Assembly (NCBI GenBank): GCA_047619225.1
Contig: JBLHJX010000002.1
Location: forward strand, 4,410-68,409
Origin: Candidatus Latescibacterota bacterium
Lineage (GTDB): Bacteria > Latescibacterota > UBA2968
Length of the DNA stretch: 64,000 nucleotides
Direction of reading: 5' to 3'
Shown: piece by piece, positions 1-64,000 of the stretch
Layout: the number at the start of each line of letters is the position of its first letter
How positions within the stretch are numbered: position 1 is the first letter of the stretch
Program-made: the position numbers and the translations under genes
The notes under the pieces: model-generated
What the model was told of the DNA's origin: nothing
The model's database searches: none
The model's input: the letters and a program-made list of their open reading frames with translations, nothing else

Positions 1-1008
1 ACTGGTTCCGTTGATACAGGCCATTGCGTCATTGGAGATGGGCACATTGCACAGATCACAGAGTGTGGGTAAGAAATCGATATTGGCGGTGAGGGTGTCT
101 ATGTTAAGGCTCTCGGTATATCCGCCAGCGGGCCAGTGCATGAAGAATGGCACGCGGTGTCCGCCATCGTATTCAGAGCCCTTTTGACCACGTAAGCCTG
201 CGTTATAGCCATTTTCTACAAACCCATGGCGGTCTAATTGGCATCCTGCGGCGGTGCCATTGTCTGTCATGAAAATGAAGATGGTGTTCTGGTCGAGATT
301 TTTTTCTTTGAGGAAGTTGCGCATGCGTCCTACATTTTCGTCGATGTTGGTGATCATGCCATAGAAGCGTTTGCGTTGTTCGGGGATGTCGTCGCCATCG
401 TATAATTCGCGATAGGGGTCGGGTACGTTAAAGGGGCTGTGGGGGGCATTGGTGGGCACATAACAAAAGAATGGCTCATCGTCGCATCGTTCAATAAACT
501 TCATAGCCTCATCGAACCAGATGTCGGTGCAATATCCGCGGAAGGGTTCAGGTTCGCCATTGCGGAAGTAAGTGTCATTGAAGTAGGTATTGCCCCAATA
601 GTCGGGGGTTTGGTGGACGCCACCACCGCCGTGGTAGAGGGCTTCATCAAATCCACGGTTGTGTGGATGAAAGGGATAATTATCGCCCAAGTGCCATTTG
701 CCAAACATGCCCGTGTGATAACCGGCGGCTTTGAAAAAGTCGGCAATGGTGGTTTCATCGGCGCGTAGGAGAGATCGCCCGCCAATGGTGTGCCAGACGC
801 CGGTGCAGTTGCAGTAGCGACCGGTTAGGAGTCCGGCGCGTGTGGGGGCGCAGGTGGGGCCGACGTGGTAGTTGGTGAAGTGGGTGCTTTCGGTGTAGAG
901 GTGATCGATGTTGGGGGTTTGGATGATGTCGTTGCCGTGGCAGCCGAGGTCACCATATCCTTGGTCATCTGTGATGACAAATACGACGTTTGGGTTTTTG
1001 GATGGCAT
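1..1008 (-). CDS. Formylglycine-type sulfatase, 5' part only (C-terminus lies left of the window)
   Basis: Absent from the ORF track because no stop codon is reached. My translation of the minus strand from ATG 1008 gives MPSKNPNVVFVITDDQGYGDLGCHGND...NYHVGPTCAPTRAGLLTGR. This shows the sulfatase DDQG start and the C-x-P-x-R (CAPTR) formylglycine motif. Track ORFs 439..768, 501..785 and 825..1142 are shadows of it. Confidence 0.85.
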   Translation of the reverse strand, partial: MPSKNPNVVFVITDDQGYGDLGCHGNDIIQTPNIDHLYTESTHFTNYHVGPTCAPTRAGLLTGRYCNCTGVWHTIGGRSLLRADETTIADFFKAAGYHTGMFGKWHLGDNYPFHPHNRGFDEALYHGGGGVHQTPDYWGNTYFNDTYFRNGEPEPFRGYCTDIWFDEAMKFIERCDDEPFFCYVPTNAPHSPFNVPDPYRELYDGDDIPEQRKRFYGMITNIDENVGRMRNFLKEKNLDQNTIFIFMTDNGTAAGCQLDRHGFVENGYNAGLRGQKGSEYDGGHRVPFFMHWPAGGYTESLNIDTLTANIDFLPTLCDLCNVPISNDAMACINGTS

Positions 1009-1209
1009 GTTTGCTCCTTGGGATGAAATTTTTTGTGGATGCTCACAATATATAGGCCCACGGGGTGCGATGCCATCATGAAACTCAGTGCCAATGGAAA
1101 TGGTGCGCTGTGATCGATTACTTTTGTTGATTTTTTAGTCAAATTTGGTGACCTTATTGCTTGGTTGATTTTTTACCAACGCGTTGATCATACATCGGAG
1201 GATTGCGAG

Positions 1210-2013
1210 ATGACAATTACGGATGCACAGTGGGAACAATATGATGAAGATGGGTTTTTGAAATTGGGTAAGGTGCTCGATGAAACACAATTGCAGGCTT
1301 TGCAGGATCGTATTGATGAGATTATGTTGGGTAAAAGCCGAGTCGGTTATGATAAGATTATGATGCAGTTGGACAGTGATACGGGTAAGTATGGTGATGT
1401 TGGACCACAGACCAATGGGTTAAAAACACCGACGTTGAATTATCGCAAGATCCAGGGGCTTGAGTTTGATCCGGTGTTTTTGGAATATGTGCAAGACCCT
1501 ATATTCAAAGAAATATGTGCACATATATATGGGCCAGATACACCCATTGCTTCTTTTCGATCTATGTTTATGAACAAACCCGCCAACAAAGGCACCGTTT
1601 TGCCGTGGCATCAAGACCGTTGGAATACGTTGGATCGCGATCCTTTGCTGACGGTATATACGGCTTTGGACCCGGCAACGAAAGAAAACGGGTGTGTGCA
1701 GATTATTCCAAAGAGTCATAAAATCGGCGTTATTAATCCAAGTCATCCGTCGGGGTTTTTGACGCCTGAATTGGCGGAGGTTCATTGCAAACCAGAAGAC
1801 ACGCTTTTTCTTGAACTTGAAGCGGGTGAGGTGGCGCTGTTGCACAATTGGACGTTGCACAGTTCCGATGTGAATCGCAGTGATCAGTCTCGTCGTGCAT
1901 TTAGTGTGTCTTATATGGACGCGGAAACGGTTAATACGCGTAAAAATGCATTGGCTTCTGAGTCGGTAGTTTTTGGTGAGGGTGCGCTAACGGTTGAGCA
2001 TGCGGTTGCTTAG
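1210..2013 (+). CDS. Phytanoyl-CoA dioxygenase (PhyH) family Fe(II)/2-oxoglutarate oxygenase
   Basis: Track ORF 1165..2013. I prefer ATG 1210, which has GGAGGA 8 nt upstream. The MTITDAQWEQYDEDGFLKLGKVL start and the LPWHQD (HxD) motif are typical of PhyH. Confidence 0.8.
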   Translation: MTITDAQWEQYDEDGFLKLGKVLDETQLQALQDRIDEIMLGKSRVGYDKIMMQLDSDTGKYGDVGPQTNGLKTPTLNYRKIQGLEFDPVFLEYVQDPIFKEICAHIYGPDTPIASFRSMFMNKPANKGTVLPWHQDRWNTLDRDPLLTVYTALDPATKENGCVQIIPKSHKIGVINPSHPSGFLTPELAEVHCKPEDTLFLELEAGEVALLHNWTLHSSDVNRSDQSRRAFSVSYMDAETVNTRKNALASESVVFGEGALTVEHAVA

Positions 2014-2090
2014 ACCCCCTCGATCCTTGGTTGAAAAAGAGGGCGGATATAAGATTATGTTACCACTTAAATTTAACAACAGAGGGCAAG

Positions 2091-2936
2091 ATGGGGTTTG
2101 GATTGACGCAAGAACAGATCAATCAGTTTCACGATGAAGGGTATTTGATTTTGCCTGCTGTGTTTGATGCAGATGAAGTGCAGAAAATGCGGGAAGAGGC
2201 AGATTTCATTTTGGAGCTAACGATTAATTCTTCAATTTGCAATGATCGCAAGAGTCGCCGGTTAGATATTCGGAGTGTTTCTGCGGGTTATCAGGTGGTG
2301 CGCAAGGTTCAGCCGATTAATGATCTGTCTTTGTACTTGGCGCAAGTGTCTGCCGATGACCGGTTGGTGAAGCCGTTGGCACAGTTGATGGATGATACGC
2401 CTGTTTTGATGGAAGAAAAGTTGAATTATAAAGAGCCTTTGCCAAATGCTGTGGACATTGACTCCCCTGAGGTTGAAGACCAGTTTCCGGTGCATAACGA
2501 TTGGGCTTATTATGCAGCACAAAATTATCCCCAATCGATTATTTCATCTGCAATTAGTATGGATGAATGCACGCCCAAATCAGGGCCGCTACGAATTTGG
2601 CCTGGGTCTCATAAACAACATTTGGAACATGAGAAGATGCCATTGGGTTTACAGATAAAAGAGGGGCTAATTGATTTTGACGGTGGGCAAGATGTGTTGT
2701 GTCCGGCTGGGTCAGTGATGCTGTTTCATACGGTTTTGGTGCATAACTCGCGTGCCAATACGTCGGGCAAACCACGACGGTTGATGATTTACAGCCATTA
2801 TCCAGAATCGGCAAACATGGGAATTGATGTGCGCAATGGGCCAACGAGGCTGAGAGAGTCGCCGTATGAATTGGCGTATTTGCGAGCAAAAGATAAAGGT
2901 TTGTTTGCGGATGTGTTTTCGGCTCCGGTGTTTTAG
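2091..2936 (+). CDS. Second PhyH-family oxygenase (paralogue-like)
   Basis: Track ORF 2031..2936. ATG 2091 gives MGFGLTQEQINQFHDEGYLILPAVF. It has the FPVHNDW HxD motif and a distal His in LFHTVLVHNS. Confidence 0.8.
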   Translation: MGFGLTQEQINQFHDEGYLILPAVFDADEVQKMREEADFILELTINSSICNDRKSRRLDIRSVSAGYQVVRKVQPINDLSLYLAQVSADDRLVKPLAQLMDDTPVLMEEKLNYKEPLPNAVDIDSPEVEDQFPVHNDWAYYAAQNYPQSIISSAISMDECTPKSGPLRIWPGSHKQHLEHEKMPLGLQIKEGLIDFDGGQDVLCPAGSVMLFHTVLVHNSRANTSGKPRRLMIYSHYPESANMGIDVRNGPTRLRESPYELAYLRAKDKGLFADVFSAPVF

Positions 2937-2967
2937 AGAGATTATTTTTTAGAGGTGAGACAATAAT

Positions 2968-3007
2968 AAAACCCGTCAAGGCATTGTGCTTTGACGGGTT
3001 TTGTATT
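2968..3007. terminator. Bidirectional intrinsic terminator between convergent genes
   Basis: Stem ACCCGTCAA (2971-2979) / TTGACGGGT (2991-2999) with an 11-nt loop, an A-run before and a T-run after. Confidence 0.6.
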
Positions 3008-3026
3008 TTCAAGAGTTTGATGGGTT

Positions 3027-3332
3027 TTACGATTCGTAATCAAAGACCAACACATCATCTACCAAGGGGCGCAAGAGGGTTGCTCCAAGTTCTTGGTGAT
3101 CGGGGTGTGGCAAGTACGCATCACGCGCAGCGGCATTGGTAAAGCGCATGGTGAATCCCCATGTGAACCCATGTTCTTTGCCTTCGGGGCTGTTGTTGTA
3201 TCCGGCAGTGACAGATTCTATGCCGGGGATGGTACCTTTTTCTTTTAGGACAATGAGGCCGTCATGGAGGGCTTGGGTTTGGGCCTCGGTGACGCCGTCT
3301 TTGAGGTTGAGCAATACGATGTGTTCGATCAT
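3027..3332 (-). CDS. Dabb (stress-responsive A/B-barrel) domain protein
   Basis: 101 aa. The pattern MIEHIVLLNLKDGVT...GFTWGF...RDAYLPHPDHQ is typical of the Dabb family. Confidence 0.75.
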   Translation of the reverse strand: MIEHIVLLNLKDGVTEAQTQALHDGLIVLKEKGTIPGIESVTAGYNNSPEGKEHGFTWGFTMRFTNAAARDAYLPHPDHQELGATLLRPLVDDVLVFDYES

Positions 3333-3403
3333 TGAGGTTCCTTTGAAATCGCAGAGCGCATAGAACGGGGCGCAGAGCGTTTGAGGTGATACTGGAACAG
3401 AGG

Positions 3404-3970
3404 TTAATTAGCGATTTTGGTTTCGATGGCCTCTTGGAGTTCGGCTGGGCTGAAACCGCCTGGGCCTCGGGCACCGGGGTAAAGCACACGTTGATCTGTG
3501 TCGATGAGGTAGAGACGTTCGGGCCAAGCGGCATAGGCGATCATGACGGCATCGTCTATTTCATCAACATAGGTTTTGATGCCGTATTGCATAGATATTT
3601 CGCATTGACCTGCAACTTGGCGGCGTTCTTCAATGGTGGTGGGGTCGTAAATACCGGTGTCTTTGAGTTTCCAACCGTTTTCGGGATGTGCTTCGCGAAT
3701 GTAGATGACGAGGAATTGGATTTGTTTGTTGTATTGTGCATACAGGTCACGGAGGCTGACCGCCTCACGAACAAAGGGCGGTCATGTAAAACTGCCGAAA
3801 ACGAGGGCAACGGGGTTTTCTTTGCAGAGGTTGGATAGACGAATAGGATTTTCGCCGTTGGCATCATGCAGTTCAAAATCGGGTGCAAGGGTTCCTGTTT
3901 TGGGTGCAAGCGGGTCGTAGTGGTCGAGCCATGCGTGGGCGTCGTCTCGGCTCTGAAATGTTTGGGACAT
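3404..3970 (-). CDS. Iodothyronine-deiodinase-like thioredoxin-fold selenoprotein (188 codons, UGA = Sec at 3782-3784)
   Basis: The track splits it into 3782..3970 and 3404..3592. Both pieces are in the same frame, and the stretch between is open except for TGA 3782-3784. Read-through gives ...PVALVFGSFT-U-PPFVREAVSLRDLYAQYNKQIQFLVIYIREAHPENGW...AWPERLYLIDTDQRVLYPGARGPGGF. This matches the deiodinase FGSxT-U-PxF active site and the FLVIYIxEAH, ERLYxI and GxGP blocks. Confidence 0.8.
3752..3784 (-). promoter_or_regulatory. Candidate bacterial SECIS element
   Basis: The mRNA reads UGACCGCCCUUUGUUCGUGAGGCGGUCAGCCUCCGU. Two alternative hairpins are possible. One is UGACCGCC/GGCGGUCA (8 bp, includes the UGA; 3757-3784). 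The other is GAGGC-GGUCA-GCCUC (3752-3766), which starts 15 nt after the UGA and has a G/U-containing apical loop like fdhF-type bSECIS. Confidence 0.4.
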
Positions 3971-4078
3971 GGAGAAATCCTTCTATTTTTTCTCATAAAA
4001 GTAAAGAGAAAAGTGAGCGATTGAACATCGGTGTAAGGTATTTGGATTGCGACTAATGAATGGTGTAAAATTGAAAAG

Positions 4079-4255
4079 TCAATTTGAAAAGCATCGCCCC
4101 ATGTTGAGACTGTAACAAGCCTTGACCTTTTCACGCATCGGTTCAAAGTCAATGGCTCCTTTGACCTGGCGCAGGTCATGATCGACCGGAATCAGCTTTG
4201 CAAAAACGAGGGGATCTGTCTCAGCCACCTGGGTGTAGCAGTCTGATTTGACCAT
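4079..4255 (-). pseudogene. Relic of a DDE transposase N-terminus (IS5/IS1182-like), about 58 codons
   Basis: The sequence ...DPLVFAKLIPVDHDLRQVKGAIDFEPMREKVKACYSLNMGR is followed by a stop. It resembles the LIPxDHxLRxI..DFxxxRxxxxxxYSxxGRP start of IS5/IS1182 transposases. The catalytic part is absent. Confidence 0.35.
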
Positions 4256-4397
4256 TCTTCTAATCCTTGTCATATACGTGATCTCGCAGCCCTTGGCATA
4301 CAAATGAACCCTGTTTGATCTATAACACGATATCATATTGACTCTTTTCCACTTTTTAAACACGCTATTCAGGGACCAAGGCGGGCCTTTCAAGTGT

Positions 4398-4432
4398 TCA
4401 TTATCGGACACCACGGTATCATTACCGGACAC
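4398..4432 (+). promoter_or_regulatory. Two 14-bp direct repeats TCATTAYCGGACAC spaced 21 bp; candidate activator binding sites
   Basis: TCATTATCGGACAC lies at 4398-4411 and TCATTACCGGACAC at 4419-4432. Both are 65-100 bp upstream of the putative -24/-12 element at 4496. Confidence 0.35.
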
Positions 4433-4495
4433 TTTTTGAATTCGTCCATTTGACCCAAAACACATAACTCATTGTAAAAACTGACATTACCCATT

Positions 4496-4511
4496 TGGCA
4501 CACATATCGCT
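4496..4511 (+). promoter_or_regulatory. Candidate sigma-54 (-24/-12) promoter
   Basis: TGGCAC-ACATA-TCGCT compared with the consensus TGGCAC-N5-TTGCW. The GG and GC dinucleotides are correctly spaced. It lies about 47 nt upstream of ATG 4558. Confidence 0.45.
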
Positions 4512-4557
4512 ATAGTAGAAGGCATCACCTTTTTACTTCTACCACAAGGACAGTGCC

Positions 4558-6213
4558 ATGATGAAACTCCTCGGACGTTCAAACAAAGTCGGTCACCTCA
4601 GCTCTCCCGACCGCAAAACCGACCACCAGGTCATCCACCTCAATATTAACCAATGTTTCGCCGACAGCACAAATGCTTTAAAACAACATCCCACATTGCT
4701 GTTGGGCACATCGCTGATCACACTGATCCTAAGTGCTGTTTCGGGCACGCTCCTCATCGGCAGTCTCTATGCAGGTTTGCTGGCCATCCTACTCAAAACA
4801 TTGGACGGCAACACACCCACTTGGCGCGATCTGTTTGGCCAGCTCAAACAATTTCCAAGCTTCTTTTTAGTGGTCGTGTTTTCAATTGTCGCCATTCTCA
4901 CAAGCATCCTTTTGGCACTCACCCCCTTCGTCATCCTCAATTGGTACACCCTCCTATGGGATGTAACACTGCCCGTGTGGGATCGCTTAATCCAATTGCT
5001 AACACAAGTGCAACATGTCTCTTGGGGATATCGCCTGGCATTTTTCTCTTTTGCCATTGGCATATGCTACTTTCTCATGCCGCAAATTTTCGCAGGCGTA
5101 CAATGTTTCTATATCTTGCCTCTCAAAGCCGAACGCAAACTTCCCATCGATGAAGCCTATGTAGAAAGCAAAAAAGCCGTCCAACGAAGTGGCTTTAAAC
5201 AACATCTGTTACTCATCCTCACCATCTTATGGATACTGGTAATCAGCTTAGAAAGCTTTGCTGCCGCAACAAATTCCGTGCTCGAAATGATCGGGTTTAT
5301 CGCCCTGTTCGTCTTCCTACAACCTCTTTTACTCGGCCTCTTGGCTTCGGCCTATCATCAAACACTCCGAGTAGAAGCCCATCAAAAAGAACAACACGAA
5401 GAACACGTTGTTGATATGACAGACGAACTCAAAACCGCACGCGACATGCAACTGAGCCTTCTCCCCTCCGAAAACCCAAATCTCAAAGGCTACGAGCTCG
5501 ACGACATCTGCATCCCCGCCAACGCCGTATGTGGCGACTATTATACCTATCGCTGGCTCGATGATCGCCACTTTGCCCTCATCGCCGCCGACGTCTCTGG
5601 CAAAGCCATGCAAGCAGCCGTAACTGCTGTGCGTTTTAACGAAATGGTCCGCTACGAATGCAAAGGACGCACCGATCCCGCCGAAATCTTAGACGGCCTC
5701 GACGCATCCCTCGAAGATCAAATTGGCATGATGAGCTTCATCACCTGCTGCGTCGTAGTACTCGACACCCACACAAACACCATCGAAATTTCAAACGCCG
5801 GTCACTGCGAACCCTGCATCTTCTCACACCAAACAGGCCAAACCGAAATGATCTCTCTACCCGGCTTCCCTTTGGCTCTCGCCAGAAGTCTGCGTCCCCA
5901 AACCGGCTATGAAAAATACCAAACCACCCTCGAACCCGGCGACACACTGTTCCTCTACTCCGACGGCGTCGTCGAAGCCCGAAGCAAAGCCGGCGAGTTA
6001 TACGAAGACGAACGCTTGATCAAACTCTTAACCCGATCAGGCAACCGACTCAACCCAAAAGAAATTATTGACCACGTCGTCCAAGCAGTCGAACGTCACA
6101 TCGGCAACGCCCCTCCATCCGACGACATCTCTATGATCGCACTCAAACGACAAATAAATACAAATGATTCCAACTCAGAAAAAACACCCAACTTACAAAC
6201 AGCAACAAAATAA
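4558..6213 (+). CDS. Membrane-anchored PP2C (SpoIIE/RsbU-type) serine phosphatase
   Basis: 551 aa. The N-terminal half is multi-TM. The C-terminus carries DMQLSLLP...GDYYTYRWLDDRHFALIAADVSGKAMQAA...LFLYSDGVVEA...DDISMIAL. It is a paralogue of 12837..14396. Confidence 0.85.
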   Translation: MMKLLGRSNKVGHLSSPDRKTDHQVIHLNINQCFADSTNALKQHPTLLLGTSLITLILSAVSGTLLIGSLYAGLLAILLKTLDGNTPTWRDLFGQLKQFPSFFLVVVFSIVAILTSILLALTPFVILNWYTLLWDVTLPVWDRLIQLLTQVQHVSWGYRLAFFSFAIGICYFLMPQIFAGVQCFYILPLKAERKLPIDEAYVESKKAVQRSGFKQHLLLILTILWILVISLESFAAATNSVLEMIGFIALFVFLQPLLLGLLASAYHQTLRVEAHQKEQHEEHVVDMTDELKTARDMQLSLLPSENPNLKGYELDDICIPANAVCGDYYTYRWLDDRHFALIAADVSGKAMQAAVTAVRFNEMVRYECKGRTDPAEILDGLDASLEDQIGMMSFITCCVVVLDTHTNTIEISNAGHCEPCIFSHQTGQTEMISLPGFPLALARSLRPQTGYEKYQTTLEPGDTLFLYSDGVVEARSKAGELYEDERLIKLLTRSGNRLNPKEIIDHVVQAVERHIGNAPPSDDISMIALKRQINTNDSNSEKTPNLQTATK

Positions 6214-6267
6214 AACGCAAAGTGCGTAGCGCAAAACGTGTTTAATACTTTACCAATTTTACGACCC

Positions 6268-6379
6268 TAAGATTTTGACTCCAACGCCTTTCATCCCCTT
6301 CAGGGGACCGAGGGGTGCCTTTAAGATTTTGACTCCAATGCCTTTCATCCCCTTTAGGGGACCGAGGGGTGCCTTTAAG
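6268..6379 (+). repeat. Two tandem copies of a 54-bp unit, each containing the 34-bp GC-hairpin core
   Basis: Unit TAAGATTTTGACTCCAAYGCCTTTCATCCCCTTYAGGGGACCGAGGGGTGCCTT occurs at 6268-6321 and 6322-6375, and a third unit starts as TAAGA. Two substitutions separate the copies. Confidence 0.85.
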
Positions 6380-6389
6380 AGGTTATCAA

Positions 6390-8789
6390 ATGTTCAAAAA
6401 CTACATCACCGTCGCCATCCGCAACCTCGCACGCCACAAGGCATATACGTTCATCAACATCATCGGTCTCGCAATCGGCCTCACGTGCAGCACGCTGATT
6501 TTGCTCTACCTCCAGCACGAATTCAGCTATGACAGCCACCACACCAAAGCCGACCGCATTCATCGCGTCATCGCAGAACAACAGCTTTCCAATGGCGACA
6601 TAACCCATCCCTATGGTGTTCAAGGCCCTGTTGCATCTGCATTGGCAGAAGATTTCCCCGAGATTGAACGCACAACGCGGTTTTATCAACGGCCTGTAGC
6701 TATTCGCGTAGAAAACAAACTGCATCTCAGAAACGGTGTGACGATCGCCGATCAAGAATTCTTCAACGTTTTTGACTATCCACTCATTGAAGGCAATGCA
6801 CAAACGGGTTTGCAAACCCCATATTCTATCTTCATCACAGAGACATTAGCACACAAGTTGTTTGGCAATGAAAGCCCCATGAACAAAACCATCACTTTAG
6901 AAAGCAAATGGTTTGACAACACCTATACCATCACAGGCATCCTCAAAGACATACCCGCAACCAGTTCACGAGAACTTGCGTCTGCCCTCATCACAACGAC
7001 GTTCCCATCTAAAGATCCAAAGTATATGAATGAAATACAGACCAATTGGGATGGACTTTTCATTTCATTCACGTACATACTCATCAAACCAAATGCATCC
7101 ATTGATGCCCTAACAAAAAAATTGCCTGACTTTATAAGCCGACATACAGACAAAGAATTCACGCAAAACCTCAGTTACAAGCTCATGCCGCTCAAGCAAC
7201 TGTACCTTCAAGGACGCAACTATGGTATTCCTGGAAACAATGGGGATATCAACGCCTGCTACGCATTTGGCCTGATCGGCCTGTTCATTCTCATTGTCGC
7301 CTGTATCAATTTCATGAACCTATCCACAGCCCGCTCTGCCCGAAGAATGCGCGAAGTGGGCATGCGCAAAGTCGTGGGTGCCAAACGCACACAACTGATC
7401 TATCAGTTCTTAGGCGAATCCATTTTACTATCAACGCTTGCGCTCATTCTATCTCTGGGCCTTACCGAACTCACCTTGCCTCATCTCAATGGATTTATGA
7501 ACATACAGCTATCACTGGACGCGGGTCTTTTACCTCTGTTAGTCGGTCTTGCTATTGGGGTTGGTTTATTATCTGGCAGTTATCCAGCCTTATTCCTCTC
7601 ATCTTTCAAACCCACAGCAGTGCTCACAAAAGCACCAATAACCAAAGGCCGCCATGCCCTTGTTCGCAAAGGATTGGTCGTCGTCCAATTTGCCATCTCA
7701 ATGATCCTTATCGCCGCCACCATCATCGTCTCTGAACAAACAGAATACATGCGCACAGCAGATTTAGGTTTTAAGTCTGAGACCCTTGTCGAAATGAGAG
7801 GGTTGTGGGGTGTAAAAGCGCAAGCTGAAGCGATGAAATCTCAATACCTACAACATGCGGGTGTACACCAAGTCACAATGATGCACGCCACTGTAGGCAA
7901 CGAAACGGATATAAATACCCGATTTGTTTCTACCCAAAGTATGGAAAATCCCGTAAGAGTCTATTTTGCACTGACCGACCACGATTTTCTCAACACCTAC
8001 CAAATCCCCCTGCTATCAGGTCGCAATTTTACCCCACAAGATTATTCAGTATTCGAATCTTGGGATTTTCGCAACGCGTCCAAAGTATTAATCAATGAAA
8101 CAGCGGCCAAACAACTAAACGTTCAAGTAGGAGACCACATCGACTTCACAGGCGCATCACGTGAAGTCATTGGCATTTTCCAAGATTTCCACAACCAATC
8201 CCTACACAAAGCCATTCGTCCACTCATGCTCCTGCATTCACGAAGCGACCTACAGGTTTTCATGACCCTACGCATCAACACCAAAAACCTGCCCGATGTC
8301 ATGGCCCATTTAGAAACCGTCTGGAAAAACTTCCACCCAGGCCGCCCCTCCCGATTTGTGTTCGTCAACGATTCATTTGACCAACAATACCAAACCGAAA
8401 TACAACAACGACAACTCTATGCCGTTTGCTCCGGCCTGGCAATCGCAATCGCCTGCCTCGGCCTGCTCGGTCTCATCGCCTACACCGCCGAAGTACGCAC
8501 CAAAGAAATTGGCATCCGTAAAGTCTTAGGTGCAACAGACTACAGCATTGTAAGCTTGCTCTCAAAAGAGTTCCTAATCCTCGTCGCCTTAGCCAGTCTA
8601 CTCGCCTGGCCCATTGCCTACTACACCATGAACGACTGGCTCCAAAACTTCGCCTATCGCATTGACCTGAGCCCCGTCTACTTCCTCATCAGCACAAGCA
8701 CTGCACTCATCATCACACTCATCACCATTGCCTATCAAGCCCTCAAAGCCGCACGCGCAAATCCCATCGAGGCATTACGATATGAATAA
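6390..8789 (+). CDS. ABC transporter permease, MacB/FtsX-like with two FtsX modules
   Basis: Track ORF 6369..8789. ATG 6390 gives MFKNYITVAIRNLARHKAYTFINIIGLAIGL, the canonical start of this family. TM clusters occur in the middle and at the C-terminus. Confidence 0.85.
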   Translation: MFKNYITVAIRNLARHKAYTFINIIGLAIGLTCSTLILLYLQHEFSYDSHHTKADRIHRVIAEQQLSNGDITHPYGVQGPVASALAEDFPEIERTTRFYQRPVAIRVENKLHLRNGVTIADQEFFNVFDYPLIEGNAQTGLQTPYSIFITETLAHKLFGNESPMNKTITLESKWFDNTYTITGILKDIPATSSRELASALITTTFPSKDPKYMNEIQTNWDGLFISFTYILIKPNASIDALTKKLPDFISRHTDKEFTQNLSYKLMPLKQLYLQGRNYGIPGNNGDINACYAFGLIGLFILIVACINFMNLSTARSARRMREVGMRKVVGAKRTQLIYQFLGESILLSTLALILSLGLTELTLPHLNGFMNIQLSLDAGLLPLLVGLAIGVGLLSGSYPALFLSSFKPTAVLTKAPITKGRHALVRKGLVVVQFAISMILIAATIIVSEQTEYMRTADLGFKSETLVEMRGLWGVKAQAEAMKSQYLQHAGVHQVTMMHATVGNETDINTRFVSTQSMENPVRVYFALTDHDFLNTYQIPLLSGRNFTPQDYSVFESWDFRNASKVLINETAAKQLNVQVGDHIDFTGASREVIGIFQDFHNQSLHKAIRPLMLLHSRSDLQVFMTLRINTKNLPDVMAHLETVWKNFHPGRPSRFVFVNDSFDQQYQTEIQQRQLYAVCSGLAIAIACLGLLGLIAYTAEVRTKEIGIRKVLGATDYSIVSLLSKEFLILVALASLLAWPIAYYTMNDWLQNFAYRIDLSPVYFLISTSTALIITLITIAYQALKAARANPIEALRYE

Positions 8790-8879
8790 AAAAATCGCCT
8801 GATTATTTTAAAATAACCAAGCGCAATAAACGATCTGATCAAGAAACACATCCGGAAGAATCATCAAACGGTTAACCTG

Positions 8880-8909
8880 TCATCCCCATTAGAGGACCGA
8901 GAGGTGCCT
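8880..8909 (+). repeat. Degenerate copy of the GC-hairpin core
   Basis: TCATCCCCATTAGAGGACCGAGAGGTGCCT compared with the core TCATCCCCTTTAGGGGACCGAGGGGTGCCT. Confidence 0.6.
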
Positions 8910-8911
8910 AT

Positions 8912-8955
8912 AAAAAAAAGCGACTGTCCCAAAAGACAGCCGCTTTTTTATTTTC
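8912..8955. terminator. Bidirectional intrinsic terminator
   Basis: Stem GCGACTGTC (8920-8928) / GACAGCCGC (8935-8943) with one mismatch. An A8 run precedes it and a T6 run follows. It lies between convergent genes 6390..8789 and 9015..10100. Confidence 0.6.
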
Positions 8956-8979
8956 TAAATGAACCCGATCAACCCTCCC

Positions 8980-9013
8980 GCCTTTCATCCCCTTTAGGGG
9001 ACCGAGGGGTGCC
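8980..9013 (+). repeat. Fourth copy of the 34-bp GC-hairpin core
   Basis: GCCTTTCATCCCCTTTAGGGGACCGAGGGGTGCC is identical to the core of the 6322-6375 unit. It abuts the stop codon of 9015..10100. Confidence 0.85.
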
Positions 9014-9014
9014 C

Positions 9015-10100
9015 TTACTCTTTTCGCCCATACTGACGAATAAAGTCATCCGTCATCTGTCTCGCCTGATCATCACTAAACTGCTTGGGAGGTGACTTCA
9101 TAAAATAAGACGACGGCGCCAACAACGGCCCTTTAAGCCCATGCTCAAGCGCGAGCTTACAACACCGCACCGCATCAATCACCACACCCGCCGAATTCGG
9201 AGAATCCCACACTTCCAACTTCAGTTCCAAATTCAAAGGCACACCCCCAAACGTCTCACCTTCCATCCGAATCTGACACCACTTGCGATCTTCCAACCAC
9301 GGAATGTGATCACTTGGCCCCACGTGTACATTATCTGCACCCATATCATAATCCAGCTGCGACGTCACCGCTTGTGTCTTGCTGATCTTCTTCGACTCCA
9401 AACGCTCGCGCTCCAACATATTATAAAAATCCGTATTCCCACCAAAATTCAACTGATACGTATGCTTCAACTTCACACCCCGCTCACGAAACAAACGCGT
9501 CAACACACGGTGCGTAATCGTCGCGCCCACCTGTGACTTAATATCATCACCAATCATAGGCAAACCACGCTTTTCAAACCGCTCGGGCCAATGCCCCGTG
9601 CTCGCAATAAACACAGGCACACAGTTCACAAACCCACACCCAGCCTGCAAAATCTGCTCCACATACCACTTCGTAGCCTCTTCACTGCCCACTGGCAAAT
9701 AATTCACCACCACATCGGTTCGTGTCGCCTTCAAAATCTCAACCACATCCACCGTATCGCCATCCGCCTTCTCAATCATCTGCGACAAATATTTTCCCAA
9801 ACCATCGTGTGTCATCCCACGATGCACAGGCACATCCAAATGAGGCACATCCGCAAACTTAATCGTATTGTTCGGATAAGCAGCAATCGCCTCACTCAAA
9901 TCTTTGCCCACCTTATCTTTGGCAATATCAAAAGCCGCAGAAAACTCAATATCGCTAATATGCAAACCACCCAAAGTGGCGTGCATCAACCCAGGAACAA
10001 ACTCATCATCCTTTGCATCTTTATAAAACTCAACACCCTGCACCAACGATGATGCACAATTCCCAACGCCAATAATGGCAACACGAACCTTCCGAGCCAT
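9015..10100 (-). CDS. ino1: myo-Inositol-1-phosphate synthase (bacterial/archaeal type)
   Basis: 361 aa. The start [28 protein letters not shown]...FVPGLMH has a Rossmann GxGxxA motif and the overall MIPS pattern. Confidence 0.85.
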
Positions 10101-10241
10101 AAAAACCTCCTGATAAGATCAATCGCTAAAATCACGCAGAACCGCACAAAAAACCATCCGCCGAACCACGCCTTAATCACTGTCGAAATTAAACTTCTGC
10201 AATTAACACTTATCAGACAAATCAATAATTACTATATTATC

Positions 10242-10258
10242 TATAGACAAAATCTATA
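10242..10258. promoter_or_regulatory. Candidate LysR-type (T-N11-A) operator
   Basis: The palindrome TATAGA-CAAAA-TCTATA contains T-N11-A. It sits in the divergent spacer between ino1 (start 10100) and the LysR gene (start 10388). Confidence 0.4.
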
Positions 10259-10276
10259 AATCAAAAAAATCCATAC

Positions 10277-10310
10277 ATCTCCCCCTTTTCCAAAGGGGAC
10301 ACAGGGGGAT
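10277..10310 (+). repeat. C-run/G-run hairpin element related in architecture to the 34-bp core
   Basis: ATCTCCCCCTTTTCCAAAGGGGACACAGGGGGAT. The inner stem is CCCCTTT/AAAGGGG and the alternative outer stem is TCCCCC/GGGGGA. The CCCC-T-rich-GGGGAC-N-GGGG layout matches 6287-6320. Confidence 0.5.
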
Positions 10311-10387
10311 TCGTCAGCAATGAATAGATTCTCCATTCAAGCTGACACATCCAACTCTTTTCACAGACCTTTTACGGAGTTTATCCC

Positions 10388-11308
10388 ATGAACCTCCACC
10401 ACCTACGCTACTTCCTCTCCGTCGCCCAAACCAGCAGCTTCAGCCAAGCCGCCCGCAACCAACACGTCACCCAACCCACCATAAGCAGTGGCATTTCTGA
10501 GCTTGAAAAAACACTCGGCGTCAAACTCTTCAACCGAGGCAGCCGCCACGTAGACCTCACACTCGAAGGCCGCACCCTCGTCCCATACGCCATGCAAGTC
10601 CAAGACCTCGTCGATGAAGCCTCAGACCGTTTGCTCCGCCACGACATCCTCCCCGGCGAAGGATTCCAATTTGGCGCCATCGATGCCGCCGTCACCTACC
10701 TCCTCCCCGACATCCTCAAAACCTACATGCACAACCACCCCCAAGTCGCCCTCTCCATCCAAGTCGCCCCATCGCGCTACCTCGTCGAAGACCTCCTCAT
10801 GAACCGCTCCGAATTCGCCGTCATCTCCCTCCCCTTTGACCACCCCCGCATCGAAACCATCTCCCTCTACCACGACGCCATGCCCCTTGTCGTCGGCGCA
10901 AACCACCCCCTCGCCACCCGCAAACGCATCACCCTCCAAGAAGTCGTACAACACCCCCTCATCCTCTTCCACGCCGACTCCATCTCCCGCAAAATTGTCG
11001 ACGAACGCTTCGCCGAAGCCGGCGTCTCCCCAGGTGCCATTATGGAAATGCGCAGCCCAGAAGCCATGCGCAAACTCGTAGAAGTAGGCGTCGGCATCTC
11101 CTTCCTACCCCAACTCGCCGTCCAAGAATCCCTCGAATCAAACCTCCTCCAAACCATCAACGTCACAGGCGTCTCCTTCAACCGCGAAATCGGCCTCGCC
11201 TGGCGACGCGGCCGCTACTTCGGCCCCGCCATCCGCTACCTCTTAGAAGCCATCTTCAAACAATACGGCGAAATCGATCAATGGCAAAAAAAATTGGGCA
11301 TAAAATAA
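10388..11308 (+). CDS. LysR-family transcriptional regulator
   Basis: 306 aa. MNLHHLRYFLSVAQTSSFSQAARNQHVTQPTISSGISELEKTLGVKLF is the canonical LTTR HTH. Confidence 0.85.
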   Translation: MNLHHLRYFLSVAQTSSFSQAARNQHVTQPTISSGISELEKTLGVKLFNRGSRHVDLTLEGRTLVPYAMQVQDLVDEASDRLLRHDILPGEGFQFGAIDAAVTYLLPDILKTYMHNHPQVALSIQVAPSRYLVEDLLMNRSEFAVISLPFDHPRIETISLYHDAMPLVVGANHPLATRKRITLQEVVQHPLILFHADSISRKIVDERFAEAGVSPGAIMEMRSPEAMRKLVEVGVGISFLPQLAVQESLESNLLQTINVTGVSFNREIGLAWRRGRYFGPAIRYLLEAIFKQYGEIDQWQKKLGIK

Positions 11309-11340
11309 CATCCCCATTATCCACGCCCTTGACTTTACAT

Positions 11341-11373
11341 AAAAAAGACCTGAACAAATCATGTCCAGGTCCT
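11341..11373 (-). terminator. Intrinsic terminator on the minus strand
   Basis: The minus strand reads GGACCTGgacatgatttgttCAGGTCTTTTTT. The stem arms lie at 11347-11352 and 11366-11371, and the T6 run corresponds to the plus-strand A-run at 11341-11346. Confidence 0.6.
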
Positions 11374-11575
11374 CCGTCTATAAATCAATAAATGCCATCA
11401 AGCACAGCGCACGACTCCCTTTGCACTGCGTTTGCACAACCACTTTATCTCGTAGGCCACTATCATCCCTTACGTCCACTAAGGGTATTTGCGCTGTGCT
11501 GCCTCCCCGGCATCTGAGGGGCGACTTTTTGCTTACTTTTTAGTCGTTTAAAAAGTAAGTCGCCGAAGGCATTAC
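11345..11575 (-). ncRNA. Candidate structured RNA (independent sRNA or long thiI 3' UTR), about 230 nt
   Basis: It is bounded downstream by terminator 11341..11373. It contains a perfect 11-bp long-range stem (11401-11411 / 11490-11500), the hairpin CCCTTA/TAAGGG (11467-11485) and the covarying hairpin module at 11532-11559. No protein-like ORF is present. Confidence 0.3.
11517..11572 (+). repeat. Copy 1 of the covarying hairpin module shared with 36860..36913 and 45210..45267
   Basis: TTGCTTACTTTTTAgtcgtTTAAAAAGTAAGTCGCCGAAGGCA. The same flanks (TTGC...TCGCCGAAGGCA) are present in copy 2. Confidence 0.6.
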
Positions 11576-11673
11576 AAGCAACAAACTCAAGATTTTCATC
11601 AAAACCATATAAACCGCAACCCCATTTATCTTATTGCCTTCTCTTCCCCTTCTTGCCTTTAACCTTCTCTCCC

Positions 11674-12840
11674 CTACAACTTAAACGTCTTCAATTCCAC
11701 CTGCTCAAGCGTCTGCGCAATCATCGCATCCAAATCAAGTTGAGCTTCAATTTTATGAACCATATCCAACTTCGCTTTTGTTTCCGGATGCTTCGGCACA
11801 AACACCGAACAACAATCTTCATACGGCTCAATCGACACCTCATACGTCCCAATCTTCCGTGCCACATCAATAATCTCTTCTTTATTATCCCCCGCCAACG
11901 GCCGTAAAATCGGCATCAACGTCACCTCTTCAATCGCCCGCATATTGGCCAACGTTTGCGACGCCACCTGCCCCACGTTATCCCCCGTCACCAAAGCCTG
12001 GCAGTTTGCCTTCTCTGCCAATGCCGCCGCAATACGCACCATACACCGCCGATACAAAATTACACGATAGCTCTCAAGTGTATGCGTCATAATATGTCGC
12101 TGAATCTCAACAAACGGCACCAAATACAAATCCGACACATACTGATACCGATTCAGTATATTCACCAACTCTTCAGTATTGCGCTGTGAATTGCGATCGG
12201 TATACGGCTGACTGTGAAAATGCACATAAGTCAAATGCACACCACGCTTCATAATCTTATACGACGCCACTGGCGAATCAATACCCGACGAAATCAAACT
12301 CATCGCGCGTTCATTTGCATCCACAGGCAAACCGCCCGGCGCAGAAACCTTCTCGGCATAAACAAAAAATCTCGACGCTGCAAGCTCAATATAAATTTCT
12401 AAATCAGCGCCTTTCATCTTCACCTGTGCGCCCGAACGTTCCTTCACATATGCACCTACATCGCGATTGATCTCTTCCGACGTCATAAAAAAAGATTTAT
12501 CGCTCCGCCGCGTCGACATTCTAAACGACTTAAATTCTGCTTTCTGTGCCAAAGCCCAAGCAGTCTCTCGCAAAGCCTCAATATTGCGATCAACAGTCAC
12601 AGCCTCAGAAAAATTCGCCACACCAAACACTTGGCTCAACCGCTCCCGAATCACATCCAAAGGAGACTCAGGAGTCAGCTCCAAAATCATTCGCCCATGC
12701 AAACGCCGCACAGCACCACGCGGCACATTTTTTAAAGACCGATCAATATTGCGCTGGAGCCGTTGCTCAAACTTGCCTCGGTTTTTACCTTTCAAACCAA
12801 TCTCGTGATAATGAATCAAAAATAAACGCGCGTTAGTCAT
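11674..12840 (-). CDS. thiI: tRNA 4-thiouridine synthase ThiI (no rhodanese domain)
   Basis: 388 aa. LIHYHEIGLKGKNRGKFEQRL matches the ferredoxin-like/THUMP start, and SGIDSPVA is the PP-loop. Confidence 0.9.
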   Translation of the reverse strand: MTNARLFLIHYHEIGLKGKNRGKFEQRLQRNIDRSLKNVPRGAVRRLHGRMILELTPESPLDVIRERLSQVFGVANFSEAVTVDRNIEALRETAWALAQKAEFKSFRMSTRRSDKSFFMTSEEINRDVGAYVKERSGAQVKMKGADLEIYIELAASRFFVYAEKVSAPGGLPVDANERAMSLISSGIDSPVASYKIMKRGVHLTYVHFHSQPYTDRNSQRNTEELVNILNRYQYVSDLYLVPFVEIQRHIMTHTLESYRVILYRRCMVRIAAALAEKANCQALVTGDNVGQVASQTLANMRAIEEVTLMPILRPLAGDNKEEIIDVARKIGTYEVSIEPYEDCCSVFVPKHPETKAKLDMVHKIEAQLDLDAMIAQTLEQVELKTFKL

Positions 12841-14396
12841 GAAACCTCTCGTTGCAAAATCACCATGGTAATATCATCTGTTCGCGGTGCATCCCCAATA
12901 AAAGCCACCACCTGGGACACAGTCTTATCAATCAAATCTTTAGGAGTCATATCTGTGCCTGCTTGTTCAAGCACATGCAAAAAACGATCATCATCAAACA
13001 AATCACTGCGGGCATTTTGTGCCTCAACCACCCCATCCGAATACAAAACCAAACGTTCACCAGGTGCCAACGTCACACAAACCGTTTCATACGGCTCATC
13101 GGGTCGCACAATTTTGGGCAATCCCAACGGATATCCACTCAAGTCAACCAACCGAGCCTTTTCACCCACCAAAATAGGCGGGCAATGTCCCGCACTGGCC
13201 ATCTGCACCACACCTGTTTGCACATCCAAAACCGCAACACAACACGTAATAAAGGTCGCCAAATCAATTTGGCCTTCCAAAGACGCATTGAGCCCATCCA
13301 ATATCCCTGCCGGCTCGATATGCCCTTCACATTCATACCGCAACATCTCATTAAATCGCAGCGCCGTTACAGCCGCTTCCATTGCTTTACCAGACACATC
13401 AGCCACCACAATCGCCAGCTTGGTCTTCTCTTTATCCAACCAACGATATGCATAATAATCCCCCCCCACACTGTTGGCCGGAATACATCGCCCCGACAAA
13501 TCATACCCCGTCAAATCAGGCACCGCAGGAGGTAACAAATCCATTTGCATATCATGAGCCGTTTGCAACTCATCTCGCATCTCGGCAAACTGCTGTGTAT
13601 AACGCAACCACTGGCGTGCTTCTTCACCCAATGTTTGCTCATACGCCGATGCAAACAACCCACATGAAAACGGTGCAAAAGCAAGAACAAACAGCACCTG
13701 CACATCCGATTCGGGCGCCAAATATTCAACGATACTGATCACACACATCAAAACAGCCAAAGCAGCCAGAATCAACACCACATGTTTCCAAAACCCATAC
13801 CGCTCAACAGCTTTACGGCTTTCCACATACGCTTCATCCAAACGCAATCCACGATCTGCCGCCAGCAAATACATATAAAAACATTTAATCACAAAAAACA
13901 AACCCGGCAAAAATAACAAAAAAAATGTAAGCGCAACGGTCACTAAAATGACATTCTGAGACCTCAAAAAAGCCACAATATCTTCTGGGCCAATCGCAAT
14001 CATCCAAGGTGTGTCTTCTATAATGCGATTGCGAAAAGCATTGAGCATAGCAGCAAATACTTCACTTTGCAAAAACAACGGTACCGCAATCAGCAATATG
14101 CCCAAAATAAAAAACAGCATAATAAAAACAGTAATTGAAAAAAACCGAAGAAAACGCTTCACTTGGCCAAAAAGATCACGGAAATGAGGACGTTGTCCTT
14201 GCACACCTCGCAAAGTCATCAACAACAACCCCGCATACAAACTGCCCATCAACAACGTGCCCGAAAGCATACTCAACCCAAACGCAATCACCGATGCGGC
14301 AAACAAAATAGGAATATTGCTTGCCCACACAGATAACGCATCTGTAAAACATTTTCGGATACGTAATGTTGCATGATATGGAATTTCAAGTGCCAT
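12837..14396 (-). CDS. Membrane-anchored PP2C (SpoIIE/RsbU-type) phosphatase, paralogue of 4558..6213
   Basis: 519 aa. The N-terminal block SGTLLMGSLYAGLLL..RDLFGQVKRF and the C-terminal block DMQMDLLP..GDYYAYRWLD..VVADVSGKAMEAA..LVLYSDGVVEA..DDITMVIL align with the paralogue. Its stop overlaps the thiI start by 4 nt. Confidence 0.85.
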   Translation of the reverse strand: MALEIPYHATLRIRKCFTDALSVWASNIPILFAASVIAFGLSMLSGTLLMGSLYAGLLLMTLRGVQGQRPHFRDLFGQVKRFLRFFSITVFIMLFFILGILLIAVPLFLQSEVFAAMLNAFRNRIIEDTPWMIAIGPEDIVAFLRSQNVILVTVALTFFLLFLPGLFFVIKCFYMYLLAADRGLRLDEAYVESRKAVERYGFWKHVVLILAALAVLMCVISIVEYLAPESDVQVLFVLAFAPFSCGLFASAYEQTLGEEARQWLRYTQQFAEMRDELQTAHDMQMDLLPPAVPDLTGYDLSGRCIPANSVGGDYYAYRWLDKEKTKLAIVVADVSGKAMEAAVTALRFNEMLRYECEGHIEPAGILDGLNASLEGQIDLATFITCCVAVLDVQTGVVQMASAGHCPPILVGEKARLVDLSGYPLGLPKIVRPDEPYETVCVTLAPGERLVLYSDGVVEAQNARSDLFDDDRFLHVLEQAGTDMTPKDLIDKTVSQVVAFIGDAPRTDDITMVILQREVS

Positions 14397-14411
14397 AAAA
14401 AAACCAATCTT

Positions 14412-14446
14412 GATAGATCAAAAAGATGTTACATCTACGATCTATC
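14412..14446 (-). promoter_or_regulatory. Nested inverted repeats in the leader/promoter of 12837..14396
   Basis: GATAGATC (14412-14419) and GATCTATC (14439-14446) flank the palindrome AGATGTTACATCT (14424-14436). Confidence 0.35.
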
Positions 14447-14478
14447 GTTTACTTTCTGCCATCTTCCTTCTCCCGCTT

Positions 14479-14520
14479 CAAAAAAACACTCCGCCCCCTT
14501 GCGCACAAGGGCGACGGAGC
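14479..14520 (-). terminator. Intrinsic terminator ending the psp/ECF/kinase/activator transcription unit
   Basis: The minus strand reads CTCCGTCGCCCTTGtgcgCAAGGGGGCGGAG followed by TGTTTTTTTT. Confidence 0.7.
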
Positions 14521-14605
14521 AAATATCCGCGCTAAAAGATAGGCGTTTGCAATCAGAAAATCAAGCAAAGGTCTTCATAACCATTATTCAGGTTACCAGT
14601 GGTTC

Positions 14606-16015
14606 TTAATTGTCTTTACCCAATTTATATTTTCGATACAGATGCCGAAACTGATCATAACTGAGCTGGAGCTGCTTAGCGGCCTCGCGCTGATTCCAAT
14701 CCACTTCATTTAAAGTACGGCGCAACAACCCCAACTCAAACGCACGTATTTGGCCCTCAAACCCATCACCCGTATCGCCTGCCAAAAGCACGCGTTCTGT
14801 AATTTCGGGCGACAAATCACCCAAATCAATCTTTTCTCCCTTGGCCATACACGCCGCACGTTCAGCAGCAAACTTAACCTCGCGCACATTGCCCGGCCAA
14901 TGATAAGCCAACATATGTTCCAATGCCGCTTTTGAAAATGCGCGTTTTTTTAAACCGGGCATTTCTTGCACCATCTGTTCAACAAAAAAATCGGCCAAAG
15001 CCGGAATATCTTCTCTGCGTTCTCGAAGCGGTGCAATGCGCAACACTTCAAAACGCAACCGATCATACAAATCCTGTCGAAAACGACCCTCTGCAATATC
15101 CTTCTCCAAATCGGCATTGGTCGCCGCAATAATACGCACATTCACAGAAATGGGCGTTGCGCTGCCCACCCGTTGAATTTCTTGATATTCAATGGCCCGC
15201 AACACATTTTGTTGAAACTCAGGTGTGGTATTGCCAATTTCATCCAAAAGAATGGTGCCACCATCGGCCGCCTCAAACTTGCCAATGCGCGCTTCCGTCG
15301 CACCCGTATAAGCCCCTTTTTCATGGCCAAACAACTCGGCTTCTAACAACTGATCCGACAATGCCGCACAATTTACCTTCACAAAGGGCCGATCTTTACG
15401 AACGCCACCATAATGAATCGCGGCTGCAACTAGCTCTTTCCCCGTGCCGGGTTCACCCAAAATCAGCGCTGGACGTGGAATCGACGCAATCGCATAGGCT
15501 TGGTTTAAAACCTGCTGCATTTGAGGGCTAGACCCAATCACCTGATACCGCTTGCCAAACTCATCGCGATAAAATTGATTTTGGCGACCCAAATCGGCCA
15601 CCTCCGCCCGCAAACGCGCATTTTCACTCACGGCCTGTCGCATCCGATCCAACTTTTCCAAACTCAGCTCAATCTTATCTTCAATATAAAAATCTTTCTC
15701 AATAAAATCTGTCGCACCCAATCGCAAGGCTGCCACAGCCGTATCAACCGTACCTTGCCCAGTCAACATAATCACGGGCAAATCAGGCACCACCTCGCGC
15801 ATTTGAGGCAAAATCTCTAACCCATCGGGTTCCCCAGGGCCAAAATCCAAATCCAAAATAACCAAAGCAACATCGTCCGGATGTGCTTTCAAATACGCCA
15901 ATGCCTCACGCCCAGTTGAAAATGCCTGAACCGAACGCGCATCATCTTGCAAACTCCGAATGAGCATATCCAACACTTCAACCTGATCATCCGCAACCAA
16001 AATCTGAGAACTCAT
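14606..16015 (-). CDS. Sigma-54-dependent response regulator (REC + AAA+ + Fis-type HTH, NtrC family)
   Basis: Track ORF extends to 16024; I use ATG 16015. It has a receiver domain (ILVADDQ...VILDLDF), a Walker A (GEPGTGKE), the sigma-54 contact loop (ELFGHEKGAYTGA) and a C-terminal HTH. Confidence 0.9.
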   Translation of the reverse strand: MSSQILVADDQVEVLDMLIRSLQDDARSVQAFSTGREALAYLKAHPDDVALVILDLDFGPGEPDGLEILPQMREVVPDLPVIMLTGQGTVDTAVAALRLGATDFIEKDFYIEDKIELSLEKLDRMRQAVSENARLRAEVADLGRQNQFYRDEFGKRYQVIGSSPQMQQVLNQAYAIASIPRPALILGEPGTGKELVAAAIHYGGVRKDRPFVKVNCAALSDQLLEAELFGHEKGAYTGATEARIGKFEAADGGTILLDEIGNTTPEFQQNVLRAIEYQEIQRVGSATPISVNVRIIAATNADLEKDIAEGRFRQDLYDRLRFEVLRIAPLRERREDIPALADFFVEQMVQEMPGLKKRAFSKAALEHMLAYHWPGNVREVKFAAERAACMAKGEKIDLGDLSPEITERVLLAGDTGDGFEGQIRAFELGLLRRTLNEVDWNQREAAKQLQLSYDQFRHLYRKYKLGKDN

Positions 16016-16081
16016 AAACACCACAATCCATATCGCTTAAAGTTTTAAAATTCTGATTGGGCCTTCTCCTTCTTACCGCCT

Positions 16082-17713
16082 TTATCTTACAAACTCTTCC
16101 GCAATAGGATCACGTGACGCATCTGTCAGATTACGCTGCAACCCAATGCTATCCTCCTCTGAAGATACCTCAAAGTCGATAGGTAAATCAATACGAAAAA
16201 CAGCCCCCGCCCCTTCTTGGCTAATCAAACGCAACGTACCTCGGTGTGCAGATACAATACGCGAACAAATACTCAGTCCATAACCATTGCCATGTTCACG
16301 CGTTGAAAACCCAGGATCAAAAATATGCTGTTGCAAATCGTCAGGTATACCAGGCCCATTGTCTTCCACTTCAATATACACCGAATTGCGTTCCCCATCT
16401 GCCCCCACCTGAATAACCACCCGCCCATCATCTGAAACCGCATCAATGGCATTAAGAGCCAAATTGGTCACCGCTTCACTCAGCATAGCCGCATCAGCCT
16501 TTACCTGAGGCACTTTATTCTCAGCCGCAAATGTCACTGCCTTTTGCCCCGCACGCGGTTGAATAGACCCAACGGCCCGCTCAATCAACGCCACCACATT
16601 CACCAAGGTCAAATTCATAGCCTCTTGTTTCATCGACCGTAAGTAAGCCACCCACTGGTAATAAACCTCTTCCTGCTCTTCCGTAATCTCTTGTAAATCT
16701 GCCATACCAGGAGCATCCTCAGGCAGCTTGCGCAAAGTGCGGCGCATGCGACTGCCCGACAAACCCATCAAATTTTTAATGCGATGACCGTGTGTGTACA
16801 AGCTTTCATAAACCTGTGCACGCCCCAAATCGATCAGTTCCAGAGACAACCGCGACAAAATAGAAGGGGCTTGTACGCCAAACTCCTCCGTGATATTTGC
16901 AAACTCCATCGTCATTTGGGCCGAGCTCATATGATGAAAAAGCAAACGGGCAAAGTTGCCATAAGGCAACGTATAATCTGGCTCCAATTGAATGGCAATT
17001 TTGAACTCACCCAAGGCAGGCAAGATCTGACCCGTTTTCATCAACAACACACCCAAATTGTTGTGCCCCGGCGCAAACAACGAATCCACTTCCAAACCAC
17101 GCCGATACACATCAATCGCCCGCCGATTGTAATCGGGAAAATCGTCGAGCAAACTGGCCAACAAAAAACACACCCGATCCAAAGACGCAAACTCAGCCCC
17201 AGCCTCACAAGCCAATACAATGGCATCTAATTGAGCAACCGCCTTTTGTCGATCTGCCGACCCAGGCGCAGCCCCACGTGCATAAAGCAACGCCAACTGA
17301 AAGCGCGCACGAAAATGATTGGCATCACAATCAATGGCCTTTGAAAACGCACGTTCAGCATCTTTTTCTTGCCCAAGCTTAACGGCACACAAACCCCATT
17401 GAAAATGAAGATCTGCACGCTGCGAGTCATGTTCCAAACACACTTGAAAACGTGCTTGTGCAACATCCCACATGCCTTGTCGATACGCCACCACGCCCAA
17501 ATTATGCATTGCCCGAATATCGCGCTCATCGACCAATAAAGCAGCCTCATAAGCACGTTGAGCATCTGAAAAATCGTCTGTCAAAAGTGCAGCATCACCC
17601 TCACGCGTCTTCAACCGCGCCGCTTCATGCCCCGACTCAGGCAATTCAGATGCAGGATCTATCCGATCCGAAGGTCGCGGCAAAGCATGGGTTATATTTT
17701 CTGTTTTGTCCAT
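16082..17713 (-). CDS. Soluble TPR-repeat histidine kinase (HisKA_2-like H-box + HATPase)
   Basis: Track ORF extends to 17740; I use ATG 17713. It has N-terminal TPR-like repeats, the H-box LYTHGHRIKNLMGL, and N/G boxes (LNAIDA, EDNGPGIP, GNGYGL). No TM segment is seen. Confidence 0.8.
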   Translation of the reverse strand: MDKTENITHALPRPSDRIDPASELPESGHEAARLKTREGDAALLTDDFSDAQRAYEAALLVDERDIRAMHNLGVVAYRQGMWDVAQARFQVCLEHDSQRADLHFQWGLCAVKLGQEKDAERAFSKAIDCDANHFRARFQLALLYARGAAPGSADRQKAVAQLDAIVLACEAGAEFASLDRVCFLLASLLDDFPDYNRRAIDVYRRGLEVDSLFAPGHNNLGVLLMKTGQILPALGEFKIAIQLEPDYTLPYGNFARLLFHHMSSAQMTMEFANITEEFGVQAPSILSRLSLELIDLGRAQVYESLYTHGHRIKNLMGLSGSRMRRTLRKLPEDAPGMADLQEITEEQEEVYYQWVAYLRSMKQEAMNLTLVNVVALIERAVGSIQPRAGQKAVTFAAENKVPQVKADAAMLSEAVTNLALNAIDAVSDDGRVVIQVGADGERNSVYIEVEDNGPGIPDDLQQHIFDPGFSTREHGNGYGLSICSRIVSAHRGTLRLISQEGAGAVFRIDLPIDFEVSSEEDSIGLQRNLTDASRDPIAEEFVR

Positions 17714-17748
17714 AAATTCACCAATAAAATAAAGCCACAAATCTAATA

Positions 17749-17794
17749 GTCACAAGTCAAAACTTATAAATGCCCAATTGTTTTGACTTGTGAC
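17749..17794 (-). other. Perfect 15-bp hairpin between the ECF sigma gene and the kinase gene
   Basis: GTCACAAGTCAAAAC (17749-17763) pairs with GTTTTGACTTGTGAC (17780-17794) around a 16-nt loop. No clean U-run follows on the minus strand, so it could be an attenuator, processing site or operator. Confidence 0.5.
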
Positions 17795-17925
17795 CTAAAA
17801 CCTAAGACCTGTGACTGCTATGACTACTTTCTGCCTTTTTACCCGTCACTTTCTACGTCACTCTCTATATCTATAACTTAATGTATATGTCTTGCCCCAT
17901 GCAAGCGCATTTCACAGTGCACATC

Positions 17926-18495
17926 TTATCCTGGCTGCAAACCCAATTTTCGAAATTCGCCCTTCAACTGTCGCCGCGCTCTGCAAAGCCACGTCTTCAC
18001 CGTGCCAAGCGGCACCTGCAATGTCTGTGTAATTTCTTCATACGACCAATCCAACACATAACGGTACCACATCGCTTTGCGGTACCGTTCGGGCAATTTT
18101 TCAATACTCTGGCGCACCAGCTCTGCGCGTTCCTTATCTTGCACCAAACGTGCCGGATCATCCATCTTATCAAAATCGCGCAACACACCACTCACTGCTT
18201 CAGGATCTTCAGAAGTCTGAAGCCAATTTTGTCGTGACTGCACAGATCGCAAATGAGACCGATACACATTCAACGCAATTTGTGTCAACCACGTTGAAAA
18301 CAAAGCATCCCCTTTAAAAGTATGCAATGACTTAAAAGCCCGGAAAAAGGTATTTTGCACCAAATCGTCCAACGTATCCCGATCCCGTAAACGCTGTGCC
18401 AACACCCCATAAACCTGATCCCGATGCTGATAATACAATTTCTCAAAAGCTTTTCGATCACCCTTCAACGATTTCTGAATCAAAATGTTATCCAT
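17926..18495 (-). CDS. ECF (RpoE-like) sigma-70 family sigma factor
   Basis: 189 aa. Region 2 is DLVQNTFFRAF and region 4 is MWYRYVLDWSYEEITQTLQVPLGTVKTWL. Confidence 0.85.
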   Translation of the reverse strand: MDNILIQKSLKGDRKAFEKLYYQHRDQVYGVLAQRLRDRDTLDDLVQNTFFRAFKSLHTFKGDALFSTWLTQIALNVYRSHLRSVQSRQNWLQTSEDPEAVSGVLRDFDKMDDPARLVQDKERAELVRQSIEKLPERYRKAMWYRYVLDWSYEEITQTLQVPLGTVKTWLCRARRQLKGEFRKLGLQPG

Positions 18496-18577
18496 GACAA
18501 CCCCCTTTTGTGTTATAGCCTATGCAATTTATCATAAGCTATTTTCAAACATATAAAACCACTTCACCAAGCAGTCT

Positions 18578-18775
18578 TTAATCTTCTCTATTCACCAAAC
18601 GCAAACCAACCATCACACACCCAACGGCCACAGCAAGCTTAACCAACAAAAAAGCCAACCCAAATACAGAGCCAATCAGTGGAAATAAAACCTGCAACGC
18701 AATCACACCACCAACGACAATCAACAAAATACCTAAGAGTTTAACGAGCATGGCCAGTCTCTTTCTATAAAACAC
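18578..18775 (-). CDS. Small two-TM membrane protein
   Basis: 65 aa, almost entirely hydrophobic (LLGILLIVVGGVIALQVLFPLIGSVFGLAFLLVKLAVAVGCVMVGL). It lies inside the co-directional psp cluster. Confidence 0.5.
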   Translation of the reverse strand: MFYRKRLAMLVKLLGILLIVVGGVIALQVLFPLIGSVFGLAFLLVKLAVAVGCVMVGLRLVNRED

Positions 18776-18803
18776 GTGAGAACGGGTGAGGTGTTACTTT
18801 CTA

Positions 18804-19139
18804 TTAAACCTTTTCGCCATCTTCTACAGACGCATCTGCCTGCCTCTCTGAACGACTCAACTTTTCATCAATCGTAATCACAATCTCCTGAATATCTGAT
18901 AACCGTTTCTCCAAATGTGTAATGCGTTCAGAAGATGCCTCTTGATCCGATGATTTTGTATTTTTTTGCTTACTAAATTTAAAAATGTTGGTTCGGTCTA
19001 TGAGTTTTAAAAATATTCCCCAAATCATAAAAAGCAAAACCCCACCCCCAAGCGATGGGCCATGCATAACATAACCTATCGAGCCTCCGGTCAAAATAAT
19101 CATACAAATACAAACGGTGAATTGGAATACAACAGGCAT
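18804..19139 (-). CDS. Membrane protein with PspB-like C-terminal helix
   Basis: 111 aa with two N-terminal TM segments. The C-terminal RITHLEKRLSDIQEIVITIDEKLSR is shared with 19252..20088 and 20133..20330. Confidence 0.55.
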   Translation of the reverse strand: MPVVFQFTVCICMIILTGGSIGYVMHGPSLGGGVLLFMIWGIFLKLIDRTNIFKFSKQKNTKSSDQEASSERITHLEKRLSDIQEIVITIDEKLSRSERQADASVEDGEKV

Positions 19140-19251
19140 AAAATTACCCTCCCTTTAATCTTTCTCAGCCAGTTCTGGCTCCAGTGATCTTTCAAACCGA
19201 TTTGTATATAGGACGACTCTTGTAGTTAATCCCGAACTGAAAGCCACTTTT

Positions 19252-20088
19252 TTACGTTCGCTTTAATCGCCGATCCAATCGATCATCAATCGACAGCAAA
19301 ATATCTTGCAAATCATTCACACGATTTTCAAAATCTGCAATCCGCGTATCAAAATTATCTTCACTCTCTACCGCAAAACGCCGCTTATAAATATAATAAC
19401 CACCCAAGCCCATCAACAAAATTGCACCGAACACAGATGCAATATTTGTCATGTGCAACAAAAAAATATGATTGGTATTTTCATGGGGAAATGATGCAAT
19501 AGCAGGAACGGGAGGAACTGCAGGCGTAGGAGGAACTTGAAAATTCATTTTTGGAATATGGATCTCAGGAATATGCACTTCAATTTCTGGAATGTGAATT
19601 TCCGGCACATGAATGTGTTGGCCTGGAACGATAGGTTGATTGGCATCTTTCATCTGTTTGATGTATTCAGGTTTTACACCCGTGCTATAAAAGGTAATAA
19701 TGTCTCGGATGGAGATATCAGAATAACCAAGTTCTTTAATTTGCTTGATATAGTCGGGTTTCACACCTACAGAATATAAAGTAGTTATATCGCGTGTTGA
19801 AATATCAGAATAATCAAGTTCTTTAATCTGTTTGATATATTCAGGCTTGACACCTACAGAATACAGCGTTGTAAGTTCATTCGCCGAAAGGTTGCTATAT
19901 CCCAACCCTTTAAGTTGTTGAATATATTCTGGTGTCACACCCACCGATGCAAGCGTTGTAATTTCGCGAGCAGAAAAATTGAATCCAGTATACTGTTCGG
20001 CATAGGCGTTACAGGCAACAAACACAATGAGCAGAGTCGGAAAAATATTTCGGGGGAAAGTCATGATCAAATCCTTAAGAAAGCTCAC
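19252..20088 (-). CDS. Exported repeat protein with TM anchor and PspB-like C-terminal helix
   Basis: It has a signal peptide and four ~30-aa repeats (SVGVKPEYIKQIKELGYSDIS.RDITTLY). A HIPEI repeat tract, a TM segment and then FENRVNDLQDILLSIDDRLDRR follow. Confidence 0.65.
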   Translation of the reverse strand: MSFLKDLIMTFPRNIFPTLLIVFVACNAYAEQYTGFNFSAREITTLASVGVTPEYIQQLKGLGYSNLSANELTTLYSVGVKPEYIKQIKELDYSDISTRDITTLYSVGVKPDYIKQIKELGYSDISIRDIITFYSTGVKPEYIKQMKDANQPIVPGQHIHVPEIHIPEIEVHIPEIHIPKMNFQVPPTPAVPPVPAIASFPHENTNHIFLLHMTNIASVFGAILLMGLGGYYIYKRRFAVESEDNFDTRIADFENRVNDLQDILLSIDDRLDRRLKRT

Positions 20089-20132
20089 GCACAGTAGGAG
20101 TTATATTGTTATAAGAAGAACGTTTCAACTGA

Positions 20133-20330
20133 TCACTTTCGATCCAACTTATCATCTATCGTAATCATCACATCCTGAATATCTGTCAGTCGCCGATCAA
20201 GCTCATCCATACGGCCGATCAAACGGGCTTCTGCATCTGACGGCACGCTATCTTTCCCACGTCGTTCTATATACTTATGAACCGCTGATGCCAGTATGAT
20301 CAGCGCAACCATAATGCCAACGTCAATCAT
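20133..20330 (-). CDS. PspB-like small membrane protein
   Basis: 65 aa with one N-terminal TM segment followed by LIGRMDELDRRLTDIQDVMITIDDKLDRK. Its size and architecture match PspB. Its RBS context GAGGGAGGGTAATTT is the same as that of 18804..19139. Confidence 0.55.
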   Translation of the reverse strand: MIDVGIMVALIILASAVHKYIERRGKDSVPSDAEARLIGRMDELDRRLTDIQDVMITIDDKLDRK

Positions 20331-20355
20331 GAAATTACCCTCCCTAAACGCTCAT

Positions 20356-21000
20356 TTATATTAAATCATCCACGCGCTTTGCCCAATGTCGTTCTTCCCA
20401 CCGCTCAATTTCTGGGAAATAATACACAATCATACCCGATTCTGATATCCGCATTTCCGTGTGTCCCCTGGCCGCAAGTTCTCTCAAGATTTCCTCGGCC
20501 TTCTCAACCGTCATCCGAATATCTGTCGCCACTTCAAGCACCGTTAAACTGCCATCTTTTTCTCGTGCCAAACGCAAAATACGATGTTGATCTCTGGCAT
20601 AGGCTCGACTTTCGGCAGATTTTTTAAATCGGTTGCCACCCCACCACATAATCTGAGAAAAAACCAACAGACTCAACCCCGCACAAATCGGCTCATAATC
20701 TTGCTCAACAGCCCCTATACTGGCAGCAATTAACCCACCCAACCCCATCATCAACCCAAAGCCTTTCATTCCATAAGCTGCTAAATAACGCATGGCACAT
20801 CCCCCATCGGTGGCAAGATCAGAAAGGCGGTCGGGAACACGCTTAAAAGAGTCTGTGGTTGCCCGAAAATCATCTTGTGTACGATGCACCTGAGACTGCC
20901 ACTTATCCTTCACTCTGTTTTTGACCTTCTTTTCAACATCATTTACGGCCCGGTCTATTTTGCGGGCAATTTCGTCGGCGAGTTTTTCCAATTCACGCAT
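20356..21000 (-). CDS. Membrane protein with C-terminal winged-helix-like domain, translationally coupled to pspA
   Basis: 214 aa. It overlaps the pspA stop by 8 nt. It has central TM segments and the C-terminal sequence ILRLAREKDGSLTVLEVATDIRMTVEKAEEILRELAARGH. Confidence 0.6.
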   Translation of the reverse strand: MRELEKLADEIARKIDRAVNDVEKKVKNRVKDKWQSQVHRTQDDFRATTDSFKRVPDRLSDLATDGGCAMRYLAAYGMKGFGLMMGLGGLIAASIGAVEQDYEPICAGLSLLVFSQIMWWGGNRFKKSAESRAYARDQHRILRLAREKDGSLTVLEVATDIRMTVEKAEEILRELAARGHTEMRISESGMIVYYFPEIERWEERHWAKRVDDLI

Positions 21001-21670
21001 TTTTTGGCCCCAGTTTGTTTTTGAGTGCTTGCAATTCGTCTTCTACGGAGCCTTTGCGTTCCAATTTGGAAAACTGTTCTTCCAAGGAGGGGTCTGCGCC
21101 CGCCATAGCCTGGTGGGCATCGGCTTCGGCTTCTTCAGATTCAATGCGCTGACGAAAACGATCAAAACTTGAAAAGGCATCAGTACCCACACCCGACATG
21201 CCTTGAGCAATCTGCTTGCGTGCCTCTGCTGCCCGACGACGCGCCACCAATGCCACTTGTCGGGTACGTGCTTCATCAAGCTTGGCCTTCAACTGAGACA
21301 ATTGCTGTTTGAGCTGAGACGATGTCTTTTGGCTTTCTTCCAAAGCGGCTCCCAAATCCAGAGCAGCTTCTTGTACGGCTGCTTTGCGCTCCAAAGCCCG
21401 CCGGGCCAACTCATCTTCGCCCGATTCAACAGCCAATTCGGCCTTTCGCTGCCAGTTCTCAATTTGATCTTGTTTTTCAAAATGCTGGCGTTCCAAACGC
21501 TTTTCATTTGCCACCGCTGTGCCAACCGATGCCGTCGCTTTGTTAACCGCTTCTTCCATCTCCAAAATCATCTGCCGAATCATCTTTTCGGGGTCTTCTG
21601 CCCGTGTAATGAGTTCGTTCACATTGGCTTTCACGATATCAGCCATCCGTGCAAAAATTCCGCGTGCCAT
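20993..21670 (-). CDS. pspA: Phage shock protein A (PspA/IM30 family)
   Basis: 225 aa. The start MARGIFARMADIVKANVNELITRAEDPEKMIRQMILEMEEAV is followed by a long coiled coil. Confidence 0.9.
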   Translation of the reverse strand: MARGIFARMADIVKANVNELITRAEDPEKMIRQMILEMEEAVNKATASVGTAVANEKRLERQHFEKQDQIENWQRKAELAVESGEDELARRALERKAAVQEAALDLGAALEESQKTSSQLKQQLSQLKAKLDEARTRQVALVARRRAAEARKQIAQGMSGVGTDAFSSFDRFRQRIESEEAEADAHQAMAGADPSLEEQFSKLERKGSVEDELQALKNKLGPKNA

Positions 21671-21745
21671 AGAATGCTCCTTTCAGTTAAACAACAGTCT
21701 CTTTTTAGTCTTTTTAATAGTAAGTCGTGGACACCTCTTTGTAAG

Positions 21746-21760
21746 GCAATGTGTGTGCCA
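21746..21760 (-). promoter_or_regulatory. Sigma-54 (-24/-12) promoter of pspA
   Basis: The minus strand reads TGGCAC-ACACA-TTGC, an exact match to TGGCAC-N5-TTGC. It lies about 75 nt upstream of ATG 21670. Confidence 0.7.
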
Positions 21761-21845
21761 TGTATGTCCTATCAGAAAAATAAATTTTAAATACTGTTTA
21801 TTAACGCTTTATATTAAAAAGAGATTCTATTTTCCTTTTCCTAAA

Positions 21846-21864
21846 GTTGGTAAAAATAACCAAC
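21846..21864 (-). promoter_or_regulatory. Palindrome GTTGGT-N7-ACCAAC; candidate upstream activator site
   Basis: It has 6-bp arms and lies about 90-100 bp upstream of the -24 element, in A/T-rich DNA. Confidence 0.3.
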
Positions 21865-22037
21865 TCCCTGGTGCATATAGCCATGACACCCCATGCTTAT
21901 CTTGACAGGACACACGATCAACCCTATTTTGGACGCATTCCAAAAACCTTAAGTTACACCGAAACTGGGAGAGATAAAAAAAAGAAGAGCCGGTATCACT
22001 CTCTTTTCCCTCCTTCTACCTTTAAAAGGAGTTTACC

Positions 22038-22406
22038 ATGCAAACCATTGAATCGGGTGGATTGGAATTTGTAATCGAAAATCGCATCGCAGGCAAAGAT
22101 GGCGGCCCTGCCGTACGCGTTTTTGGCAATGTAGATGGCGAACCCATTCAAGTTTTACGTTTTGACTGTTTTCACGATGACCCACATTATCACTATGCCC
22201 CCACAGGTAAAAACGAAATGCACCACCTTGAAAAAGGGGCTGACAATATAGGTTGGTCAATAGAACAGATCAAAACCCGTATTGACGAAATGATTCGCAC
22301 TGCAGGATATAACGCCCTTGCAGACAGCATTGATGTAGAGGCCATTCGGGCCAAAACAAACGACCTCGAACATGCATTGCGCACGGAACCTGTCGTTACA
22401 GAGTAA
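22038..22406 (+). CDS. Hypothetical protein
   Basis: 122 aa with normal composition and AAAGGAG 6 nt upstream of the ATG. I recognise no family (contains FDCFHDDPHYHYAP). Confidence 0.55.
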   Translation: MQTIESGGLEFVIENRIAGKDGGPAVRVFGNVDGEPIQVLRFDCFHDDPHYHYAPTGKNEMHHLEKGADNIGWSIEQIKTRIDEMIRTAGYNALADSIDVEAIRAKTNDLEHALRTEPVVTE

Positions 22407-22449
22407 ACGACCAAAGTGCTGCACTATCACCCAAAATGTATTTCCCAAA

Positions 22450-22480
22450 GGGCGGTTCTACTTGAACCGCCCTTGTCTTA
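22450..22480 (+). terminator. Probable intrinsic terminator
   Basis: Stem GGGCGGTT (22450-22457) / AACCGCCC (22465-22472) followed by TTGTCTTAT. Confidence 0.45.
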
Positions 22481-22572
22481 TCCCCCCAAAAAGTCTATTA
22501 TTTGTTGTCTCCTCAATCATTTACCCTTTTTATCTATTACCTCCACAAGCCACAGCAGGTCCCGTTTTATCT

Positions 22573-23700
22573 ATGCGCTTACCTCTTGTTTTCCAACATA
22601 TTCTTTTGCTGAATTTGTGTTTGTTTTTTATGACATCCACAGAAGTGCCTGCCCTTACCCAAATCTACGTGGTACAAAAAGGCGATTCACTCTGGGAAAT
22701 CGCCAAAAAATTCGACATCAGCGTCAAAGAACTCAAAAAAATCAATCACCTCAGATCCAATCGTATTTATCAAGGACAAAAACTGCACATCACCATCCAA
22801 ATCCCCGAATTCTCTGCAACAAATGGCCCCTATTTTTACACCAAGCCCAAAGCTGAAGTTCAAGAATCGCGCAATTATCGCGAAGCATCCAAATTTAAAC
22901 CCATCGAAGACTATCAAAAAGCCGTCGCACTCTTGCGTGCATTTAATGCAAACATAGACGCCGAATTGCAAAGCTATAAACACAAATCGCAACTGCTAAA
23001 AGGATGGCGAATCGTTCTTGATCCCGGTCATGGTGGGCGCGACCCCGGTGCCATCGTCTCCAACAAAGACGGCGAAGACCGAGCGGTTCATGTTGTTGAA
23101 GACGAATATGTATACGACATTGCTATGCGACTGTATAAAAAGCTCAAACTCGAAGGAGCCGGCGTCGAACTTACGGTCATCAGTCCCAACCACCATATCC
23201 GCGAAAACCTACAAGCCACCATCACCTTTGTACATGAGCAGAATGAAGTATATCATGATGAAAAAACCAATCTCAAAAATGCCTTTTCAGTCCGCCCAGC
23301 ATCAGCCAATATCAATCAACGTGCGCGCATTGCCAACCGATTTTTCAAGGGCGCACAAAAAGGGCACACCCTCTTTATCTCCGTTCACGCCGACAACAGC
23401 CCCAACCGCCCCAAAGGACCATTGGTCCTTTATCAGAACAGCAAAGGCAAAATCGATACCCGATCGCGCACCTTTGCACAAATCATGCAAAAAACCTTAG
23501 ACCATCCGGGTATGCCCGCGCAAATTGGCGGACGAAACTTAGCCGTGCTCAGAAACAACAACGCACAGGCCGAGATCTTAGTTGAAATTCGCAATGTACA
23601 CGACAAAGGCGAAGCATGGGCGCTTCGCTTTCACAGCCGACGAGAAGCAGATGCCGACCGTATTTTTCAAGGTGTTTTAAATTATATTAAAAAGCGGTGA
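22573..23700 (+). CDS. LysM-domain N-acetylmuramoyl-L-alanine amidase (Amidase_3)
   Basis: Track ORF starts at 22372; I use ATG 22573, which gives a signal peptide (MRLPLVFQHILLLNLCLFF). LysM is YVVQKGDSLWEIAKKFDISVKELKKINHL, and the amidase core is IVLDPGHGGRDPGA...FISVHADN. Confidence 0.85.
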   Translation: MRLPLVFQHILLLNLCLFFMTSTEVPALTQIYVVQKGDSLWEIAKKFDISVKELKKINHLRSNRIYQGQKLHITIQIPEFSATNGPYFYTKPKAEVQESRNYREASKFKPIEDYQKAVALLRAFNANIDAELQSYKHKSQLLKGWRIVLDPGHGGRDPGAIVSNKDGEDRAVHVVEDEYVYDIAMRLYKKLKLEGAGVELTVISPNHHIRENLQATITFVHEQNEVYHDEKTNLKNAFSVRPASANINQRARIANRFFKGAQKGHTLFISVHADNSPNRPKGPLVLYQNSKGKIDTRSRTFAQIMQKTLDHPGMPAQIGGRNLAVLRNNNAQAEILVEIRNVHDKGEAWALRFHSRREADADRIFQGVLNYIKKR

Positions 23701-23818
23701 ACGGGTAGGCAGAAGACTGCAACAGGGAAGATCTCAACCCTACCACACGAAATTGATAATAGTCTCACACTTGCCGTTTGCCTTTTGCCTTTGATTCTCT
23801 CTTGTCTCCTGCTTTTAC

Positions 23819-23846
23819 CTTTTTACTTTTTACTTTTTACTTTTTA
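23819..23846. repeat. Heptanucleotide tandem repeat (CTTTTTA)x4 with degenerate flanking units
   Basis: Perfect units occur at 23819, 23826, 23833 and 23840, with imperfect units at 23812 and 23847. The array spans the copA stop codon (23837-23839). Confidence 0.85.
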
Positions 23847-26050
23847 CTTTTCCCCCTCCCAAATCTCCGCAACCGCAACGCATTGCTCACCACAGACACC
23901 GAACTCAGTGCCATCGCACCCGCCGCAAGCATCGGCCCGCCCAATGGATTTAACAACCCAAACGCAGCAACAGGAACCAAAAGTGTATTGTAAGCAAAAG
24001 CCCAAAACAAATTTTGCCGAATAATGCGCATCGTTTGTCGCGACAACCCAATGGCCGTAATCACACCCGACAAATGACCCGACATCAATGTAATACCCGC
24101 ACTTTCAATCGCCACATCGGTACCCGTTCCCAGCGCAATGCCCACATTGGCTTGTGCCAAAGCAGGTGCATCATTAATCCCATCACCCACCATGCCCACA
24201 CACTTGCCATCTGCTTGCAATTGTACCACCTGCTCCGCTTTATCCTCAGGTAAGACTTCTGCCAACACACGATCAATACCCAATGTTTTGGCAACCGCTT
24301 GTGCCGTTCGCCGATTGTCTCCCGTCACCAGTGCCACTTCTATACCCATGGCGTGCAAATCATTTACCACAGCTTGCGCTTCATCTTTCAACACATCAGC
24401 CACCCCAATCAAACCCGCCATTTGATTGTCCACCCCAACAAACATCACGGTTTTACCATCCGCTTCCAATGCCTCCGCTTTTGCTGTCCATTCACCATCT
24501 ACCAACGCCCCCAACAAACGGCGATTGCCCAATTGAACACGCCGTCCATCAACCGTCACCACAACCCCCTGACCAGGCACAGCTTCAAAATCTGCCACTG
24601 CATATCGCGCCACATCCGCCGCACGCACAATCGCCTCACCCAGTGGATGCTCCGACCCCTGCTCTGCCGAAGCAGCGACCTTCAACAAATCATCTCGATC
24701 CACACCCTCTGCAGTCACCACATCTGTCACTCTGGGTTCTCCCACAGTCAGCGTACCCGTTTTATCCAAGATCACCGCATCCACCTTATGCGCCTGCTCT
24801 AACACATCCCCGCCTTTAATCAGCACCCCCAACTCAGCCCCACGCCCCGTACCCACCATAATCGCAGTGGGTGTTGCCAAACCCATTGCACACGGACACG
24901 CGATAATTAACACCGCAACCGTATTGATCAATGCCACTTCAAACCCAGCACCCACAAACCACCACACAAGAAATGTCAGTGTGGCCACACCAAAAATAAT
25001 CGGCACAAAAATACTGGCCACCCGATCGGCTTGCCGCTGAATCGGCGCTTTCGATCCTTGCGCCTTTTGTACCATATCCACAATACGCGCCAACACCGTT
25101 TCAGATCCCACCTGAGTCGCTTCAAATGTAAAACTACCCGTCCGATTCAACGTCCCCCCAATCACCCGATCTCCTACCGCTTTATCAACCGGCATTGGTT
25201 CACCCGTCAACATTGCCTCATCCACCGTCGAATGCCCATCGTGCACCGTACCATCCACCGGAATGTTTTCACCAGGCCGCACACGCACAATATCACCCAG
25301 CACCACCTGATCAATCGACACATCCACATCCACCCCATCGCGCACCACACGCGCCGTATCGGGTCGCAAATTCATCAACTTCCGAATCGCATCCGACGTG
25401 CGCCCTTTGGCACGTGCCTCAAGCCAACGCCCCAACAACACCAATGCAATAATCATAACCGACGTATCAAAATAAATTTGCACATTCTGCCCACCCAACA
25501 CCTGCGGCGCAAACGTAGCCACACTGCTATATCCAAATGCCGCCAATGTGCCCACCGCAATCAAACTGTTCATATCAGCCGCGCCGTGTCGTGTAACCGT
25601 CCAAGCCCCTTTTAAAAACTGCCACCCACACCAAAACTGCACAGGCATTGCCAAAGCAAACATCAATATATGCAAAGTCTGCGCATCCCAAACCGTATGC
25701 GTCATACCCACAGCCATAATCAAAACCGACAACACCGCACCCACCACAAAACGTTTGCGCAATGCCAACACCTCTATCTCGCGCTCGGCCTGATCCGCGC
25801 GAACATCACCAGAGGCCAACGTGGCTTCATACCCCGCATCCCCAATCGCCTTGGTCAATACGTCCACACCCACATCCAGAAATCGCACCGATGCCTCATG
25901 TGTAGCAAAATTCACATTTGCCTCTACCACGCCAGGCACAGCCGTCAAAGCGTTTTCAACACGCGCCACACATGCCGCACAGCTCATGCCCTTCACCGCA
26001 AGTGTTGTTTGTTCTGTCTCTTGTTCCGTCACTGCCATCAGAACCACCAT
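23837..26050 (-). CDS. copA: Copper-translocating P1B-type ATPase
   Basis: 737 aa. It has an HMA domain ([11 protein letters not shown]), the CPC motif ([11 protein letters not shown]), DKTGTLT and GDGINDAP. An alternative ATG lies at 26038. Confidence 0.9.
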
Positions 26051-26098
26051 CTTTCAAAACCAACATGGTCACTGCTTGTCTCACTCAGAAAAATACGA

Positions 26099-26115
26099 GG
26101 CACGGGAACCGTGCC
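26099..26115 (-). promoter_or_regulatory. Perfect palindrome GGCACGG-N3-CCGTGCC in the copA leader
   Basis: It has 7-bp arms. On the minus strand it is followed by TCGTATTTTTCT and lies about 50 nt upstream of ATG 26050. It could be an operator or an attenuator/terminator. Confidence 0.4.
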
Positions 26116-26241
26116 ACTACGCCAATGGGTTCACGCAGATGATTTTGAGGCCAATAGAGAACTGGATGACCGCTATTGATATTGGAAATATACCTCAGAA
26201 AACAATCACTGCAATGTCACAACCCAACGGATAAACACAAA

Positions 26242-26281
26242 ACATACGTTGTATTTAACGTAGGACAAATTCAACGTATGT
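26242..26281 (-). terminator. Hairpin with 10-bp perfect stem and T-rich tail
   Basis: ACATACGTTG (26242-26251) pairs with CAACGTATGT (26272-26281) around a 20-nt loop. The minus strand continues TTTTGTGTTTAT. Confidence 0.45.
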
Positions 26282-26291
26282 CATCCCAAAT

Positions 26292-26331
26292 CTAAAAAAT
26301 CAGCCCTGCATCTCACGACACTGAGCTGATT
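26292..26331 (-). terminator. Intrinsic terminator after the ParA-MOSC pair
   Basis: Stem AATCAGC (26298-26304) / GCTGATT (26325-26331). The minus strand continues TTTTTAGATTT, about 20 nt after the stop of 26353..26790. Confidence 0.6.
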
Positions 26332-26352
26332 TCATTTCTATTTATATTTCCA

Positions 26353-26790
26353 TTATCCATCCAACCGAACCACGTCACCCACCCGAATTTCACCCCCCGT
26401 GTACACCACACACGTCACCCCAGCACGCCAATCTGATGCAAGTGCATCTTGCAAACCCGCTTGGGCTTCCTCCATTCGCGGGCACGGTGTCGTTTCACCC
26501 GTAATTTCAAGCACAACATCGCCAATATTCAATTGCTTGCCCGTTGTCTCATTTAAATCCAGACCTTCAACCAATACATTTGCTCGGCGCGTAGTCCAAT
26601 CCACATCCATTCCCAAATCGGCACACGCAGCTTCCCAAGCTTCGCGAACAACAACAGTCACTTGGCGACCCAAAACTGTACCTCTAAAATCGCCTACAAC
26701 ACCCTTTTCTGTCGTCATCTGTGCCACGTCTAATATCTGCATGGGCGCACGTGACGCCTCTCGAATCGCAATCTGCAATACTTTTCCCAT
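26353..26790 (-). CDS. MOSC-domain protein
   Basis: 145 aa. GDVVLEITGETTPCPRM has the conserved Cys context of MOSC beta-barrel proteins. Confidence 0.75.
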   Translation of the reverse strand: MGKVLQIAIREASRAPMQILDVAQMTTEKGVVGDFRGTVLGRQVTVVVREAWEAACADLGMDVDWTTRRANVLVEGLDLNETTGKQLNIGDVVLEITGETTPCPRMEEAQAGLQDALASDWRAGVTCVVYTGGEIRVGDVVRLDG

Positions 26791-26798
26791 ACCAACCT

Positions 26799-27566
26799 CT
26801 ATTTTTTTATTGAAAGCAACTCGTCACAAAGTGCCTGATATTCTTGTGCACCACGCGACGTCGAAGCGTATTGTGTAATAGGTACCCCAGCCATATTGGC
26901 CTGATTAAGCAACTCACTCTTAGAAACGACCGTTTTCAACAATTGGCGTTGATGGTCCTCTAACAACTCTTCAACAATGGCATTGGTGCGCGTGGTGCGC
27001 ACATTAAACATCGTCCAAAACAAACGATAGGCCACACCTTCTCCCTCGCGCAATTCACCCGCTGCATTGAGTAAGACGTCCAATCCATTAATCGCACCCA
27101 CGCCCGGTTGCACCGGCACCAACAACAGATCCGCTGCTACAAAAGCATTATACGCCAAAATGCCCAATACAGGCGGGCAATCGATCAAAATATCGCGATA
27201 TCCACCAACAATAGGCTCCAAAGCCCGAGCCAAACGTTCTTCGCGTCGAATGCGCGTAGACAACAACTCTGCCGTTTCCGTCAACCGATCCGTTGCGGGC
27301 ACAATATCCAAATTGGGGTTTTCTGTGTGCATAATTGCGCGCGGTGCCAAAGAGGGTTTGTCCATAATCAAATCACACACATCGCGCTCAAGCTCCACGG
27401 GCTGATCATCTTCTGTATACGGCAAAAAACAGCGGGTGGCGTGCGCCTGTGGATCAAGATCAATCAACAACGTGCGCCGATTCCGATTGGCCAAAATAGC
27501 GGCCAAATTAACTGCCGACGTTGTCTTGCCTACACCACCCTTGGTATTGGTCACCGCAATGATCAT
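26799..27566 (-). CDS. ParA/Soj/MinD-family ATPase
   Basis: 255 aa. The deviant Walker A is MIIAVTNTKGGVGKTTSAVNLA, followed by LLIDLDPQ. Confidence 0.85.
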   Translation of the reverse strand: MIIAVTNTKGGVGKTTSAVNLAAILANRNRRTLLIDLDPQAHATRCFLPYTEDDQPVELERDVCDLIMDKPSLAPRAIMHTENPNLDIVPATDRLTETAELLSTRIRREERLARALEPIVGGYRDILIDCPPVLGILAYNAFVAADLLLVPVQPGVGAINGLDVLLNAAGELREGEGVAYRLFWTMFNVRTTRTNAIVEELLEDHQRQLLKTVVSKSELLNQANMAGVPITQYASTSRGAQEYQALCDELLSIKK

Positions 27567-27685
27567 ACGAAACTCCTTGTTTTGGGGAGATTGTCCTGCA
27601 TATAACAGTCACAAGCCTACAAATCAGATTCTAAAAGACCCGTAACCGATTTTAATGATTTTAACCTGCGACTTGTGATTGCGCT

Positions 27686-28801
27686 TTATTTTAAATTTTC
27701 AGGATTCAGCACTTCTAAATCAGGCACCACAAAAAGCCCATCTTTACGAATACATTCATCATCAAAATAGATCTCACCACCACCATACTCGGGCGTTTGA
27801 ATAAACACCATATCCCAATGCACCGCCGAACGGTTGCCATTATCGGCATCTTCATAGGCTTGTCCAGGCGTAAAGTGGAAAGAACCTGCAATCTTTTCAT
27901 CAAACAAAATATCCAACATCGGCTGTGTAATATAAGGGTTAAATCCTATGGCAAATTCACCAATATAACGCGCACCGTCATCTGTATCCAAAATTTCATT
28001 CAATTTCTCTGTATCACTGCTTGTAGCCTCAACAATCTTGCCATTTTCAAATGTCAAACAAATATCAGAAAAAGGTGTCCCGCGATAAATCGTCGGTACA
28101 TTATAACGAATCGTCCCATTCACCGAATCGCGCACAGGTGCCGTAAAGCATTCGCCATCTGGTATATTGTGCGAGCCCGAACAAGGTATTGCCGGTATGT
28201 CTTGAATGCTAAATCGTAAATCGGTATCCACACCCGTTAACCGCACCCGATCCGAGTTTTCCATACGCGCCTTCAACGCCTGAGCCGCATCAGCCATTTT
28301 TCCATAATCCAAAGTACACACATCAAAATAAAAATCTTCAAAAGCCTCAGTGCTCATTTGTGCTTGTTGTGCCATAGACCCTGTTGGCCACCGCAACACC
28401 ACCCAATTCGTTTTGGGCACACGAATATCAAAATGCACAGGCTTGAGCCAATGTTTCTCATACAAATCCATTGCTTCACCTGGCACATCTGACATTTCAG
28501 AAATGTTGTTGCTACCTCGCAAAGCAATATAGGCCTGCACACGCCCCATCCGAAATGCTTCATAGGCGCCAATTTCTTCCATAATAGCCGCATCACCCGC
28601 CCGAATAAGTTCGCGTTGTACACGATTGTTCTTAATCGTCACCATCGGCACACCACCCACTTCACGCACTTTGCGAATCAACGCCAGAATCATCTCCTCT
28701 GGCATGTCAAACCCTTCAATCAAAACCTTTTCACCTGTCTGAAGTTTTGTTGAGTGGTGAACCAAAACATCTGCCAATTTTTCCAAACGTGGGTCTTGCA
28801 T
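27686..28801 (-). CDS. Aminopeptidase, peptidase family M29 (AmpS/PepS-like)
   Basis: 371 aa. The start is LEKLADVLVHHSTKLQTGEKVLIEG and the C-terminal block is EFAIGFNP...GSFHFTPGQAY. Confidence 0.8.
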   Translation of the reverse strand: MQDPRLEKLADVLVHHSTKLQTGEKVLIEGFDMPEEMILALIRKVREVGGVPMVTIKNNRVQRELIRAGDAAIMEEIGAYEAFRMGRVQAYIALRGSNNISEMSDVPGEAMDLYEKHWLKPVHFDIRVPKTNWVVLRWPTGSMAQQAQMSTEAFEDFYFDVCTLDYGKMADAAQALKARMENSDRVRLTGVDTDLRFSIQDIPAIPCSGSHNIPDGECFTAPVRDSVNGTIRYNVPTIYRGTPFSDICLTFENGKIVEATSSDTEKLNEILDTDDGARYIGEFAIGFNPYITQPMLDILFDEKIAGSFHFTPGQAYEDADNGNRSAVHWDMVFIQTPEYGGGEIYFDDECIRKDGLFVVPDLEVLNPENLK

Positions 28802-28985
28802 AACACCTCAATCCATTGTCCATTATCTATTGCCAAATATCAACCATAAGTTGTCCGTAGCTTATGATAATAAATCCCAACAGTGTAATCCAACCTTTTT
28901 ATTTTATTCCATTGACAGCTTTTTCTGGCCATGATATACTAACGCAGCATCCTTATTTAACAAAAAAACAGTCAGGTAACATAAA

Positions 28986-29762
28986 ATGCGATTCAGACCC
29001 TGCATCGACTTGCGCAATGGACGGGTAGTACAAATTGTAGGTGGCACACTCAGCGACAACAAAACAGAAGAGACCATTACAAATTTTGAAACCGATCAAT
29101 CTTCTGCCAACTTTGCCCGCCTCTACCAAACCGATCACCTCATTGGAGGGCACGTCATCGCACTGGGGTCCGGCAATGAACTGGCTGCTATCCAGGCCTT
29201 ACAAACCCATCCCAAGGGCCTGCATATGGGCGGCGGTATCACACCCGTCAATGCCAAAACGTATCTCAACGCGGGTGCCAGCCACGTCATTGTCACCTCT
29301 TATGTCTTTCGCAATGGACAACTCGACAAAGACCGCCTTCAAGAACTTGTCACCACCGTTGGCAAAGAACATCTCGTACTCGACTTAAGCTGTCGCAAAC
29401 GCAACGATCACTATCTCGTTGTCACAGACCGCTGGCAAAAATTCACCCAATTGGCAGTGACAGAACAAACACTCTCCCAATTGGCCACATCATGCGATGA
29501 ATTTTTGGTTCACGGCGTAGACGTAGAAGGCAAGCGCACAGGCATTGAAGAACCCCTCGTTGAAATGCTCGGGCAATGGTCACCGATCCCAGTAACCTAT
29601 GCAGGCGGTGCGCAATCTCTTGCCGACTTAGACCACGTCAATACCCTCGGCAGAGGTCGTGTTGACCTCACCATTGGCAGTGCCTTAAACATATTTGGTG
29701 GCGATGTCGCCTACAAAGACGTTGTCGCTTGGCATAAAAATCAACAACAAATCAGAACCTAA
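28986..29762 (+). CDS. hisA: ProFAR isomerase HisA, eukaryote-type (His6-like)
   Basis: 258 aa. RPCIDLRNGRVVQIVGGTL...VIVTSYVF...LVLDLSCRK...WQKFT...FLVHGVDVEGK..VTYAGGA..VDLTIGSALNIFGG is collinear with my recollection of yeast His6. Confidence 0.85.
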   Translation: MRFRPCIDLRNGRVVQIVGGTLSDNKTEETITNFETDQSSANFARLYQTDHLIGGHVIALGSGNELAAIQALQTHPKGLHMGGGITPVNAKTYLNAGASHVIVTSYVFRNGQLDKDRLQELVTTVGKEHLVLDLSCRKRNDHYLVVTDRWQKFTQLAVTEQTLSQLATSCDEFLVHGVDVEGKRTGIEEPLVEMLGQWSPIPVTYAGGAQSLADLDHVNTLGRGRVDLTIGSALNIFGGDVAYKDVVAWHKNQQQIRT

Positions 29763-29818
29763 AAGACCTACTGATTTTCTTTTTCGATGTAGACCTGTAG
29801 ACCAGAGACCCAAGACCT

Positions 29819-30829
29819 GTGCCTGATTTCAAATCCATCGGTGAATTTGGTTTCATCGACCACATTGCCACACACCCAACACCCAAACATGTTCTATGTG
29901 GCATTGGCGATGATTGTGCCGTTATGGCACAATCCAATACCCAAGTACGGCTCGTTACCACCGATATGATGGTAGAAGGCATACATTTTTTCACCCATAC
30001 CCCGCCCGAGGGTTTGGGGCACAAACTCCTTGCGGTCAATCTCTCCGATATCGCAGCAATGGGCGGCACACCTACAGACGCCGTCATCTCCCTTGCTGTA
30101 CCGATCAACCACGATGTGGGATATCTTGAGCGTTTATACAACGGTCTTTACGCCTGTGCCGATCGTTTTGGCGTAGCCATTGTTGGCGGCGACACCACAC
30201 GCAGCAACAACCAACTTGTACTCAATATTACACTGACAGGTCATATGGACCTTGCCCACGTGTGTTATCGATCAGGCGCACAACCCGGAGATCTCATCTA
30301 CGTCTCAGGCACACTGGGCGATGCAACGGGCGGTCTGTCTCTCATTCGCGATAAAGTTGAAATGAACCAAACCCATCGCACCCACCTCTTGCGCAAATTC
30401 CATCGCCCAGAACCGCGCTTGGAACTGGGACAAACCCTTTCCAAAACCGGTGCAATTACAGCAATGATGGACATTTCAGACGGTGTGGCCTCAGATTTGC
30501 GCCACATTTGTCAACGCAGCAGTGTGTCTGCAACACTCCAAGCATCAACCATTCCTTTATCAGAGGCATCTCTCCGTTTTTGTGAAAAAACAAAAAAGGA
30601 TGCAATCCAATTGGCTTTATCTGGCGGAGAAGACTACGAACTCCTATTTACAATCAAACCAGATCGTGCAAAAGAGATCGAAAACCTCGTTCAAAAATCA
30701 GATCATCCCCAAATCACCTGTATCGGCCAAATAACAAATGGCAGCGGTGACATCTCAATTACATACAAAGAGGGTTCACTCTCTCCACTTAAATTTACTG
30801 GGTATGACCACTTTAGGACCAACGCCTAA
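29819..30829 (+). CDS. thiL: Thiamine-monophosphate kinase
   Basis: 336 aa with a GTG start. Motifs are GEFGFIDHI, GIGDDCAV, TTDMMVEGIHF, VGGDTT and SGGEDYELLFT. Confidence 0.85.
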   Translation: MPDFKSIGEFGFIDHIATHPTPKHVLCGIGDDCAVMAQSNTQVRLVTTDMMVEGIHFFTHTPPEGLGHKLLAVNLSDIAAMGGTPTDAVISLAVPINHDVGYLERLYNGLYACADRFGVAIVGGDTTRSNNQLVLNITLTGHMDLAHVCYRSGAQPGDLIYVSGTLGDATGGLSLIRDKVEMNQTHRTHLLRKFHRPEPRLELGQTLSKTGAITAMMDISDGVASDLRHICQRSSVSATLQASTIPLSEASLRFCEKTKKDAIQLALSGGEDYELLFTIKPDRAKEIENLVQKSDHPQITCIGQITNGSGDISITYKEGSLSPLKFTGYDHFRTNA

Positions 30830-30915
30830 GGAATACCGCATGCACAAATGCCGGCACATTTTTATCGCACTCTTGATCTTTGCTTGCTCTAACATTTCAG
30901 CGGGAGACAAAAAAA

Positions 30916-31671
30916 ATGGATCACGCCCAAAACAATACGGAAGTCTTCTTTTTTGAAGGATTTGAAGACAGCAGCTACACCACACACTTTACTGATGTGA
31001 GCCACCCCCAAAACCAAACCCTCACCAATGAGGCCTTTGACGGCAATCAATGCTTACGCATTCGTGTCAATGGCGATGATCATTATGGTGCCTCCATTCA
31101 ATATCGCTTTTCCAAAACAGAAACTCCAGAACCTGAAGAACTCTACGGACGATATTATCTCAAATTTGGCGACAATTGGGATCCTGGACGAGGGGGTAAA
31201 TTACCAGGGCCAGCAGGCACATATGGCCGTGCAGGATGGGGTGGGCGCAAGGTTAACGGCTCCGACGGGTGGTCGGCCAGAATGGGGTTCCGACGGTCAG
31301 AAGTAAGCAAAAACGAAACACAAGTCTACTTCTACACCTATCATGCCGATATGGAGGGTATCTATGGTGACAACCTGTATTGGGACATTGAGGACCGAGG
31401 TTCGCTTAAAAATGGGCAATGGTATTGCATCGAAACCTATGTCAAAATGAACACACCCGGTAAAAATGACGGCATCCTACGCGGTTGGATAGACAACCAT
31501 CTGGCGATGGAAAAAACAGACTTACGGTTTCGCGACATACCCGATCTCAAAATCGAAGGTTTTTGGATCAACCTCTATTACGGTGGCAAATGGGCGTCAC
31601 CCCAAGACATGGACGTCTACTTCGACAACGTTGCGCTTTCATTTAAACCCATTGGACCCGCGCAGAAATAA
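30916..31671 (+). CDS. Polysaccharide-lyase-like jelly-roll protein (PL14/Polysacc_lyase-type)
   Basis: Track ORF starts at 30880; I use ATG 30916. The core is GGKLPGPAG..GWGGR...GWSARMGFRR...VYFYTYHAD...GILRGWIDN...VYFDNV. A lipoprotein signal peptide lies in another frame just upstream (see finding). Confidence 0.55.
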   Translation: MDHAQNNTEVFFFEGFEDSSYTTHFTDVSHPQNQTLTNEAFDGNQCLRIRVNGDDHYGASIQYRFSKTETPEPEELYGRYYLKFGDNWDPGRGGKLPGPAGTYGRAGWGGRKVNGSDGWSARMGFRRSEVSKNETQVYFYTYHADMEGIYGDNLYWDIEDRGSLKNGQWYCIETYVKMNTPGKNDGILRGWIDNHLAMEKTDLRFRDIPDLKIEGFWINLYYGGKWASPQDMDVYFDNVALSFKPIGPAQK

Positions 31672-31766
31672 AGTTGGATTCAAGATCCAAACGACATTAA
31701 GTTATAAAAATAAGTCGTGAAATTCCATAATTCGCCGATCAACAAGATAGAGGTATTTTGGAGTCA

Positions 31767-31782
31767 TGTGATATAGATCACG
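31767..31782. promoter_or_regulatory. CRP/FNR-family-type site TGTGA-N6-TCACG
   Basis: TGTGATATAGATCACG matches 9 of 10 positions of the consensus TGTGA-N6-TCACA. Confidence 0.45.
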
Positions 31783-31808
31783 TCATGAAACAGCCAAATT
31801 GACGAAAT

Positions 31809-31824
31809 TGTGATCTACATCACA
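31809..31824. promoter_or_regulatory. CRP/FNR-family-type site TGTGA-N6-TCACA (perfect half-sites)
   Basis: TGTGATCTACATCACA. Its centre is 42 bp from the first site and about 107 bp upstream of ATG 31924. Confidence 0.45.
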
Positions 31825-31923
31825 AACCACAAGCCGGGAAAAATCTCCTTATTAGACAATAAAAAACTGTAAACACTTTATAAACAAAAACTTGCTGTCG
31901 GGGTGTACTTGAAGGGGGGCTTC

Positions 31924-33636
31924 ATGGCACCATCTGAACAGAATGGGTTGCCTGTTGCCGAAACTACGGTAACCATTCAACACTATAAGCAACAAATGGC
32001 CAAAGCGCACCGCTGGTACGATGTGGTGCGCTGTTTGCGTGCTTTCTACGATCATTTCCGCATTGCTTTTCCCCACCTTGAAGAACTTCCCTTAGCCTAT
32101 ACAGACGACTGGGCCGAGCAATTCAAAGAATCTGCCCGTGAGTTTGTACGTACAGAAGACATGCACTCTGTACACAAAGTTTTAACAGGTGCTGGATATG
32201 GCACCGATAAATGGGGTCATATCTCAGCCACCGAAGCTGCCGAAATCGAGCAAGCCTTTGCCCGATTGGTCGAAGCCGTCGAACACATTGAAGAAGAATA
32301 TGAAATCGACGAGATATCAGACTCGGCAGAACCCAAACTCATTCCCCTCAACCCAAACGCTGAATCTGGCGACGCCTTCTTAGCAGCGCTCCAACAAAAA
32401 TACAACGACGCCCGCAAAGAAAATAAGGGCCTCGAATCTGAAATCGGAACCCAGCAACAACGCATAGCCGAACTCGAAGGAGAAATCCGACGTCAAAACA
32501 GCAAAATCGAAGAAACAGAAGCAGTACAGTTAAAACATGCCCCCCCAAACGAAGAGGACAACAAAGAACTCGAAGCACTCAAAAAACGATTTGAAGAAGC
32601 CAAAAAAGAAAACCACGGCATCCAAGAAGAAGTAGAAAAACAGAAAAAACACATTGTCGACCTCGAAGGTCAAATCCGACGGCTCAAAAATGCCGATGTT
32701 GAAACAAACACAATATCCGCCACTCTACAATCCCCTCCCGAATCAGAATCCAATACACCAGAATCAGATCAATACCAACGCCACTACAATGATCTCCTCA
32801 AAGATCACCAAGGGCTTCAAGATACCTTTGCAAAAAAAGAAGAAGAAGTCGACGCGCTCAACACAGAAATGAAAAAGCTCTTAGCAAACTTTGAAACGGC
32901 GGCAGAACCAACATCCGGCCCTGGCAAAAAATTTGAATCACCCAGTTCTAAGTCGGCACAATCCCGTGAATACGAACAAAAACTCAAAGCCAATGAACTG
33001 TTCATTCAAGGGTTGCGATCTGAACTGGAACGTGCACAACAAGCTGTGGAAGAATACAAAGATGAAATGCAACGCCAGCGAGAACGACGTCGTTTATTTG
33101 AAGAAGAGATGGAAGAAGAACGCAAAAATTTGCGCGGGCAGATGCAAAAACTCACCTTGCTGCTGGCAGAAGAAAACCGCGACAATCTCTCTTTAGAAGA
33201 ACTCGAAAAGATGGAATCTGAGGAACTGCTCACCTACATTGAAGATGTTGAAACCGAAAAACAACGCGCATTGGCTGGTCTTGAAGCCCTTGATGCACAA
33301 GAAGAGAGTTATCAAAAACAGTTGGATTCACAACAAGCAGAGTTGGGCACTATTCAAAGTAACCTCGACCGCTATAAAGAATCGAACCTCGCTACAGAAA
33401 TAGAAAAAACAGAAAAAACGGTTGACGCCCAACGGGAACAACTCGAAACCCTGCTGAGTTTTTCAAAGAATCTCAAGGCCCAAGTTGCACATCTCAAAGA
33501 GCGGCAAGAACCCTTGCGGACTTTAGTCGAACGCCTCAACCTACAAGAAAAAGCACTCATTCGATATATCCGCATCAATCATGACCGCGGTTTTATGCCC
33601 TCTCAAGCCTACGAAAAACCACAAGACGAAACATAA
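31924..33636 (+). CDS. Long coiled-coil protein with globular N-terminal domain
   Basis: Track ORF starts at 31903; I use ATG 31924. It has E/K/Q-rich heptad-like sequence and an internal duplication (KENKGLESEIGTQQQRIAELEGEIRR versus KENHGIQEEVEKQKKHIVDLEGQIRR). Confidence 0.7.
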   Translation: MAPSEQNGLPVAETTVTIQHYKQQMAKAHRWYDVVRCLRAFYDHFRIAFPHLEELPLAYTDDWAEQFKESAREFVRTEDMHSVHKVLTGAGYGTDKWGHISATEAAEIEQAFARLVEAVEHIEEEYEIDEISDSAEPKLIPLNPNAESGDAFLAALQQKYNDARKENKGLESEIGTQQQRIAELEGEIRRQNSKIEETEAVQLKHAPPNEEDNKELEALKKRFEEAKKENHGIQEEVEKQKKHIVDLEGQIRRLKNADVETNTISATLQSPPESESNTPESDQYQRHYNDLLKDHQGLQDTFAKKEEEVDALNTEMKKLLANFETAAEPTSGPGKKFESPSSKSAQSREYEQKLKANELFIQGLRSELERAQQAVEEYKDEMQRQRERRRLFEEEMEEERKNLRGQMQKLTLLLAEENRDNLSLEELEKMESEELLTYIEDVETEKQRALAGLEALDAQEESYQKQLDSQQAELGTIQSNLDRYKESNLATEIEKTEKTVDAQREQLETLLSFSKNLKAQVAHLKERQEPLRTLVERLNLQEKALIRYIRINHDRGFMPSQAYEKPQDET

Positions 33637-33670
33637 AAAAAGCGATCAGCTTTATCACCACTGACCGCTC

Positions 33671-34009
33671 TCAATCTGAATGCGTTCGCCGTCGCCACTG
33701 TTTCTTCTGTGCGTGATGGCGTTTTTGTTCCAACCGTCTTTCCCGCGCCCCCCGTGAGGGTTTGGTGCCAATGCGCGGTTTTTTCTTTTTTTGGCGTTCA
33801 AGCAAACGCTCGCGCAATCGCTCCAAGGCCAATTCTTTGTTCCGAAGTTGGGACCGATGATCAGATGCCATCACAGTTAATCCAGTAGGCACATGAACCG
33901 CACGCACCGTGGTCTCCACCTTATTGCGGTGTTGCCCACCAGGCCCACTACCACGCAGGGTCTGAAATTCAACATCCTTTCTCAAATCATCTAAATCAAT
34001 CGTTTCCAT
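33671..34009 (-). CDS. arfB: Ribosome-rescue peptidyl-tRNA hydrolase ArfB (RF-1 domain, GGQ)
   Basis: Track ORF extends to 34039; I use ATG 34009. It has GSGPGGQHRNKVETTV and a basic C-terminal tail. Confidence 0.8.
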   Translation of the reverse strand: METIDLDDLRKDVEFQTLRGSGPGGQHRNKVETTVRAVHVPTGLTVMASDHRSQLRNKELALERLRERLLERQKKKKPRIGTKPSRGARERRLEQKRHHAQKKQWRRRTHSD

Positions 34010-34164
34010 CCCATCACCTAAAAAAATAGCGGTCAACAATCCGTCTGTTTTTCACAGACTGACCGCCGACCACACATTTCCAACAATACAATGAATAAAA
34101 AACCAATAACCGCCTTTGGATGGAAAGTCTTCTCACACCCATCTTCCTACGGCCCTCCGCTCTT

Positions 34165-35403
34165 TTAACTCAACCCTGCCCGACGCATCGCCTCTGCCAT
34201 TACATTATCCGAATCAGCAGGTGCTTGTGTTTCTTGTTGTGACTTAAATGCAGCCATATCTTCTGCAGCGGCACTTTGTTCGGCAGCTTCCTCAACAGCC
34301 CGCATGGACAGCGAAATACGCTTTTGGCGTCGGTTAATCTCTTGCACACGAGCCTGCACCTCTTGCCCAATTGAAACCACTTCCGTCGGCCTCGAAATGC
34401 GCTTACCAGAAGACAATTGTGAAATGTGAACCAACCCTTCAATGCCAGGAGCAAGCTCAATAAAAGCACCAAAATTGGGTGTTGAAACCACTTTTCCTGT
34501 CACCACTTCGCCTTCGCGAAACTGTTCAGCCGCCTTATCCCACGGATCCGCTTCCATTGCTTTAATTGACAATGAAATGCGCTCTTCTTTACCACCCAAA
34601 TCTTTCAGCTCAAGAATTTTCACCCGAAGCTCTTGGCCTTTTTGCAACACCTCGCCAGGGCTTTCAACCCGTGTATAGCTGATCTCCGAAACATGTACCA
34701 ACCCTTCAATACCACCCAAATCAACAAATGCGCCAAAGCGTTCTAAGCGTGTTACTGTACCAACAATTTCCTGATCCACAGCAAGTTGCTTGCGCAATTC
34801 ATCGGCCTTTTTGCTGTTCTGTTCGACCAAATAAGCCCGATGAGAAACCACCACATCGTTGCGCCCGCGCAATTCCATAATCTTAAATGTCAACGTTTGG
34901 CCTGCATAAGAAGCTGGGTCTTCGACAAAACCCATATCAACTTGCGACATGGGGCAAAATCCACGTGCACCCCCTAAGTTAACCACCAACCCACCCGAGT
35001 TAAAACCCGTCACTCTGCCTTCAACCGGTATACCCTTATCTTTTGCTTGTTGCAACATTTCGGGGCTGGATACACGCATTGAAAGTGTGAGTCGAACCTC
35101 ACCCTCGGTGCTCACCACATAAGCTTCAAGCGTATCGCCCAAGTTATATTTCAATTCGCCATCATCATCTCTAAACTCTTGCAAATCGATAGACGCTTCA
35201 CTGCGCCCACCATAATCTACAAAAGCCACAGAATTGCTCATACTTTGCACAGTACCTGTCACTTTTTCGCCTACCGAAACCTCTTGATGATTGTCTTTTT
35301 GGTCACTTTCGGCCAACAATTCGGCAAATTCTGTGCTTGGACCATCGTTTGCATACAGCTTATCTAAGTCTTCAATACTCTGAGATTCGTTGGTCTCTTC
35401 CAT
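34165..35403 (-). CDS. S1 RNA-binding domain protein (four S1 repeats)
   Basis: 412 aa with repeated G.V..v..fGAFV.l..g.eGLvHiSe blocks. Confidence 0.85.
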   Translation of the reverse strand: MEETNESQSIEDLDKLYANDGPSTEFAELLAESDQKDNHQEVSVGEKVTGTVQSMSNSVAFVDYGGRSEASIDLQEFRDDDGELKYNLGDTLEAYVVSTEGEVRLTLSMRVSSPEMLQQAKDKGIPVEGRVTGFNSGGLVVNLGGARGFCPMSQVDMGFVEDPASYAGQTLTFKIMELRGRNDVVVSHRAYLVEQNSKKADELRKQLAVDQEIVGTVTRLERFGAFVDLGGIEGLVHVSEISYTRVESPGEVLQKGQELRVKILELKDLGGKEERISLSIKAMEADPWDKAAEQFREGEVVTGKVVSTPNFGAFIELAPGIEGLVHISQLSSGKRISRPTEVVSIGQEVQARVQEINRRQKRISLSMRAVEEAAEQSAAAEDMAAFKSQQETQAPADSDNVMAEAMRRAGLS

Positions 35404-35576
35404 GCCACTACCCTTGGTAATTCAGATGAAAAATGTCATTAACTCGTGAAATATGAATCTATTATAGGCATCCAAAAAGCGCAACCGCTTTTTTTATTTT
35501 CTAAGTAACACTTTCATCTTCCAAAAGTGTTATAGTATTGAAACCACGAGAGAATTCTTTCCCGAAACAAACAATT

Positions 35577-36047
35577 ATGAATGTCGAAGCCCTTTACAAT
35601 ACCTACGGTCCAATGGTTCTGCGCCGGTGTCGTCAACTATTGCGCAATGAAGAACGGGCCTTAGGTGCAATGCAAGATGTCTTTGTGCGTGTTCTACAAC
35701 GCCAAAAACAACTCAAATCAGACTATCCATCCAGCCTGCTCTATCGCATTGCCACAAACATTTGTCTCAATTACATTCGCGACCAACGCACAACCACCCC
35801 TGGAGATGACATTTTAGCGCGGATTGCAGGCATAGAAGAACCCGAACAGCGCCTCGATGCCCGATCTCTCTTAGACACCTTATTTGGTCGTCACCAAACA
35901 TCAACACGCACAATAGCCGTCCTTCATTTTGTCGATGGACTGACCCTCGAAGAAGTCGCTCACGAAGTCAATATGTCTGTATCAGACATACGCAAACGTC
36001 TTCGTGGCCTTCGAGAATCGCTTATAGATCTGCTGGAGGAAAAATGA
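35577..36047 (+). CDS. ECF sigma-70 family sigma factor
   Basis: Track ORF starts at 35538; I use ATG 35577. Region 2 is MQDVFVRVL and region 4 is LHFVDGLTLEEVAHEVNMSVSDIRKRL. Confidence 0.8.
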   Translation: MNVEALYNTYGPMVLRRCRQLLRNEERALGAMQDVFVRVLQRQKQLKSDYPSSLLYRIATNICLNYIRDQRTTTPGDDILARIAGIEEPEQRLDARSLLDTLFGRHQTSTRTIAVLHFVDGLTLEEVAHEVNMSVSDIRKRLRGLRESLIDLLEEK

Positions 36048-36268
36048 CTTATCACTGCGACACATAAACCATTCCCGATCTCAAGCTCGAACGCTACCTA
36101 CTCGGTGAATTGCCCAAAGCCGAAATGGAAGCCATTACACAAGCCCTTGAAAACAATCTCGATTTACAATCGCGCTTGTTGGCTCTCAAATCGGGCACCG
36201 ACTCACTTCAACGCAACACCCCATTGAAACAATTTGTCTTTACGCTTCATAAAGGAACGGCCCAATGA
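36044..36268 (+). pseudogene. Anti-sigma-factor-like ORF interrupted by in-frame TAA (36065-36067)
   Basis: The ATG overlaps the sigma stop (ATGA). Translation is MTYHCDT*TIPDLKLERYLLGELPKAEMEAITQALENNLDLQSRLLALKSG.... The LERYLLGEL block is typical of anti-sigma N-termini. Its TGA overlaps ATG 36265. Confidence 0.3.
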
Positions 36269-36618
36269 TTATCCGATGGATTGTATGGATATGCCTCCTA
36301 CTCTTGGGCACATCAACGATTGATGCCAACACAACCGCCATGTTCAACATCGCCTACTGGCTCGACGGCGAACGCCACTTCGGCAGCGACTGGCCCGTCG
36401 ACGATCTTTCCGTAGGTGCCTTCTTCGATGCCGGTGCCACTTGGTTTGCCCAAAATGTTAACAATCCAATTGACGACATACAATCCATTCACCACATTGT
36501 AAAACGCAGCGTAGGCATCGCCTTCAAACTCGAAGACTTTCACGCCTACCTGGCCCGCCCTCTCGATTCCGACGATCCATCCTGGCGTGTGTGGCTTCGG
36601 TTCAGCCGCGCGTTCTAA
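36265..36618 (+). CDS. Exported hypothetical protein ending in an OMP-like aromatic C-terminus
   Basis: 117 aa with the signal/TM segment MIIRWIVWICLLLLGTSTIDA and the C-terminus WRVWLRFSRAF. It is coupled to the upstream ORF by an ATGA overlap. Confidence 0.5.
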   Translation: MIIRWIVWICLLLLGTSTIDANTTAMFNIAYWLDGERHFGSDWPVDDLSVGAFFDAGATWFAQNVNNPIDDIQSIHHIVKRSVGIAFKLEDFHAYLARPLDSDDPSWRVWLRFSRAF

Positions 36619-36646
36619 TCCCCATTCCCCATTTCTATCCCAATAC

Positions 36647-36680
36647 AAAAGGTCACACCAACGGTGTGACCTTTTTCTTT
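36647..36680. terminator. Bidirectional intrinsic terminator
   Basis: GGTCACACC (36651-36659) pairs with GGTGTGACC (36663-36671). An A-run precedes it and TTTTTCTTTCT follows. Confidence 0.65.
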
Positions 36681-36913
36681 CTCCAAACTCAAATCTCACC
36701 TCCCGGTGGTGTGGGCCGTTGTGTGGTTGGTGGTGTGTGAAGGGTGGGCCGGGAAGGGGCATATGGAATATGCGGAAGGGCGAGAACCACGCGGGCAGGT
36801 GAGGGTGGCCTACGCCCGTAAAAGCACGGAACACATTTAAAGCCCCTCGCGGCCAGCGAGAGACTTTCTTGCTTACTTCTTTGGTCTCTCAAAGAAGTAA
36901 GTCGCCGAAGGCA
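36681..36913 (+). repeat. Structured intergenic repeat, copy 2 (about 230 bp)
   Basis: It shares long blocks with 45031..45267 (GGTGTGGGCCGTTGTGTGGTTGGTG, GGAAGGGGCATATGGAATATGC, GAACCACGCGGGC.GGTGAGGGTGGCCT, TTAAAGCCCC). It ends in the hairpin 36872-36901 plus TCGCCGAAGGCA. Confidence 0.8.
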
Positions 36914-37009
36914 ACAAAGGCCAAAATAAAAGGATAGGCACAGGAGCCTACCCCAACTTATATTTTCTCAATTCCCGATCTCCAAAACCCACCAAACAAG
37001 GACCCCTCC

Positions 37010-38422
37010 ATGCCCGACCGCCCAAACATCGTCCTCATCATCACCGACCACTTCCGCGGTGACTGCCTCAGCCGCCTCAACCACCCCATCGCCGAAACCC
37101 CCCACCTCGACAGCCTCTCCCGCGAAGGCGCCATGTTTACCCGAGGGTATACACCCTGTCCCTCCTGCGTACCCGCCCGCCGCGCCCTCATGACAGGCCA
37201 AACCCCCTACGCTGCCGGCATGGTTGGTTACCAAGACCACAAACCCTGGCAATACAAACACACCATGGCCGGCGAACTCACCAAAGCCGGGTACCAAACC
37301 ATCAACATCGGCAAAACCCACTTTCACCCTCGTCGTCTCCACTTGGGGTTTGAACAGCTCATCACCCCAGAAGACTACGAACAATGGCTCGCCCAACAAC
37401 CCGGCTACGAAACCGAAAAATATGCCCACGGCATCGACAGCAACTCCTGGATGGCGCGCCCCAACCACCTGCCTGAACACATGCAAGAAGAATCCTGGTT
37501 CGTCAACAAAGCTGGTGACTTCTTAGACAAACGCGATCCCACACGCCCCTTTTTCTTATCCCTCTCATTCAACGGCCCACACCCACCCTGGTGCCCACCC
37601 CAAGTCTACTACGACCAATTCATCAACCGCGACCTCCCCGGCCCCGACATTGGCGACTGGGCTGCTCACCACGCCGACGAAGCCGAATATCCCCTCGACG
37701 TCAACGCCTGGCGCGGTCGTGTGCCCAAACACACCATGCACCGTGCCCGAGCCGCCTATTATGCCTACCTCGCTTACCTCGACGCACAAGTCGGGCGTAT
37801 CAACCGCCTCTTACAACGGGGCAACAACAGCAACACCTTTATACTCTTCACGTCAGACCACGGCGAAATGCTCGGCGACCACAACCTCTGGCGCAAAACA
37901 TATGCCTACGAAGCCTCCGCACGCGTCCCCTTCATCGTCAAAGCCCCTCCAAGCATAGAAGCCAAAAGAAACCGTGAAATAAACCACATTGTCGGTTGGG
38001 AAGACATCATGCCCACCTTCCTCGACATCGCCGGTGCCCCCATACCCAACACCGTCGAAGGCAAAAGCATCCTCCCCCTCTTACGCGGTGAAGAAACCGA
38101 TTGGCGTTCCTATTACCATGGCGAACATGCCCCCTGTTACCACCCCGAAAACGCCAACCAATACCTCACCGATCATCAATGGAAATACATCTGGAATCCC
38201 ATCACAGGCGAGGAACAACTCTTCGACCTTGAATCTGATCCAAACGAGTGTCACGACCTCTCACAAGATGCCAGCCACAAACAAACCCTCACACACTGGC
38301 ATAAATGCCTGGCCAAAAAACTCAAAGACCGTATCGAAAACCTCTCAGACGGCAAAACCCTCACCCCTAACAAGGTCCCCGCCTGGGTCGGTGGAGACAC
38401 CGAAGACGTTCACTTAGGGTAA
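37010..38422 (+). CDS. Formylglycine-type sulfatase
   Basis: 470 aa. MPDRPNIVLIITDHFRGD...YTPCPSCVPARRALMTGQ contains the CVPAR form of C-x-P-x-R. Confidence 0.9.
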   Translation: MPDRPNIVLIITDHFRGDCLSRLNHPIAETPHLDSLSREGAMFTRGYTPCPSCVPARRALMTGQTPYAAGMVGYQDHKPWQYKHTMAGELTKAGYQTINIGKTHFHPRRLHLGFEQLITPEDYEQWLAQQPGYETEKYAHGIDSNSWMARPNHLPEHMQEESWFVNKAGDFLDKRDPTRPFFLSLSFNGPHPPWCPPQVYYDQFINRDLPGPDIGDWAAHHADEAEYPLDVNAWRGRVPKHTMHRARAAYYAYLAYLDAQVGRINRLLQRGNNSNTFILFTSDHGEMLGDHNLWRKTYAYEASARVPFIVKAPPSIEAKRNREINHIVGWEDIMPTFLDIAGAPIPNTVEGKSILPLLRGEETDWRSYYHGEHAPCYHPENANQYLTDHQWKYIWNPITGEEQLFDLESDPNECHDLSQDASHKQTLTHWHKCLAKKLKDRIENLSDGKTLTPNKVPAWVGGDTEDVHLG

Positions 38423-38484
38423 ATCATCTCACCCCTTTTAAGATTGGTTCTTCTTTCTTCTTTCCGCCTCTAAAGGAGCTTTAA

Positions 38485-38862
38485 ATGTCTGACCGTTATG
38501 AAAAAGGCTTAGGATTAATGCGTGAAATGGTTGGCAACGACCAAGCAGACGCTATTTGTGAACGATTTCGGGAACTTCACCCCGACTTCGAGCGTTTTGT
38601 CATGGAATTTGTCATGGCTGACCTTTATGCCAGAGATGGATTGGACTTAAAAACACGACTTTTATGCACCGTATCTGCGCTCACCGTATTGGGCCGTCAA
38701 GATCAGCTTGGTGTTCACATCCAACGCGCAATGGGTGCAGGTGCCACACAGCAAGAGCTTGAAGAAGTCATTTTACAAATGTGTGCTTTTGGTGGTTTTC
38801 CTGCCACTTGGGATGCCCTCAACACCGCAAAATCTATCTTCCAACCCCCAAAGACAGAATGA
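38485..38862 (+). CDS. Carboxymuconolactone decarboxylase (AhpD-like) family protein
   Basis: 125 aa. It shows the DLKTRLLCTVSALTVLGR...ELEEVILQMCAFGGFPA pattern. Confidence 0.8.
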   Translation: MSDRYEKGLGLMREMVGNDQADAICERFRELHPDFERFVMEFVMADLYARDGLDLKTRLLCTVSALTVLGRQDQLGVHIQRAMGAGATQQELEEVILQMCAFGGFPATWDALNTAKSIFQPPKTE

Positions 38863-38964
38863 CTTCTTCCTTGACTTCACCCTATGGATCAGCGACATTA
38901 TGAGCACAGTAAATTCATATTCTGTTATGCTTTGCATCCCAAACCTTATTCTAAGATCAGACCC

Positions 38965-39312
38965 ATGACATTTGGCGAAGAAATCACCCAACTATTGCTC
39001 ATTATTGGTGTCCTCCTCTTGATCCTTATAGGCGTTTCTTTTTGGACCAAACGAGGGGGTAGCATTAATATGCCCTCAATGGGCTCCAAATCATCTGATG
39101 CAACGGGTATGGTCGACACCGGCATAGATGATGGATCTGCCGAATTTATGTCAGAATCAGGGCAAGGCAAAAGCGGTGGGGGCACCAAGACAAGTGCAGA
39201 TCTACTCAATGAGCGGTTTGAACTGACAGGCAAAGATGCTGAAAATGCGGCTCGTGTGCTTAGAGGTATGCTCAAAAAAGATGAACACTTCAAAAACCGA
39301 AGCGAAAAATAA
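38965..39312 (+). CDS. Small single-TM protein
   Basis: Track ORF starts at 38884; I use ATG 38965. The TM segment is ITQLLLIIGVLLLILIGVSFW, followed by a hydrophilic tail. Confidence 0.4.
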   Translation: MTFGEEITQLLLIIGVLLLILIGVSFWTKRGGSINMPSMGSKSSDATGMVDTGIDDGSAEFMSESGQGKSGGGTKTSADLLNERFELTGKDAENAARVLRGMLKKDEHFKNRSEK

Positions 39313-39319
39313 TAAATGA

Positions 39320-39568
39320 ATGGAGAATCATATGTGGCAACGTGAAGTGCAAGTACGCCGTGACTTTTTCTGGGCTGGCATCCTCATCGGCATCCTCATC
39401 GGTGGTGTTTTGGGCGTTTTCTTAGGCACAGAATCGGGTCGCCGAACACGCAATCGACTCGAAGAGACCGCCTTACGTGTCAGAAGCAAAATGAATGGTG
39501 CTGTTGAAAAAAAAGAGCCTTCATCCGAAGAAACACCCGAAACAGAAGATCAACCTTCAGAATCTTAA
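39320..39568 (+). CDS. YtxH-like small stress protein
   Basis: 82 aa. GILIGILIGGVLGVFLGTESGRRTRNRL is typical of the YtxH motif. Confidence 0.55.
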   Translation: MENHMWQREVQVRRDFFWAGILIGILIGGVLGVFLGTESGRRTRNRLEETALRVRSKMNGAVEKKEPSSEETPETEDQPSES

Positions 39569-39670
39569 AGATTTTAAAAAAATAGAAAGAACCGCCTCGA
39601 TGGATCACACCGGAGTGGCTCTTTTTTTCTTTATACCACAAGCCAAACCTCTATCATACTTATATAATTT

Positions 39671-40156
39671 ATGCATCTATTATCAGGGGATCAAACAAAC
39701 CCCATTTACATCATTGTAGAAAATGTGCGGTCTCTGTTTAACGTAGGCGCCATCTTTCGGTCTGCCGATGGCATAAATGCATCAGGAATTTATCTTACAG
39801 GCTTTACAGGACAACCCCCACGCAAAGAAATCAACCGCGTGGCTTTGGGTGCCGATGAAACCGTTCCTTATTTATATGAACGGGATACCCTCTCTGTTAT
39901 TCAATATCTTAAAACGCAAAATGTGCAAGTAATTGCCCTTGAAAAAACAACTTCAAGTGTCGATTACCACACGTTTGCCTATCAAAAACCCGTTGCTGTT
40001 ATTGTTGGAAACGAAGTAGAAGGTATTCGCCCACAAACGCTTGAAGCCTGTGACAGTATCGTTCATATCCCCATGTGCGGACAAAAAATATCTCTGAACG
40101 TTTCTGTTGCAAGTGGCATCATCTTATATGAACTTCTGCGATCCGTTGTACGCTAA
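39671..40156 (+). CDS. SpoU/TrmH-family RNA 2'-O-methyltransferase
   Basis: 161 aa. Motifs are IVENVRSLFNVGAIFRSADG, VIVGNEVEGI and IPMCGQKISLNVSVASGIILYE. Confidence 0.85.
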   Translation: MHLLSGDQTNPIYIIVENVRSLFNVGAIFRSADGINASGIYLTGFTGQPPRKEINRVALGADETVPYLYERDTLSVIQYLKTQNVQVIALEKTTSSVDYHTFAYQKPVAVIVGNEVEGIRPQTLEACDSIVHIPMCGQKISLNVSVASGIILYELLRSVVR

Positions 40157-40241
40157 GGCAAAAAATATCAGGAACAAAACACCCTACATGACCATTTAAA
40201 GAAAGATATACTTCTCCCAAAGCCTATACCCAATTGATAAT

Positions 40242-40892
40242 ATGGCCGATCCTACAGTTGAACAACGCCTTCTACGCCTTGAACAAGAGAATCAGGCTTT
40301 ACGACAAGAAGTTGAACGGCTTCGTGTAGAAAACAGACGATGGGCACGCTTAGCTGGCACCGACGCCCTCACAGGCTTACCCAACAAGATATCATTCTTA
40401 CGTGCTTTAGCACCCCAAGCCGTAAAAGCAGTGGCGCAAACCCAAAAGACCATCGGTTTTATTTTGCTCTCCGCCGATAATTTGGGCCCCATAAATGAAA
40501 CCCAGGGACGCATCGCGGGTGATCAAGTCTTAAAAGGTTTAGGGGAATTTCTCAAAGCCTTATTATCCGAAGATTTGACATTGGGACATCTCGATGGTTC
40601 ACACTTTGCCATCGCCATGCCAGAAGCAAACCTCGAAGATGTAAGAGCCCGCGCCAACATGCTTCGTGCACGCATCCGAAGCCATGCATTTCCATGTGGT
40701 GAATCTCTTGCAAAAATCACCGCCAGCGCAGGCATTATCTCTTTGATACCCGCGCAAAACGCAGATGAAAAAAAATGGCTTGAAACCGTCTTTGACCACC
40801 TAAATGAAGCGCTCTACAAAGCAAAGTCGTCTGGTGGCAATCAAGTTCAAGCCGCAACAAACATTGAAAATCAGGAAGAAGAAAAACCTTAA
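40242..40892 (+). CDS. Coiled-coil + degenerate GGDEF-domain protein
   Basis: 216 aa with DALTGLPNK, GDQVLK and ALYKAKSSGGNQV, but LDGSHF in place of the GGDEF active site. Confidence 0.75.
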   Translation: MADPTVEQRLLRLEQENQALRQEVERLRVENRRWARLAGTDALTGLPNKISFLRALAPQAVKAVAQTQKTIGFILLSADNLGPINETQGRIAGDQVLKGLGEFLKALLSEDLTLGHLDGSHFAIAMPEANLEDVRARANMLRARIRSHAFPCGESLAKITASAGIISLIPAQNADEKKWLETVFDHLNEALYKAKSSGGNQVQAATNIENQEEEKP

Positions 40893-40960
40893 ACATCTCA
40901 CCACCCTTAGGGGTGGGCTTTTTTATCTTCTCACCGCTTTATCGAAAGGAAACGTCCTCT

Positions 40961-42175
40961 ATGAGAAAATGCTATTGTGTGGCACTCCTTTTTCTCATGC
41001 TTGTCCTGGCCGGGCGGGACGTTCGTGCAGAAACCTCTGTTCATTGGATGGCCAATGGACCAGTCGCAGCAGATCTTAATGGCGATGGCATTGTTGGGTT
41101 TACAGACTTTCTCATCTTTTTGCGCAGCTTCGGCACCCAATCGGGCGATGAAAGCCACAACCCGCAAACCGACTTTGATGGCAACGGTGCCACCAACTTT
41201 TCCGACTTTACATCATTTAGCACCCACTATGGCAATACACAAGCCCAAACACAAACCTCATCAAACGAAAAATATAACATCTATATTGCCGATTCCGATG
41301 ACAGTTCTGTTATGGTCTTAGATTCAGAATCCCACTTGATAATCGACTACTTGCCCTTTCGTGGTCCTGGTGGTGTCGTCGTCTCTCCAAACCAGCAAGA
41401 AATCTACGTCTCTGAAGTTTTTGGTTTTTTTAGGATAAACCCGTTACACCTCGTTGATTTTAGCGTACCCGTTGAATCACGTGGCAAAACGGTTTTAAGT
41501 CCCGATGGAACCCGTGCCTACGTGACCGATGAAGTGGCCGATATGATTCGTGTGATAGACGTAGTCAATGGTGTGACGCTCGATTCGGTTTTGGTGGGCA
41601 ACCGCCCCATCGACATCAACATCACACCCGATGGTCGCAAACTTTATGTCGCCAATCAAACAGATCAAAATGTCGCCGTCATAGATGTCGGGTCTTTAAT
41701 CGTCTTTACACACATTCCCATCGGTGCCATTCCCGGCGAAATTGAAATTACACCCGATGGCCTACGGGCTTATGTCACCAATCTTGACCGGGGTGTCATC
41801 AATGTCATCGACACCCGCACAGACCTCATTGTAGGTGCCATTCAATTAGATCAAAATTTCAGTTTTGGTGCAGAATTTTCACCCGATGGACAAACCCTCT
41901 ACGTCAGTGCAGATGGTGTACTCCTATCCATTGACCCCCAACGCAACCTCATCTTACGCACCTTGCGCATGGCCGATGACTCCACGGTTTTGGGCATTAC
42001 ACCCGATGGTACGCGGGCTTATATCACATCCTTTTCACAGCTTGCAGGAGGGCCTGCCGTTACTGTTGTAGACTTAAACTCCTGGAAAATTTTGGGTCTC
42101 ATCAGAGGCGTGCTTTTCCCCCGTCAAATCGCATTTCTCAAAATAGATGCAAACAATAACACGGTTACACCCTAA
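40961..42175 (+). CDS. Secreted dockerin-like/EF-hand + YVTN beta-propeller repeat protein
   Basis: Track ORF starts at 40913; I use ATG 40961, which gives a signal peptide. It has DLNGDGIVGFTDFLIF and DFDGNGATNFSDFTSF, then repeats such as AYVTDEVADMIRVIDV, LYVANQTDQNVAVIDV and AYVTNLDRGVINVIDT. Confidence 0.75.
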   Translation: MRKCYCVALLFLMLVLAGRDVRAETSVHWMANGPVAADLNGDGIVGFTDFLIFLRSFGTQSGDESHNPQTDFDGNGATNFSDFTSFSTHYGNTQAQTQTSSNEKYNIYIADSDDSSVMVLDSESHLIIDYLPFRGPGGVVVSPNQQEIYVSEVFGFFRINPLHLVDFSVPVESRGKTVLSPDGTRAYVTDEVADMIRVIDVVNGVTLDSVLVGNRPIDINITPDGRKLYVANQTDQNVAVIDVGSLIVFTHIPIGAIPGEIEITPDGLRAYVTNLDRGVINVIDTRTDLIVGAIQLDQNFSFGAEFSPDGQTLYVSADGVLLSIDPQRNLILRTLRMADDSTVLGITPDGTRAYITSFSQLAGGPAVTVVDLNSWKILGLIRGVLFPRQIAFLKIDANNNTVTP

Positions 42176-42413
42176 AAAGCGTACATAAAAAAGCCACACG
42201 TCAAAACCAAAAGGTATTCACCAAGATCATCCCGGGGTGACGGAAAGCGATCTTCGACGTGTGACTTTCTAATTTTCGAACGCGTGTATGATTCGTTGAT
42301 AACTCGCTACGCTCTTTAAGGGTGGGTTCACTTCGTTCACTATGGGCAATGTTACTCGCTGCGCTCATTGTAGGCTTCGCCTGTACGCCCGTGCGTTGGT
42401 TCGCGACCTAACC

Positions 42414-42791
42414 TCAACCCATTCGACAACCCAAAGCAACAATATCCCACCTATAGTACGTACTAAAACCAGACGTATCCAAATATTGCTGCACGTGTTG
42501 CCAAGCTTCTAGGTCACCAAATGCGAGCAAAGCAAAAAACTCCCAACCCGCTTCAGGCGCATAATCATAGACCCGGTAAATACCGCTTCCCAAGCGACGT
42601 TCCCAACGCTTCAATATAACCGGATCTTCCAAATTAAATGAACGACGCGCCTCCGAGCCAACCTCTTGCCAAAGCGCTTCTCGTTTAAAAACAAGCATAA
42701 CACCCAATGATCGTCGCGCACTTTGCCCAACAGTTGGAAGCAATGCTTCTAAAGTACTTGTATCAGTTGATTTCAGCATATCGGTCTCCAT
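42414..42791 (-). CDS. Hypothetical protein (125 aa)
   Basis: This is the C-terminal part of track ORF 42414..43193. I start at ATG 42791 because the upstream part has aberrant composition and overlaps the better plus-strand ORF 42958..43308. Confidence 0.45.
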   Translation of the reverse strand: METDMLKSTDTSTLEALLPTVGQSARRSLGVMLVFKREALWQEVGSEARRSFNLEDPVILKRWERRLGSGIYRVYDYAPEAGWEFFALLAFGDLEAWQHVQQYLDTSGFSTYYRWDIVALGCRMG

Positions 42792-42957
42792 GAGAAAAAT
42801 AACATGAAAACAAATAGCATAAATTGTACCATTGGCACGAAATCCATTTATCCCTATATTAAACATTAGGATAGATATATAAATCCAATGAACACAATTC
42901 AACCAACTGACAGTTATCAACCAACCTGAACAACATTTGCGCCAAGAGGAAAAAGGA

Positions 42958-43308
42958 ATGGGTAAAAAACCAAACCGAAAGGGATGGGCAGATCGCCTAC
43001 TGGACCCATTAAAACAGCGCCTTACACTGACGGAGTCGGGCAAAAAACAAGCCCCTCTGCGCAAAGGCAAAGCCACCAAAAAAGCGGTTAAAAAAACACC
43101 CGAACCACTTTCGAGCAAAGAACGCCAAGTAAAAGAACTCAAAACCATGTTTAACATTGGCGTTAAAGACCCCGAACGCTTGGCACGCATCATCTCTCAC
43201 ATGTTACAAGAAGCCAACACGCAAGAAGAGGAATCTCAGCTCAAATTTGAACGTCTTATTTGGGAAAAAGCCGAAAAAAAAGGCAGCATCCCCCCAGACG
43301 AACTCTGA
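42958..43308 (+). CDS. Lysine-rich small protein
   Basis: ATG 42958 has AGAGGAAAAAGGA upstream. Translation is MGKKPNRKGWADRLLDPLK...; I recognise no family. Confidence 0.45.
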   Translation: MGKKPNRKGWADRLLDPLKQRLTLTESGKKQAPLRKGKATKKAVKKTPEPLSSKERQVKELKTMFNIGVKDPERLARIISHMLQEANTQEEESQLKFERLIWEKAEKKGSIPPDEL

Positions 43309-43332
43309 TCTATTCAGTCGCCAACCAAATAC

Positions 43333-43372
43333 AAAAGGGGTGGTTCTCAATGTGAGAACCACCCCTTTTTAC
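43333..43372. terminator. Bidirectional intrinsic terminator
   Basis: AAAAGGGGTGGTTCTC (43333-43348) pairs with GAGAACCACCCCTTTT (43354-43369) in a 16-bp perfect stem with a 5-nt loop. Confidence 0.7.
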
Positions 43373-43464
43373 ATACCCGATCTTAAGCTGCCCACCCGCT
43401 TACCTATTCAGATCAAATATCGTCATATATACTGATTTTTCTTTTTACCTTCTTCCATACCATC

Positions 43465-44946
43465 TCATTCCAAATAATCCATTTCAGGCCGCAAATCCCA
43501 CCGTACCCGATCTTCCGGCACCGTCTGCCGCGCCCAAGCAGAAAGCACCTGATTGTCTTCGCGTTTGGCTGCCATCTTCCTCACAATCTCCTCGGGTTGC
43601 CATTCTGCCAACACCTCTTCCGTCAATGCTCGAACAACATCTGTACAAACCGGGTCATTCACCCGATCGTGCATCTCATCAGGATCTTCTTTCAAATTGA
43701 ACAACTGACTCGGTTGATCATGGTAATAATTCAACTTCCATTCATCACGCCGCACCATCCGTTGATAAACGCCCTCACTTGGAAACGGCCCACCTGCCCC
43801 AGCGGCATCCTGACAGAACTCCGAGAACGCCACATTCTCCCAATCTGAAGTCTCACCACACAACAAAGGCAAAAGCGAACGCCCCCGTGAATGGGGCAAT
43901 GGATCGCCCCCCAAAGCATCAATCATCGTCGTATTCAAATCCAATGACGAAATCACCTCATCAAATCGTTTCCCCTCAGGCAACACACCCGGCCAAGAAA
44001 CAATGGCTGGCACCTTTACCGAATGTTCATAAAACGTCTGTTTCCACCAAAGCCCATGTTCTCCCACCTGTTCTCCATGATCCGACATATACACAATCAG
44101 TGTATTCTCTGCCAAATCATTGTCACGCAACGCAGCCAAAATTTGCCCAATCATATGGTCCATCCGATCCACCAACGCCCAATACGCTGTCCGTGCCCGC
44201 AAAACTTCTACCTCCGTCACACTTTGAATACCACACTTCTCCCGCCACATTCTAATATGAGGATGCAAACCATCCGAAAATACCTCTGTAATTTTCGGCG
44301 CCAGCACCTTGCCAGCATATCGATCAAAATCCTCACGCCGCGCCACAAACGGCTGATGCGGCAACATAAACCCAACCGACAAACAAAACGGTTCCCCATC
44401 CTGCCCCGCCCGCTTATTCACCCCCACCCGATTCAAAAAATCCACCGTCGCAACCGTCACATCCTCATCATGCACCTGATACGCACTCTGCCCAATACCC
44501 GACTTACGCAAACTCACACGCCCAGGCCCTGCCGTGCCCGTCAACATCCCATGATTGGCACCCCTGCCCCCCAAATAATTCGGCCCATGATCCCCCACCA
44601 AACGCTCCGTATACCCATGCAACTGATCGGGCCCCACCGAATGCATCCGCCCAATCAACACCGGACGATATCCCCCAGCCCCCATCGCATGCGCAAACGT
44701 CGGAATACTCGAATCCAACCCATGCCCATTTGTCCAAACCCCATTCTCAAAAGGAAATCGTCCACTCAACATCGACATCCGCGACGGCACACAAATCGGC
44801 GAAGGACAATACACATTATCCAACACCACACCCTTTTTCGCCAACCCATCCAAATGCGGCGTCTGCACCACCTTATCCCCATAACATCCCGTAACATATG
44901 GATTGTGTTGATCAGAATGTATATACAAAAGATTTGGTTTTTCCAT
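43465..44946 (-). CDS. Formylglycine-type sulfatase
   Basis: 493 aa. MEKPNLLYIHSDQHNP...YCPSPICVPSRMSMLSGR contains CVPSR. Confidence 0.9.
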   Translation of the reverse strand: MEKPNLLYIHSDQHNPYVTGCYGDKVVQTPHLDGLAKKGVVLDNVYCPSPICVPSRMSMLSGRFPFENGVWTNGHGLDSSIPTFAHAMGAGGYRPVLIGRMHSVGPDQLHGYTERLVGDHGPNYLGGRGANHGMLTGTAGPGRVSLRKSGIGQSAYQVHDEDVTVATVDFLNRVGVNKRAGQDGEPFCLSVGFMLPHQPFVARREDFDRYAGKVLAPKITEVFSDGLHPHIRMWREKCGIQSVTEVEVLRARTAYWALVDRMDHMIGQILAALRDNDLAENTLIVYMSDHGEQVGEHGLWWKQTFYEHSVKVPAIVSWPGVLPEGKRFDEVISSLDLNTTMIDALGGDPLPHSRGRSLLPLLCGETSDWENVAFSEFCQDAAGAGGPFPSEGVYQRMVRRDEWKLNYYHDQPSQLFNLKEDPDEMHDRVNDPVCTDVVRALTEEVLAEWQPEEIVRKMAAKREDNQVLSAWARQTVPEDRVRWDLRPEMDYLE

Positions 44947-44972
44947 CTATCATCTCTCCCAGATTTTGATTA

Positions 44973-45267
44973 CCAAAAAACTCTGATTTCACCCATGGTG
45001 GTGTGGGCCGTTGCATAGTTGGTTTAATTACTCCAAAAACTTCAACTTCACCCACGGCGGTGTGGGCCGTTGTGTGGTTGGTGTGGAAAGGAAGGGTGTG
45101 TGCGGAAGGGGCATATGGAATATGCCGGAAGGGTGGGAACCACGCGGGCTGGTGAGGGTGGCCTCCGCTCATAAAAACACTGAAGTACATTAAAGCCCCA
45201 CGCAGTGGCACCCTTCTTTTGCCTACTTTTCTTGGGGTGTACCAAGAAAAGTAGGACGCCGTAGGCA
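44973..45267 (+). repeat. Structured intergenic repeat, copy 3, with duplicated left module
   Basis: The left module CCAAAAA.CT....TTCACCC..GG.GGTGTGGGCCGTTG occurs twice (44973-45018 and 45031-45076). The rest is collinear with copy 2. The terminal hairpin is 45222-45255 plus ACGCCGTAGGCA. Confidence 0.8.
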
Positions 45268-45271
45268 GACG

Positions 45272-46462
45272 TTACCGTGCCCCCGGATACGCACCCGCTG
45301 GATGTTTCAACAATTCCTCCTCAATCAAATCCGACCCCAACCCCGGCCGCGTTGGCACCTGCAAAAACCCATCCCGAATCTCAAACGGATGCGTCATAAT
45401 TTCATCCCGCCAAGGCGCGTCATCTACATCCATCTCACAAATAAAAAAATTAGGCACCGTCGCACACACATTGGCAGAAACCAACGTATTGATCGGACTG
45501 TGACAATTATGCGGCGCAATCAACGTATCATATGCATGCGCAAAATCACAGATCTTCTTCCCCATCGTAATCCCATTCCAAGCCAAATCAGGCATAATCA
45601 CATCTTGCGCATGCAACTGCAAAAACGGTTTATACCCCAACACCCCAAACAAACTTTCCCCTGTACAAATCGGCGTTGTCGTCGACTCGCGTATCGTACG
45701 CAATGCCTCCGCATCAAACGTCTCCGTCTCCAACCACATCAAATCATACGGCTCCAACACCCGCGCCAGTTTAATCGCGCCACCCAACTTAAACGTAAAC
45801 GCCACATCCAACGCAATCCCCACATCTGGCCCCAACACCTCCCGAAACGCACCCACTATCGCCTCCGCATTGCGCAACACAGGCCCAGGTGCGTCCCCCG
45901 CGTGCGTCGAAAACGCATTGCGCACCCACTTTGTATCGGGCCGATCTTGCAGCGGAAACAAATTCGTCTTAATCGCTGTAAATCCACGTTCCAACACTTC
46001 CTCAGCCAACCGTTTCACATCATCCGTCGTCTCCACGCATGGCACCCCAATCCGCTCGGCCCGCTCAGGTTGCGCCCGAATAGATCCACAATGTGACCAA
46101 TACAACCGCATCTCATCGCGCATCTTCCCCCCCAACAGTTGCCACACCGGCGCATTCAACACCTTCCCCCGAATATCCCACAATGCCGAATCAATGCCTG
46201 ACATCGCTTTATAAGCAATGCCTCCCATATGCCGCACAGATGCCGCGTTGAGCTCCCACCAAATCGCCTCAGCCTGCATCGGGTCTTTGCCAATAATCCA
46301 TTCCGAATACCGTTCCACCGTTGCCACAACCGGCCCAGGCGATCCCCAATCCGTACAATCTCCCCATCCAATCACACCCGGATCACTCGTCTCAATCTTT
46401 ACAAACGTCCACGGGCGAAACCCACCATCTACAATAAACGTCTTCACTTTTGTAATTTTCAT
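45272..46462 (-). CDS. Enolase-superfamily (mandelate racemase/muconate lactonizing) sugar-acid dehydratase-like enzyme
   Basis: 396 aa. MKITKVKTFIVDGGFRPWTFVKIETSDPGVIGWGDCT resembles the start of the galactonate/mannonate dehydratase subgroup. Confidence 0.85.
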   Translation of the reverse strand: MKITKVKTFIVDGGFRPWTFVKIETSDPGVIGWGDCTDWGSPGPVVATVERYSEWIIGKDPMQAEAIWWELNAASVRHMGGIAYKAMSGIDSALWDIRGKVLNAPVWQLLGGKMRDEMRLYWSHCGSIRAQPERAERIGVPCVETTDDVKRLAEEVLERGFTAIKTNLFPLQDRPDTKWVRNAFSTHAGDAPGPVLRNAEAIVGAFREVLGPDVGIALDVAFTFKLGGAIKLARVLEPYDLMWLETETFDAEALRTIRESTTTPICTGESLFGVLGYKPFLQLHAQDVIMPDLAWNGITMGKKICDFAHAYDTLIAPHNCHSPINTLVSANVCATVPNFFICEMDVDDAPWRDEIMTHPFEIRDGFLQVPTRPGLGSDLIEEELLKHPAGAYPGAR

Positions 46463-46469
46463 AACATCC

Positions 46470-46928
46470 TTAATCCTCTTCAGGATTTAAAATAAAAAGC
46501 CCCTCTTGCCTTGCGATCTGACAAAAGGGGATATCGGCACATACAAAATAATCAAGTGGTGCTTGTCTATGAAATTCAAGTGCAACAGCTAACTGGAGTG
46601 CATCTAACGTTCGCAAATTTTCAGTGCGTGCATATGTCATCAACAGACGGATCGCACGTTGTTGATGTATGAGATTAAGAGGAAGAATACGGAGCTTACG
46701 ATTTCGAATATCTGAAAGGAATCGACTACGTAAAATACGAAAGTCATTTGGAATCAATATCCCCATACGAACAAGTCGAGCAAGAGCAGAATGCCATTCA
46801 ATCAGTCCAAGACGTGAAATAAAGATGCGATTGCTTGGTTCGTTAATGAGGTCTATAACTTTCTTCCGGCCTATTTCCTCATGATAATATTTAATCAGGG
46901 CACTGGTATCAAAAAAACAGTTTGCCAT
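46470..46928 (-). CDS. vapC: PIN-domain toxin (VapC-like)
   Basis: 152 aa with an N-terminal FFDTSALIKY acidic residue and LRTLDALQLAVA. Confidence 0.8.
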   Translation of the reverse strand: MANCFFDTSALIKYYHEEIGRKKVIDLINEPSNRIFISRLGLIEWHSALARLVRMGILIPNDFRILRSRFLSDIRNRKLRILPLNLIHQQRAIRLLMTYARTENLRTLDALQLAVALEFHRQAPLDYFVCADIPFCQIARQEGLFILNPEED

Positions 46929-47236
46929 TACCGCTCATCTCTTTCTTCACTTATCATTTTTGCCATAGATCCTTTGATTTTAGAAGTGATTTTGAGAACT
47001 TCTTCCATAGTTATAGAAGAGTCCGCTTCGGCCATCATTTCCTGCCCAAGGTCAGACGCCCAAAACTCTTTATCTTCTAAATCATGAGATGCATCTTCGA
47101 TTTGATAAGAAGTTTGCAACTGTGCCTCTATTCTTCGCCTCACTTCCATCAAATCTTCCGACGAAAGTTTACAAACCGTCTCAATCAATCTTTCCAAAGG
47201 CAATTGAATACTCACATCTTTATCCGTAATGGCCAT
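46928..47236 (-). CDS. Putative cognate antitoxin
   Basis: 102 aa and acidic. Its stop overlaps the vapC ATG (TAATG). The family is not recognised. Confidence 0.55.
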   Translation of the reverse strand: MAITDKDVSIQLPLERLIETVCKLSSEDLMEVRRRIEAQLQTSYQIEDASHDLEDKEFWASDLGQEMMAEADSSITMEEVLKITSKIKGSMAKMISEERDER

Positions 47237-47294
47237 CTTTCCCCTCTTTAATCAGAGATTCTATATTGTCAACACACCTCTCGAAATATATCCC

Positions 47295-47339
47295 AATCAC
47301 AGATAGAATTCAAGCCATCAATCACATGATCAAATCACA
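47295..47339 (-). promoter_or_regulatory. Three direct AATCACA repeats upstream of the antitoxin gene
   Basis: Copies lie at 47295-47301, 47320-47326 and 47333-47339 (TGTGATT on the coding strand). A TTGACA hexamer lies downstream of them, close to ATG 47236. Confidence 0.3.
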
Positions 47340-47348
47340 GCTTACTTT

Positions 47349-47987
47349 TCACAGTTTACCCACCTCATCCAATCGCAAAACTTTTGCCCCCACCGCTATC
47401 AAATGGGCGTTGGCATCACTCTCCAAAGTATACACAATTTTTCCTGCTGCAATAACATCTTGCGCCAAAACCGCCGTTTTGCCATTAGGATTGGCATGAA
47501 CAACAAGCACGTCTTGGGCAAGTGTAGCCACAAACCGATTGCGCAGTTCAGACAAAGCCGCCGTCACGCGCATGTGCCGATCTTCAAATGGAGACAATAC
47601 CAACATCTGTCCACTCTGAATCTTCGACCGCCAAGTCACAGGCACCCGCATCCGATTTAAACTCCGTGCCGGACAAACCACAATGGGTTGATCACCCCGC
47701 ATCAACACATCAAACGCTTCTTTTTCCATGGGTGTATGAAATCCACTGATCACAGTAGCACCCGAATCGCGCAAATGTTGTGCAACATCATATGTTTTAA
47801 GCACCAAATCACCAGGGCAACGAACCGAGCAAAACATGCCCAACAAACTGGGCTGTAAAATATCGAAATTGCCTAAGAATGAAAGACGGTGTGGGGATTC
47901 AAAAAGAGAGGACGTTTTAAGCGCAGGCGGGTAGCGAGAATCGTCGGTCAGAATATGGTGAATAGAAACATTCATAGAGATACCCAT
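47349..47987 (-). CDS. Stand-alone DprA/Smf-like Rossmann (SLOG-type) domain protein
   Basis: Track ORF extends to TTG 48002; ATG 47987 is an alternative. The core is GMFCSVRCPG..ATVISGFHTPMEKEAFDVLMRG..IVVCPARSL..LVLSPFE..RNRFVATLAQDVLVVHANPNGKT. Confidence 0.6.
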   Translation of the reverse strand: MGISMNVSIHHILTDDSRYPPALKTSSLFESPHRLSFLGNFDILQPSLLGMFCSVRCPGDLVLKTYDVAQHLRDSGATVISGFHTPMEKEAFDVLMRGDQPIVVCPARSLNRMRVPVTWRSKIQSGQMLVLSPFEDRHMRVTAALSELRNRFVATLAQDVLVVHANPNGKTAVLAQDVIAAGKIVYTLESDANAHLIAVGAKVLRLDEVGKL

Positions 47988-47998
47988 TAACAATAATG

Positions 47999-48415
47999 TC
48001 AAATAGCAGCCATTGTCGGTTTAATGTCCACAAACGTCAACGGTATCTGCTCTGTGGGAGAAACTTGAAAATGTGACACCTTTAAAAACTGGCTCACAGG
48101 CATTGACATAATAATCTGAAAAACCATATCCTGCAAATCTTCTGGCAGGTTATCCAACTTGTTCAGAGGAAAACTACGCGGCCCATATTCTGTTCGCTCG
48201 GTCAAAATAGAAAAATCAAGCAACAGCAAACTGATCGCGCGTTTGCTTCTTCTGTTAAACCGCAAAACAATGTGATCCGTAATTTCAACACCCGTGGCCG
48301 ATTCATTCTCACCAAAAAAGATCTCCAGATGATCAGCCTCTTGATCATAAACGAGATGAACCAAAGTGCCGTCAGAGGTTGTGGTTTCTGTCTTAACAAG
48401 ATTGAGTTCGCTCAT
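47999..48415 (-). CDS. DUF2283-like small protein
   Basis: 138 aa. LVYDQEADHLEIFFGENE...EITDHIVLRFN fits my recollection of the DUF2283 signature. It lies immediately upstream of the DprA-like gene. Confidence 0.5.
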   Translation of the reverse strand: MSELNLVKTETTTSDGTLVHLVYDQEADHLEIFFGENESATGVEITDHIVLRFNRRSKRAISLLLLDFSILTERTEYGPRSFPLNKLDNLPEDLQDMVFQIIMSMPVSQFLKVSHFQVSPTEQIPLTFVDIKPTMAAI

Positions 48416-48536
48416 TGGCTCATCAACATTTATGACATATTCCTCGAAAAGATTCTATGGACAATCATGTTCTATAAAAATAGCCAAACAAAATCAAAAT
48501 GCCAATCACAAACACGCTTCCCGATTTGGGAAAGAG

Positions 48537-50869
48537 CTATTCATCCACATCAATCCCCATCCGATATTTGATGTCGTAATTGATAATAAAATCCAATTCC
48601 TCATCCGTAAACCCATAATGCTGCGCCAATACACGATCAATCTCGTCTATGATGGGTTTGCTAACACGCGGTTGAAATGTTTGGATGTTTTTTATACCAA
48701 ATTTTCCATAATTATTTGTAAGAATTTTTGAATTTTTCTCAAAATCTTTCATAAGCTTTCTAGCCAAAGAAGATATTTCACTAACAGAGGAAAGCTTGTT
48801 TAAAGAAGATCTGAAGTGATCAAGTTCTCGCCGATTCACATTACGCACATCTGAAAAAGCATTAAAAAACCAAAAGAAAAGTGTCGAATTGAGTAAAGCA
48901 ATAAGAGCATAAACTTCAGAGGAATTATTAAGACGGATTTCTTTTAGTTCCGTTGGAGCTAACGCATTATCCTTTTCATCGGTGATTTTTGGTATAAAAT
49001 CGAAAAATTGAACGAAATATCTGAGTTTTCGAGTATAGTAAACAATATGATTAGCATTTTTCCGATAAAATTGATACAAAATCGGATGCTTCTGTATCTT
49101 CTCCAGTATTGACATTTCTAATGGTGTAGAGATTTTTGCAATGGCATCCTTTACCAAATTCGATTCTGCCTTTTGATCAACATATTTTGTTGTTCCAAGA
49201 AGATGGTCTCGTTCTTCAGAGAGCCAGCGGTGATACTTTGAAATAAAAAACCCTTCTCCACCAGCAAAATCTGAAAGCCAAATAGTTAGACGTTTTTCAA
49301 CACCATTAAATAGTTTTGATGGACGCTCTGCAAAATTCGTTATCCAAGACTTGATATTTTTATTTATAAATAATTTTCGGAGATCAGAGAATCCATCAGC
49401 ACTAACAATTGAAATTGGAATAATCATTCCGAATTTTCCATACTCTTTCAAAAGTATAAAGGAACGTTCTATAATAAACGCATATAGATCCCCACAGGAC
49501 TCTGTCCTATAATTTTTTATATTATATGACTTTTGAACCTTTCTGTATTCCACATAAGGCGGATTCCCAATAATTATGTCAAACCCACCACTTTCCATAA
49601 TTGCATAAAAATCCACAAACCAGTGAAAGGGCTGATGTGTGGCAAGCCACTCTGCATATTTTTTATGCTGTTTATCTGGGTCAATAATATTATACTCTGT
49701 AGCAAGGTAACGATTGAGTTCATTTTCAAGGTCAGCAAGGCGGTCGCGCAATTCTTTCTTATGTCCAGCAGTGATGTTGCCCCCATGCTGAGTTTGTTGT
49801 TCCCGAAATTGTTTAAACGCCTTTGCCGCATTCTCCGTACGTTCCTGAATTTTGGGCAATTCGAGTTGCTTCACCAAATCAGTTTTAAGTGTCCGTTTCA
49901 CATCCTCAAATGTCGCAAACCCAACCAACGTATTGCCCGCACGAATGTTAAAATCAATATCTGGCAACGGTTCAAGATCTTCTACATTTTCAATTTGAGA
50001 CACGAGTTTCAAAAACAGCCGCAGCTTGCAAATCTCCGTCGCTTCGGCCATAATATCTACACCAAAGAGATTCTTCAAAATAATGGTTTTGTAAATGAAA
50101 TAGGCACGGCTGGCATGATCCTCTACCTGTTGCAATGTCTCCCGAAAATCACTGAACTTTTTCGGCGAGTGTTTTTCACCCGAACGATCCAAATCATCTA
50201 CAAAATGCTGCATCCGAATCAGGCACATATCATACAGCGGTTCAAGAATATTCAAAGCCGCAAACAGAAACGCGCCCGAACCACACGTGGGGTCGAGCAC
50301 AGTCACATTAGAAATGGCCTTATAAAAGGCACGCAACACGTCAGCATCTTCACACCGGTCAATTGCATCACGCGCAAATTGAATAATATCCAAATTCAGC
50401 GTGATAAAATCATTGATCGTTGTCACATCACCATTTTGCAATTTTTAGCGCACATCCAAACATCGCTGCCGTCGCGCCACATGCTCGCGCCAGGTTTCGG
50501 TGGGCAAAGCATACACAGCATCCGCAGCTTTGTTCCAGCCATCGCGCTTCGACACATCGCCCACACCCACCTCAATGTCATCGGGCAATGCAACCACCTG
50601 CCCCTCATCGCCAATCACCCCTTTTAAAACCGCATCATAAATATAACGATCAGGGTCATCTTTAAGAGGTTGCCACAAAGGGGCATCTGGCGAACATGCA
50701 TAAACCACCATGCCACGCTTCTCCGCTATCGCAGTCAGTTCGTAATCATAGTCATCAATCTCTATAACCTGATTGGCTGGCGAAAGTCCCAACCCAATTC
50801 CTGTGTGAACAACCCGCTAAAATCACACTTCCCCAAACGCTCCAAAACGGCTTTTTTGTCAATATTCAT
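48537..50869 (-). pseudogene. Gamma-class N6-adenine DNA methyltransferase (Eco57I/type IIG-like) in three pieces
   Basis: Piece 1 runs from ATG 50869 to the stop at 50762 (MNIDKKAVLERLGKCDFSGLFTQELGWD...). Piece 2 is 50445..50792 in the -1/+2 frame. An in-frame TAA lies at 50445-50447. Piece 3 is 48537..50441 (634 aa) and carries VLDPTCGSGAFL (motif I) and IIIGNPPYV (motif IV). Confidence 0.7.
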
Positions 50870-50973
50870 GAACGACCATCCAAAGGGTTGATATTCAAAC
50901 ACATTTGTGCTATATTTGGTTTAGCGACCAGCATGGGCCGGTGTCAACCGACTCTGGACAATGTCCCTGGCCG

Positions 50974-51741
50974 CTACTTTTTTTGCTGTTCTGCAATCCA
51001 ACCCAACACATCTTGCAAATCTTCTCCACTGCGGTAAATAAGCCGGTCAATGGCAATAATACCACTTTCATCAAACGATTTGACCGGTAATCCTGCCTTG
51101 CCCTCTTCCTTCTTGCGCGCACTTAACGCACACATATCGCACAATTGCAGCATGAGGCTTTTTGTCGATTCGATAAAAAACCCCTTTTCTACAATCCGAT
51201 CCAACCGCAATTTACCCTCAATACCGCGTAAAATTTTGATCGATTTTTCAATATCGTGACCAATTTCCTTGTTTTCATCTGAAATAATCACGCCTCGTTG
51301 TGTGCCAGGCAACGTATGCAAATATTCGTTGGCCACATGGGCAACCAGTGGAAAAGCAACAATATGCGGATTAATCTGCACCCCCAAACCAAAGGTATTT
51401 TGCTGCCAACGCTGATACCGTTTTTTAACAATCGCACGATATATCAGCTTTAAATCATGACGGTGGGCAATATCAAAACAGGCGTCGCGAAAAACGATAC
51501 GATCACCCACCGACATATCTTTAAACGATCCTCTGCCCGAGCGCAAGTCTGTGCCATGAATTTCAAAATTGTCAGGACGTGGATCAGGAAAATAAGTGTC
51601 AATCAAAGTTTGCAAGTCACGCTCAGCATCTTGCCAAACCTCCTCAGGCACCACAAGCCCCGCCAGCACAAAAACAGGCTGTTGGGTGTCATCCAAGTTA
51701 TTGCCTGTATTGCCAGACTCATCAAAATAGATCAAATGCAC
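50974..51741 (-). CDS. DUF3800-family protein
   Basis: 255 aa with the MHLIYFDESGNTG start and the LMLQLCDMCA block, as I recall for DUF3800. Confidence 0.65.
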   Translation of the reverse strand: MHLIYFDESGNTGNNLDDTQQPVFVLAGLVVPEEVWQDAERDLQTLIDTYFPDPRPDNFEIHGTDLRSGRGSFKDMSVGDRIVFRDACFDIAHRHDLKLIYRAIVKKRYQRWQQNTFGLGVQINPHIVAFPLVAHVANEYLHTLPGTQRGVIISDENKEIGHDIEKSIKILRGIEGKLRLDRIVEKGFFIESTKSLMLQLCDMCALSARKKEEGKAGLPVKSFDESGIIAIDRLIYRSGEDLQDVLGWIAEQQKK

Positions 51742-51811
51742 AGCAATTTGTTCCTCAAATCAGTAGCTTGTGAATTAAAAAAATAAATGAAATCCATCAC
51801 GAGAATAAAAC

Positions 51812-54800
51812 CTATACCTCCTGCTTCAAACCCATCGAACAAATAATACGAGATTCCTGCCTTTGAACATCGTCGTGAATCACACACAAACGATTATCTT
51901 CCCGCAATGCAATCACAAGTTGAGCCAAGTTATCGTCTGAAATGCCGCTGCGAAGCTGGCGGTTCAACGTATCAGTTGCTACATTGGTCATCGGATATCG
52001 ATACATTTCTTCAATCGTACGGTGCAAAAGTGCCGTATCAAAAAGCGTGTTCTTAATACGATCTGCATAGCTTTTAAGCCGTTCATACACCCGAAAACGC
52101 GCACCCGAAGGACGCCCCAATGTGCCACCAACCGATTTGGATTCACTGGCAATATGCTTCAACCCCGCCAAAACCATTTGATGATGATTATCATGATGAA
52201 GTTGAGGAAGTGTCTCAGGACCACACTCAGCGGCACGCAAAATAGAAAATTGCGACTCTGTAATGCTGTTGCCCCCTTTATCTACCCACGCCAATGCATC
52301 ATTACCCTCGGCAGTTCTGACATAAACAAGTGCGCCTTCGGGATATGCTGTGTTCGGATTATGGGGCTTAGTGGCATAAACCACAGATGGCAATTCTGGC
52401 ACACGCTTGGCAAGGCTGGGATCGCGATCAGTGGCATTTTTCCAAATCTGATACGCATACGATGCCAAATCGATTTCGGTGTCATCATCCCCATCTAAAA
52501 CACCTGCCTTCTCCGTAAACAAATCACGCATGATATCTTCGTCATCATCATCTTCAAAAAACGATTCATCGGTACCAACGACCTCGGCATTTTCATGGAG
52601 CCGTTGCCGCACCCGAGCACGCAAGTTGATAATACGTTCAACACCCTCAGCAGGTAAAAAAGAATAGCACAAAATACGCTCAGACAACTGTCCAATACGA
52701 TCCACACGCCCAGCGCGTTGAATCAAACGAATAATGGCCCAAGGCAAATCGAAGTTGACAATAATCGCTGCGTCTTGAAGGTTTTGACCTTCACTCAGCA
52801 CATCGGTCGCAATCAAAACACGCAATGTTTGCTCAGGTGCAATCTGATCCTGTTTGTCATTGCTCACAGGGCTAAAACGATGTGCCAGATGTGTTGGATC
52901 AGATGAACCACCGGTCACACCCGAGAGCTGATCGGCTCCACGTTTCTTAAGCTGCTGTTCTAAATAGCTAACCGTATCTGCAAACTGTGTAAAAACAATA
53001 ACTTTTTCATCAGGATGTTGCTTAATCAGCAAATCTTCTAAAAGATTCAATTTCACATCTTTTTCCGGCAGCCAATCTCCACAAGTTTTCAACATTTGAA
53101 TAAGCTTGCGTGCATCTTTTAAAAGGTGCTTTCTCAAATTCTCATTAAATAAATCAGACCGAATCCAACGGAAACGCCGCCGAAATTTTGTGGCATATTG
53201 GGCATAAACATCCTCAGCACGCTTTAGAAAATCAGACTCTTTCCTCAGCGTTGTTCCTTGCACCTCAACAACTTCAGTAACATCATCTTCAAACAAGTCA
53301 CCAGGTGCATTGACATCATCAACATCGACATCTGTCAAACGCGCATCCAAGATACCAGGGTCTTGTGTACCAATGGGAATAGGTGCTTTGCTTTCAATAG
53401 CGTGCAAATAGATAAAATTGCGCAAAATATGGCGTTCAACAGATAAGGTAAAGGCATGACCACTGCTTTCGAGCCGTTTGAACAAATTGGTACGACAAAA
53501 TCCCATCAACCCTTTACCTGCGCGTGATAAATCTTGAAGAATTGTTTTTTCTGCGCCATTTGGTGATTGATCAGGCTTTGAAATTGTGTAATTGCCCAAT
53601 CCATAACGTGGCAAAAGCAAGCTGTTGATAGACCGAACAACAGGCTCTGAATACAAACGCGCATATTGATCTTCACCATTGCTATCTTCAATAGTAAATT
53701 GCACAGTCTTAGGTAAACGAATGGGAAAATAGGATTGGGTGCCATCTTCCAATTTTAAATACTCACGCCCCTCATCATCCAATTTTGCATAATTGCCTTT
53801 AATAAAACTGCGCGTGCGCCGAACCAGATACAACCGCATCAACTCCCGCCAGTCGTCGGCGTATTCACTTTTCTCAAATGCAGCCAAAGAACGGGGTGGG
53901 CTTTGATAGCGACGCATAAACTGTGTTTCGCCCATATCGCGCATCAACCGCTCTGGGCGTATGCCAATATCTTTCTCCTCAGGAATAAACAGACGAAGCT
54001 GATTTGCAAGATCGAGGTACGTTTTGTTATACGGCGTGGCCGAAAGCATAATCACTTTGCTTTCGCTTTGACGAATATATTCCTGAATAGCACGATAACG
54101 TTTGCCGTCTCGGTTTCGCAGATTATGACTTTCGTCTATCAACACCAAACGAAAACGTGCAGGCACATCAGGTAATAGTTGAATAACTTGGCTAAACGGT
54201 ACAATCATTGCGTGCAAACCATATTCACGCGTATAACTTTCCCACATACCCACAAGATTTTTGGGGCACAAAATCAATGTACTCAGATAATGATCATCCT
54301 GAAAAATTCGTGCCAATGCAGTGGCCATGAGCGTTTTGCCCAAACCAACCACATCACCAATCAGCACACCACCCCGTTTATTCAAGTGATGGGCAGCAAT
54401 TTTAACAGCCGCAACTTGGAAATCAAAAAGCTTGTTGCCAAAATCTCTGGGAATCCGAAACTCTGTTAATCCTTCCCGTGCCTCTTTAGAAAGGTGATAA
54501 GCCATTTTAAGGTAAATTTCATAGGGTGAAAGGGTCTGCTCACCCGCCCAACTTTCTTGGATAATCTGCTCTAACTCATCTGAAATATCAATACACCATC
54601 GATCTTCCCACCGCTCATCAAACCATTTGGATAGTTTGCGACAAGCATCTTGATCTAAAACATCAACATTCAATTCGCCCTGATAGGACAGCCCAGAAAG
54701 CGTCAAATTGCTGCTGCCAAGATAACCAACAATTGGACTCACAGGGTCTTCGCGAAACATGAGGTACAGTTTGGCGTGCAATGGATGTTTCAAAAACAGC

Positions 54801-55192
54801 TTAACAACAACCTTCTTATCGCGTATTTGTGCTGCAAGTTTGCGCAAACCTTTTTCATCTTCTTGCGTCGGAACACCTATTGTTAATTGGTCTCTAAATT
54901 CTTCTGCCAATCGTTTTTTGAGCCTGAGAGCCGTTTGATTATCTATGCCGGGATTGCCATTTGAAATACTTTGAATCTGTCGCAACTCCTCCTGTGGCAT
55001 TCGTTGCATACCAATAAGGAGACGGCAACACTGATCTTTGCCACCAGACCATTGATCTACAGAGTTGGCAATTTGTTTCCAACCACGCAGGTTAAAATAT
55101 CCAACACAAAAATCACCACGATGTGAAACTTCAATCGTACTCTTCAATGCAGTGATCAAATGTTGGTTAATGTTGTCAAATATTTCAGGCAT
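51812..55192 (-). CDS. PLD/HKD-nuclease domain fused to SNF2-family helicase, with an uncharacterised C-terminal region
   Basis: 1126 aa. The HKD motif is HPLHAKLYLMF...GSSNLT. SNF2 motifs are DVVGLGKT, LVLIDESHNLRN and MLSATPYNK. The C-lobe has DVLSEGQNLQD and RAGRVDRIGQ. The last ~270 aa match no motif I know. Confidence 0.85.
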   Translation of the reverse strand: MPEIFDNINQHLITALKSTIEVSHRGDFCVGYFNLRGWKQIANSVDQWSGGKDQCCRLLIGMQRMPQEELRQIQSISNGNPGIDNQTALRLKKRLAEEFRDQLTIGVPTQEDEKGLRKLAAQIRDKKVVVKLFLKHPLHAKLYLMFREDPVSPIVGYLGSSNLTLSGLSYQGELNVDVLDQDACRKLSKWFDERWEDRWCIDISDELEQIIQESWAGEQTLSPYEIYLKMAYHLSKEAREGLTEFRIPRDFGNKLFDFQVAAVKIAAHHLNKRGGVLIGDVVGLGKTLMATALARIFQDDHYLSTLILCPKNLVGMWESYTREYGLHAMIVPFSQVIQLLPDVPARFRLVLIDESHNLRNRDGKRYRAIQEYIRQSESKVIMLSATPYNKTYLDLANQLRLFIPEEKDIGIRPERLMRDMGETQFMRRYQSPPRSLAAFEKSEYADDWRELMRLYLVRRTRSFIKGNYAKLDDEGREYLKLEDGTQSYFPIRLPKTVQFTIEDSNGEDQYARLYSEPVVRSINSLLLPRYGLGNYTISKPDQSPNGAEKTILQDLSRAGKGLMGFCRTNLFKRLESSGHAFTLSVERHILRNFIYLHAIESKAPIPIGTQDPGILDARLTDVDVDDVNAPGDLFEDDVTEVVEVQGTTLRKESDFLKRAEDVYAQYATKFRRRFRWIRSDLFNENLRKHLLKDARKLIQMLKTCGDWLPEKDVKLNLLEDLLIKQHPDEKVIVFTQFADTVSYLEQQLKKRGADQLSGVTGGSSDPTHLAHRFSPVSNDKQDQIAPEQTLRVLIATDVLSEGQNLQDAAIIVNFDLPWAIIRLIQRAGRVDRIGQLSERILCYSFLPAEGVERIINLRARVRQRLHENAEVVGTDESFFEDDDDEDIMRDLFTEKAGVLDGDDDTEIDLASYAYQIWKNATDRDPSLAKRVPELPSVVYATKPHNPNTAYPEGALVYVRTAEGNDALAWVDKGGNSITESQFSILRAAECGPETLPQLHHDNHHQMVLAGLKHIASESKSVGGTLGRPSGARFRVYERLKSYADRIKNTLFDTALLHRTIEEMYRYPMTNVATDTLNRQLRSGISDDNLAQLVIALREDNRLCVIHDDVQRQESRIICSMGLKQEV

Positions 55193-55219
55193 TAGAATTT
55201 ACCGAAGTGTTTTTTGAAC

Positions 55220-55248
55220 AATATAGGCCGCCAAACAAAGCTTGTCAA
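55220..55248 (-). promoter_or_regulatory. Sigma-70-type promoter for the helicase gene
   Basis: The minus strand reads TTGACA (55243-55248), a 17-nt spacer, then TATATT (55220-55225). It lies about 28 nt upstream of ATG 55192. Confidence 0.5.
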
Positions 55249-55253
55249 TCACA

Positions 55254-55288
55254 CAAAAAATGAGGGCAGATCATTTCTCTGCCCTCAT
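55254..55288 (-). terminator. Intrinsic terminator insulating the island from the upstream gene
   Basis: ATGAGGGCAGA (55260-55270) pairs with TCTGCCCTCAT (55278-55288) in an 11-bp perfect stem. The minus strand continues TTTTTTGTGTG. Confidence 0.7.
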
Positions 55289-55302
55289 TCTTCTTTCTTC
55301 TC

Positions 55303-55323
55303 ACGTCTTACGTCTTACGTCTC
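55303..55323. repeat. Heptanucleotide tandem repeat (ACGTCTT)x2 + ACGTCTC
   Basis: Units start at 55303, 55310 and 55317. The array lies between terminator 55254..55288 and the stop codon of 55334..56083. Confidence 0.85.
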
Positions 55324-55333
55324 ACCGCCTTTA

Positions 55334-56083
55334 TTATCCCGCCAACGCCCGCATCTTTTCCACACAATTTTTCAACGCAGGCACCGGGTTTTCAACATCG
55401 GCTTCATACTCAATCACAGCCATACCATCAAACCCACTCTTTTCAAGCCCATCCACAAAAGCCTTCAAATCCAACGTACCTTCACCCACCACCGTATCGT
55501 GCCATTGACCATTGGGATCAAATACAAAATCTTTGTAATGCACACCATAAATCTGCCCAGCAAAATCTTCTGTCCACTTCACGGGGTTGCCTTGGCGTGG
55601 ACCAATTTGCAATGCCCAAGCTGTATCAATGCACACACCAATCTCAGGGCCACCCAAACCAATCAAATGCTTCAACACACTGGGCTGCCCACCAAAGCTA
55701 TAACCACCATGGCAGTGAATACCCACTCGAATGCCATACTCTCGGCTCCAACCACGCACTTGTGCAATGGCCTTGGCATAAGATTCAAGCTGAAAATGAC
55801 AGGAAATATGTTTGGCACCTGCAATGGCCGCACACTCAAAAAAATCTTTGTCCGATGGATTGCCCGTAAACGTCTGCACACCGATCGAAATCACTGACAC
55901 ACCCGCATCTTCATACGTCTTCACCACATTTTTCCAACCCTCAGGGTCATTAAAATCGGCATGAACAGCACACACCTCAATTTTATCCAACCCAATGTCT
56001 TTCACCTTCTGTGCCACGTCGGCATTGTCTTTAAAATGACGAAAACAATAACTCTGAACCCCATAATCCAATGCTGCACTCAT
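55334..56083 (-). CDS. Sugar phosphate isomerase/epimerase (xylose isomerase-like TIM barrel)
   Basis: Track ORF extends to 56116; I use ATG 56083 with AAGGAG upstream. Translation begins MSAALDYGVQSYCFRHF and ends ...GMAVIEYE. Confidence 0.8.
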   Translation of the reverse strand: MSAALDYGVQSYCFRHFKDNADVAQKVKDIGLDKIEVCAVHADFNDPEGWKNVVKTYEDAGVSVISIGVQTFTGNPSDKDFFECAAIAGAKHISCHFQLESYAKAIAQVRGWSREYGIRVGIHCHGGYSFGGQPSVLKHLIGLGGPEIGVCIDTAWALQIGPRQGNPVKWTEDFAGQIYGVHYKDFVFDPNGQWHDTVVGEGTLDLKAFVDGLEKSGFDGMAVIEYEADVENPVPALKNCVEKMRALAG

Positions 56084-56438
56084 TTGAACCACTCCTTTTG
56101 ATTTGTTAAATAACACAAGGCTGAGTTGATATCCTTAATTGATTTTTTAAAAAGGAATCATAATACACCCATCAATAACAATACCCCAAAATAAAAACGC
56201 ATGCAAATCGACACACAGTATACACCATGACAAACCAGAGTGCAAGCAAATGTGAAAACAAGTGTTTCATATCCAAATCCATATTATCTTTGAGAATATC
56301 ATCATCTGCCTTTTTAATTTTCAACCCTTTTTTATATATCCACCCACGAACCTTTAGGAGATCGAAAAAGGTATTCCTCACGCATAACACACACACTTTT
56401 CGCCCTGTTTAGGGGGTTGGAAGGTCTAAGGAGAACAC

Positions 56439-57509
56439 ATGAACCCCATAAAATTTGCAATCATCGGTGCCGGCATGATTGGCGAGTTACACGCCAAAGT
56501 CATCTCCGAAATGGCAGATGCCGAATTGGTCGCCGTCTGTTCACGTGACTTCGATCGCGCAAAACGGATGACCGATTTATATGGTGGTGAACCCACCACC
56601 AGTTTTGAAGAACTCATTGCACGGGATGATATAGACGCAGTGTCTATATGTACAGCAAGCGGCGAACACGCATTATATGGCATCCCAGCAGCGCAAGCAG
56701 GCAAACATGTTATGGTCGAAAAACCTATTGATATTTCCCTTGAAAAAGCCGACGCATTAATTCAAACCTGCAATGCAAACAACGTAAAGTTAGGCGTCAT
56801 TTTTCAACTGAGATTTCTCGACATCTCACAAGAAGTAAAACAAGCCCTCGCAGACGGTATCCTTGGCAGTCTGGTCATGGCCGATTGTTATATGAAATTT
56901 TATCGCCCACAAGATTATTACGACAATTCCCGATGGAAAGGTACCATAGCTTTAGATGGTGGCGGTGCACTCATCAATCAAGGCGTCCACGGGTTGGATT
57001 TGCTCTTGTATTTGGCAGGCGATATAGCCTCAGTAAAAGCGTACACAAGCATGCTTGCACACAAAAACATTGAAGTGGAAGATACATGTGTCGCTGCCGT
57101 AAAATACACCAACGGTGCCCTCGGCGTGATTCAAGCAACAACCTCTATCCATCCCGACTTCCAACAACGCATCGAACTACACGGCACAGAAGGCACCATC
57201 ATCATCGAAGGCACAGAAGATCTCTGGATAGAACATTGGGAAACATTCAAAGACGGAAACCGAGAAACCGAAAGTAAAACCATCGAAGTATCAGGTGCTC
57301 ACGCTGTGCTCGAAGAAGGCGGTGAAGGACACCAGAGACAATTTGAAAATTTTATCACCGCCATTCGCAAAGACCAAGAACCATTGGTCAATGGCCCTGA
57401 AGGCAAAAGATCCTTATCAGTGGTTCGAGCAATTTACGAGAGCGCGACAAGTGGCGTGGAAATTGTGCTAAACCAATGTCAACAACCCAACACACAAAAA
57501 ACTTCCTAA
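56439..57509 (+). CDS. Gfo/Idh/MocA-family oxidoreductase
   Basis: 356 aa. MNPIKFAIIGAGMIGELHAK is a Rossmann start, and the block HVMVEKP is present. Confidence 0.85.
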   Translation: MNPIKFAIIGAGMIGELHAKVISEMADAELVAVCSRDFDRAKRMTDLYGGEPTTSFEELIARDDIDAVSICTASGEHALYGIPAAQAGKHVMVEKPIDISLEKADALIQTCNANNVKLGVIFQLRFLDISQEVKQALADGILGSLVMADCYMKFYRPQDYYDNSRWKGTIALDGGGALINQGVHGLDLLLYLAGDIASVKAYTSMLAHKNIEVEDTCVAAVKYTNGALGVIQATTSIHPDFQQRIELHGTEGTIIIEGTEDLWIEHWETFKDGNRETESKTIEVSGAHAVLEEGGEGHQRQFENFITAIRKDQEPLVNGPEGKRSLSVVRAIYESATSGVEIVLNQCQQPNTQKTS

Positions 57510-57595
57510 CCTATTGTCAGAAATAACAAAAGAGCCGCTCGAGAAGAAACTCGAACGGCTCTTTTTCAAAACGTAAAAATTATAAATACCAAAAG

Positions 57596-59086
57596 CTATG
57601 GCAAATCCGTCGCACCCATCAAATAACGATCCACCTCACGCGCCGCACCTCGGCCTTCTTTAAAGGCCCACACCACCAAGCTTTGACCGCGCCGCATATC
57701 CCCGGCAGCAAATACACCCGGAATGCTCGTGGTATAACTGCCTTCTTCGGCCTTGGCATTAGATCGCTCATCGCGTTCAACATTCAGCTCCTCTAAAACT
57801 GTATCTTCTGGTCCCAAAAAACCCATTGCCAAAAACACCAAATCAGCGGGAATCACCTTCGCGGTGCCTTCCACAGGTTTTGGAAATGGACGCCCCCCAT
57901 CACCAGCCACCCATTCGACCTGTGTGATATGCATCTCTTTGACCTGACCGTTTTCATCACCCAAAAATTTCGTAGCTGTGGTCAAATATTCACGTGGGTC
58001 ATCACCAAAAATAGCTTTGGCTTCTTCTTGGCCATAATCCAACATGTAGATATTGGGCCATTGTGGCCAGGGATTGTTGGCAGCGCGTGTTTCAGGCTTG
58101 CGTTCCATAATTTCAAATTGGGTAATGCTTTTGCACCCATGCCGCATGGAGGTGCCTACGCAGTCTGTACCCGTATCACCACCACCAATCACAATCACAT
58201 GTTTGTCTTTGGCCGAAATATAATTGCCATCTTCATGATTGGAGTCCAACAAACTTTTGGTATTGACTGTCAAAAAATCTACGGCAAAATGCATACCCTT
58301 TAAATCTCTGCCTTCAATAGGCAAATCGCGAGGTTTGGTCGCCCCACCGCACAACACAACCGCATCAAAATCATCCACCAATTGCTTGGCCGATATATCT
58401 TTGCCAATCTCCGTATTCGTTACAAATTCGACACCCGATTCGGCCATCAAATCTATGCGGCGTTGTACCACGCGCTCTTTCTCCAACTTCATATTCGGAA
58501 TGCCATACATCATCAAACCACCCACGCGGTCGGCACGTTCATACACCGTCACTTTATGCCCCGCTTTATTCAGCTGCGCCGCACACGAAAGCCCAGCAGG
58601 CCCAGAACCCACCACAGCCACGCGTTTGCCCGTGCGTTTTTCAGGAATATCGGGTGTCACCCAACCTTCTTCCCAACCCTTATCAATAATCGACACTTCA
58701 ATATTTTTGATCGTCACAGCAGGTTCGTTCAGGCCAAGCACACACGAACCTTCACACGGTGCCGGACAAACCCGACCGGTGAATTCTGGAAAATTATTCG
58801 TCTTATGCAAACGCTCAAGGGCTTCTTGCCACAACCCCCGATAGACAAGATCATTCCATTCTGGAATCAAATTGTTAACGGGGCACCCTGCTGCCGCAGG
58901 ACTCCCTATTGGCACACCCGTGTGGCAAAATGGAATGCCACAATCCATACACCGCGCACCCTGCTCACGATTTTTTTCTTCCGAATGATGATCGTGGAAC
59001 TCATTCCAATCTTTAATGCGTTCCTTAGGGTCTCTATCGGCCGGCAGCTCCCGCTGATATTCCATAAATCCGGTCGGTTTTCCCAT
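57596..59086 (-). CDS. gltD: Glutamate synthase (NADPH) small subunit
   Basis: 496 aa with N-terminal Cys clusters ([18 protein letters not shown]) and the dinucleotide sites [11 protein letters not shown] and [11 protein letters not shown]. Confidence 0.9.
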
Positions 59087-59163
59087 GCACTCTCCTTTAA
59101 ATCAGTTTTCAGCAATCAGCCATTCCACTTAAAACAAAAAAGCCAATTTCCGATCGCTATTGC

Positions 59164-62100
59164 CTACGCTTCTGCCTCTACACCTCGACGAAAGGCCTCA
59201 AGCCAAGCATCATCACCATCCAAACCTTCTTTTTTTGCTTCTTCAAATGCTGTCAAAATACGCCGATAAGGTTTCGGAAATACCTTTACAAACTTGGGCA
59301 ATGTTTCATCCCAATTGCTCAAAATTTTTAACGCCACAGTACTCTCGGTATAATCGGCATGTTTTTTAAGCATTAACTTCAATTCCTTAACATCCTCATC
59401 CAATACCACACGCTCCAAATCAACCAACTCAAGGTTGCAGCGGGTGTGGAAATCACCATCATCATCCAACACATACGCAATACCACCCGACATACCTGCT
59501 GCAAAATTGCGTCCCGTTTTGCCCAAAATAACGACCAAACCGCCCGTCATATATTCACACCCATGATCACCAATACCTTCAACCACCGTACGTGCCCCCG
59601 AGTTGCGAACACAGAAACGTTCACCCGCTTGTCCACGGATAAAAGCCTGCCCGTTGGTTGCCCCATAAAGAGACACATTGCCAATGATCACATTGTCTTC
59701 AGGTGAAAATGTAGATCCTTTGGGTGGATAAATGATGAGCTTGCTGCCACACAACCCCTTGCCGAAATAATCATTGGCATCACCCGCTATTCGAAATGTC
59801 AAACCAGGAGGCGTAAACGCCGCAAAGCTTTGACCGGCAGACCCTTCAAATGTGATGTCAATCGTATCTTCCGGCAAGCCATCTGGGCCAAACCGTCGGG
59901 TAACTTCACTGCCCAACAGGGTGCCTGTTACACGATTTGTATTTTTAATATCAAATGTGGCATGAACACGCGTACCATCTTTGAGCGCAGGTTCACACAG
60001 CTCAAGCAAAATCTGGTTATCTATCGCATTCTCAAGCCCATGATCTTGCTCCTGTTGGCAATACCGACCCACTTCTGGCCCCACATCGGGTTGATGTAAG
60101 ATCGCCGACAAATCCACCCCTTTGGCTTTCCAATGATTCACAGCCTTGTTGGGTTCAAGAAACTCTGTATGGCCAATCAATTCATTGATCGTGCGCACAC
60201 CCAACTGCGCCATAATCTCACGCATATCTTGAGCAATAAACTTTAAGAAATTCACCATCTGATCGGGCGTTCCCATAAATTTTTTGCGCAATTCGGGGTT
60301 CTGCGTGGCCACACCAACCGGGCACGTATCCAAATGACATACGCGCATCATAATACAACCCATCGCCACCAAACCCGTGGTCGCAAAACCAAATTCTTCG
60401 GCCCCCAACAGCGCCGCAACAATCACATCGCGGCCCGTTTTAAGCTGGCCATCTGTTTCCACCACAATGCGCGACCGCAAATTGTTTAACACCAATGTCT
60501 GATGTGTTTCGGCCACACCCAATTCCCAGGGCAAACCCGCATGTTTGATACTCGTTTGCGGAGAAGCACCCGTGCCACCATCCATCCCACTGATCAAAAC
60601 CACATCGGCATGCCCTTTGGCCACACCCGCAGCCACCACACCCACGCCCACTTCCGAAACCAGTTTCACATTGACGCGGGCTTTGTAGTTTGCATTTTTC
60701 AAATCGTGAATCAACTGTGCCAAATCTTCAATCGAATAGATATCGTGATGCGGGGGCGGTGAAATCAATTCCACACCCGGCGTGGCGTGGCGCACTTTGG
60801 CAATCCACGGATACACTTTCTTACCCGGCAACTCACCACCCTCACCAGGCTTGGCACCTTGTGCCATTTTAATTTGCAATTCTTGCGCATTCACCAAATA
60901 ATGACTCGTCACACCAAAACGACCAGACGCCACTTGCTTGATCGCACTGTTCTTAGAATCACCATTTTCTTCGAGTATATAACGCGCAGGGTCTTCGCCG
61001 CCTTCGCCCGTATTGCTCTTGGCACCCAAGCGATTCATTGCAATAGCCATTGCTTCATGGGCTTCTTGACTGATAGACCCATAGGACATGGCACCGCTTT
61101 TAAACCGTTTGGTAATCGCGTCAACAGACTCTACTTCTTCAATGGGAATCGGTTCATTTGCAAATTTGAGATCCAACAAGCCACGCAACGTACCAATATC
61201 TTTAGACTTGTCATTAATCAGTTGGGCATACTCTTTATACACACCAAAATCATTTGTGCGGGCAGCATGTTGCAACTTGTGAATCGTGAGCGGGTTAAAC
61301 AGGTGATGTTCTCCTTCTTGCCGCCACTGATATTGCCCACCCACACCCAGCGTGTTGCCATTGACCGAAATTTCTGGATACGCATCGTGATGACGCATCA
61401 AGGCTTCTTGGGCAATTACATCAAGCCCAATGCCTTCAACACGTGAATCGGTCCACGTAAAGTACTTATTAATCACATCCATCTTAATGCCAATGGCTTC
61501 AAAAATTTGCGCACCCCGATAAGACTTAATCGTAGAGATACCCATCTTTGCCATCACTTTAATCGTGCCCTTTGTGGCCGATTTGATATACCCTTTAACA
61601 GCATCTTTATACGTGATATCGGTCAACTGGTTTTCGTTGATCATATCGGCCAAGCTCTCAAATGCCATATAAGGATTAATGGCTTGTGCGCCATAACCAA
61701 TCAACAAACAAAAATGATGCACTTCTCGAGGTTCACCCGATTCGATAGCAATGCCCACTTGTGTGCGCTTGCCTTCACGAATCAAATAATGATGCAATCC
61801 AGCCATTGCCAACAAGGCTGGAATGGGCGCATGGTCTTGATCCACGTCCCGATCTGAAAGAACCAAAATGGTATACCCATCATCAATGGCTTTGTCTGCT
61901 GCGGCAAACAAATCGTCCATCGCTTTTTCCAAGTCACCTGTTTTTGCATCAAACAACATCGGAATCGTCGTAGCCCTTAACCCCTCTTGATCTACACTGG
62001 CCAATTTTTCAAGCTGTTCATTGGTGATAATAGGCGTTTTCAAACGAATCTGCCGACAACTTTCAGGCTCGGGCTTGAGCAAATTGCGCTCGGGTCCAAT

Positions 62101-63735
62101 GGTTGTTTCTGACGATGTGATCACTTCTTCTTTTAAAGGATCAAGCGGTGGATTGGTCACTTGAGCAAACAGTTGCTTAAAATAGTTGTAGAGCAGATGG
62201 GGCTTATTAGACAGCACAGCCAAAGGCGCATCATTGCCCATAGAACCCAATGGGTCACGCCCAAGGTGTGCCATAGGTCCTAAGAAGATTTTCAAATCTT
62301 CAAACGTATATCCAAATGCTTGTTGACGTTTCAATATCGTTGCATGATCGATCGGCGGCGCAATGGGCTCCACATCGGCCAATTTTTCAAGCGGCACCAA
62401 ATGTTGATCTAACCATTCACGATAGGGGTGCTCTGCTGCAATTTTTGTTTTTGCTTCATCATCACTGATAATGCTGCCCTTTTGCGTATCGATCAGCAAA
62501 ATTCGCCCAGGTAACAAACGCCCTTTGTGCGCAATGCGTTCGGGTTCAATGTCAACCACACCCGCTTCAGAACTCAAAATGAGAATATCATCTTTGGTCA
62601 CATAATACCGTGACGGGCGCAAACCATTGCGATCCAAACATGCACCCACAACAGTACCGTCCGTAAACCCAATAGACGCAGGGCCATCCCATGGCTCCAT
62701 GAGACTGGCATGATATTCATAAAAAGCTTTTTTATCATCACTCATGCTCTCGTGATTTTCCCATGGTTCAGGAATCATCATCATAGCGACATGAGGCAAT
62801 GAACGACCCGACAAAGATAAAAATTCAAAACAATTGTCAAATTTAGATGTATCAGACCCATCTTCATAAATAATAGGGAACAGTTTCTCTAAGTCATCCT
62901 TCCAAAGCTCCGATTCAAACATGGCTTGCCGCGTTTTCATCCAGTTATAATTGCCACGCACCGTATTGATTTCACCATTGTGAATCAAATAACGATACGG
63001 ATGCGACAATTCCCAGCTTGGAAAGGTATTGGTTGAAAAACGAGAGTGGACCAGTGCAATCGCAGTCTCCATCCGATGGTCTTCCAAATCGGGATAAAAC
63101 TCAGCCACCTGCATAGGTGTCAGCATACCCTTATAAACGATCGTTCGAGCCGACAGACTTGATATATAGAAATACTCGTCAACGCCCGCATATCGAATCA
63201 TGTTGGTAATACGCTTGCGAATCACATACAGCTTGCGCTCAAAGGCCAACACATCTTCTAAATCAGCACTGCGCCCAACAAACACCTGCCACACAATCGG
63301 CTCAGAAGATCGCGAGGTGGGGCCCAAATAAAAATTATCTGTTGGTACCTTACGCCAACCCAGTACCTCTTGCCCTTCATCTCGGATCACATCTTCAAAC
63401 TGAGCACGAATTTGGTTGCGCGCATCACGGTCACCATCATCCGTCAAAAACACCATCCCCACACCATAATGCCCCGGCTCAGGCAACGAAATATCCAATC
63501 CTTCACAAGCATGGGCAAAAAATCCGTGCGGAATTTGCAACAAAATACCCGCACCATCGCCTGTTGTATCTTCAGCGCCTCGAGCACCACGGTGGTCGAG
63601 ACAAACCAAAGACTCAAGTGCCATTTTTAAAATTTGATTGGACTTTTCACCCTTAATATTGACAACAAAACCAATGCCACAGGCATCGTGTTCATGTCTT
63701 GGGTCATAAAGCCCTTGCTTGGGAGGATATGCCAT
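59164..63735 (-). CDS. gltB: Glutamate synthase large subunit
   Basis: Track ORF extends to 63756; I use ATG 63735. It has the Ntn amidotransferase start [10 protein letters not shown], and the FMN, 3Fe-4S and GXGXG domains are collinear with GltB. Confidence 0.95.
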
Positions 63736-63967
63736 ATACAACCTCATTCTAATCAAATGATGTGTTCAACGAATCTGAAAAAATTAAGTATAGGTGCAAG
63801 CAGTGACCACTTACGCATTATGAATGTTTCTTATGCTTACATGTAATTAAAGTTTAATTTGTCATCCGTCAGTATTCTTACCAAAACAAGTATTCTTATC
63901 ATGAGATAAACGCATCAATCGCATGTCGTATAATAAGAATTTTTAATATAAAACGAAAAGAGGGGAC

Positions 63968-64000
63968 ATGCAAGTGCCCATTAAGAATGGGCCTCAGTCC
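63968..64000 (+). CDS. Possible start of a divergent gene running off the window
   Basis: ATG 63968 is preceded by AAGAGGGG. Only 11 codons are visible (MQVPIKNGPQS). Confidence 0.25.
   Translation, partial: MQVPIKNGPQS

Follow-up and report, generated by a model that had tools for sequence, protein, structure and literature searches.

The segment at positions 3404..3970 (minus strand) of the 64-kb stretch of DNA that we analyzed, referred to here as the window, very probably encodes a soluble 188-residue thioredoxin-fold enzyme of the prokaryotic deiodinase-like selenoprotein family (PF00837 superfamily), in which an in-frame UGA codon is decoded as selenocysteine (Sec). An earlier note on this DNA had called the gene a genuine selenoprotein, and this assignment is supported by the presence of TGA at the same column in 82 of 82 related loci, by Cys at that column in more distant homologues, by a covarying hairpin 3' of the codon, and by the match of the product to deiodinases in sequence and predicted fold.

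The reading frame and its predicted selenocysteine codon

Translation of the minus strand from 3970 to 3404 gave a single, complete frame of 188 sense codons running from an ATG at 3968-3970 to a TAA at 3404-3406, with TGA 3782-3784 as its sole interruption, so that the product is laid out as 62 residues, Sec63 and a further 125 residues. Both of the listed ORFs at this locus, 3782..3970 and 3404..3592, lie in this 188-codon frame and are separated only by the TGA, as the earlier note had described, and the peptides that it quoted from the 188-aa read-through protein (VFGSFT*PPF, FLVIYIREAHPENGW, ERLYLID and GARGPGGF) are all present in the translation. A purine-rich sequence, AGAAGGA, situated 7 nt upstream of the ATG (3978..3984, minus strand) and read from the sequence, is a plausible ribosome-binding site for the gene.

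In-frame TGA sites that join two open stretches are common, with 160 of them in the window. However, the site at 3782-3784 was the only one of the 160 with protein homology across the TGA. An inspection of these sites by eye for other in-frame-TGA selenoprotein genes, which considered the presence of a redox motif or of a longer overlapping ORF and constitutes a weak negative, yielded no convincing candidate.

The TGA at 3782..3784 (minus strand) is the predicted Sec codon of the motif F-G-S-F-T-U-P-P-F and aligned with Sec170 of mouse Dio3 (4TR3), which is Cys in the crystallized mutant (FGSCT-C-PPF). The window gene and all 82 related loci, which share 48-98% protein identity and represent at least five phyla, carried TGA at the Sec63 column, and the conserved sequence was intact on both sides of the codon, with no other disruptions. 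The related loci include members of the Latescibacterota, Poribacteria, Chloroflexota, Gammaproteobacteria and Planctomycetota. Among 150 more distant homologues, each representing a 50%-identity cluster, the Sec63 column held Cys in 125 and W in 4, while 12 were fragments that start after the TGA. Five genes of the Cys form (L083-L087) carried UGC or UGU at this codon. The earlier note had expected Cys in homologues at this column and had regarded a gap or stop there as evidence against a selenoprotein; the former was observed in the distant representatives, and homologues showed neither a gap nor a scattered stop. In terms of sequence, TGA in relatives together with Cys in distant homologues is the classic Sec/Cys signature.

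An alternative is that the TGA represents a nonsense mutation or a true stop codon, in which case the locus would be a pseudogene or split gene that produces only a 62-aa N-terminal peptide and/or the product of a 62-aa C-terminal ORF (ATG at 3592). The division of the gene by standard callers, the predominance of ~120-aa C-terminal fragments in the database and the lack of visible Sec machinery in the 64-kb window would fit this explanation, but the fact that the window gene and all 82 related loci, from several phyla, carry TGA at one and the same column, free of other disruptions, argues against it. Furthermore, conservation within the protein is highest between the TGA and the internal ATG (PPFVREAVSL...FLVIYIREAHPENGW), where the catalytic residues lie, and the TGA comes with a conserved hairpin that is missing from the five Cys-form genes. 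We consider a pseudogene or split gene exceedingly improbable.

We also considered decoding of the UGA as a standard amino acid, i.e., Trp or Gly under genetic code 4 or 25, Trp by near-cognate read-through, or Cys by mis-insertion. Public predictions for members of the family (P0001-P0011) do show W at the Sec63 column, and Sec at this position is predicted from sequence. However, these W residues arise from translation of TGA with code 4 and are artefacts, as illustrated by L002, which has TGA at the Sec63 codon and which under code 11 does not yield its database protein. TGA terminates 6 of the 36 window ORFs, most of which have Pfam domain matches, and the genetic code of the window is therefore standard. 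The homologous residue is a catalytic Cys or Sec, and Trp or Gly in its place would destroy the active site; in addition, the conserved SECIS-type hairpin lies as far from the codon as would be expected. Decoding as a standard amino acid thus appears very unlikely, and Sec remains the preferred assignment for the UGA.

SelA, SelB and SelD domains were sought in 46 ORFs of the 64-kb window, a set that leaves out two long ORFs (51812-55192 and 59164-63756), and none was found; nor was tRNA-Sec, or any other tRNA, found in the window. The statement in the earlier note that no selA, selB, selC or selD lies in the window thus holds for the ORFs scanned. An AIRS/AIRS_C protein encoded at 29819-30829, considered as a SelD candidate that might have an upstream UGA of its own, was rejected in favour of ThiL because it scored 337.6 bits against the ThiL model TIGR01379 and only 73.7 bits against selD, below the selD cut-off. 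A literature search on Sec utilisation in Latescibacteria gave nothing informative.

Gene callers split the gene, as anticipated earlier: two 62-aa ORFs were listed, the C-terminal one starting from the ATG at 3592. In public protein sets, most entries are C-terminal fragments of ~120 aa, and others are full length with a spurious Trp in the active site.

Downstream of the selenoprotein gene, in the same orientation and after a 71-nt gap, lies a gene for a 101-aa Dabb stress-responsive A/B-barrel protein (3027..3332, minus strand; Pfam PF07876, E 1.3e-24), which is possibly co-transcribed with it. No gene neighbourhood was conserved across the 82 loci, and a downstream Dabb gene was confined to the window and its two closest relatives (L001 and L003).

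Hairpins 3' of the UGA

Two hairpins at the UGA had been proposed in the earlier note, and both exist in the RNA, but only one of them is conserved. This is the SECIS-like GAGGC-GGUCA-GCCUC element (3752..3766, minus strand), a 5-bp GAGGC/GCCUC stem with the 5-nt loop GGUCA (3757-3761), which occupies +19..+33, counting from the U of the UGA, and begins 15 nt after the UGA, in agreement with the spacing given previously. Over the alignment of 82 sequences, 96.3% of the cells of this hairpin were paired, a value that 0 of 500 shuffles matched, and control hairpins slid along the alignment were 27-58% paired. Covariation was evident from 36 double-change cells, with pair 22-30 being G-C in 33 sequences and A-U in 42; because the 82 sequences are related, such cell counts do not equal independent events, and the main G-C/A-U switch may reflect few of them.

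Synonymous codon choice within the hairpin pointed in the same direction. The Ser codon was AGU in 33 of 35 cases in which the partner base was A (11.4 expected) but in just 2 of 28 in which it was G. Leu was encoded by CUC in 64 of 81 cases, Gly by GGG in 52 of 55 and Glu by GAG in 22 of 22, against expectations of 22.8, 11.3 and 11.8, respectively. The covariation and the strongly constrained synonymous sites, which keep the pairing, support the conclusion from these alignments that the +19..+33 structure is maintained by selection. G25 of the loop was invariant across the hairpin alignment, and the conserved minimal form consists of the 5-bp stem and an NGUNN loop at +19..+33; the loop conservation is not purely an RNA-level signal, because G25-U26 also begins a conserved Val codon. 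The five Cys-form genes, which lack the hairpin, could form 1, 3, 1, 1 and 4 of its 5 pairs.

In the window, the core of this hairpin extends to 3750-3769 through two further pairs around a bulged U18. This bulged-U extension was rejected as a conserved element, being present in the window but not conserved across the family. Folding of single sequences was less telling: a 71-nt stretch was weakly unusual (z = -1.18), and the 21-nt element containing the hairpin gave -10.3 kcal/mol and z = -3.06 (1 of 200 shuffles). The strong evidence for the hairpin is thus comparative rather than derived from single-sequence folding. No Rfam family matched the hairpin at gathering thresholds, and with permissive thresholds the sole hit in 3680-3830 was to an unrelated sRNA at chance level (E 5.7).

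The other proposed hairpin, UGACCGCC/GGCGGUCA (3757..3784, minus strand), pairs +1..+8 with +21..+28, includes the UGA itself and overlaps the +19..+33 hairpin. It is the minimum free energy structure in the window and is thermodynamically favoured over the +19..+33 hairpin in isolation. However, in the 82 sequences 64.9% of its cells were paired, compared with a shuffle mean of 64.8% (163 of 500 shuffles reached this value), with no covariation, and all 8 of its pairs form in only 4 of the 82. Because it pairs no better than shuffled columns, it was rejected as a SECIS.

We propose that the UGACCGCC/GGCGGUCA hairpin would have to melt once the UGA occupies the ribosomal A site, at which point the +19..+33 hairpin would form immediately outside the channel through which the mRNA enters. 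SelB.GTP.Sec-tRNA(Sec) would then, by analogy with E. coli fdhF, bind this hairpin, with its 5-bp stem, GGUCA loop and invariant G, and deliver Sec to the UGA at 3782-3784 instead of release factor 2.

The comparison with the fdhF SECIS, which rests on the verified fdhF sequence because no bSECIS consensus criteria were found in PMC1088965, showed that both elements are in-ORF hairpins directly 3' of the UGA, in which a short upper stem with a bulged U is capped by a small loop that includes GGUC. The GGUC loop of fdhF lies at +22..+25 and its bulged U at position 17, whereas in the window the GGUCA loop lies at +24..+28 and the bulged U at position 18. The loop is therefore 2 nt further from the UGA than that of fdhF, and conservation across the deiodinase-like family is limited to the 5-bp stem and the loop G.

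Protein family, active site and possible chemistry

The read-through protein matched the Pfam family PF00837 (T4_deiodinase) with 98.5 bits (cut-off 27; E 4.8e-28) over residues 14-184, corresponding to positions 66-235 of the 237-position profile, and matched mouse Dio3 (4TR3) and Dio2 (9H48) with E values of 6.5e-22 and 9.5e-16, respectively. An AF2 model was available for P0001, a protein 98% identical to that of the window with W at the Sec site (pLDDT 82; mean pLDDT of 55 for residues 61-70). Its best Foldseek matches were 4tr3 (TM 0.71) and 9h48 (TM 0.70), and other Trx/Prx folds scored TM <=0.58. Both the sequence and the predicted fold therefore support placement of the product in the deiodinase family.

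The window sequence IREAHPENGW aligned with IEEAHPSDGW of Dio3, which is the Dio-specific loop-D insertion. Ser60, Thr62, Tyr90, Glu93, His95, Trp100 and Arg152 of the window protein correspond to Ser167, Thr169, Tyr197, Glu200, His202, Trp207 and Arg275 of Dio3, respectively. Among the 150 representatives, the Tyr, Glu, His and Arg of the deiodinase pocket were kept in 146, 148, 144 and 146, and a second Cys, C123, was conserved in 102. Roles in the Dio3 proton relay have been described for Ser167, Thr169, Tyr197, Glu200, His202 and His219 (PMC11592359). The complete set is not found in the window protein, which keeps S60, T62, Y90, E93 and H95 but has no counterpart of His219; the position of the latter is a 2-residue gap beside T111/T112, where the family shows D/Q-P-x-T. 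Since His219, Cys168 and Cys239 of Dio3 are not conserved, the window protein must differ from the mammalian enzymes in both its proton relay and its resolving step. No N-terminal transmembrane anchor was found in this protein of only 188 aa, the N-terminus of which (MSQTFQSRDDAHAWLDHYDPLAPK) is hydrophilic.

In the predicted active site, Sec63 would stand at the N-terminus of helix alpha1, within F-G-S-x-T-U-P-P-F, and would be surrounded by Ser60, Thr62, Tyr90, Glu93, His95, Trp100 and Arg152, which would provide a deiodinase proton relay and substrate pocket. We infer a catalytic cycle like those of peroxiredoxins and deiodinases: the selenolate would attack an electrophilic substrate atom, which may be an aryl halogen or the oxygen of a peroxide, to give a selenenyl halide or a selenenic acid; a selenenylsulfide would then form with the family-conserved Cys123 or with an external thiol; and thioredoxin or glutaredoxin would restore the selenol.

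As to function, the protein may be a Sec-dependent thiol peroxidase or a general, peroxiredoxin-like thiol-disulfide oxidoreductase with no dehalogenase chemistry, which we judge to be only slightly short of an even prospect. Consistent with this possibility, the product scored above threshold against two peroxiredoxin-type Pfam families, AhpC-TSA (PF00578; 31.6 bits, cut-off 26, a marginal match) and Redoxin (29.8 bits, cut-off 26.6), Dio3 and Dio2 are followed, among its PDB neighbours by sequence and fold, by peroxiredoxins, AhpE and ResA, and the conserved C123 would suit a 2-Cys-type cycle. A redox function was also proposed by the discoverers of the family, who did not expect thyroid hormones in bacteria (PMC1088965). 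On the other hand, the deiodinase family is the best match by far, at 98.5 bits versus ~30 bits for the Prx families, and both the Y-I-x-E-A-H-P-x-D-G-W motif and Arg152 are almost invariant in the bacterial proteins. Moreover, the peroxiredoxin active-site motif is P-x-x-x-T-x-x-C, and it is not present in the window protein, which has Leu56 at -7 and Ser60 at -3 relative to Sec63 and has Thr62 adjoining the Sec.

A more specific possibility is that the bacterial Sec deiodinase-like proteins are true reductive dehalogenases of natural marine iodo- or bromo-phenolics or iodotyrosine-like metabolites, using the Sec-halogen chemistry of the thyroid-hormone deiodinases. The near-invariant Y-I-x-E-A-H-P-x-D-G-W and the Arg275 equivalent are compatible with this idea, which we nevertheless regard as rather unlikely.

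Relation to known systems and significance

The first description of the prokaryotic deiodinase-like selenoprotein family, from the Sargasso Sea, dates from 2005 (Zhang, Fomenko and Gladyshev; PMC1088965), and the family has since appeared in the GOS study of 2008 (PMC2398784) and in reviews (PMC9312934, PMC13188914); the earlier note had likewise listed such proteins as predicted in marine metagenomes. No activity has been demonstrated for any member of the bacterial family in PMC1088965 or PMC13188914. The window gene shares with this family the Pfam00837 domain, an in-frame UGA at a position where homologues have Cys, a SECIS-like stem-loop within the coding sequence whose small apical loop contains a G, and an origin in marine or uncultured sources. 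Reviews tabulate the motif of the family as 'UxxC', whereas the clade of the window has U-P-P-[F/Y] and lacks the Cys at +3; no motif is listed in the GOS table (PMC2398784). Nothing essential separates the window gene from the known family, and it leaves knowledge of this kind of system unchanged.

With the vertebrate deiodinases Dio1-3 (4TR3, 9H48), the window protein shares the motif F-G-S-x-T-U-P-P-F, in which Sec occupies an identical column, the relay residues Ser/Thr/Tyr/Glu/His, the loop-D segment HPxDGW and the Arg275 equivalent, as well as a Trx fold that carries the Dio insertion (about 30% identity, TM 0.71). It differs from them in being a soluble 188-aa catalytic core with no transmembrane anchor, in having C123 as its conserved second Cys, and in that Sec would be specified by a hairpin in the coding sequence rather than by a 3'-UTR SECIS; thyroid hormones are not an expected substrate. 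The C-terminal deiodinase-like domain of NF038285 (deiodinase_rel, 347 aa) is also shared, although the score of 179.3 bits was below the cut-off of 250 and residues 23-182 aligned with positions 176-340 of the 347-position profile; the window protein is without the N-terminal ~175 residues of that family.

For annotation, a gene that is systematically mis-called becomes that of a complete enzyme once its UGA is read as Sec. Among bacterial proteins, only this family is related to the thyroid-hormone deiodinases, and it occurs widely in uncultured phyla of marine waters and sediments. About 595 loci of the clade were found in GTDB species-representative genomes, and this breadth, including the phyla listed above, is not stated in PMC1088965, PMC2398784, PMC9312934 or PMC13188914. 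The analysis adds a defined conserved minimal SECIS and a residue map (Sec63, Ser60, Thr62, Tyr90, Glu93, His95, Trp100, Cys123 and Arg152), the latter of which simplifies heterologous expression and activity screening. If the proteins were indeed dehalogenases, deiodinase chemistry would have its prokaryotic origin in this widespread clade, many loci of which belong to Latescibacterota, Poribacteria and Chloroflexota, and the clade would also constitute a non-corrinoid, aerobic route of dehalogenation.

A single reading frame interrupted by a conserved TGA

The minus strand of the window carries, at 3970..3404, a single frame of 188 sense codons that ends in TAA and is interrupted solely by the TGA at 3782-3784. 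The ORFs 3782..3970 and 3404..3592 (62 aa each), which the earlier note had placed in one frame, are both pieces of it, and the peptides quoted there (VFGSFT*PPF, FLVIYIREAHPENGW, ERLYLID and GARGPGGF) were all found in the read-through product. A window-wide count gave 160 sites at which an in-frame TGA joins two open stretches, and homology crossed the TGA at 3782-3784 alone. TGA terminates 6 of the 36 ORFs in the window, and the organism is therefore on the standard code. Two ORFs that lie across the selenoprotein gene but in different frames, 3556-4179 (-; 207 aa) and 3386-3838 (+; 150 aa), are probably spurious; such shadow ORFs recur in related loci and could mislead gene callers.

Searched against 5.8 billion proteins, the sequence gave 612 matches of two kinds. 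P0001-P0011 are full-length with W at the TGA column, and the matches from P0012 onwards are about 120 aa long and hold only the part after the TGA, i.e., gene calls that restart downstream. At one related locus (L002:360-950) the DNA reads TGA at the codon given as W in the database protein, which genetic code 11 does not yield; the W is an artefact of translating TGA with code 4. As had been predicted, gene callers miss or split genes of this family, which public sets hold as C-terminal fragments of about 120 aa or as full-length proteins with Trp.

One genome per GTDB species was then scanned, and at least 595 loci proved to encode relatives. The best 80 of them belong mainly to Candidatus Latescibacterota, Poribacteria, Chloroflexota/Anaerolineae, Gammaproteobacteria and Planctomycetota; the nearest of these 80 is 90% identical and shares its downstream gene with the window, which makes a latescibacterial origin of the window probable. 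When two metagenome contigs were added to the best 80, TGA was found exactly at the Sec column in the window and in 82/82 loci, at 48-98% protein identity to the window and with conserved sequence unbroken on both sides. HMMER, run exhaustively on 1.84 billion cluster representatives, yielded 3073 relatives, and the best 150, aligned to the family HMM, had Cys at the Sec column in 125 cases, W in 4 and other residues in 9, the remaining 12 being post-TGA fragments. Five Cys-form genes checked as DNA (L083-L087) have UGC or UGU at this column. The Cys expected opposite the UGA was thus found in 125/150 representatives. Sec/Cys pairing is the defining mark of selenoprotein families. The competing reading, a split pseudogene in which homologues would align with a gap or stop, is excluded by this pairing, since the TGA is kept with intact flanks in relatives and distant homologues mostly have Cys. 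Our results confirmed what the earlier note had observed, and its interpretation as a genuine selenoprotein is supported by the conserved TGA, the Cys homologues and the selected hairpin described below.

Several features of the relatives were also observed. The same gene, with its TGA and a bacterial-type hairpin within the coding sequence (GGGAC-CGGGC-GUCUC), lies at 3001-3609 of JAIWHF010000042.1, a contig labelled Methanosarcinales archaeon, which points to horizontal transfer or to wrong binning of a bacterial contig. One Anaerolineaceae MAG (CAYZXF01) has two Sec paralogues (L019 and L022), both of a T-U-E-P-F subtype with loop CGUGC. The Sec forms examined have a single domain and a length of about 190-220 aa; among database proteins P0121-P0270, many Cys forms are multidomain proteins of 400-900 aa that end, or nearly end, in the deiodinase-like domain, and one Cys-form gene (L087:501-1481) combines CarboxypepD_reg with T4_deiodinase.

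A probable minimal SECIS hairpin within the coding sequence

The earlier note had described two hairpins at and after the UGA. Both can be drawn; the evidence supports a SECIS role for the second, and the first is incidental. With the U of UGA numbered +1, hairpin 1 pairs UGACCGCC (+1..+8) with GGCGGUCA (+21..+28), and hairpin 2, GAGGC-GGUCA-GCCUC, occupies +19..+33 (window 3752-3766), 15 nt downstream of the UGA. In a gap-free alignment of 82 distinct sequences over the 75 nt that surround the TGA, hairpin 2 was 96.3% paired versus a shuffle mean of 90.5%, with 0/500 shuffles as high, and sliding its 3' arm by 1-3 nt lowered pairing to 27-58%. Of the individual pairs, 22-30 occurs as G-C 33 times and as A-U 42 times, and 19-33 as G-C 65 times, as G-U 8 times and as C-G 3 times. 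Hairpin 1 was rejected as the SECIS: it was 64.9% paired versus a shuffle mean of 64.8%, and complete in just 4/82 sequences.

Because the element lies within coding sequence, we tested synonymous sites, taking each locus's own codon usage as the expectation. The Ser codon that ends at position 30 was AGU in 33/35 sequences with A at position 22 (11.4 expected) and in merely 2/28 with G there. Leu was CUC in 64/81 (22.8 expected), Gly was GGG in 52/55 (11.3 expected) and Glu was GAG in 22/22 (11.8 expected); synonymous sites bordering the stem varied freely (consensus 'n' columns). In the loop, the second base, G25, never varies and U26 hardly does, but the two also open a Val codon. In the Cys-form genes L083-L087, +19..+33 forms 1, 3, 1, 1 and 4 of the 5 pairs and encodes an unrelated peptide; the hairpin therefore goes with the UGA. 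No Rfam model matched the element. Altogether, these comparisons support hairpin 2 as the putative SECIS.

Hairpin 2 resembles the SECIS of E. coli fdhF (the sequence used matched fdhF at 100% in 5419 genomes), in which loop GGUC lies at +22..+25 with a bulged U17; in the window, the loop is GGUCA at +24..+28 and the bulged base is U18. With the two pairs around this U, the window hairpin folds at -10.3 kcal/mol (z = -3.06), but the family does not conserve this bulged-U extension. Just past the active site, Sec forms specifically carry V-[RK]-[EG]-[AT]-V-S-L, encoded by the hairpin (alignment columns 31-45), so that RNA structure constrains protein sequence; Cys forms (L083-L087) have unrelated residues there, e.g. 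RRTLRSSL or RDVYPALE.

A predicted deiodinase-type fold and its possible chemistry

With Cys in place of the TGA residue, the protein matched Pfam T4_deiodinase (PF00837) over residues 14-184 at 98.5 bits (cut-off 27, E 4.8e-28); AhpC-TSA and Redoxin gave marginal matches only, and NCBIfam 'deiodinase_rel' matched in its C-terminal domain alone, under cut-off. Among solved structures, mouse Dio3 (catalytic core; 4TR3, E 6.5e-22) and Dio2 (9H48, E 9.5e-16) scored best, with the TGA column at Dio3 Sec170, a Cys in the crystallised mutant (FGSFT-U-PPF versus FGSCT-C-PPF). The AlphaFold2 model of P0001, a 98%-identical database protein (mean pLDDT 82, pTM 0.83), was closest to Dio3 (TM 0.71) and Dio2 (TM 0.70), versus 0.58 or less for generic Trx/Prx folds. 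The protein lacks an N-terminal membrane anchor and is therefore essentially the free catalytic core.

Proton-relay and substrate-pocket residues have been assigned in the Dio2 structure paper (PMC11592359). Equivalents of Ser167 (S60), Thr169 (T62), Tyr197 (Y90), Glu200 (E93), His202 (H95), Trp207 (W100) and Arg275 (R152) are kept, and most are near-invariant in the family, Trp100 and Ser60 less so. Dio3 His219, Cys168 and Cys239 are not conserved; the second conserved cysteine of this family is C123, found in 102/150 cluster representatives. The residue encoded by the UGA thus stands at the centre of a deiodinase-type active site.

SelB.GTP.Sec-tRNA(Sec) would bind the hairpin 2 loop and decode the UGA. 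On the model of the cycle described for Dio enzymes (PMC11592359), Sec63 would be the nucleophile of a peroxiredoxin/deiodinase-type cycle in which a selenenyl halide or selenenic acid passes to a selenenylsulfide, perhaps with Cys123, that thioredoxin or glutathione would reduce. The substrate may be either a peroxide or a halogenated aromatic. The retained deiodinase-specific pocket residues lean towards deiodinase-like chemistry, but identity with the animal enzymes is opposed by the missing His219 and Dio cysteines and by the discoverers' expectation that bacteria have no thyroid hormones (PMC1088965).

Genomic context and place in the known family

The window (46.6% GC) is ordinary chromosomal DNA. 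Domain searches found two PhyH dioxygenases, SpoIIE phosphatases, a MacB/FtsX permease, a sigma-54 activator, ThiI (11674-12840, -), ThiL, sulfatases, a polysaccharide lyase and an Eco57I-type methylase, with a Dabb protein gene directly downstream of the selenoprotein gene. The earlier statement that selA, selB, selC and selD are absent from the window held: we found no tRNA, and no SelA, SelB or SelD domain in the 46 ORFs scanned. An AIRS/AIRS_C protein at 29819-30829 (+), SelD-like by domains, is the thiamine-phosphate kinase ThiL (TIGR01379, 337.6 bits). The neighbourhood is not conserved across the 82 loci compared, and Dabb lies downstream only in the two closest relatives (L001 and L003). 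Two tandem PhyH-family genes (1165-2936, +) adjoin the selenoprotein gene; PhyH genes near the orthologue in L001 (1158-1979, 13417-14208 and 18621-19394) are not positional orthologues (28% identity). What may be a small island for restriction or defence lies at 46470-51741 (-), where clustered genes encode a PIN-domain protein, a DprA-like protein, a methylase of the Eco57I/MmeI type (634 aa) and a DUF3800 protein.

The Sargasso Sea metagenome yielded bacterial 'deiodinase-like proteins' with a bacterial SECIS, reported in 2005 as 4 sequences with Sec and 6 with Cys (PMC1088965); 22 Sec sequences followed from the GOS data set (PMC2398784), and reviews of prokaryotic selenoproteomes from 2022 and 2026 include the family (PMC9312934, PMC13188914). 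The window gene is therefore a further, correctly identified member of a known family. Both reviews tabulate the family's redox motif as 'UxxC' (PMC9312934, PMC13188914), and the GOS table gives none (PMC2398784); however, the window (3773-3784) and 82/82 loci read U-[PEG]-P-[FY], and Cys never stands at +3. Our analysis makes three incremental additions to the family: the breadth of its occurrence in uncultured phyla resolved at the genome level, a defined minimal SECIS on which codon choice shows selection, and the discrepancy between the reviews' 'UxxC' and the U-P-P-[F/Y] of this clade.

Follow-up and report, generated by a model that had tools for sequence, protein, structure and literature searches.

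A probably inactive copy of a widespread module pairing an HKD-SNF2 helicase-nuclease with a PglX/BrxX-like methylase

The DNA analysed here (the window, 64,000 nucleotides) carries a fused nuclease-helicase gene, a DUF3800 gene and an adenine methylase gene in succession, which raises the question of whether these genes form a defence system of a new kind, and whether this copy still works. A sequence-only reading had described them as a restriction-like module, either a minimal DISARM-like system or a new one, with a methylase in need of repair. The restriction-like pairing of helicase-nuclease and methylase is borne out by the comparisons below; the locus itself likely represents a restriction-modification-like module, widespread elsewhere, that has decayed here. 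Its features are collected in Table 1.

Table 1. Features of the module and its flanks, in positions of the window
Feature	Position	Strand	Basis
G+C-rich hairpin with T-run, terminator of the upstream TIM-barrel gene	55254..55289	-	12-pair stem
Sigma-70-like promoter TTGACA-17-TATATT, 28 bp 5' of the helicase ATG	55220..55248	-	consensus match only
HKD(PLD)-nuclease::SNF2 translocase, RapA/BrxHII type, 1126 aa, intact	51812..55192	-	ORF, Pfam and family alignments
DUF3800 protein, 255 aa, intact	50974..51741	-	PF12686, E 1.3e-13
Pseudogene for a gamma-class N6-adenine methylase, PglX/BrxX-like and ~1100 aa in full, with C-terminal target-recognition region	48537..50869	-	comparison with full-length relatives
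Small ORF, 138 aa, weak DUF2283 match	47999..48415	-	E 1.3e-4, 22.5 bits vs cut-off 23
DprA-like (DNA_processg_A) protein, 217 aa, intact	47349..48002	-	PF02481, E 2.6e-13

The first gene encodes, as had been proposed, an N-terminal HKD/PLD nuclease and an SNF2 motor on one chain: Pfam places PLDc_2/RE_NgoFVII at residues 112–195, followed by SNF2-rel_dom, ResIII and Helicase_C. The nuclease has a single HKD motif (H139, K141, GSSN159–162) and the motor has Walker A at 283–287 and DESH at 353–356; in the family alignments H139, K141, G159-S-(S)-N162, Walker A G283–T287, D353-E-S355 and motif VI Q825–Q835 are invariant. The tail of ~270 residues that had been said to match nothing recognised is, given its high conservation across the family, a genuine domain; the conserved C-terminal domain spans about residues 908 to 1126. 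RapA is the best match in both sequence and fold, and the closest solved structure, while the PADLOC model 'HKD+Snf2' matches with E 6.5e-49. At 11 sites invariant in all other sequences the window helicase has a change of its own, a higher number than for any other of the 38 sequences compared, of which it may just be the most divergent member. The expected signals upstream were both found: a hairpin at 55259–55289 with the stem AATGAGGGCAGA...TCTGCCCTCATT followed by TTTTTGTG (minus strand), which insulates the module from the TIM-barrel gene, and a promoter with 11 of 12 consensus matches, the top site within 47000–55600. The helicase-nuclease, DUF3800 and methylase genes are co-directional, also as described.

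Other genomes, too, have the pair formed by this helicase-nuclease and the methylase, which is part of a very large family noted in passing by databases and papers: PADLOC already has the models 'HKD+Snf2' and 'REase_MTase_IIG', and Milman 2023 mentions the gene pair (PMC9881135). More than 8000 cluster representatives were matched at E <= 1e-10, and the HKD domain alone matched 1028 50%-identity clusters at the same threshold; among the 120 matches listed, identity is 66–70% over the full length, across several bacterial phyla and an archaeon. A neighbourhood survey covered 87 related loci, 82 of them informative for the gene after the helicase, and in 81 of these 82 a PglX/BrxX-like methylase gene lies directly 3' of the HKD-SNF2 gene. 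The gap between the two is at most 60 bp, without any gap gene, in 62 of the 81; elsewhere it holds ParE, HigA-like, VapBC-like, zeta-toxin, Uma2, Bro-N/PIN or 23S-IVP genes, and a second gap past the methylase holds GajA/GajB, OLD, DarT with Macro, GmrSD, PLD, reverse transcriptase or RES genes. Recognition regions diverge across relatives while the helicase stays conserved. In the literature we found no phage or plasmid defence test of any member of this exact HKD-SNF2/methylase family.

Turning to the methylase, the remaining ORF (50441..48537, minus strand, 634 aa) has the Eco57I/MmeI_Mtase/N6_Mtase domains, DPTCGSGAFL and NPPY of the gamma-class adenine enzyme previously recognised here, and matches PADLOC 'REase_MTase_IIG' with E 2e-192. 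The top structural matches of the full-length enzyme are BREX PglX/BrxX (8Q56, 8C45, 9EWZ); Pfam detected no nuclease domain in it, and no nuclease-bearing IIG or ISP structure was among its fold matches. Set against ~1100-aa relatives, the gene has its true start at the ATG at 50869 (MNIDKKAVLERLGKCDFSGLFTQELGWD) and carries a frameshift near 50790–50765, an internal deletion of ~316 codons (homologue residues ~70–385, junction about 50685/50678) and an in-frame nonsense TAA at 50447..50445. By this comparison it is a multiply disrupted pseudogene and not a gene needing minor repair. The window comes from a metagenome-type contig, in which the frameshift and stop could be assembly or consensus errors; such an origin is unlikely for the ~950-bp deletion. 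Because the methylase gene is multiply disrupted, this copy is probably non-functional: modification has probably been lost, and most likely the system no longer works and is eroding. The genes for the helicase, the DUF3800 protein and the DprA-like protein remain intact. Erosion is common in the family, since decayed copies occur elsewhere (L010, L097/L098) together with a frameshifted helicase (L009).

One observation speaks against this reading, namely that the helicase ORF is complete and keeps all its catalytic motifs beside a dead methylase. Plasmid pSYSX of Synechocystis 6803 bears on this: its slr6050 methylase is 49–56% identical and adjoins a homologous helicase. REBASE lists slr6050 as M.Ssp6803IV, with the motif GAAGGC, assigned GA(m6A)AGGC; the motif was attributed to slr6050 by elimination, the helicase was not considered, and the knock-out never segregated (PMC6105098). 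Such non-segregation would follow if cells without the modification were killed by a restriction activity linked to the methylase, although slr6050 could be essential on different grounds. The Synechocystis result suggests that restriction does not need the methylase; in that case, a helicase-nuclease left intact beside a dead methylase should be toxic.

The module limits given earlier (48.5–55.3 kb) are too short, as the DUF2283-like ORF and the DprA-like gene continue on the same strand. The latter gene had been overlooked. The DUF2283-like ORF, which shares 4 nt with the beginning of the DprA-like gene, is probably cargo of the second variable gap; the related locus L099 likewise has a DUF2283 gene in its downstream region. 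DprA-like genes were found in 13 of the 17 loci having at least 6 kb of sequence beyond the methylase, co-directional in every case and 0–5 kb past it, often with intervening defence cargo (Gabija, DarTG, GmrSD). Being missing from some complete loci (e.g. pSYSX, L001, L033), the gene may be accessory and not core. The protein is related to the DprA-like antitoxins PsyrA and ShosA, with a match to the model of the former (E 4e-21) and a weak one to the latter; its co-occurrence with the helicase-nuclease suggests a functional tie.

Together, these data lead us to propose a conserved core that would comprise the HKD(PLD)::SNF2 protein of RapA/BrxHII type, the ~1100-aa PglX/BrxX-like methylase directly downstream and, in most loci, the DprA-like protein. 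In intact relatives, the methylase would mark host DNA at a short asymmetric motif, on one of the two strands, and the helicase-nuclease would attack unmarked DNA, moving along the duplex until two single-HKD domains unite into one active site and cut—most simply when two motors run into each other, as happens with Type III and Type ISP enzymes. On the pattern of the antitoxins ShosA and PsyrA, the DprA-like protein may act as a safeguard or sensor, binding ssDNA and RecA. Both intergenic gaps would be landing sites for unrelated toxin-antitoxin or defence genes, with the DUF3800 gene and the DUF2283-like ORF as passengers.

Could the three genes first noticed instead be an obligate defence unit, with DUF3800 as, for example, an RNase H-like effector or sensor? 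The DUF3800 protein retains its N-terminal YFDESG motif, its published fold assignment is RNase H-like (PMC10910872), and DUF3800 has repeatedly been tied to defence systems in the literature. The trio recurs with its order kept in L011/L012, L082 and L084, and the helicases of the window and L011 are mutually closest relatives, which implies that this gene order has persisted for a while. However, while the pair is widespread and the trio does recur in other genomes, DUF3800 fills the helicase–methylase gap in only 3 of the 81 related loci, and at L005 and L076 it lies in the second gap. DUF3800 relatives 55–58% identical stand alone with neither helicase nor methylase near, DUF3800 is found alone in Planctomycetes-type contexts, and the nearest relative of the L082 helicase, that of L026 (87% identical), is without DUF3800. 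Since toxin-antitoxin and other small genes fill the same gap elsewhere and DUF3800 does so in three loci only, the DUF3800 gene, correctly recognised between helicase and methylase, is cargo in a variable gap and not a core component, which makes an obligate trio very unlikely. A different possibility is that the methylase persists in a reduced working form, with the 634-aa fragment, made from the TTG at 50441 or by re-initiation, still methylating and shielding the genome from the helicase-nuclease. This would account for the intact helicase-nuclease ORF in the light of the essential Synechocystis homologue; the fragment, which matches positions 451–1099 of the 1100-position family model, has lost neither motif I nor NPPY nor any of the C-terminal region, and the L099 methylase gene is naturally split at nearly the same point into ORFs of 422 and 687 aa. 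We nonetheless regard a working fragment as unlikely: the TTG is an internal Leu codon in relatives, with a weak GGA alone upstream, the first ATG falls after motif I, and the ~316 lost residues include many positions invariant in the family. Moreover, L099 still encodes the N-terminal part that is deleted here, and the short form in L097 is a separate, independent deletion and not a conserved isoform.

The other two readings dispense with the methylase or with defence. Once the methylase was lost, the helicase-nuclease and the DprA-like protein might act as a modification-independent toxin-antitoxin or abortive-infection pair, with the DprA-like protein holding the helicase-nuclease in check or mending the damage that it does, as in PsyrTA, where the partner toxin of PsyrA is a RecQ-like helicase. 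Besides the PsyrA match, this would be consistent with both genes being intact here, with the helicase remnant of L010 directly adjoining the DprA-like gene, and with the precedent of ShosA, a DprA-like antitoxin that neutralises its toxin via ssDNA and RecA binding (PMC12961424). Yet in relatives the methylase and as much as 5 kb of cargo often lie between the helicase and the DprA-like gene, several complete loci are without the latter, and retention of the methylase in 81 of 82 loci argues that a methylase-free mode is not the norm; such a pair therefore seems quite improbable. Least credible of all is an epigenetic or DNA-transaction module, in which a regulatory methylase would work with a RapA-like remodeller outside defence. 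RapA is a transcription-associated SNF2 protein, and the Synechocystis paper treats methylases mainly as physiological regulators (PMC6105098). The fused HKD nuclease with invariant catalytic residues, the spread over distant phyla and onto plasmids, the embedded defence and toxin-antitoxin cargo, the frequent decay and the divergent recognition regions beside a conserved helicase are instead typical of mobile defence systems. A decayed restriction-modification-like copy remains our preferred reading.

No hallmark genes of BREX, DISARM, Hma or ARMADA were found anywhere in the window, and in line with the sequence-only reading PADLOC found no match to PglZ/BrxC, DrmA/DrmB, Type I or Type III hallmarks in the other 40 large ORFs; with the NCBIfam models for DrmD, PglX and related proteins, scores fall well short of the cut-offs. 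In outline the module would work like the Type III (EcoP15I) and Type ISP (LlaGI/LlaBIII) enzymes, on which the collision-dependent cleavage proposed for the single-HKD domain is modelled: one strand of an asymmetric site is methylated, the methylase supplies target recognition, and a nuclease is coupled to an SF2 ATPase. However, its motor is SNF2/RapA-type and not Res- or ISP-type, its nuclease HKD/PLD and not PD-(D/E)xK or Mrr, and its methylase PglX-like (gamma class, ~1100 aa) and not a beta-class Mod; Type ISP is moreover one polypeptide, against two here. It has in common with Type IIG/IIS enzymes of the Eco57I/MmeI kind the Eco57I and MmeI_Mtase domains of the methylase, as well as a 6-bp motif that is asymmetric, but here the nuclease sits on the neighbouring helicase and not on the methylase. 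Type IIG/IIS is the label used by PADLOC, REBASE-derived models and several source annotations. The DprA fold of the third gene product recalls PsyrTA and ShosTA, whereas the protein, at ~210 aa, is a Rossmann-like core alone, and neither a PRTase nor a RecQ-like toxin is present here.

Class 1 DISARM (DrmD SNF2, DrmMI, DrmA/DrmB and DrmC PLD) likewise combines an SNF2 helicase, a large gamma-class adenine methylase and a PLD nuclease, and loss of its methylase can reportedly be toxic; the window module differs in lacking DrmA (YprA helicase) and DrmB (DUF1998), in fusing the PLD domain to the SNF2 protein where DISARM has a separate DrmC, and in a DrmD score of 134 bits against a cut-off of 610. 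BREX (PglX/BrxX; type 3 with BrxHII) provides the best structural matches to the full-length methylase model, with ~1150 aligned columns and a common N-terminal 'ELGWD' region and Eco57I-type catalytic domain. In contrast, PglZ, BrxC, BrxA and BrxB are absent from the window, PglX scores 83 bits where the cut-off is 500, and this module has a dedicated nuclease, the BREX effector being still debated. ARMADA, with experimentally validated anti-phage activity, pairs a BrxHII-like helicase (ArmA) with a PglX-like methylase (ArmB) in the order of many archaeal and cyanobacterial loci (PMC12458937), but its nuclease is on an essential YprA-like helicase (ArmC), whereas here no YprA gene exists and the HKD nuclease is on the SNF2 protein. 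In Hma or 'Type-2 BREX-related (BR)' systems the helicase is built alike, its Swi2/Snf2 core carrying an HKD endonuclease at the N-terminus and RapA/BrxHII-like domains at the C-terminus; it is paired with an N6-adenine methylase, and an RM-like logic was proposed, but BR is defined by a DUF499 AAA+ ATPase, with DUF3780 in 98% of Type 2 taxa (Rakesh & Krishnan 2026, PMC12839542). DUF499 and DUF3780 are absent from the window and the related loci inspected, and the PADLOC HmaA match (E 3e-19) is weak beside that to 'HKD+Snf2' (E 6.5e-49) and confined to the helicase C-lobe. The copy in the window is probably dead; the family it belongs to is an interesting one, a widespread, unnamed and minimal system related to BREX and DISARM.

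The five module genes all read in one direction, on the minus strand. Pfam assigns to the helicase, DUF3800 and methylase ORFs the domains that the sequence-only reading had stated for them, and these three genes are thus confirmed as described. Searches of the window for Rfam families and tRNA genes gave no match. Directly past the DprA-like gene comes a VapBC-like toxin-antitoxin pair, made up of a 102-aa ORF and, overlapping it, the gene of a 152-aa PIN-domain protein (PF01850, E 1.6e-10); the pair probably marks the island edge. The GC skew is +0.22 over the first 4 kb of the window and -0.1 to -0.46 across the other 60 kb, the negative skew being independent of gene strand in places; the change near 4 kb could be a replication-related switch.

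Features of the module and its flanks in the window
Feature	Position	Strand	Assignment or remark
1126-aa protein gene (helicase-nuclease)	55192..51812	minus	PLDc_2/NgoFVII-type HKD, SNF2, ResIII, Helicase_C (Pfam)
255-aa protein gene	51741..50974	minus	DUF3800 (Pfam)
Disrupted methylase gene	50869..48537	minus	634-aa ORF with Eco57I/MmeI_Mtase/N6_Mtase domains
138-aa ORF	48415..47999	minus	
DprA-like gene, 217 aa	48002..47349	minus	PF02481, E 2.6e-13
PIN-domain gene and overlapping ORF	46470..47236	minus	VapBC-like pair
Strong hairpin	55259-55289		one border of the five-gene block; a metabolic gene cluster is the other
TTGACA-17-TATATT site	55248..55220		best promoter-like match in the region
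Upstream flank			TIM-barrel protein, GFO/IDH/MocA, glutamate synthase (metabolic)
Downstream flank			VapBC-like pair, enolase-family dehydratase, sulfatase

The helicase-nuclease combines an N-terminal HKD endonuclease with a Swi2/Snf2 core (Pfam, family alignment), its ResIII match being confined to the DEAH-box stretch (aa 343-388). Like its relatives of ~1100-1150 aa, it has a single HKD at the N-terminus, then the SNF2 core and the conserved C-terminal tail. Only one HKD motif is present per polypeptide. In Nuc and BfiI, one active site requires two HKD motifs; by analogy, cleavage by the helicase-nuclease would require dimerisation of HKD domains. The family is large: over 8000 representatives of sequence clusters matched at E ≤ 1e-10, and the HKD domain alone as query returned 1028 clusters (50% identity) at the same threshold, with complete members of about 1060-1250 aa. 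Among the 120 matches listed, identity to the window helicase is 66-70% over 100% of its length, and those listed include NC10, Dehalococcoidales, Thermodesulfobacteriota, Poribacteria and one Methanosarcinales archaeon. The homologue on Synechocystis plasmid pSYSX is 52% identical. An AF2 model of the whole protein was mediocre (pLDDT 63, pTM 0.39). RapA was the best match both by sequence and by fold, in agreement with the BrxHII/RapA-like architecture of helicases in BREX-related systems (PMC12839542). Identification of the tail by structure was set aside, the fold search having given RapA as the longest-covering match with a TM of about 0.14-0.18.

A scan of genome contigs with a single protein query gave 6 loci; the statistics come from a metagenome scan with an alignment query, and 87 non-redundant related loci were gathered for neighbourhood counts. 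A same-family methylase of ~1100 aa lies directly downstream of the helicase in 81 of the 82 loci whose sequence continues for at least 1.5 kb past the helicase. The two genes are at most 60 bp apart in 62/81 loci, and in 12 an insert of at least 400 bp separates them. The insert is a DUF3800 gene in three loci (L011, L082 and L084). Elsewhere the gap holds a 23S-rRNA-IVP protein, a HigA-like HTH protein, a ParE-like toxin, a DUF5615/PIN-like pair, a zeta toxin with a small partner (L055, also L020), Uma2, a Bro-N/PIN_8 protein (PADLOC PDC-S13) or a HEAT-repeat protein, and VapBC-type pairs occupy it in two further loci, Synechocystis pSYSX and L099.

The sequence-only reading took helicase, DUF3800 and methylase genes as one restriction-like trio and proposed its conservation in other genomes as a check. 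The helicase-methylase pair is borne out (81/82 loci), but DUF3800 is not, since it lies in the gap of only 3 of 81 loci. Relatives of the window DUF3800 protein, at 55-58% identity, occur alone in unrelated contexts, and two more DUF3800 genes lie 3' of the methylase (L005, L076). The sister of the window helicase is that of L011 (70% identity), and the closest relative of the L082 helicase (87% identity) has no DUF3800 neighbour. The few occurrences in the gap, the variety of other inserts and the stand-alone relatives contradict a role as core component and indicate a recurrent passenger. DUF3800 has a predicted RNase H-like fold and ties to mobile elements and defence systems (PMC10910872, PMC13594972). 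Shared synteny between the window and L011, each with a TIM-barrel gene upstream, was considered and rejected, the two TIM-barrel proteins having no mutual match at E ≤ 1e-4.

The trio's extent was also incomplete, as it left out the DprA-like gene, which is kept in most related loci. In 23 loci a homologue, 42-48% identical, lies 3' of the methylase and is co-directional with it; the gene is present in 13 of the 17 loci with at least 6 kb of sequence past the methylase and in 18 of the 31 with at least 3 kb. It lies between 48 bp and 5.4 kb past the methylase, and this second gap carries cargo typical of defence loci: Gabija GajA/GajB, OLD, DarT with a macro domain, GmrSD, PLD nucleases, reverse transcriptase, RES, Dam methylase and transposase. 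Against PADLOC models, the window DprA-like protein matches PsyrA (E 4e-21) and gives a weak match to ShosA. The latter, an antitoxin of DprA-like type, acts via ssDNA and RecA binding, not toxin binding (PMC12961424).

Several related loci depart from the common layout. At L010 (10001..11472), only the first 161 helicase-nuclease residues persist, with a DprA-like gene within about 400 bp; the methylase and the remainder of the helicase are deleted. L097 (4511..10256) and L098 display independent decay, in which one deletion takes the helicase C-terminus and about 240 N-terminal methylase residues, with the DprA-like gene kept downstream. In the Rivularia sp. chromosome (L009, 10001..13392), the helicase-nuclease match falls in two frames with a break at about residue 814, probably a frameshifted pseudogene, and a Uma2 gene sits in the helicase-methylase gap. 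The methylase of L099 (6731..10064) is split between two ORFs that abut, one of 422 aa with the DUF7814 part and one of 687 aa with the catalytic and recognition part, with a MazE/PIN pair between helicase and methylase. L064 (10038..11309, plus strand) encodes a 423-aa protein with a methylase-type N-terminus (…LFIEHLGWD…) and sigma-70 region 2 and region 4 domains; from this, the N-terminal module of these methylases may be an autonomous unit. Two methylase-like stretches stand in tandem at L006 (13355..21295), and the best methylase match lies on the strand opposite the helicase at L068 (3776..7861) and L072 (9108..13193). Published programmed-inversion loci include such methylase genes beside a PLD(cd09178)+SNF gene (Milman et al., PMC9881135), and the layouts of L006, L068 and L072 may reflect inversions of this kind.

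Turning to the window methylase, its orthology to the family is clear from 49% identity to slr6050 of Synechocystis and from the 53-55% that it shares with the methylases of L005 and L011. Of the 1100 positions of the PADLOC model PDLC03628, 451-1099 match the 634-aa ORF (E 2e-192) and 374-447 a preceding 115-aa ORF. Alignment with full-length relatives places the start at an ATG at 50869 and a change of frame past the ELGWD motif; the gene resumes at homologue residues ~43-69, lacks residues ~70-385 (a deletion of ~316 codons) and contains an in-frame TAA at 50447..50445. Many family-invariant positions fall in the deleted segment. As read from this alignment, the gene is a pseudogene, carrying a frameshift, a deletion and a stop codon. 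An intact ~1100-aa methylase directly after the helicase is thus missing from the window locus, which is a decayed member of the family of HKD-SNF2 and PglX-like pairs. G+C drops to 0.37 in the methylase recognition region (48000..50000), whereas the flanks have about 0.45-0.47; such a dip would fit a recognition module that was swapped in or is of foreign origin.

Two other accounts of the methylase were weighed. A conserved, N-terminally short isoform was suggested by its closest relative, P0242 from L097, which at 751 aa is about as long as the window gene would be without its stop codon. However, upstream of the called start of P0242 the L097 DNA still codes for methylase residues ~240-348, and the L097 helicase is truncated; the short form of P0242 is therefore the product of an independent, different deletion. 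A bifunctional Type IIG enzyme was the other possibility, endonuclease and methylase being joined on one polypeptide in Eco57I/MmeI-like enzymes. The Type IIG label of the window methylase comes solely from the name of the PADLOC model. Pfam finds no nuclease domain in full-length methylase relatives, only DUF7814, MmeI_Mtase, Eco57I and N6_Mtase domains. In a model of the full-length L011 methylase (P0275, pLDDT 77), the best fold matches are BREX PglX/BrxX (8Q56, 8C45, 9EWZ), each over about 1150 aligned columns, followed by CamA and M.TaqI, whose matches lie in the catalytic and recognition part; the matches include no Type IIG or Type ISP enzyme that bears a nuclease. The N-terminal ~120 residues are alpha/beta, and the sole acidic residue of their 'AEKRG' stretch is unconserved. 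Domain searches and the model thus argue against the Type IIG account. The enzyme is a gamma-class methylase (motif I before NPPY, Eco57I-type domain) of PglX/BrxX-like fold.

On the Synechocystis sp. PCC 6803 plasmid pSYSX, the gene order is homologous helicase, VapBC pair and 1100-aa methylase (47827-51129), the last sharing 49% identity with the fragment in the window and 56% with the L011 methylase. We identified this methylase as slr6050 by plasmid and length, the old locus tag being absent from the sequence record. The gene product is M.Ssp6803IV, assigned the motif GA(m6A)AGGC. A knock-out of slr6050 failed to segregate, from which the authors judged the methylase essential; they did not discuss the neighbouring helicase (PMC6105098). 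We infer that linked restriction killing unmodified cells is the simplest explanation for the non-segregation. Just past the methylase and a DUF2513 gene, pSYSX carries on the opposite strand a ubiquitin-like conjugation cluster (51619..54240) comprising a multiubiquitin-domain protein, E2/UBC, a ThiF-family E1 and a DUF6527 protein, with an HTH/ImmA pair next to it; this cluster is a further sign of a defence island.

The window copy is most likely a recently inactivated system, in which the methylase is destroyed, whereas the ORFs of helicase, DUF3800 and DprA-like protein are unbroken. From the Synechocystis result, a nuclease left without its methylase would be expected to be toxic, which is at odds with the intact window helicase. 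Possible ways out are residual activity of the 634-aa methylase fragment, dependence of the nuclease on the deleted N-terminal methylase region, silent inactivation of the helicase, or sequencing artefacts behind the two point lesions of the methylase. Relaxed selection on the window helicase was considered too: it carries 11 private substitutions at invariant columns (median 2), none of them in catalytic motifs, although it is perhaps the most divergent sequence of the set. Eroded as it is, the main value of this copy is that it points to the family and illustrates decay.

A pair of PglX-type methylase and BrxHII/RapA-type helicase is common to BREX type 3, DISARM class 1, ARMADA and Hma, systems that require four to eight genes. 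The HKD-SNF2 and methylase family, which bears on how this pair tells and destroys foreign DNA, packs the pair and a recognisable nuclease into two genes and is abundant in bacteria and archaea. We tentatively propose that a minimal restriction-like system, distinct, unnamed and very widespread, is formed by the helicase-nuclease, the methylase and, in the usual case, the DprA-like protein; among the self-sufficient relatives of BREX, DISARM, ARMADA and Hma it would be the smallest. In this proposal, which we regard as plausible but somewhat short of probable, restriction would work through dimerisation of single HKD domains driven by collision, the DprA-like protein would act as an ssDNA/RecA-linked safeguard, and both gaps would be dedicated docking sites for defence and toxin-antitoxin genes. 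The DprA-like partner, which recurs, and the cargo in both gaps bear on how core defence operons serve as scaffolds for other immune genes. With the two-gene form also present in the genetically tractable Synechocystis 6803, where the motif is known and the methylase apparently essential, the mechanism is directly testable. In the limited literature searched we found passing mentions of the two-gene form only, and no published name or functional test. PADLOC's neighbour model 'C3a186' to 'C3a139 HKD+Snf2' is annotated as a desaturase, and the C3a labels look like a set of accessory-gene clusters, not systems.

Profile searches, which the sequence-only reading had advised, were made with Pfam, PADLOC models and NCBIfam. 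They uphold its view that no canonical type fits: hallmark genes of BREX, DISARM, Hma, ARMADA, Type I and Type III are absent from the window. The PADLOC model REase_MTase_IIG matches the methylase at E 2e-192. BrxC, PglZ, DrmA, DrmB, HmaC, Hsd and Res had no PADLOC match at E ≤ 1e-6 in the other 40 window ORFs of at least 140 aa, and the window proteins miss all NCBIfam equivalog cut-offs widely. Class 1 DISARM requires DrmA (YprA-family) and DrmB (DUF1998), and neither is present in the window or in the related loci inspected; the window helicase reaches 133.7 bits against a cut-off of 610 for DISARM_DrmD, and PADLOC DrmMI matches the methylase at E 1e-23, far behind the REase_MTase_IIG model. 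For BREX, neither the PglZ phosphatase nor the BrxC/PglY ATPase has a PADLOC match in the window or in the related loci inspected. On PglX/BrxX orthology of the methylase the evidence is divided: the fold of the full-length relative matches PglX/BrxX best, but with BREX_1_MTaseX the window fragment reaches 83 bits (cut-off 500), so that a PglX-like fold goes with a score short of equivalog level. The HKD-SNF2 fusion is shared specifically with Type-2 BR systems (Hma, DUF499-centred; PMC12839542). The DUF499 AAA+ ATPase (HmaC), however, is absent from the window and from the called genes of L001-L004, L011, L097, L099 and pSYSX, and DUF3780, a standalone gene of which occurs in 98% of Type-2 BR taxa, is not among the Pfam matches of window or locus genes. 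No match to the YprA-like helicase of ARMADA (ArmC) or to DrmA-type proteins was found in the window or in the related loci inspected.

Among restriction-modification systems, Type III combines a beta-class Mod with a Res bearing a C-terminal PD-(D/E)xK nuclease, whereas the window methylase is gamma-class and the nuclease is an N-terminal HKD domain. Type I has a separate HsdS, whereas here the recognition region lies inside the methylase polypeptide, and the window has no match to HsdS, HsdM or HsdR. With hallmark matches lacking and cut-offs missed, the locus is not BREX, DISARM, Hma/BR, ARMADA, Type I or Type III. What it has in common with BREX, DISARM, Hma/BR and ARMADA is the pair of a BrxHII-like helicase and a PglX-like methylase.
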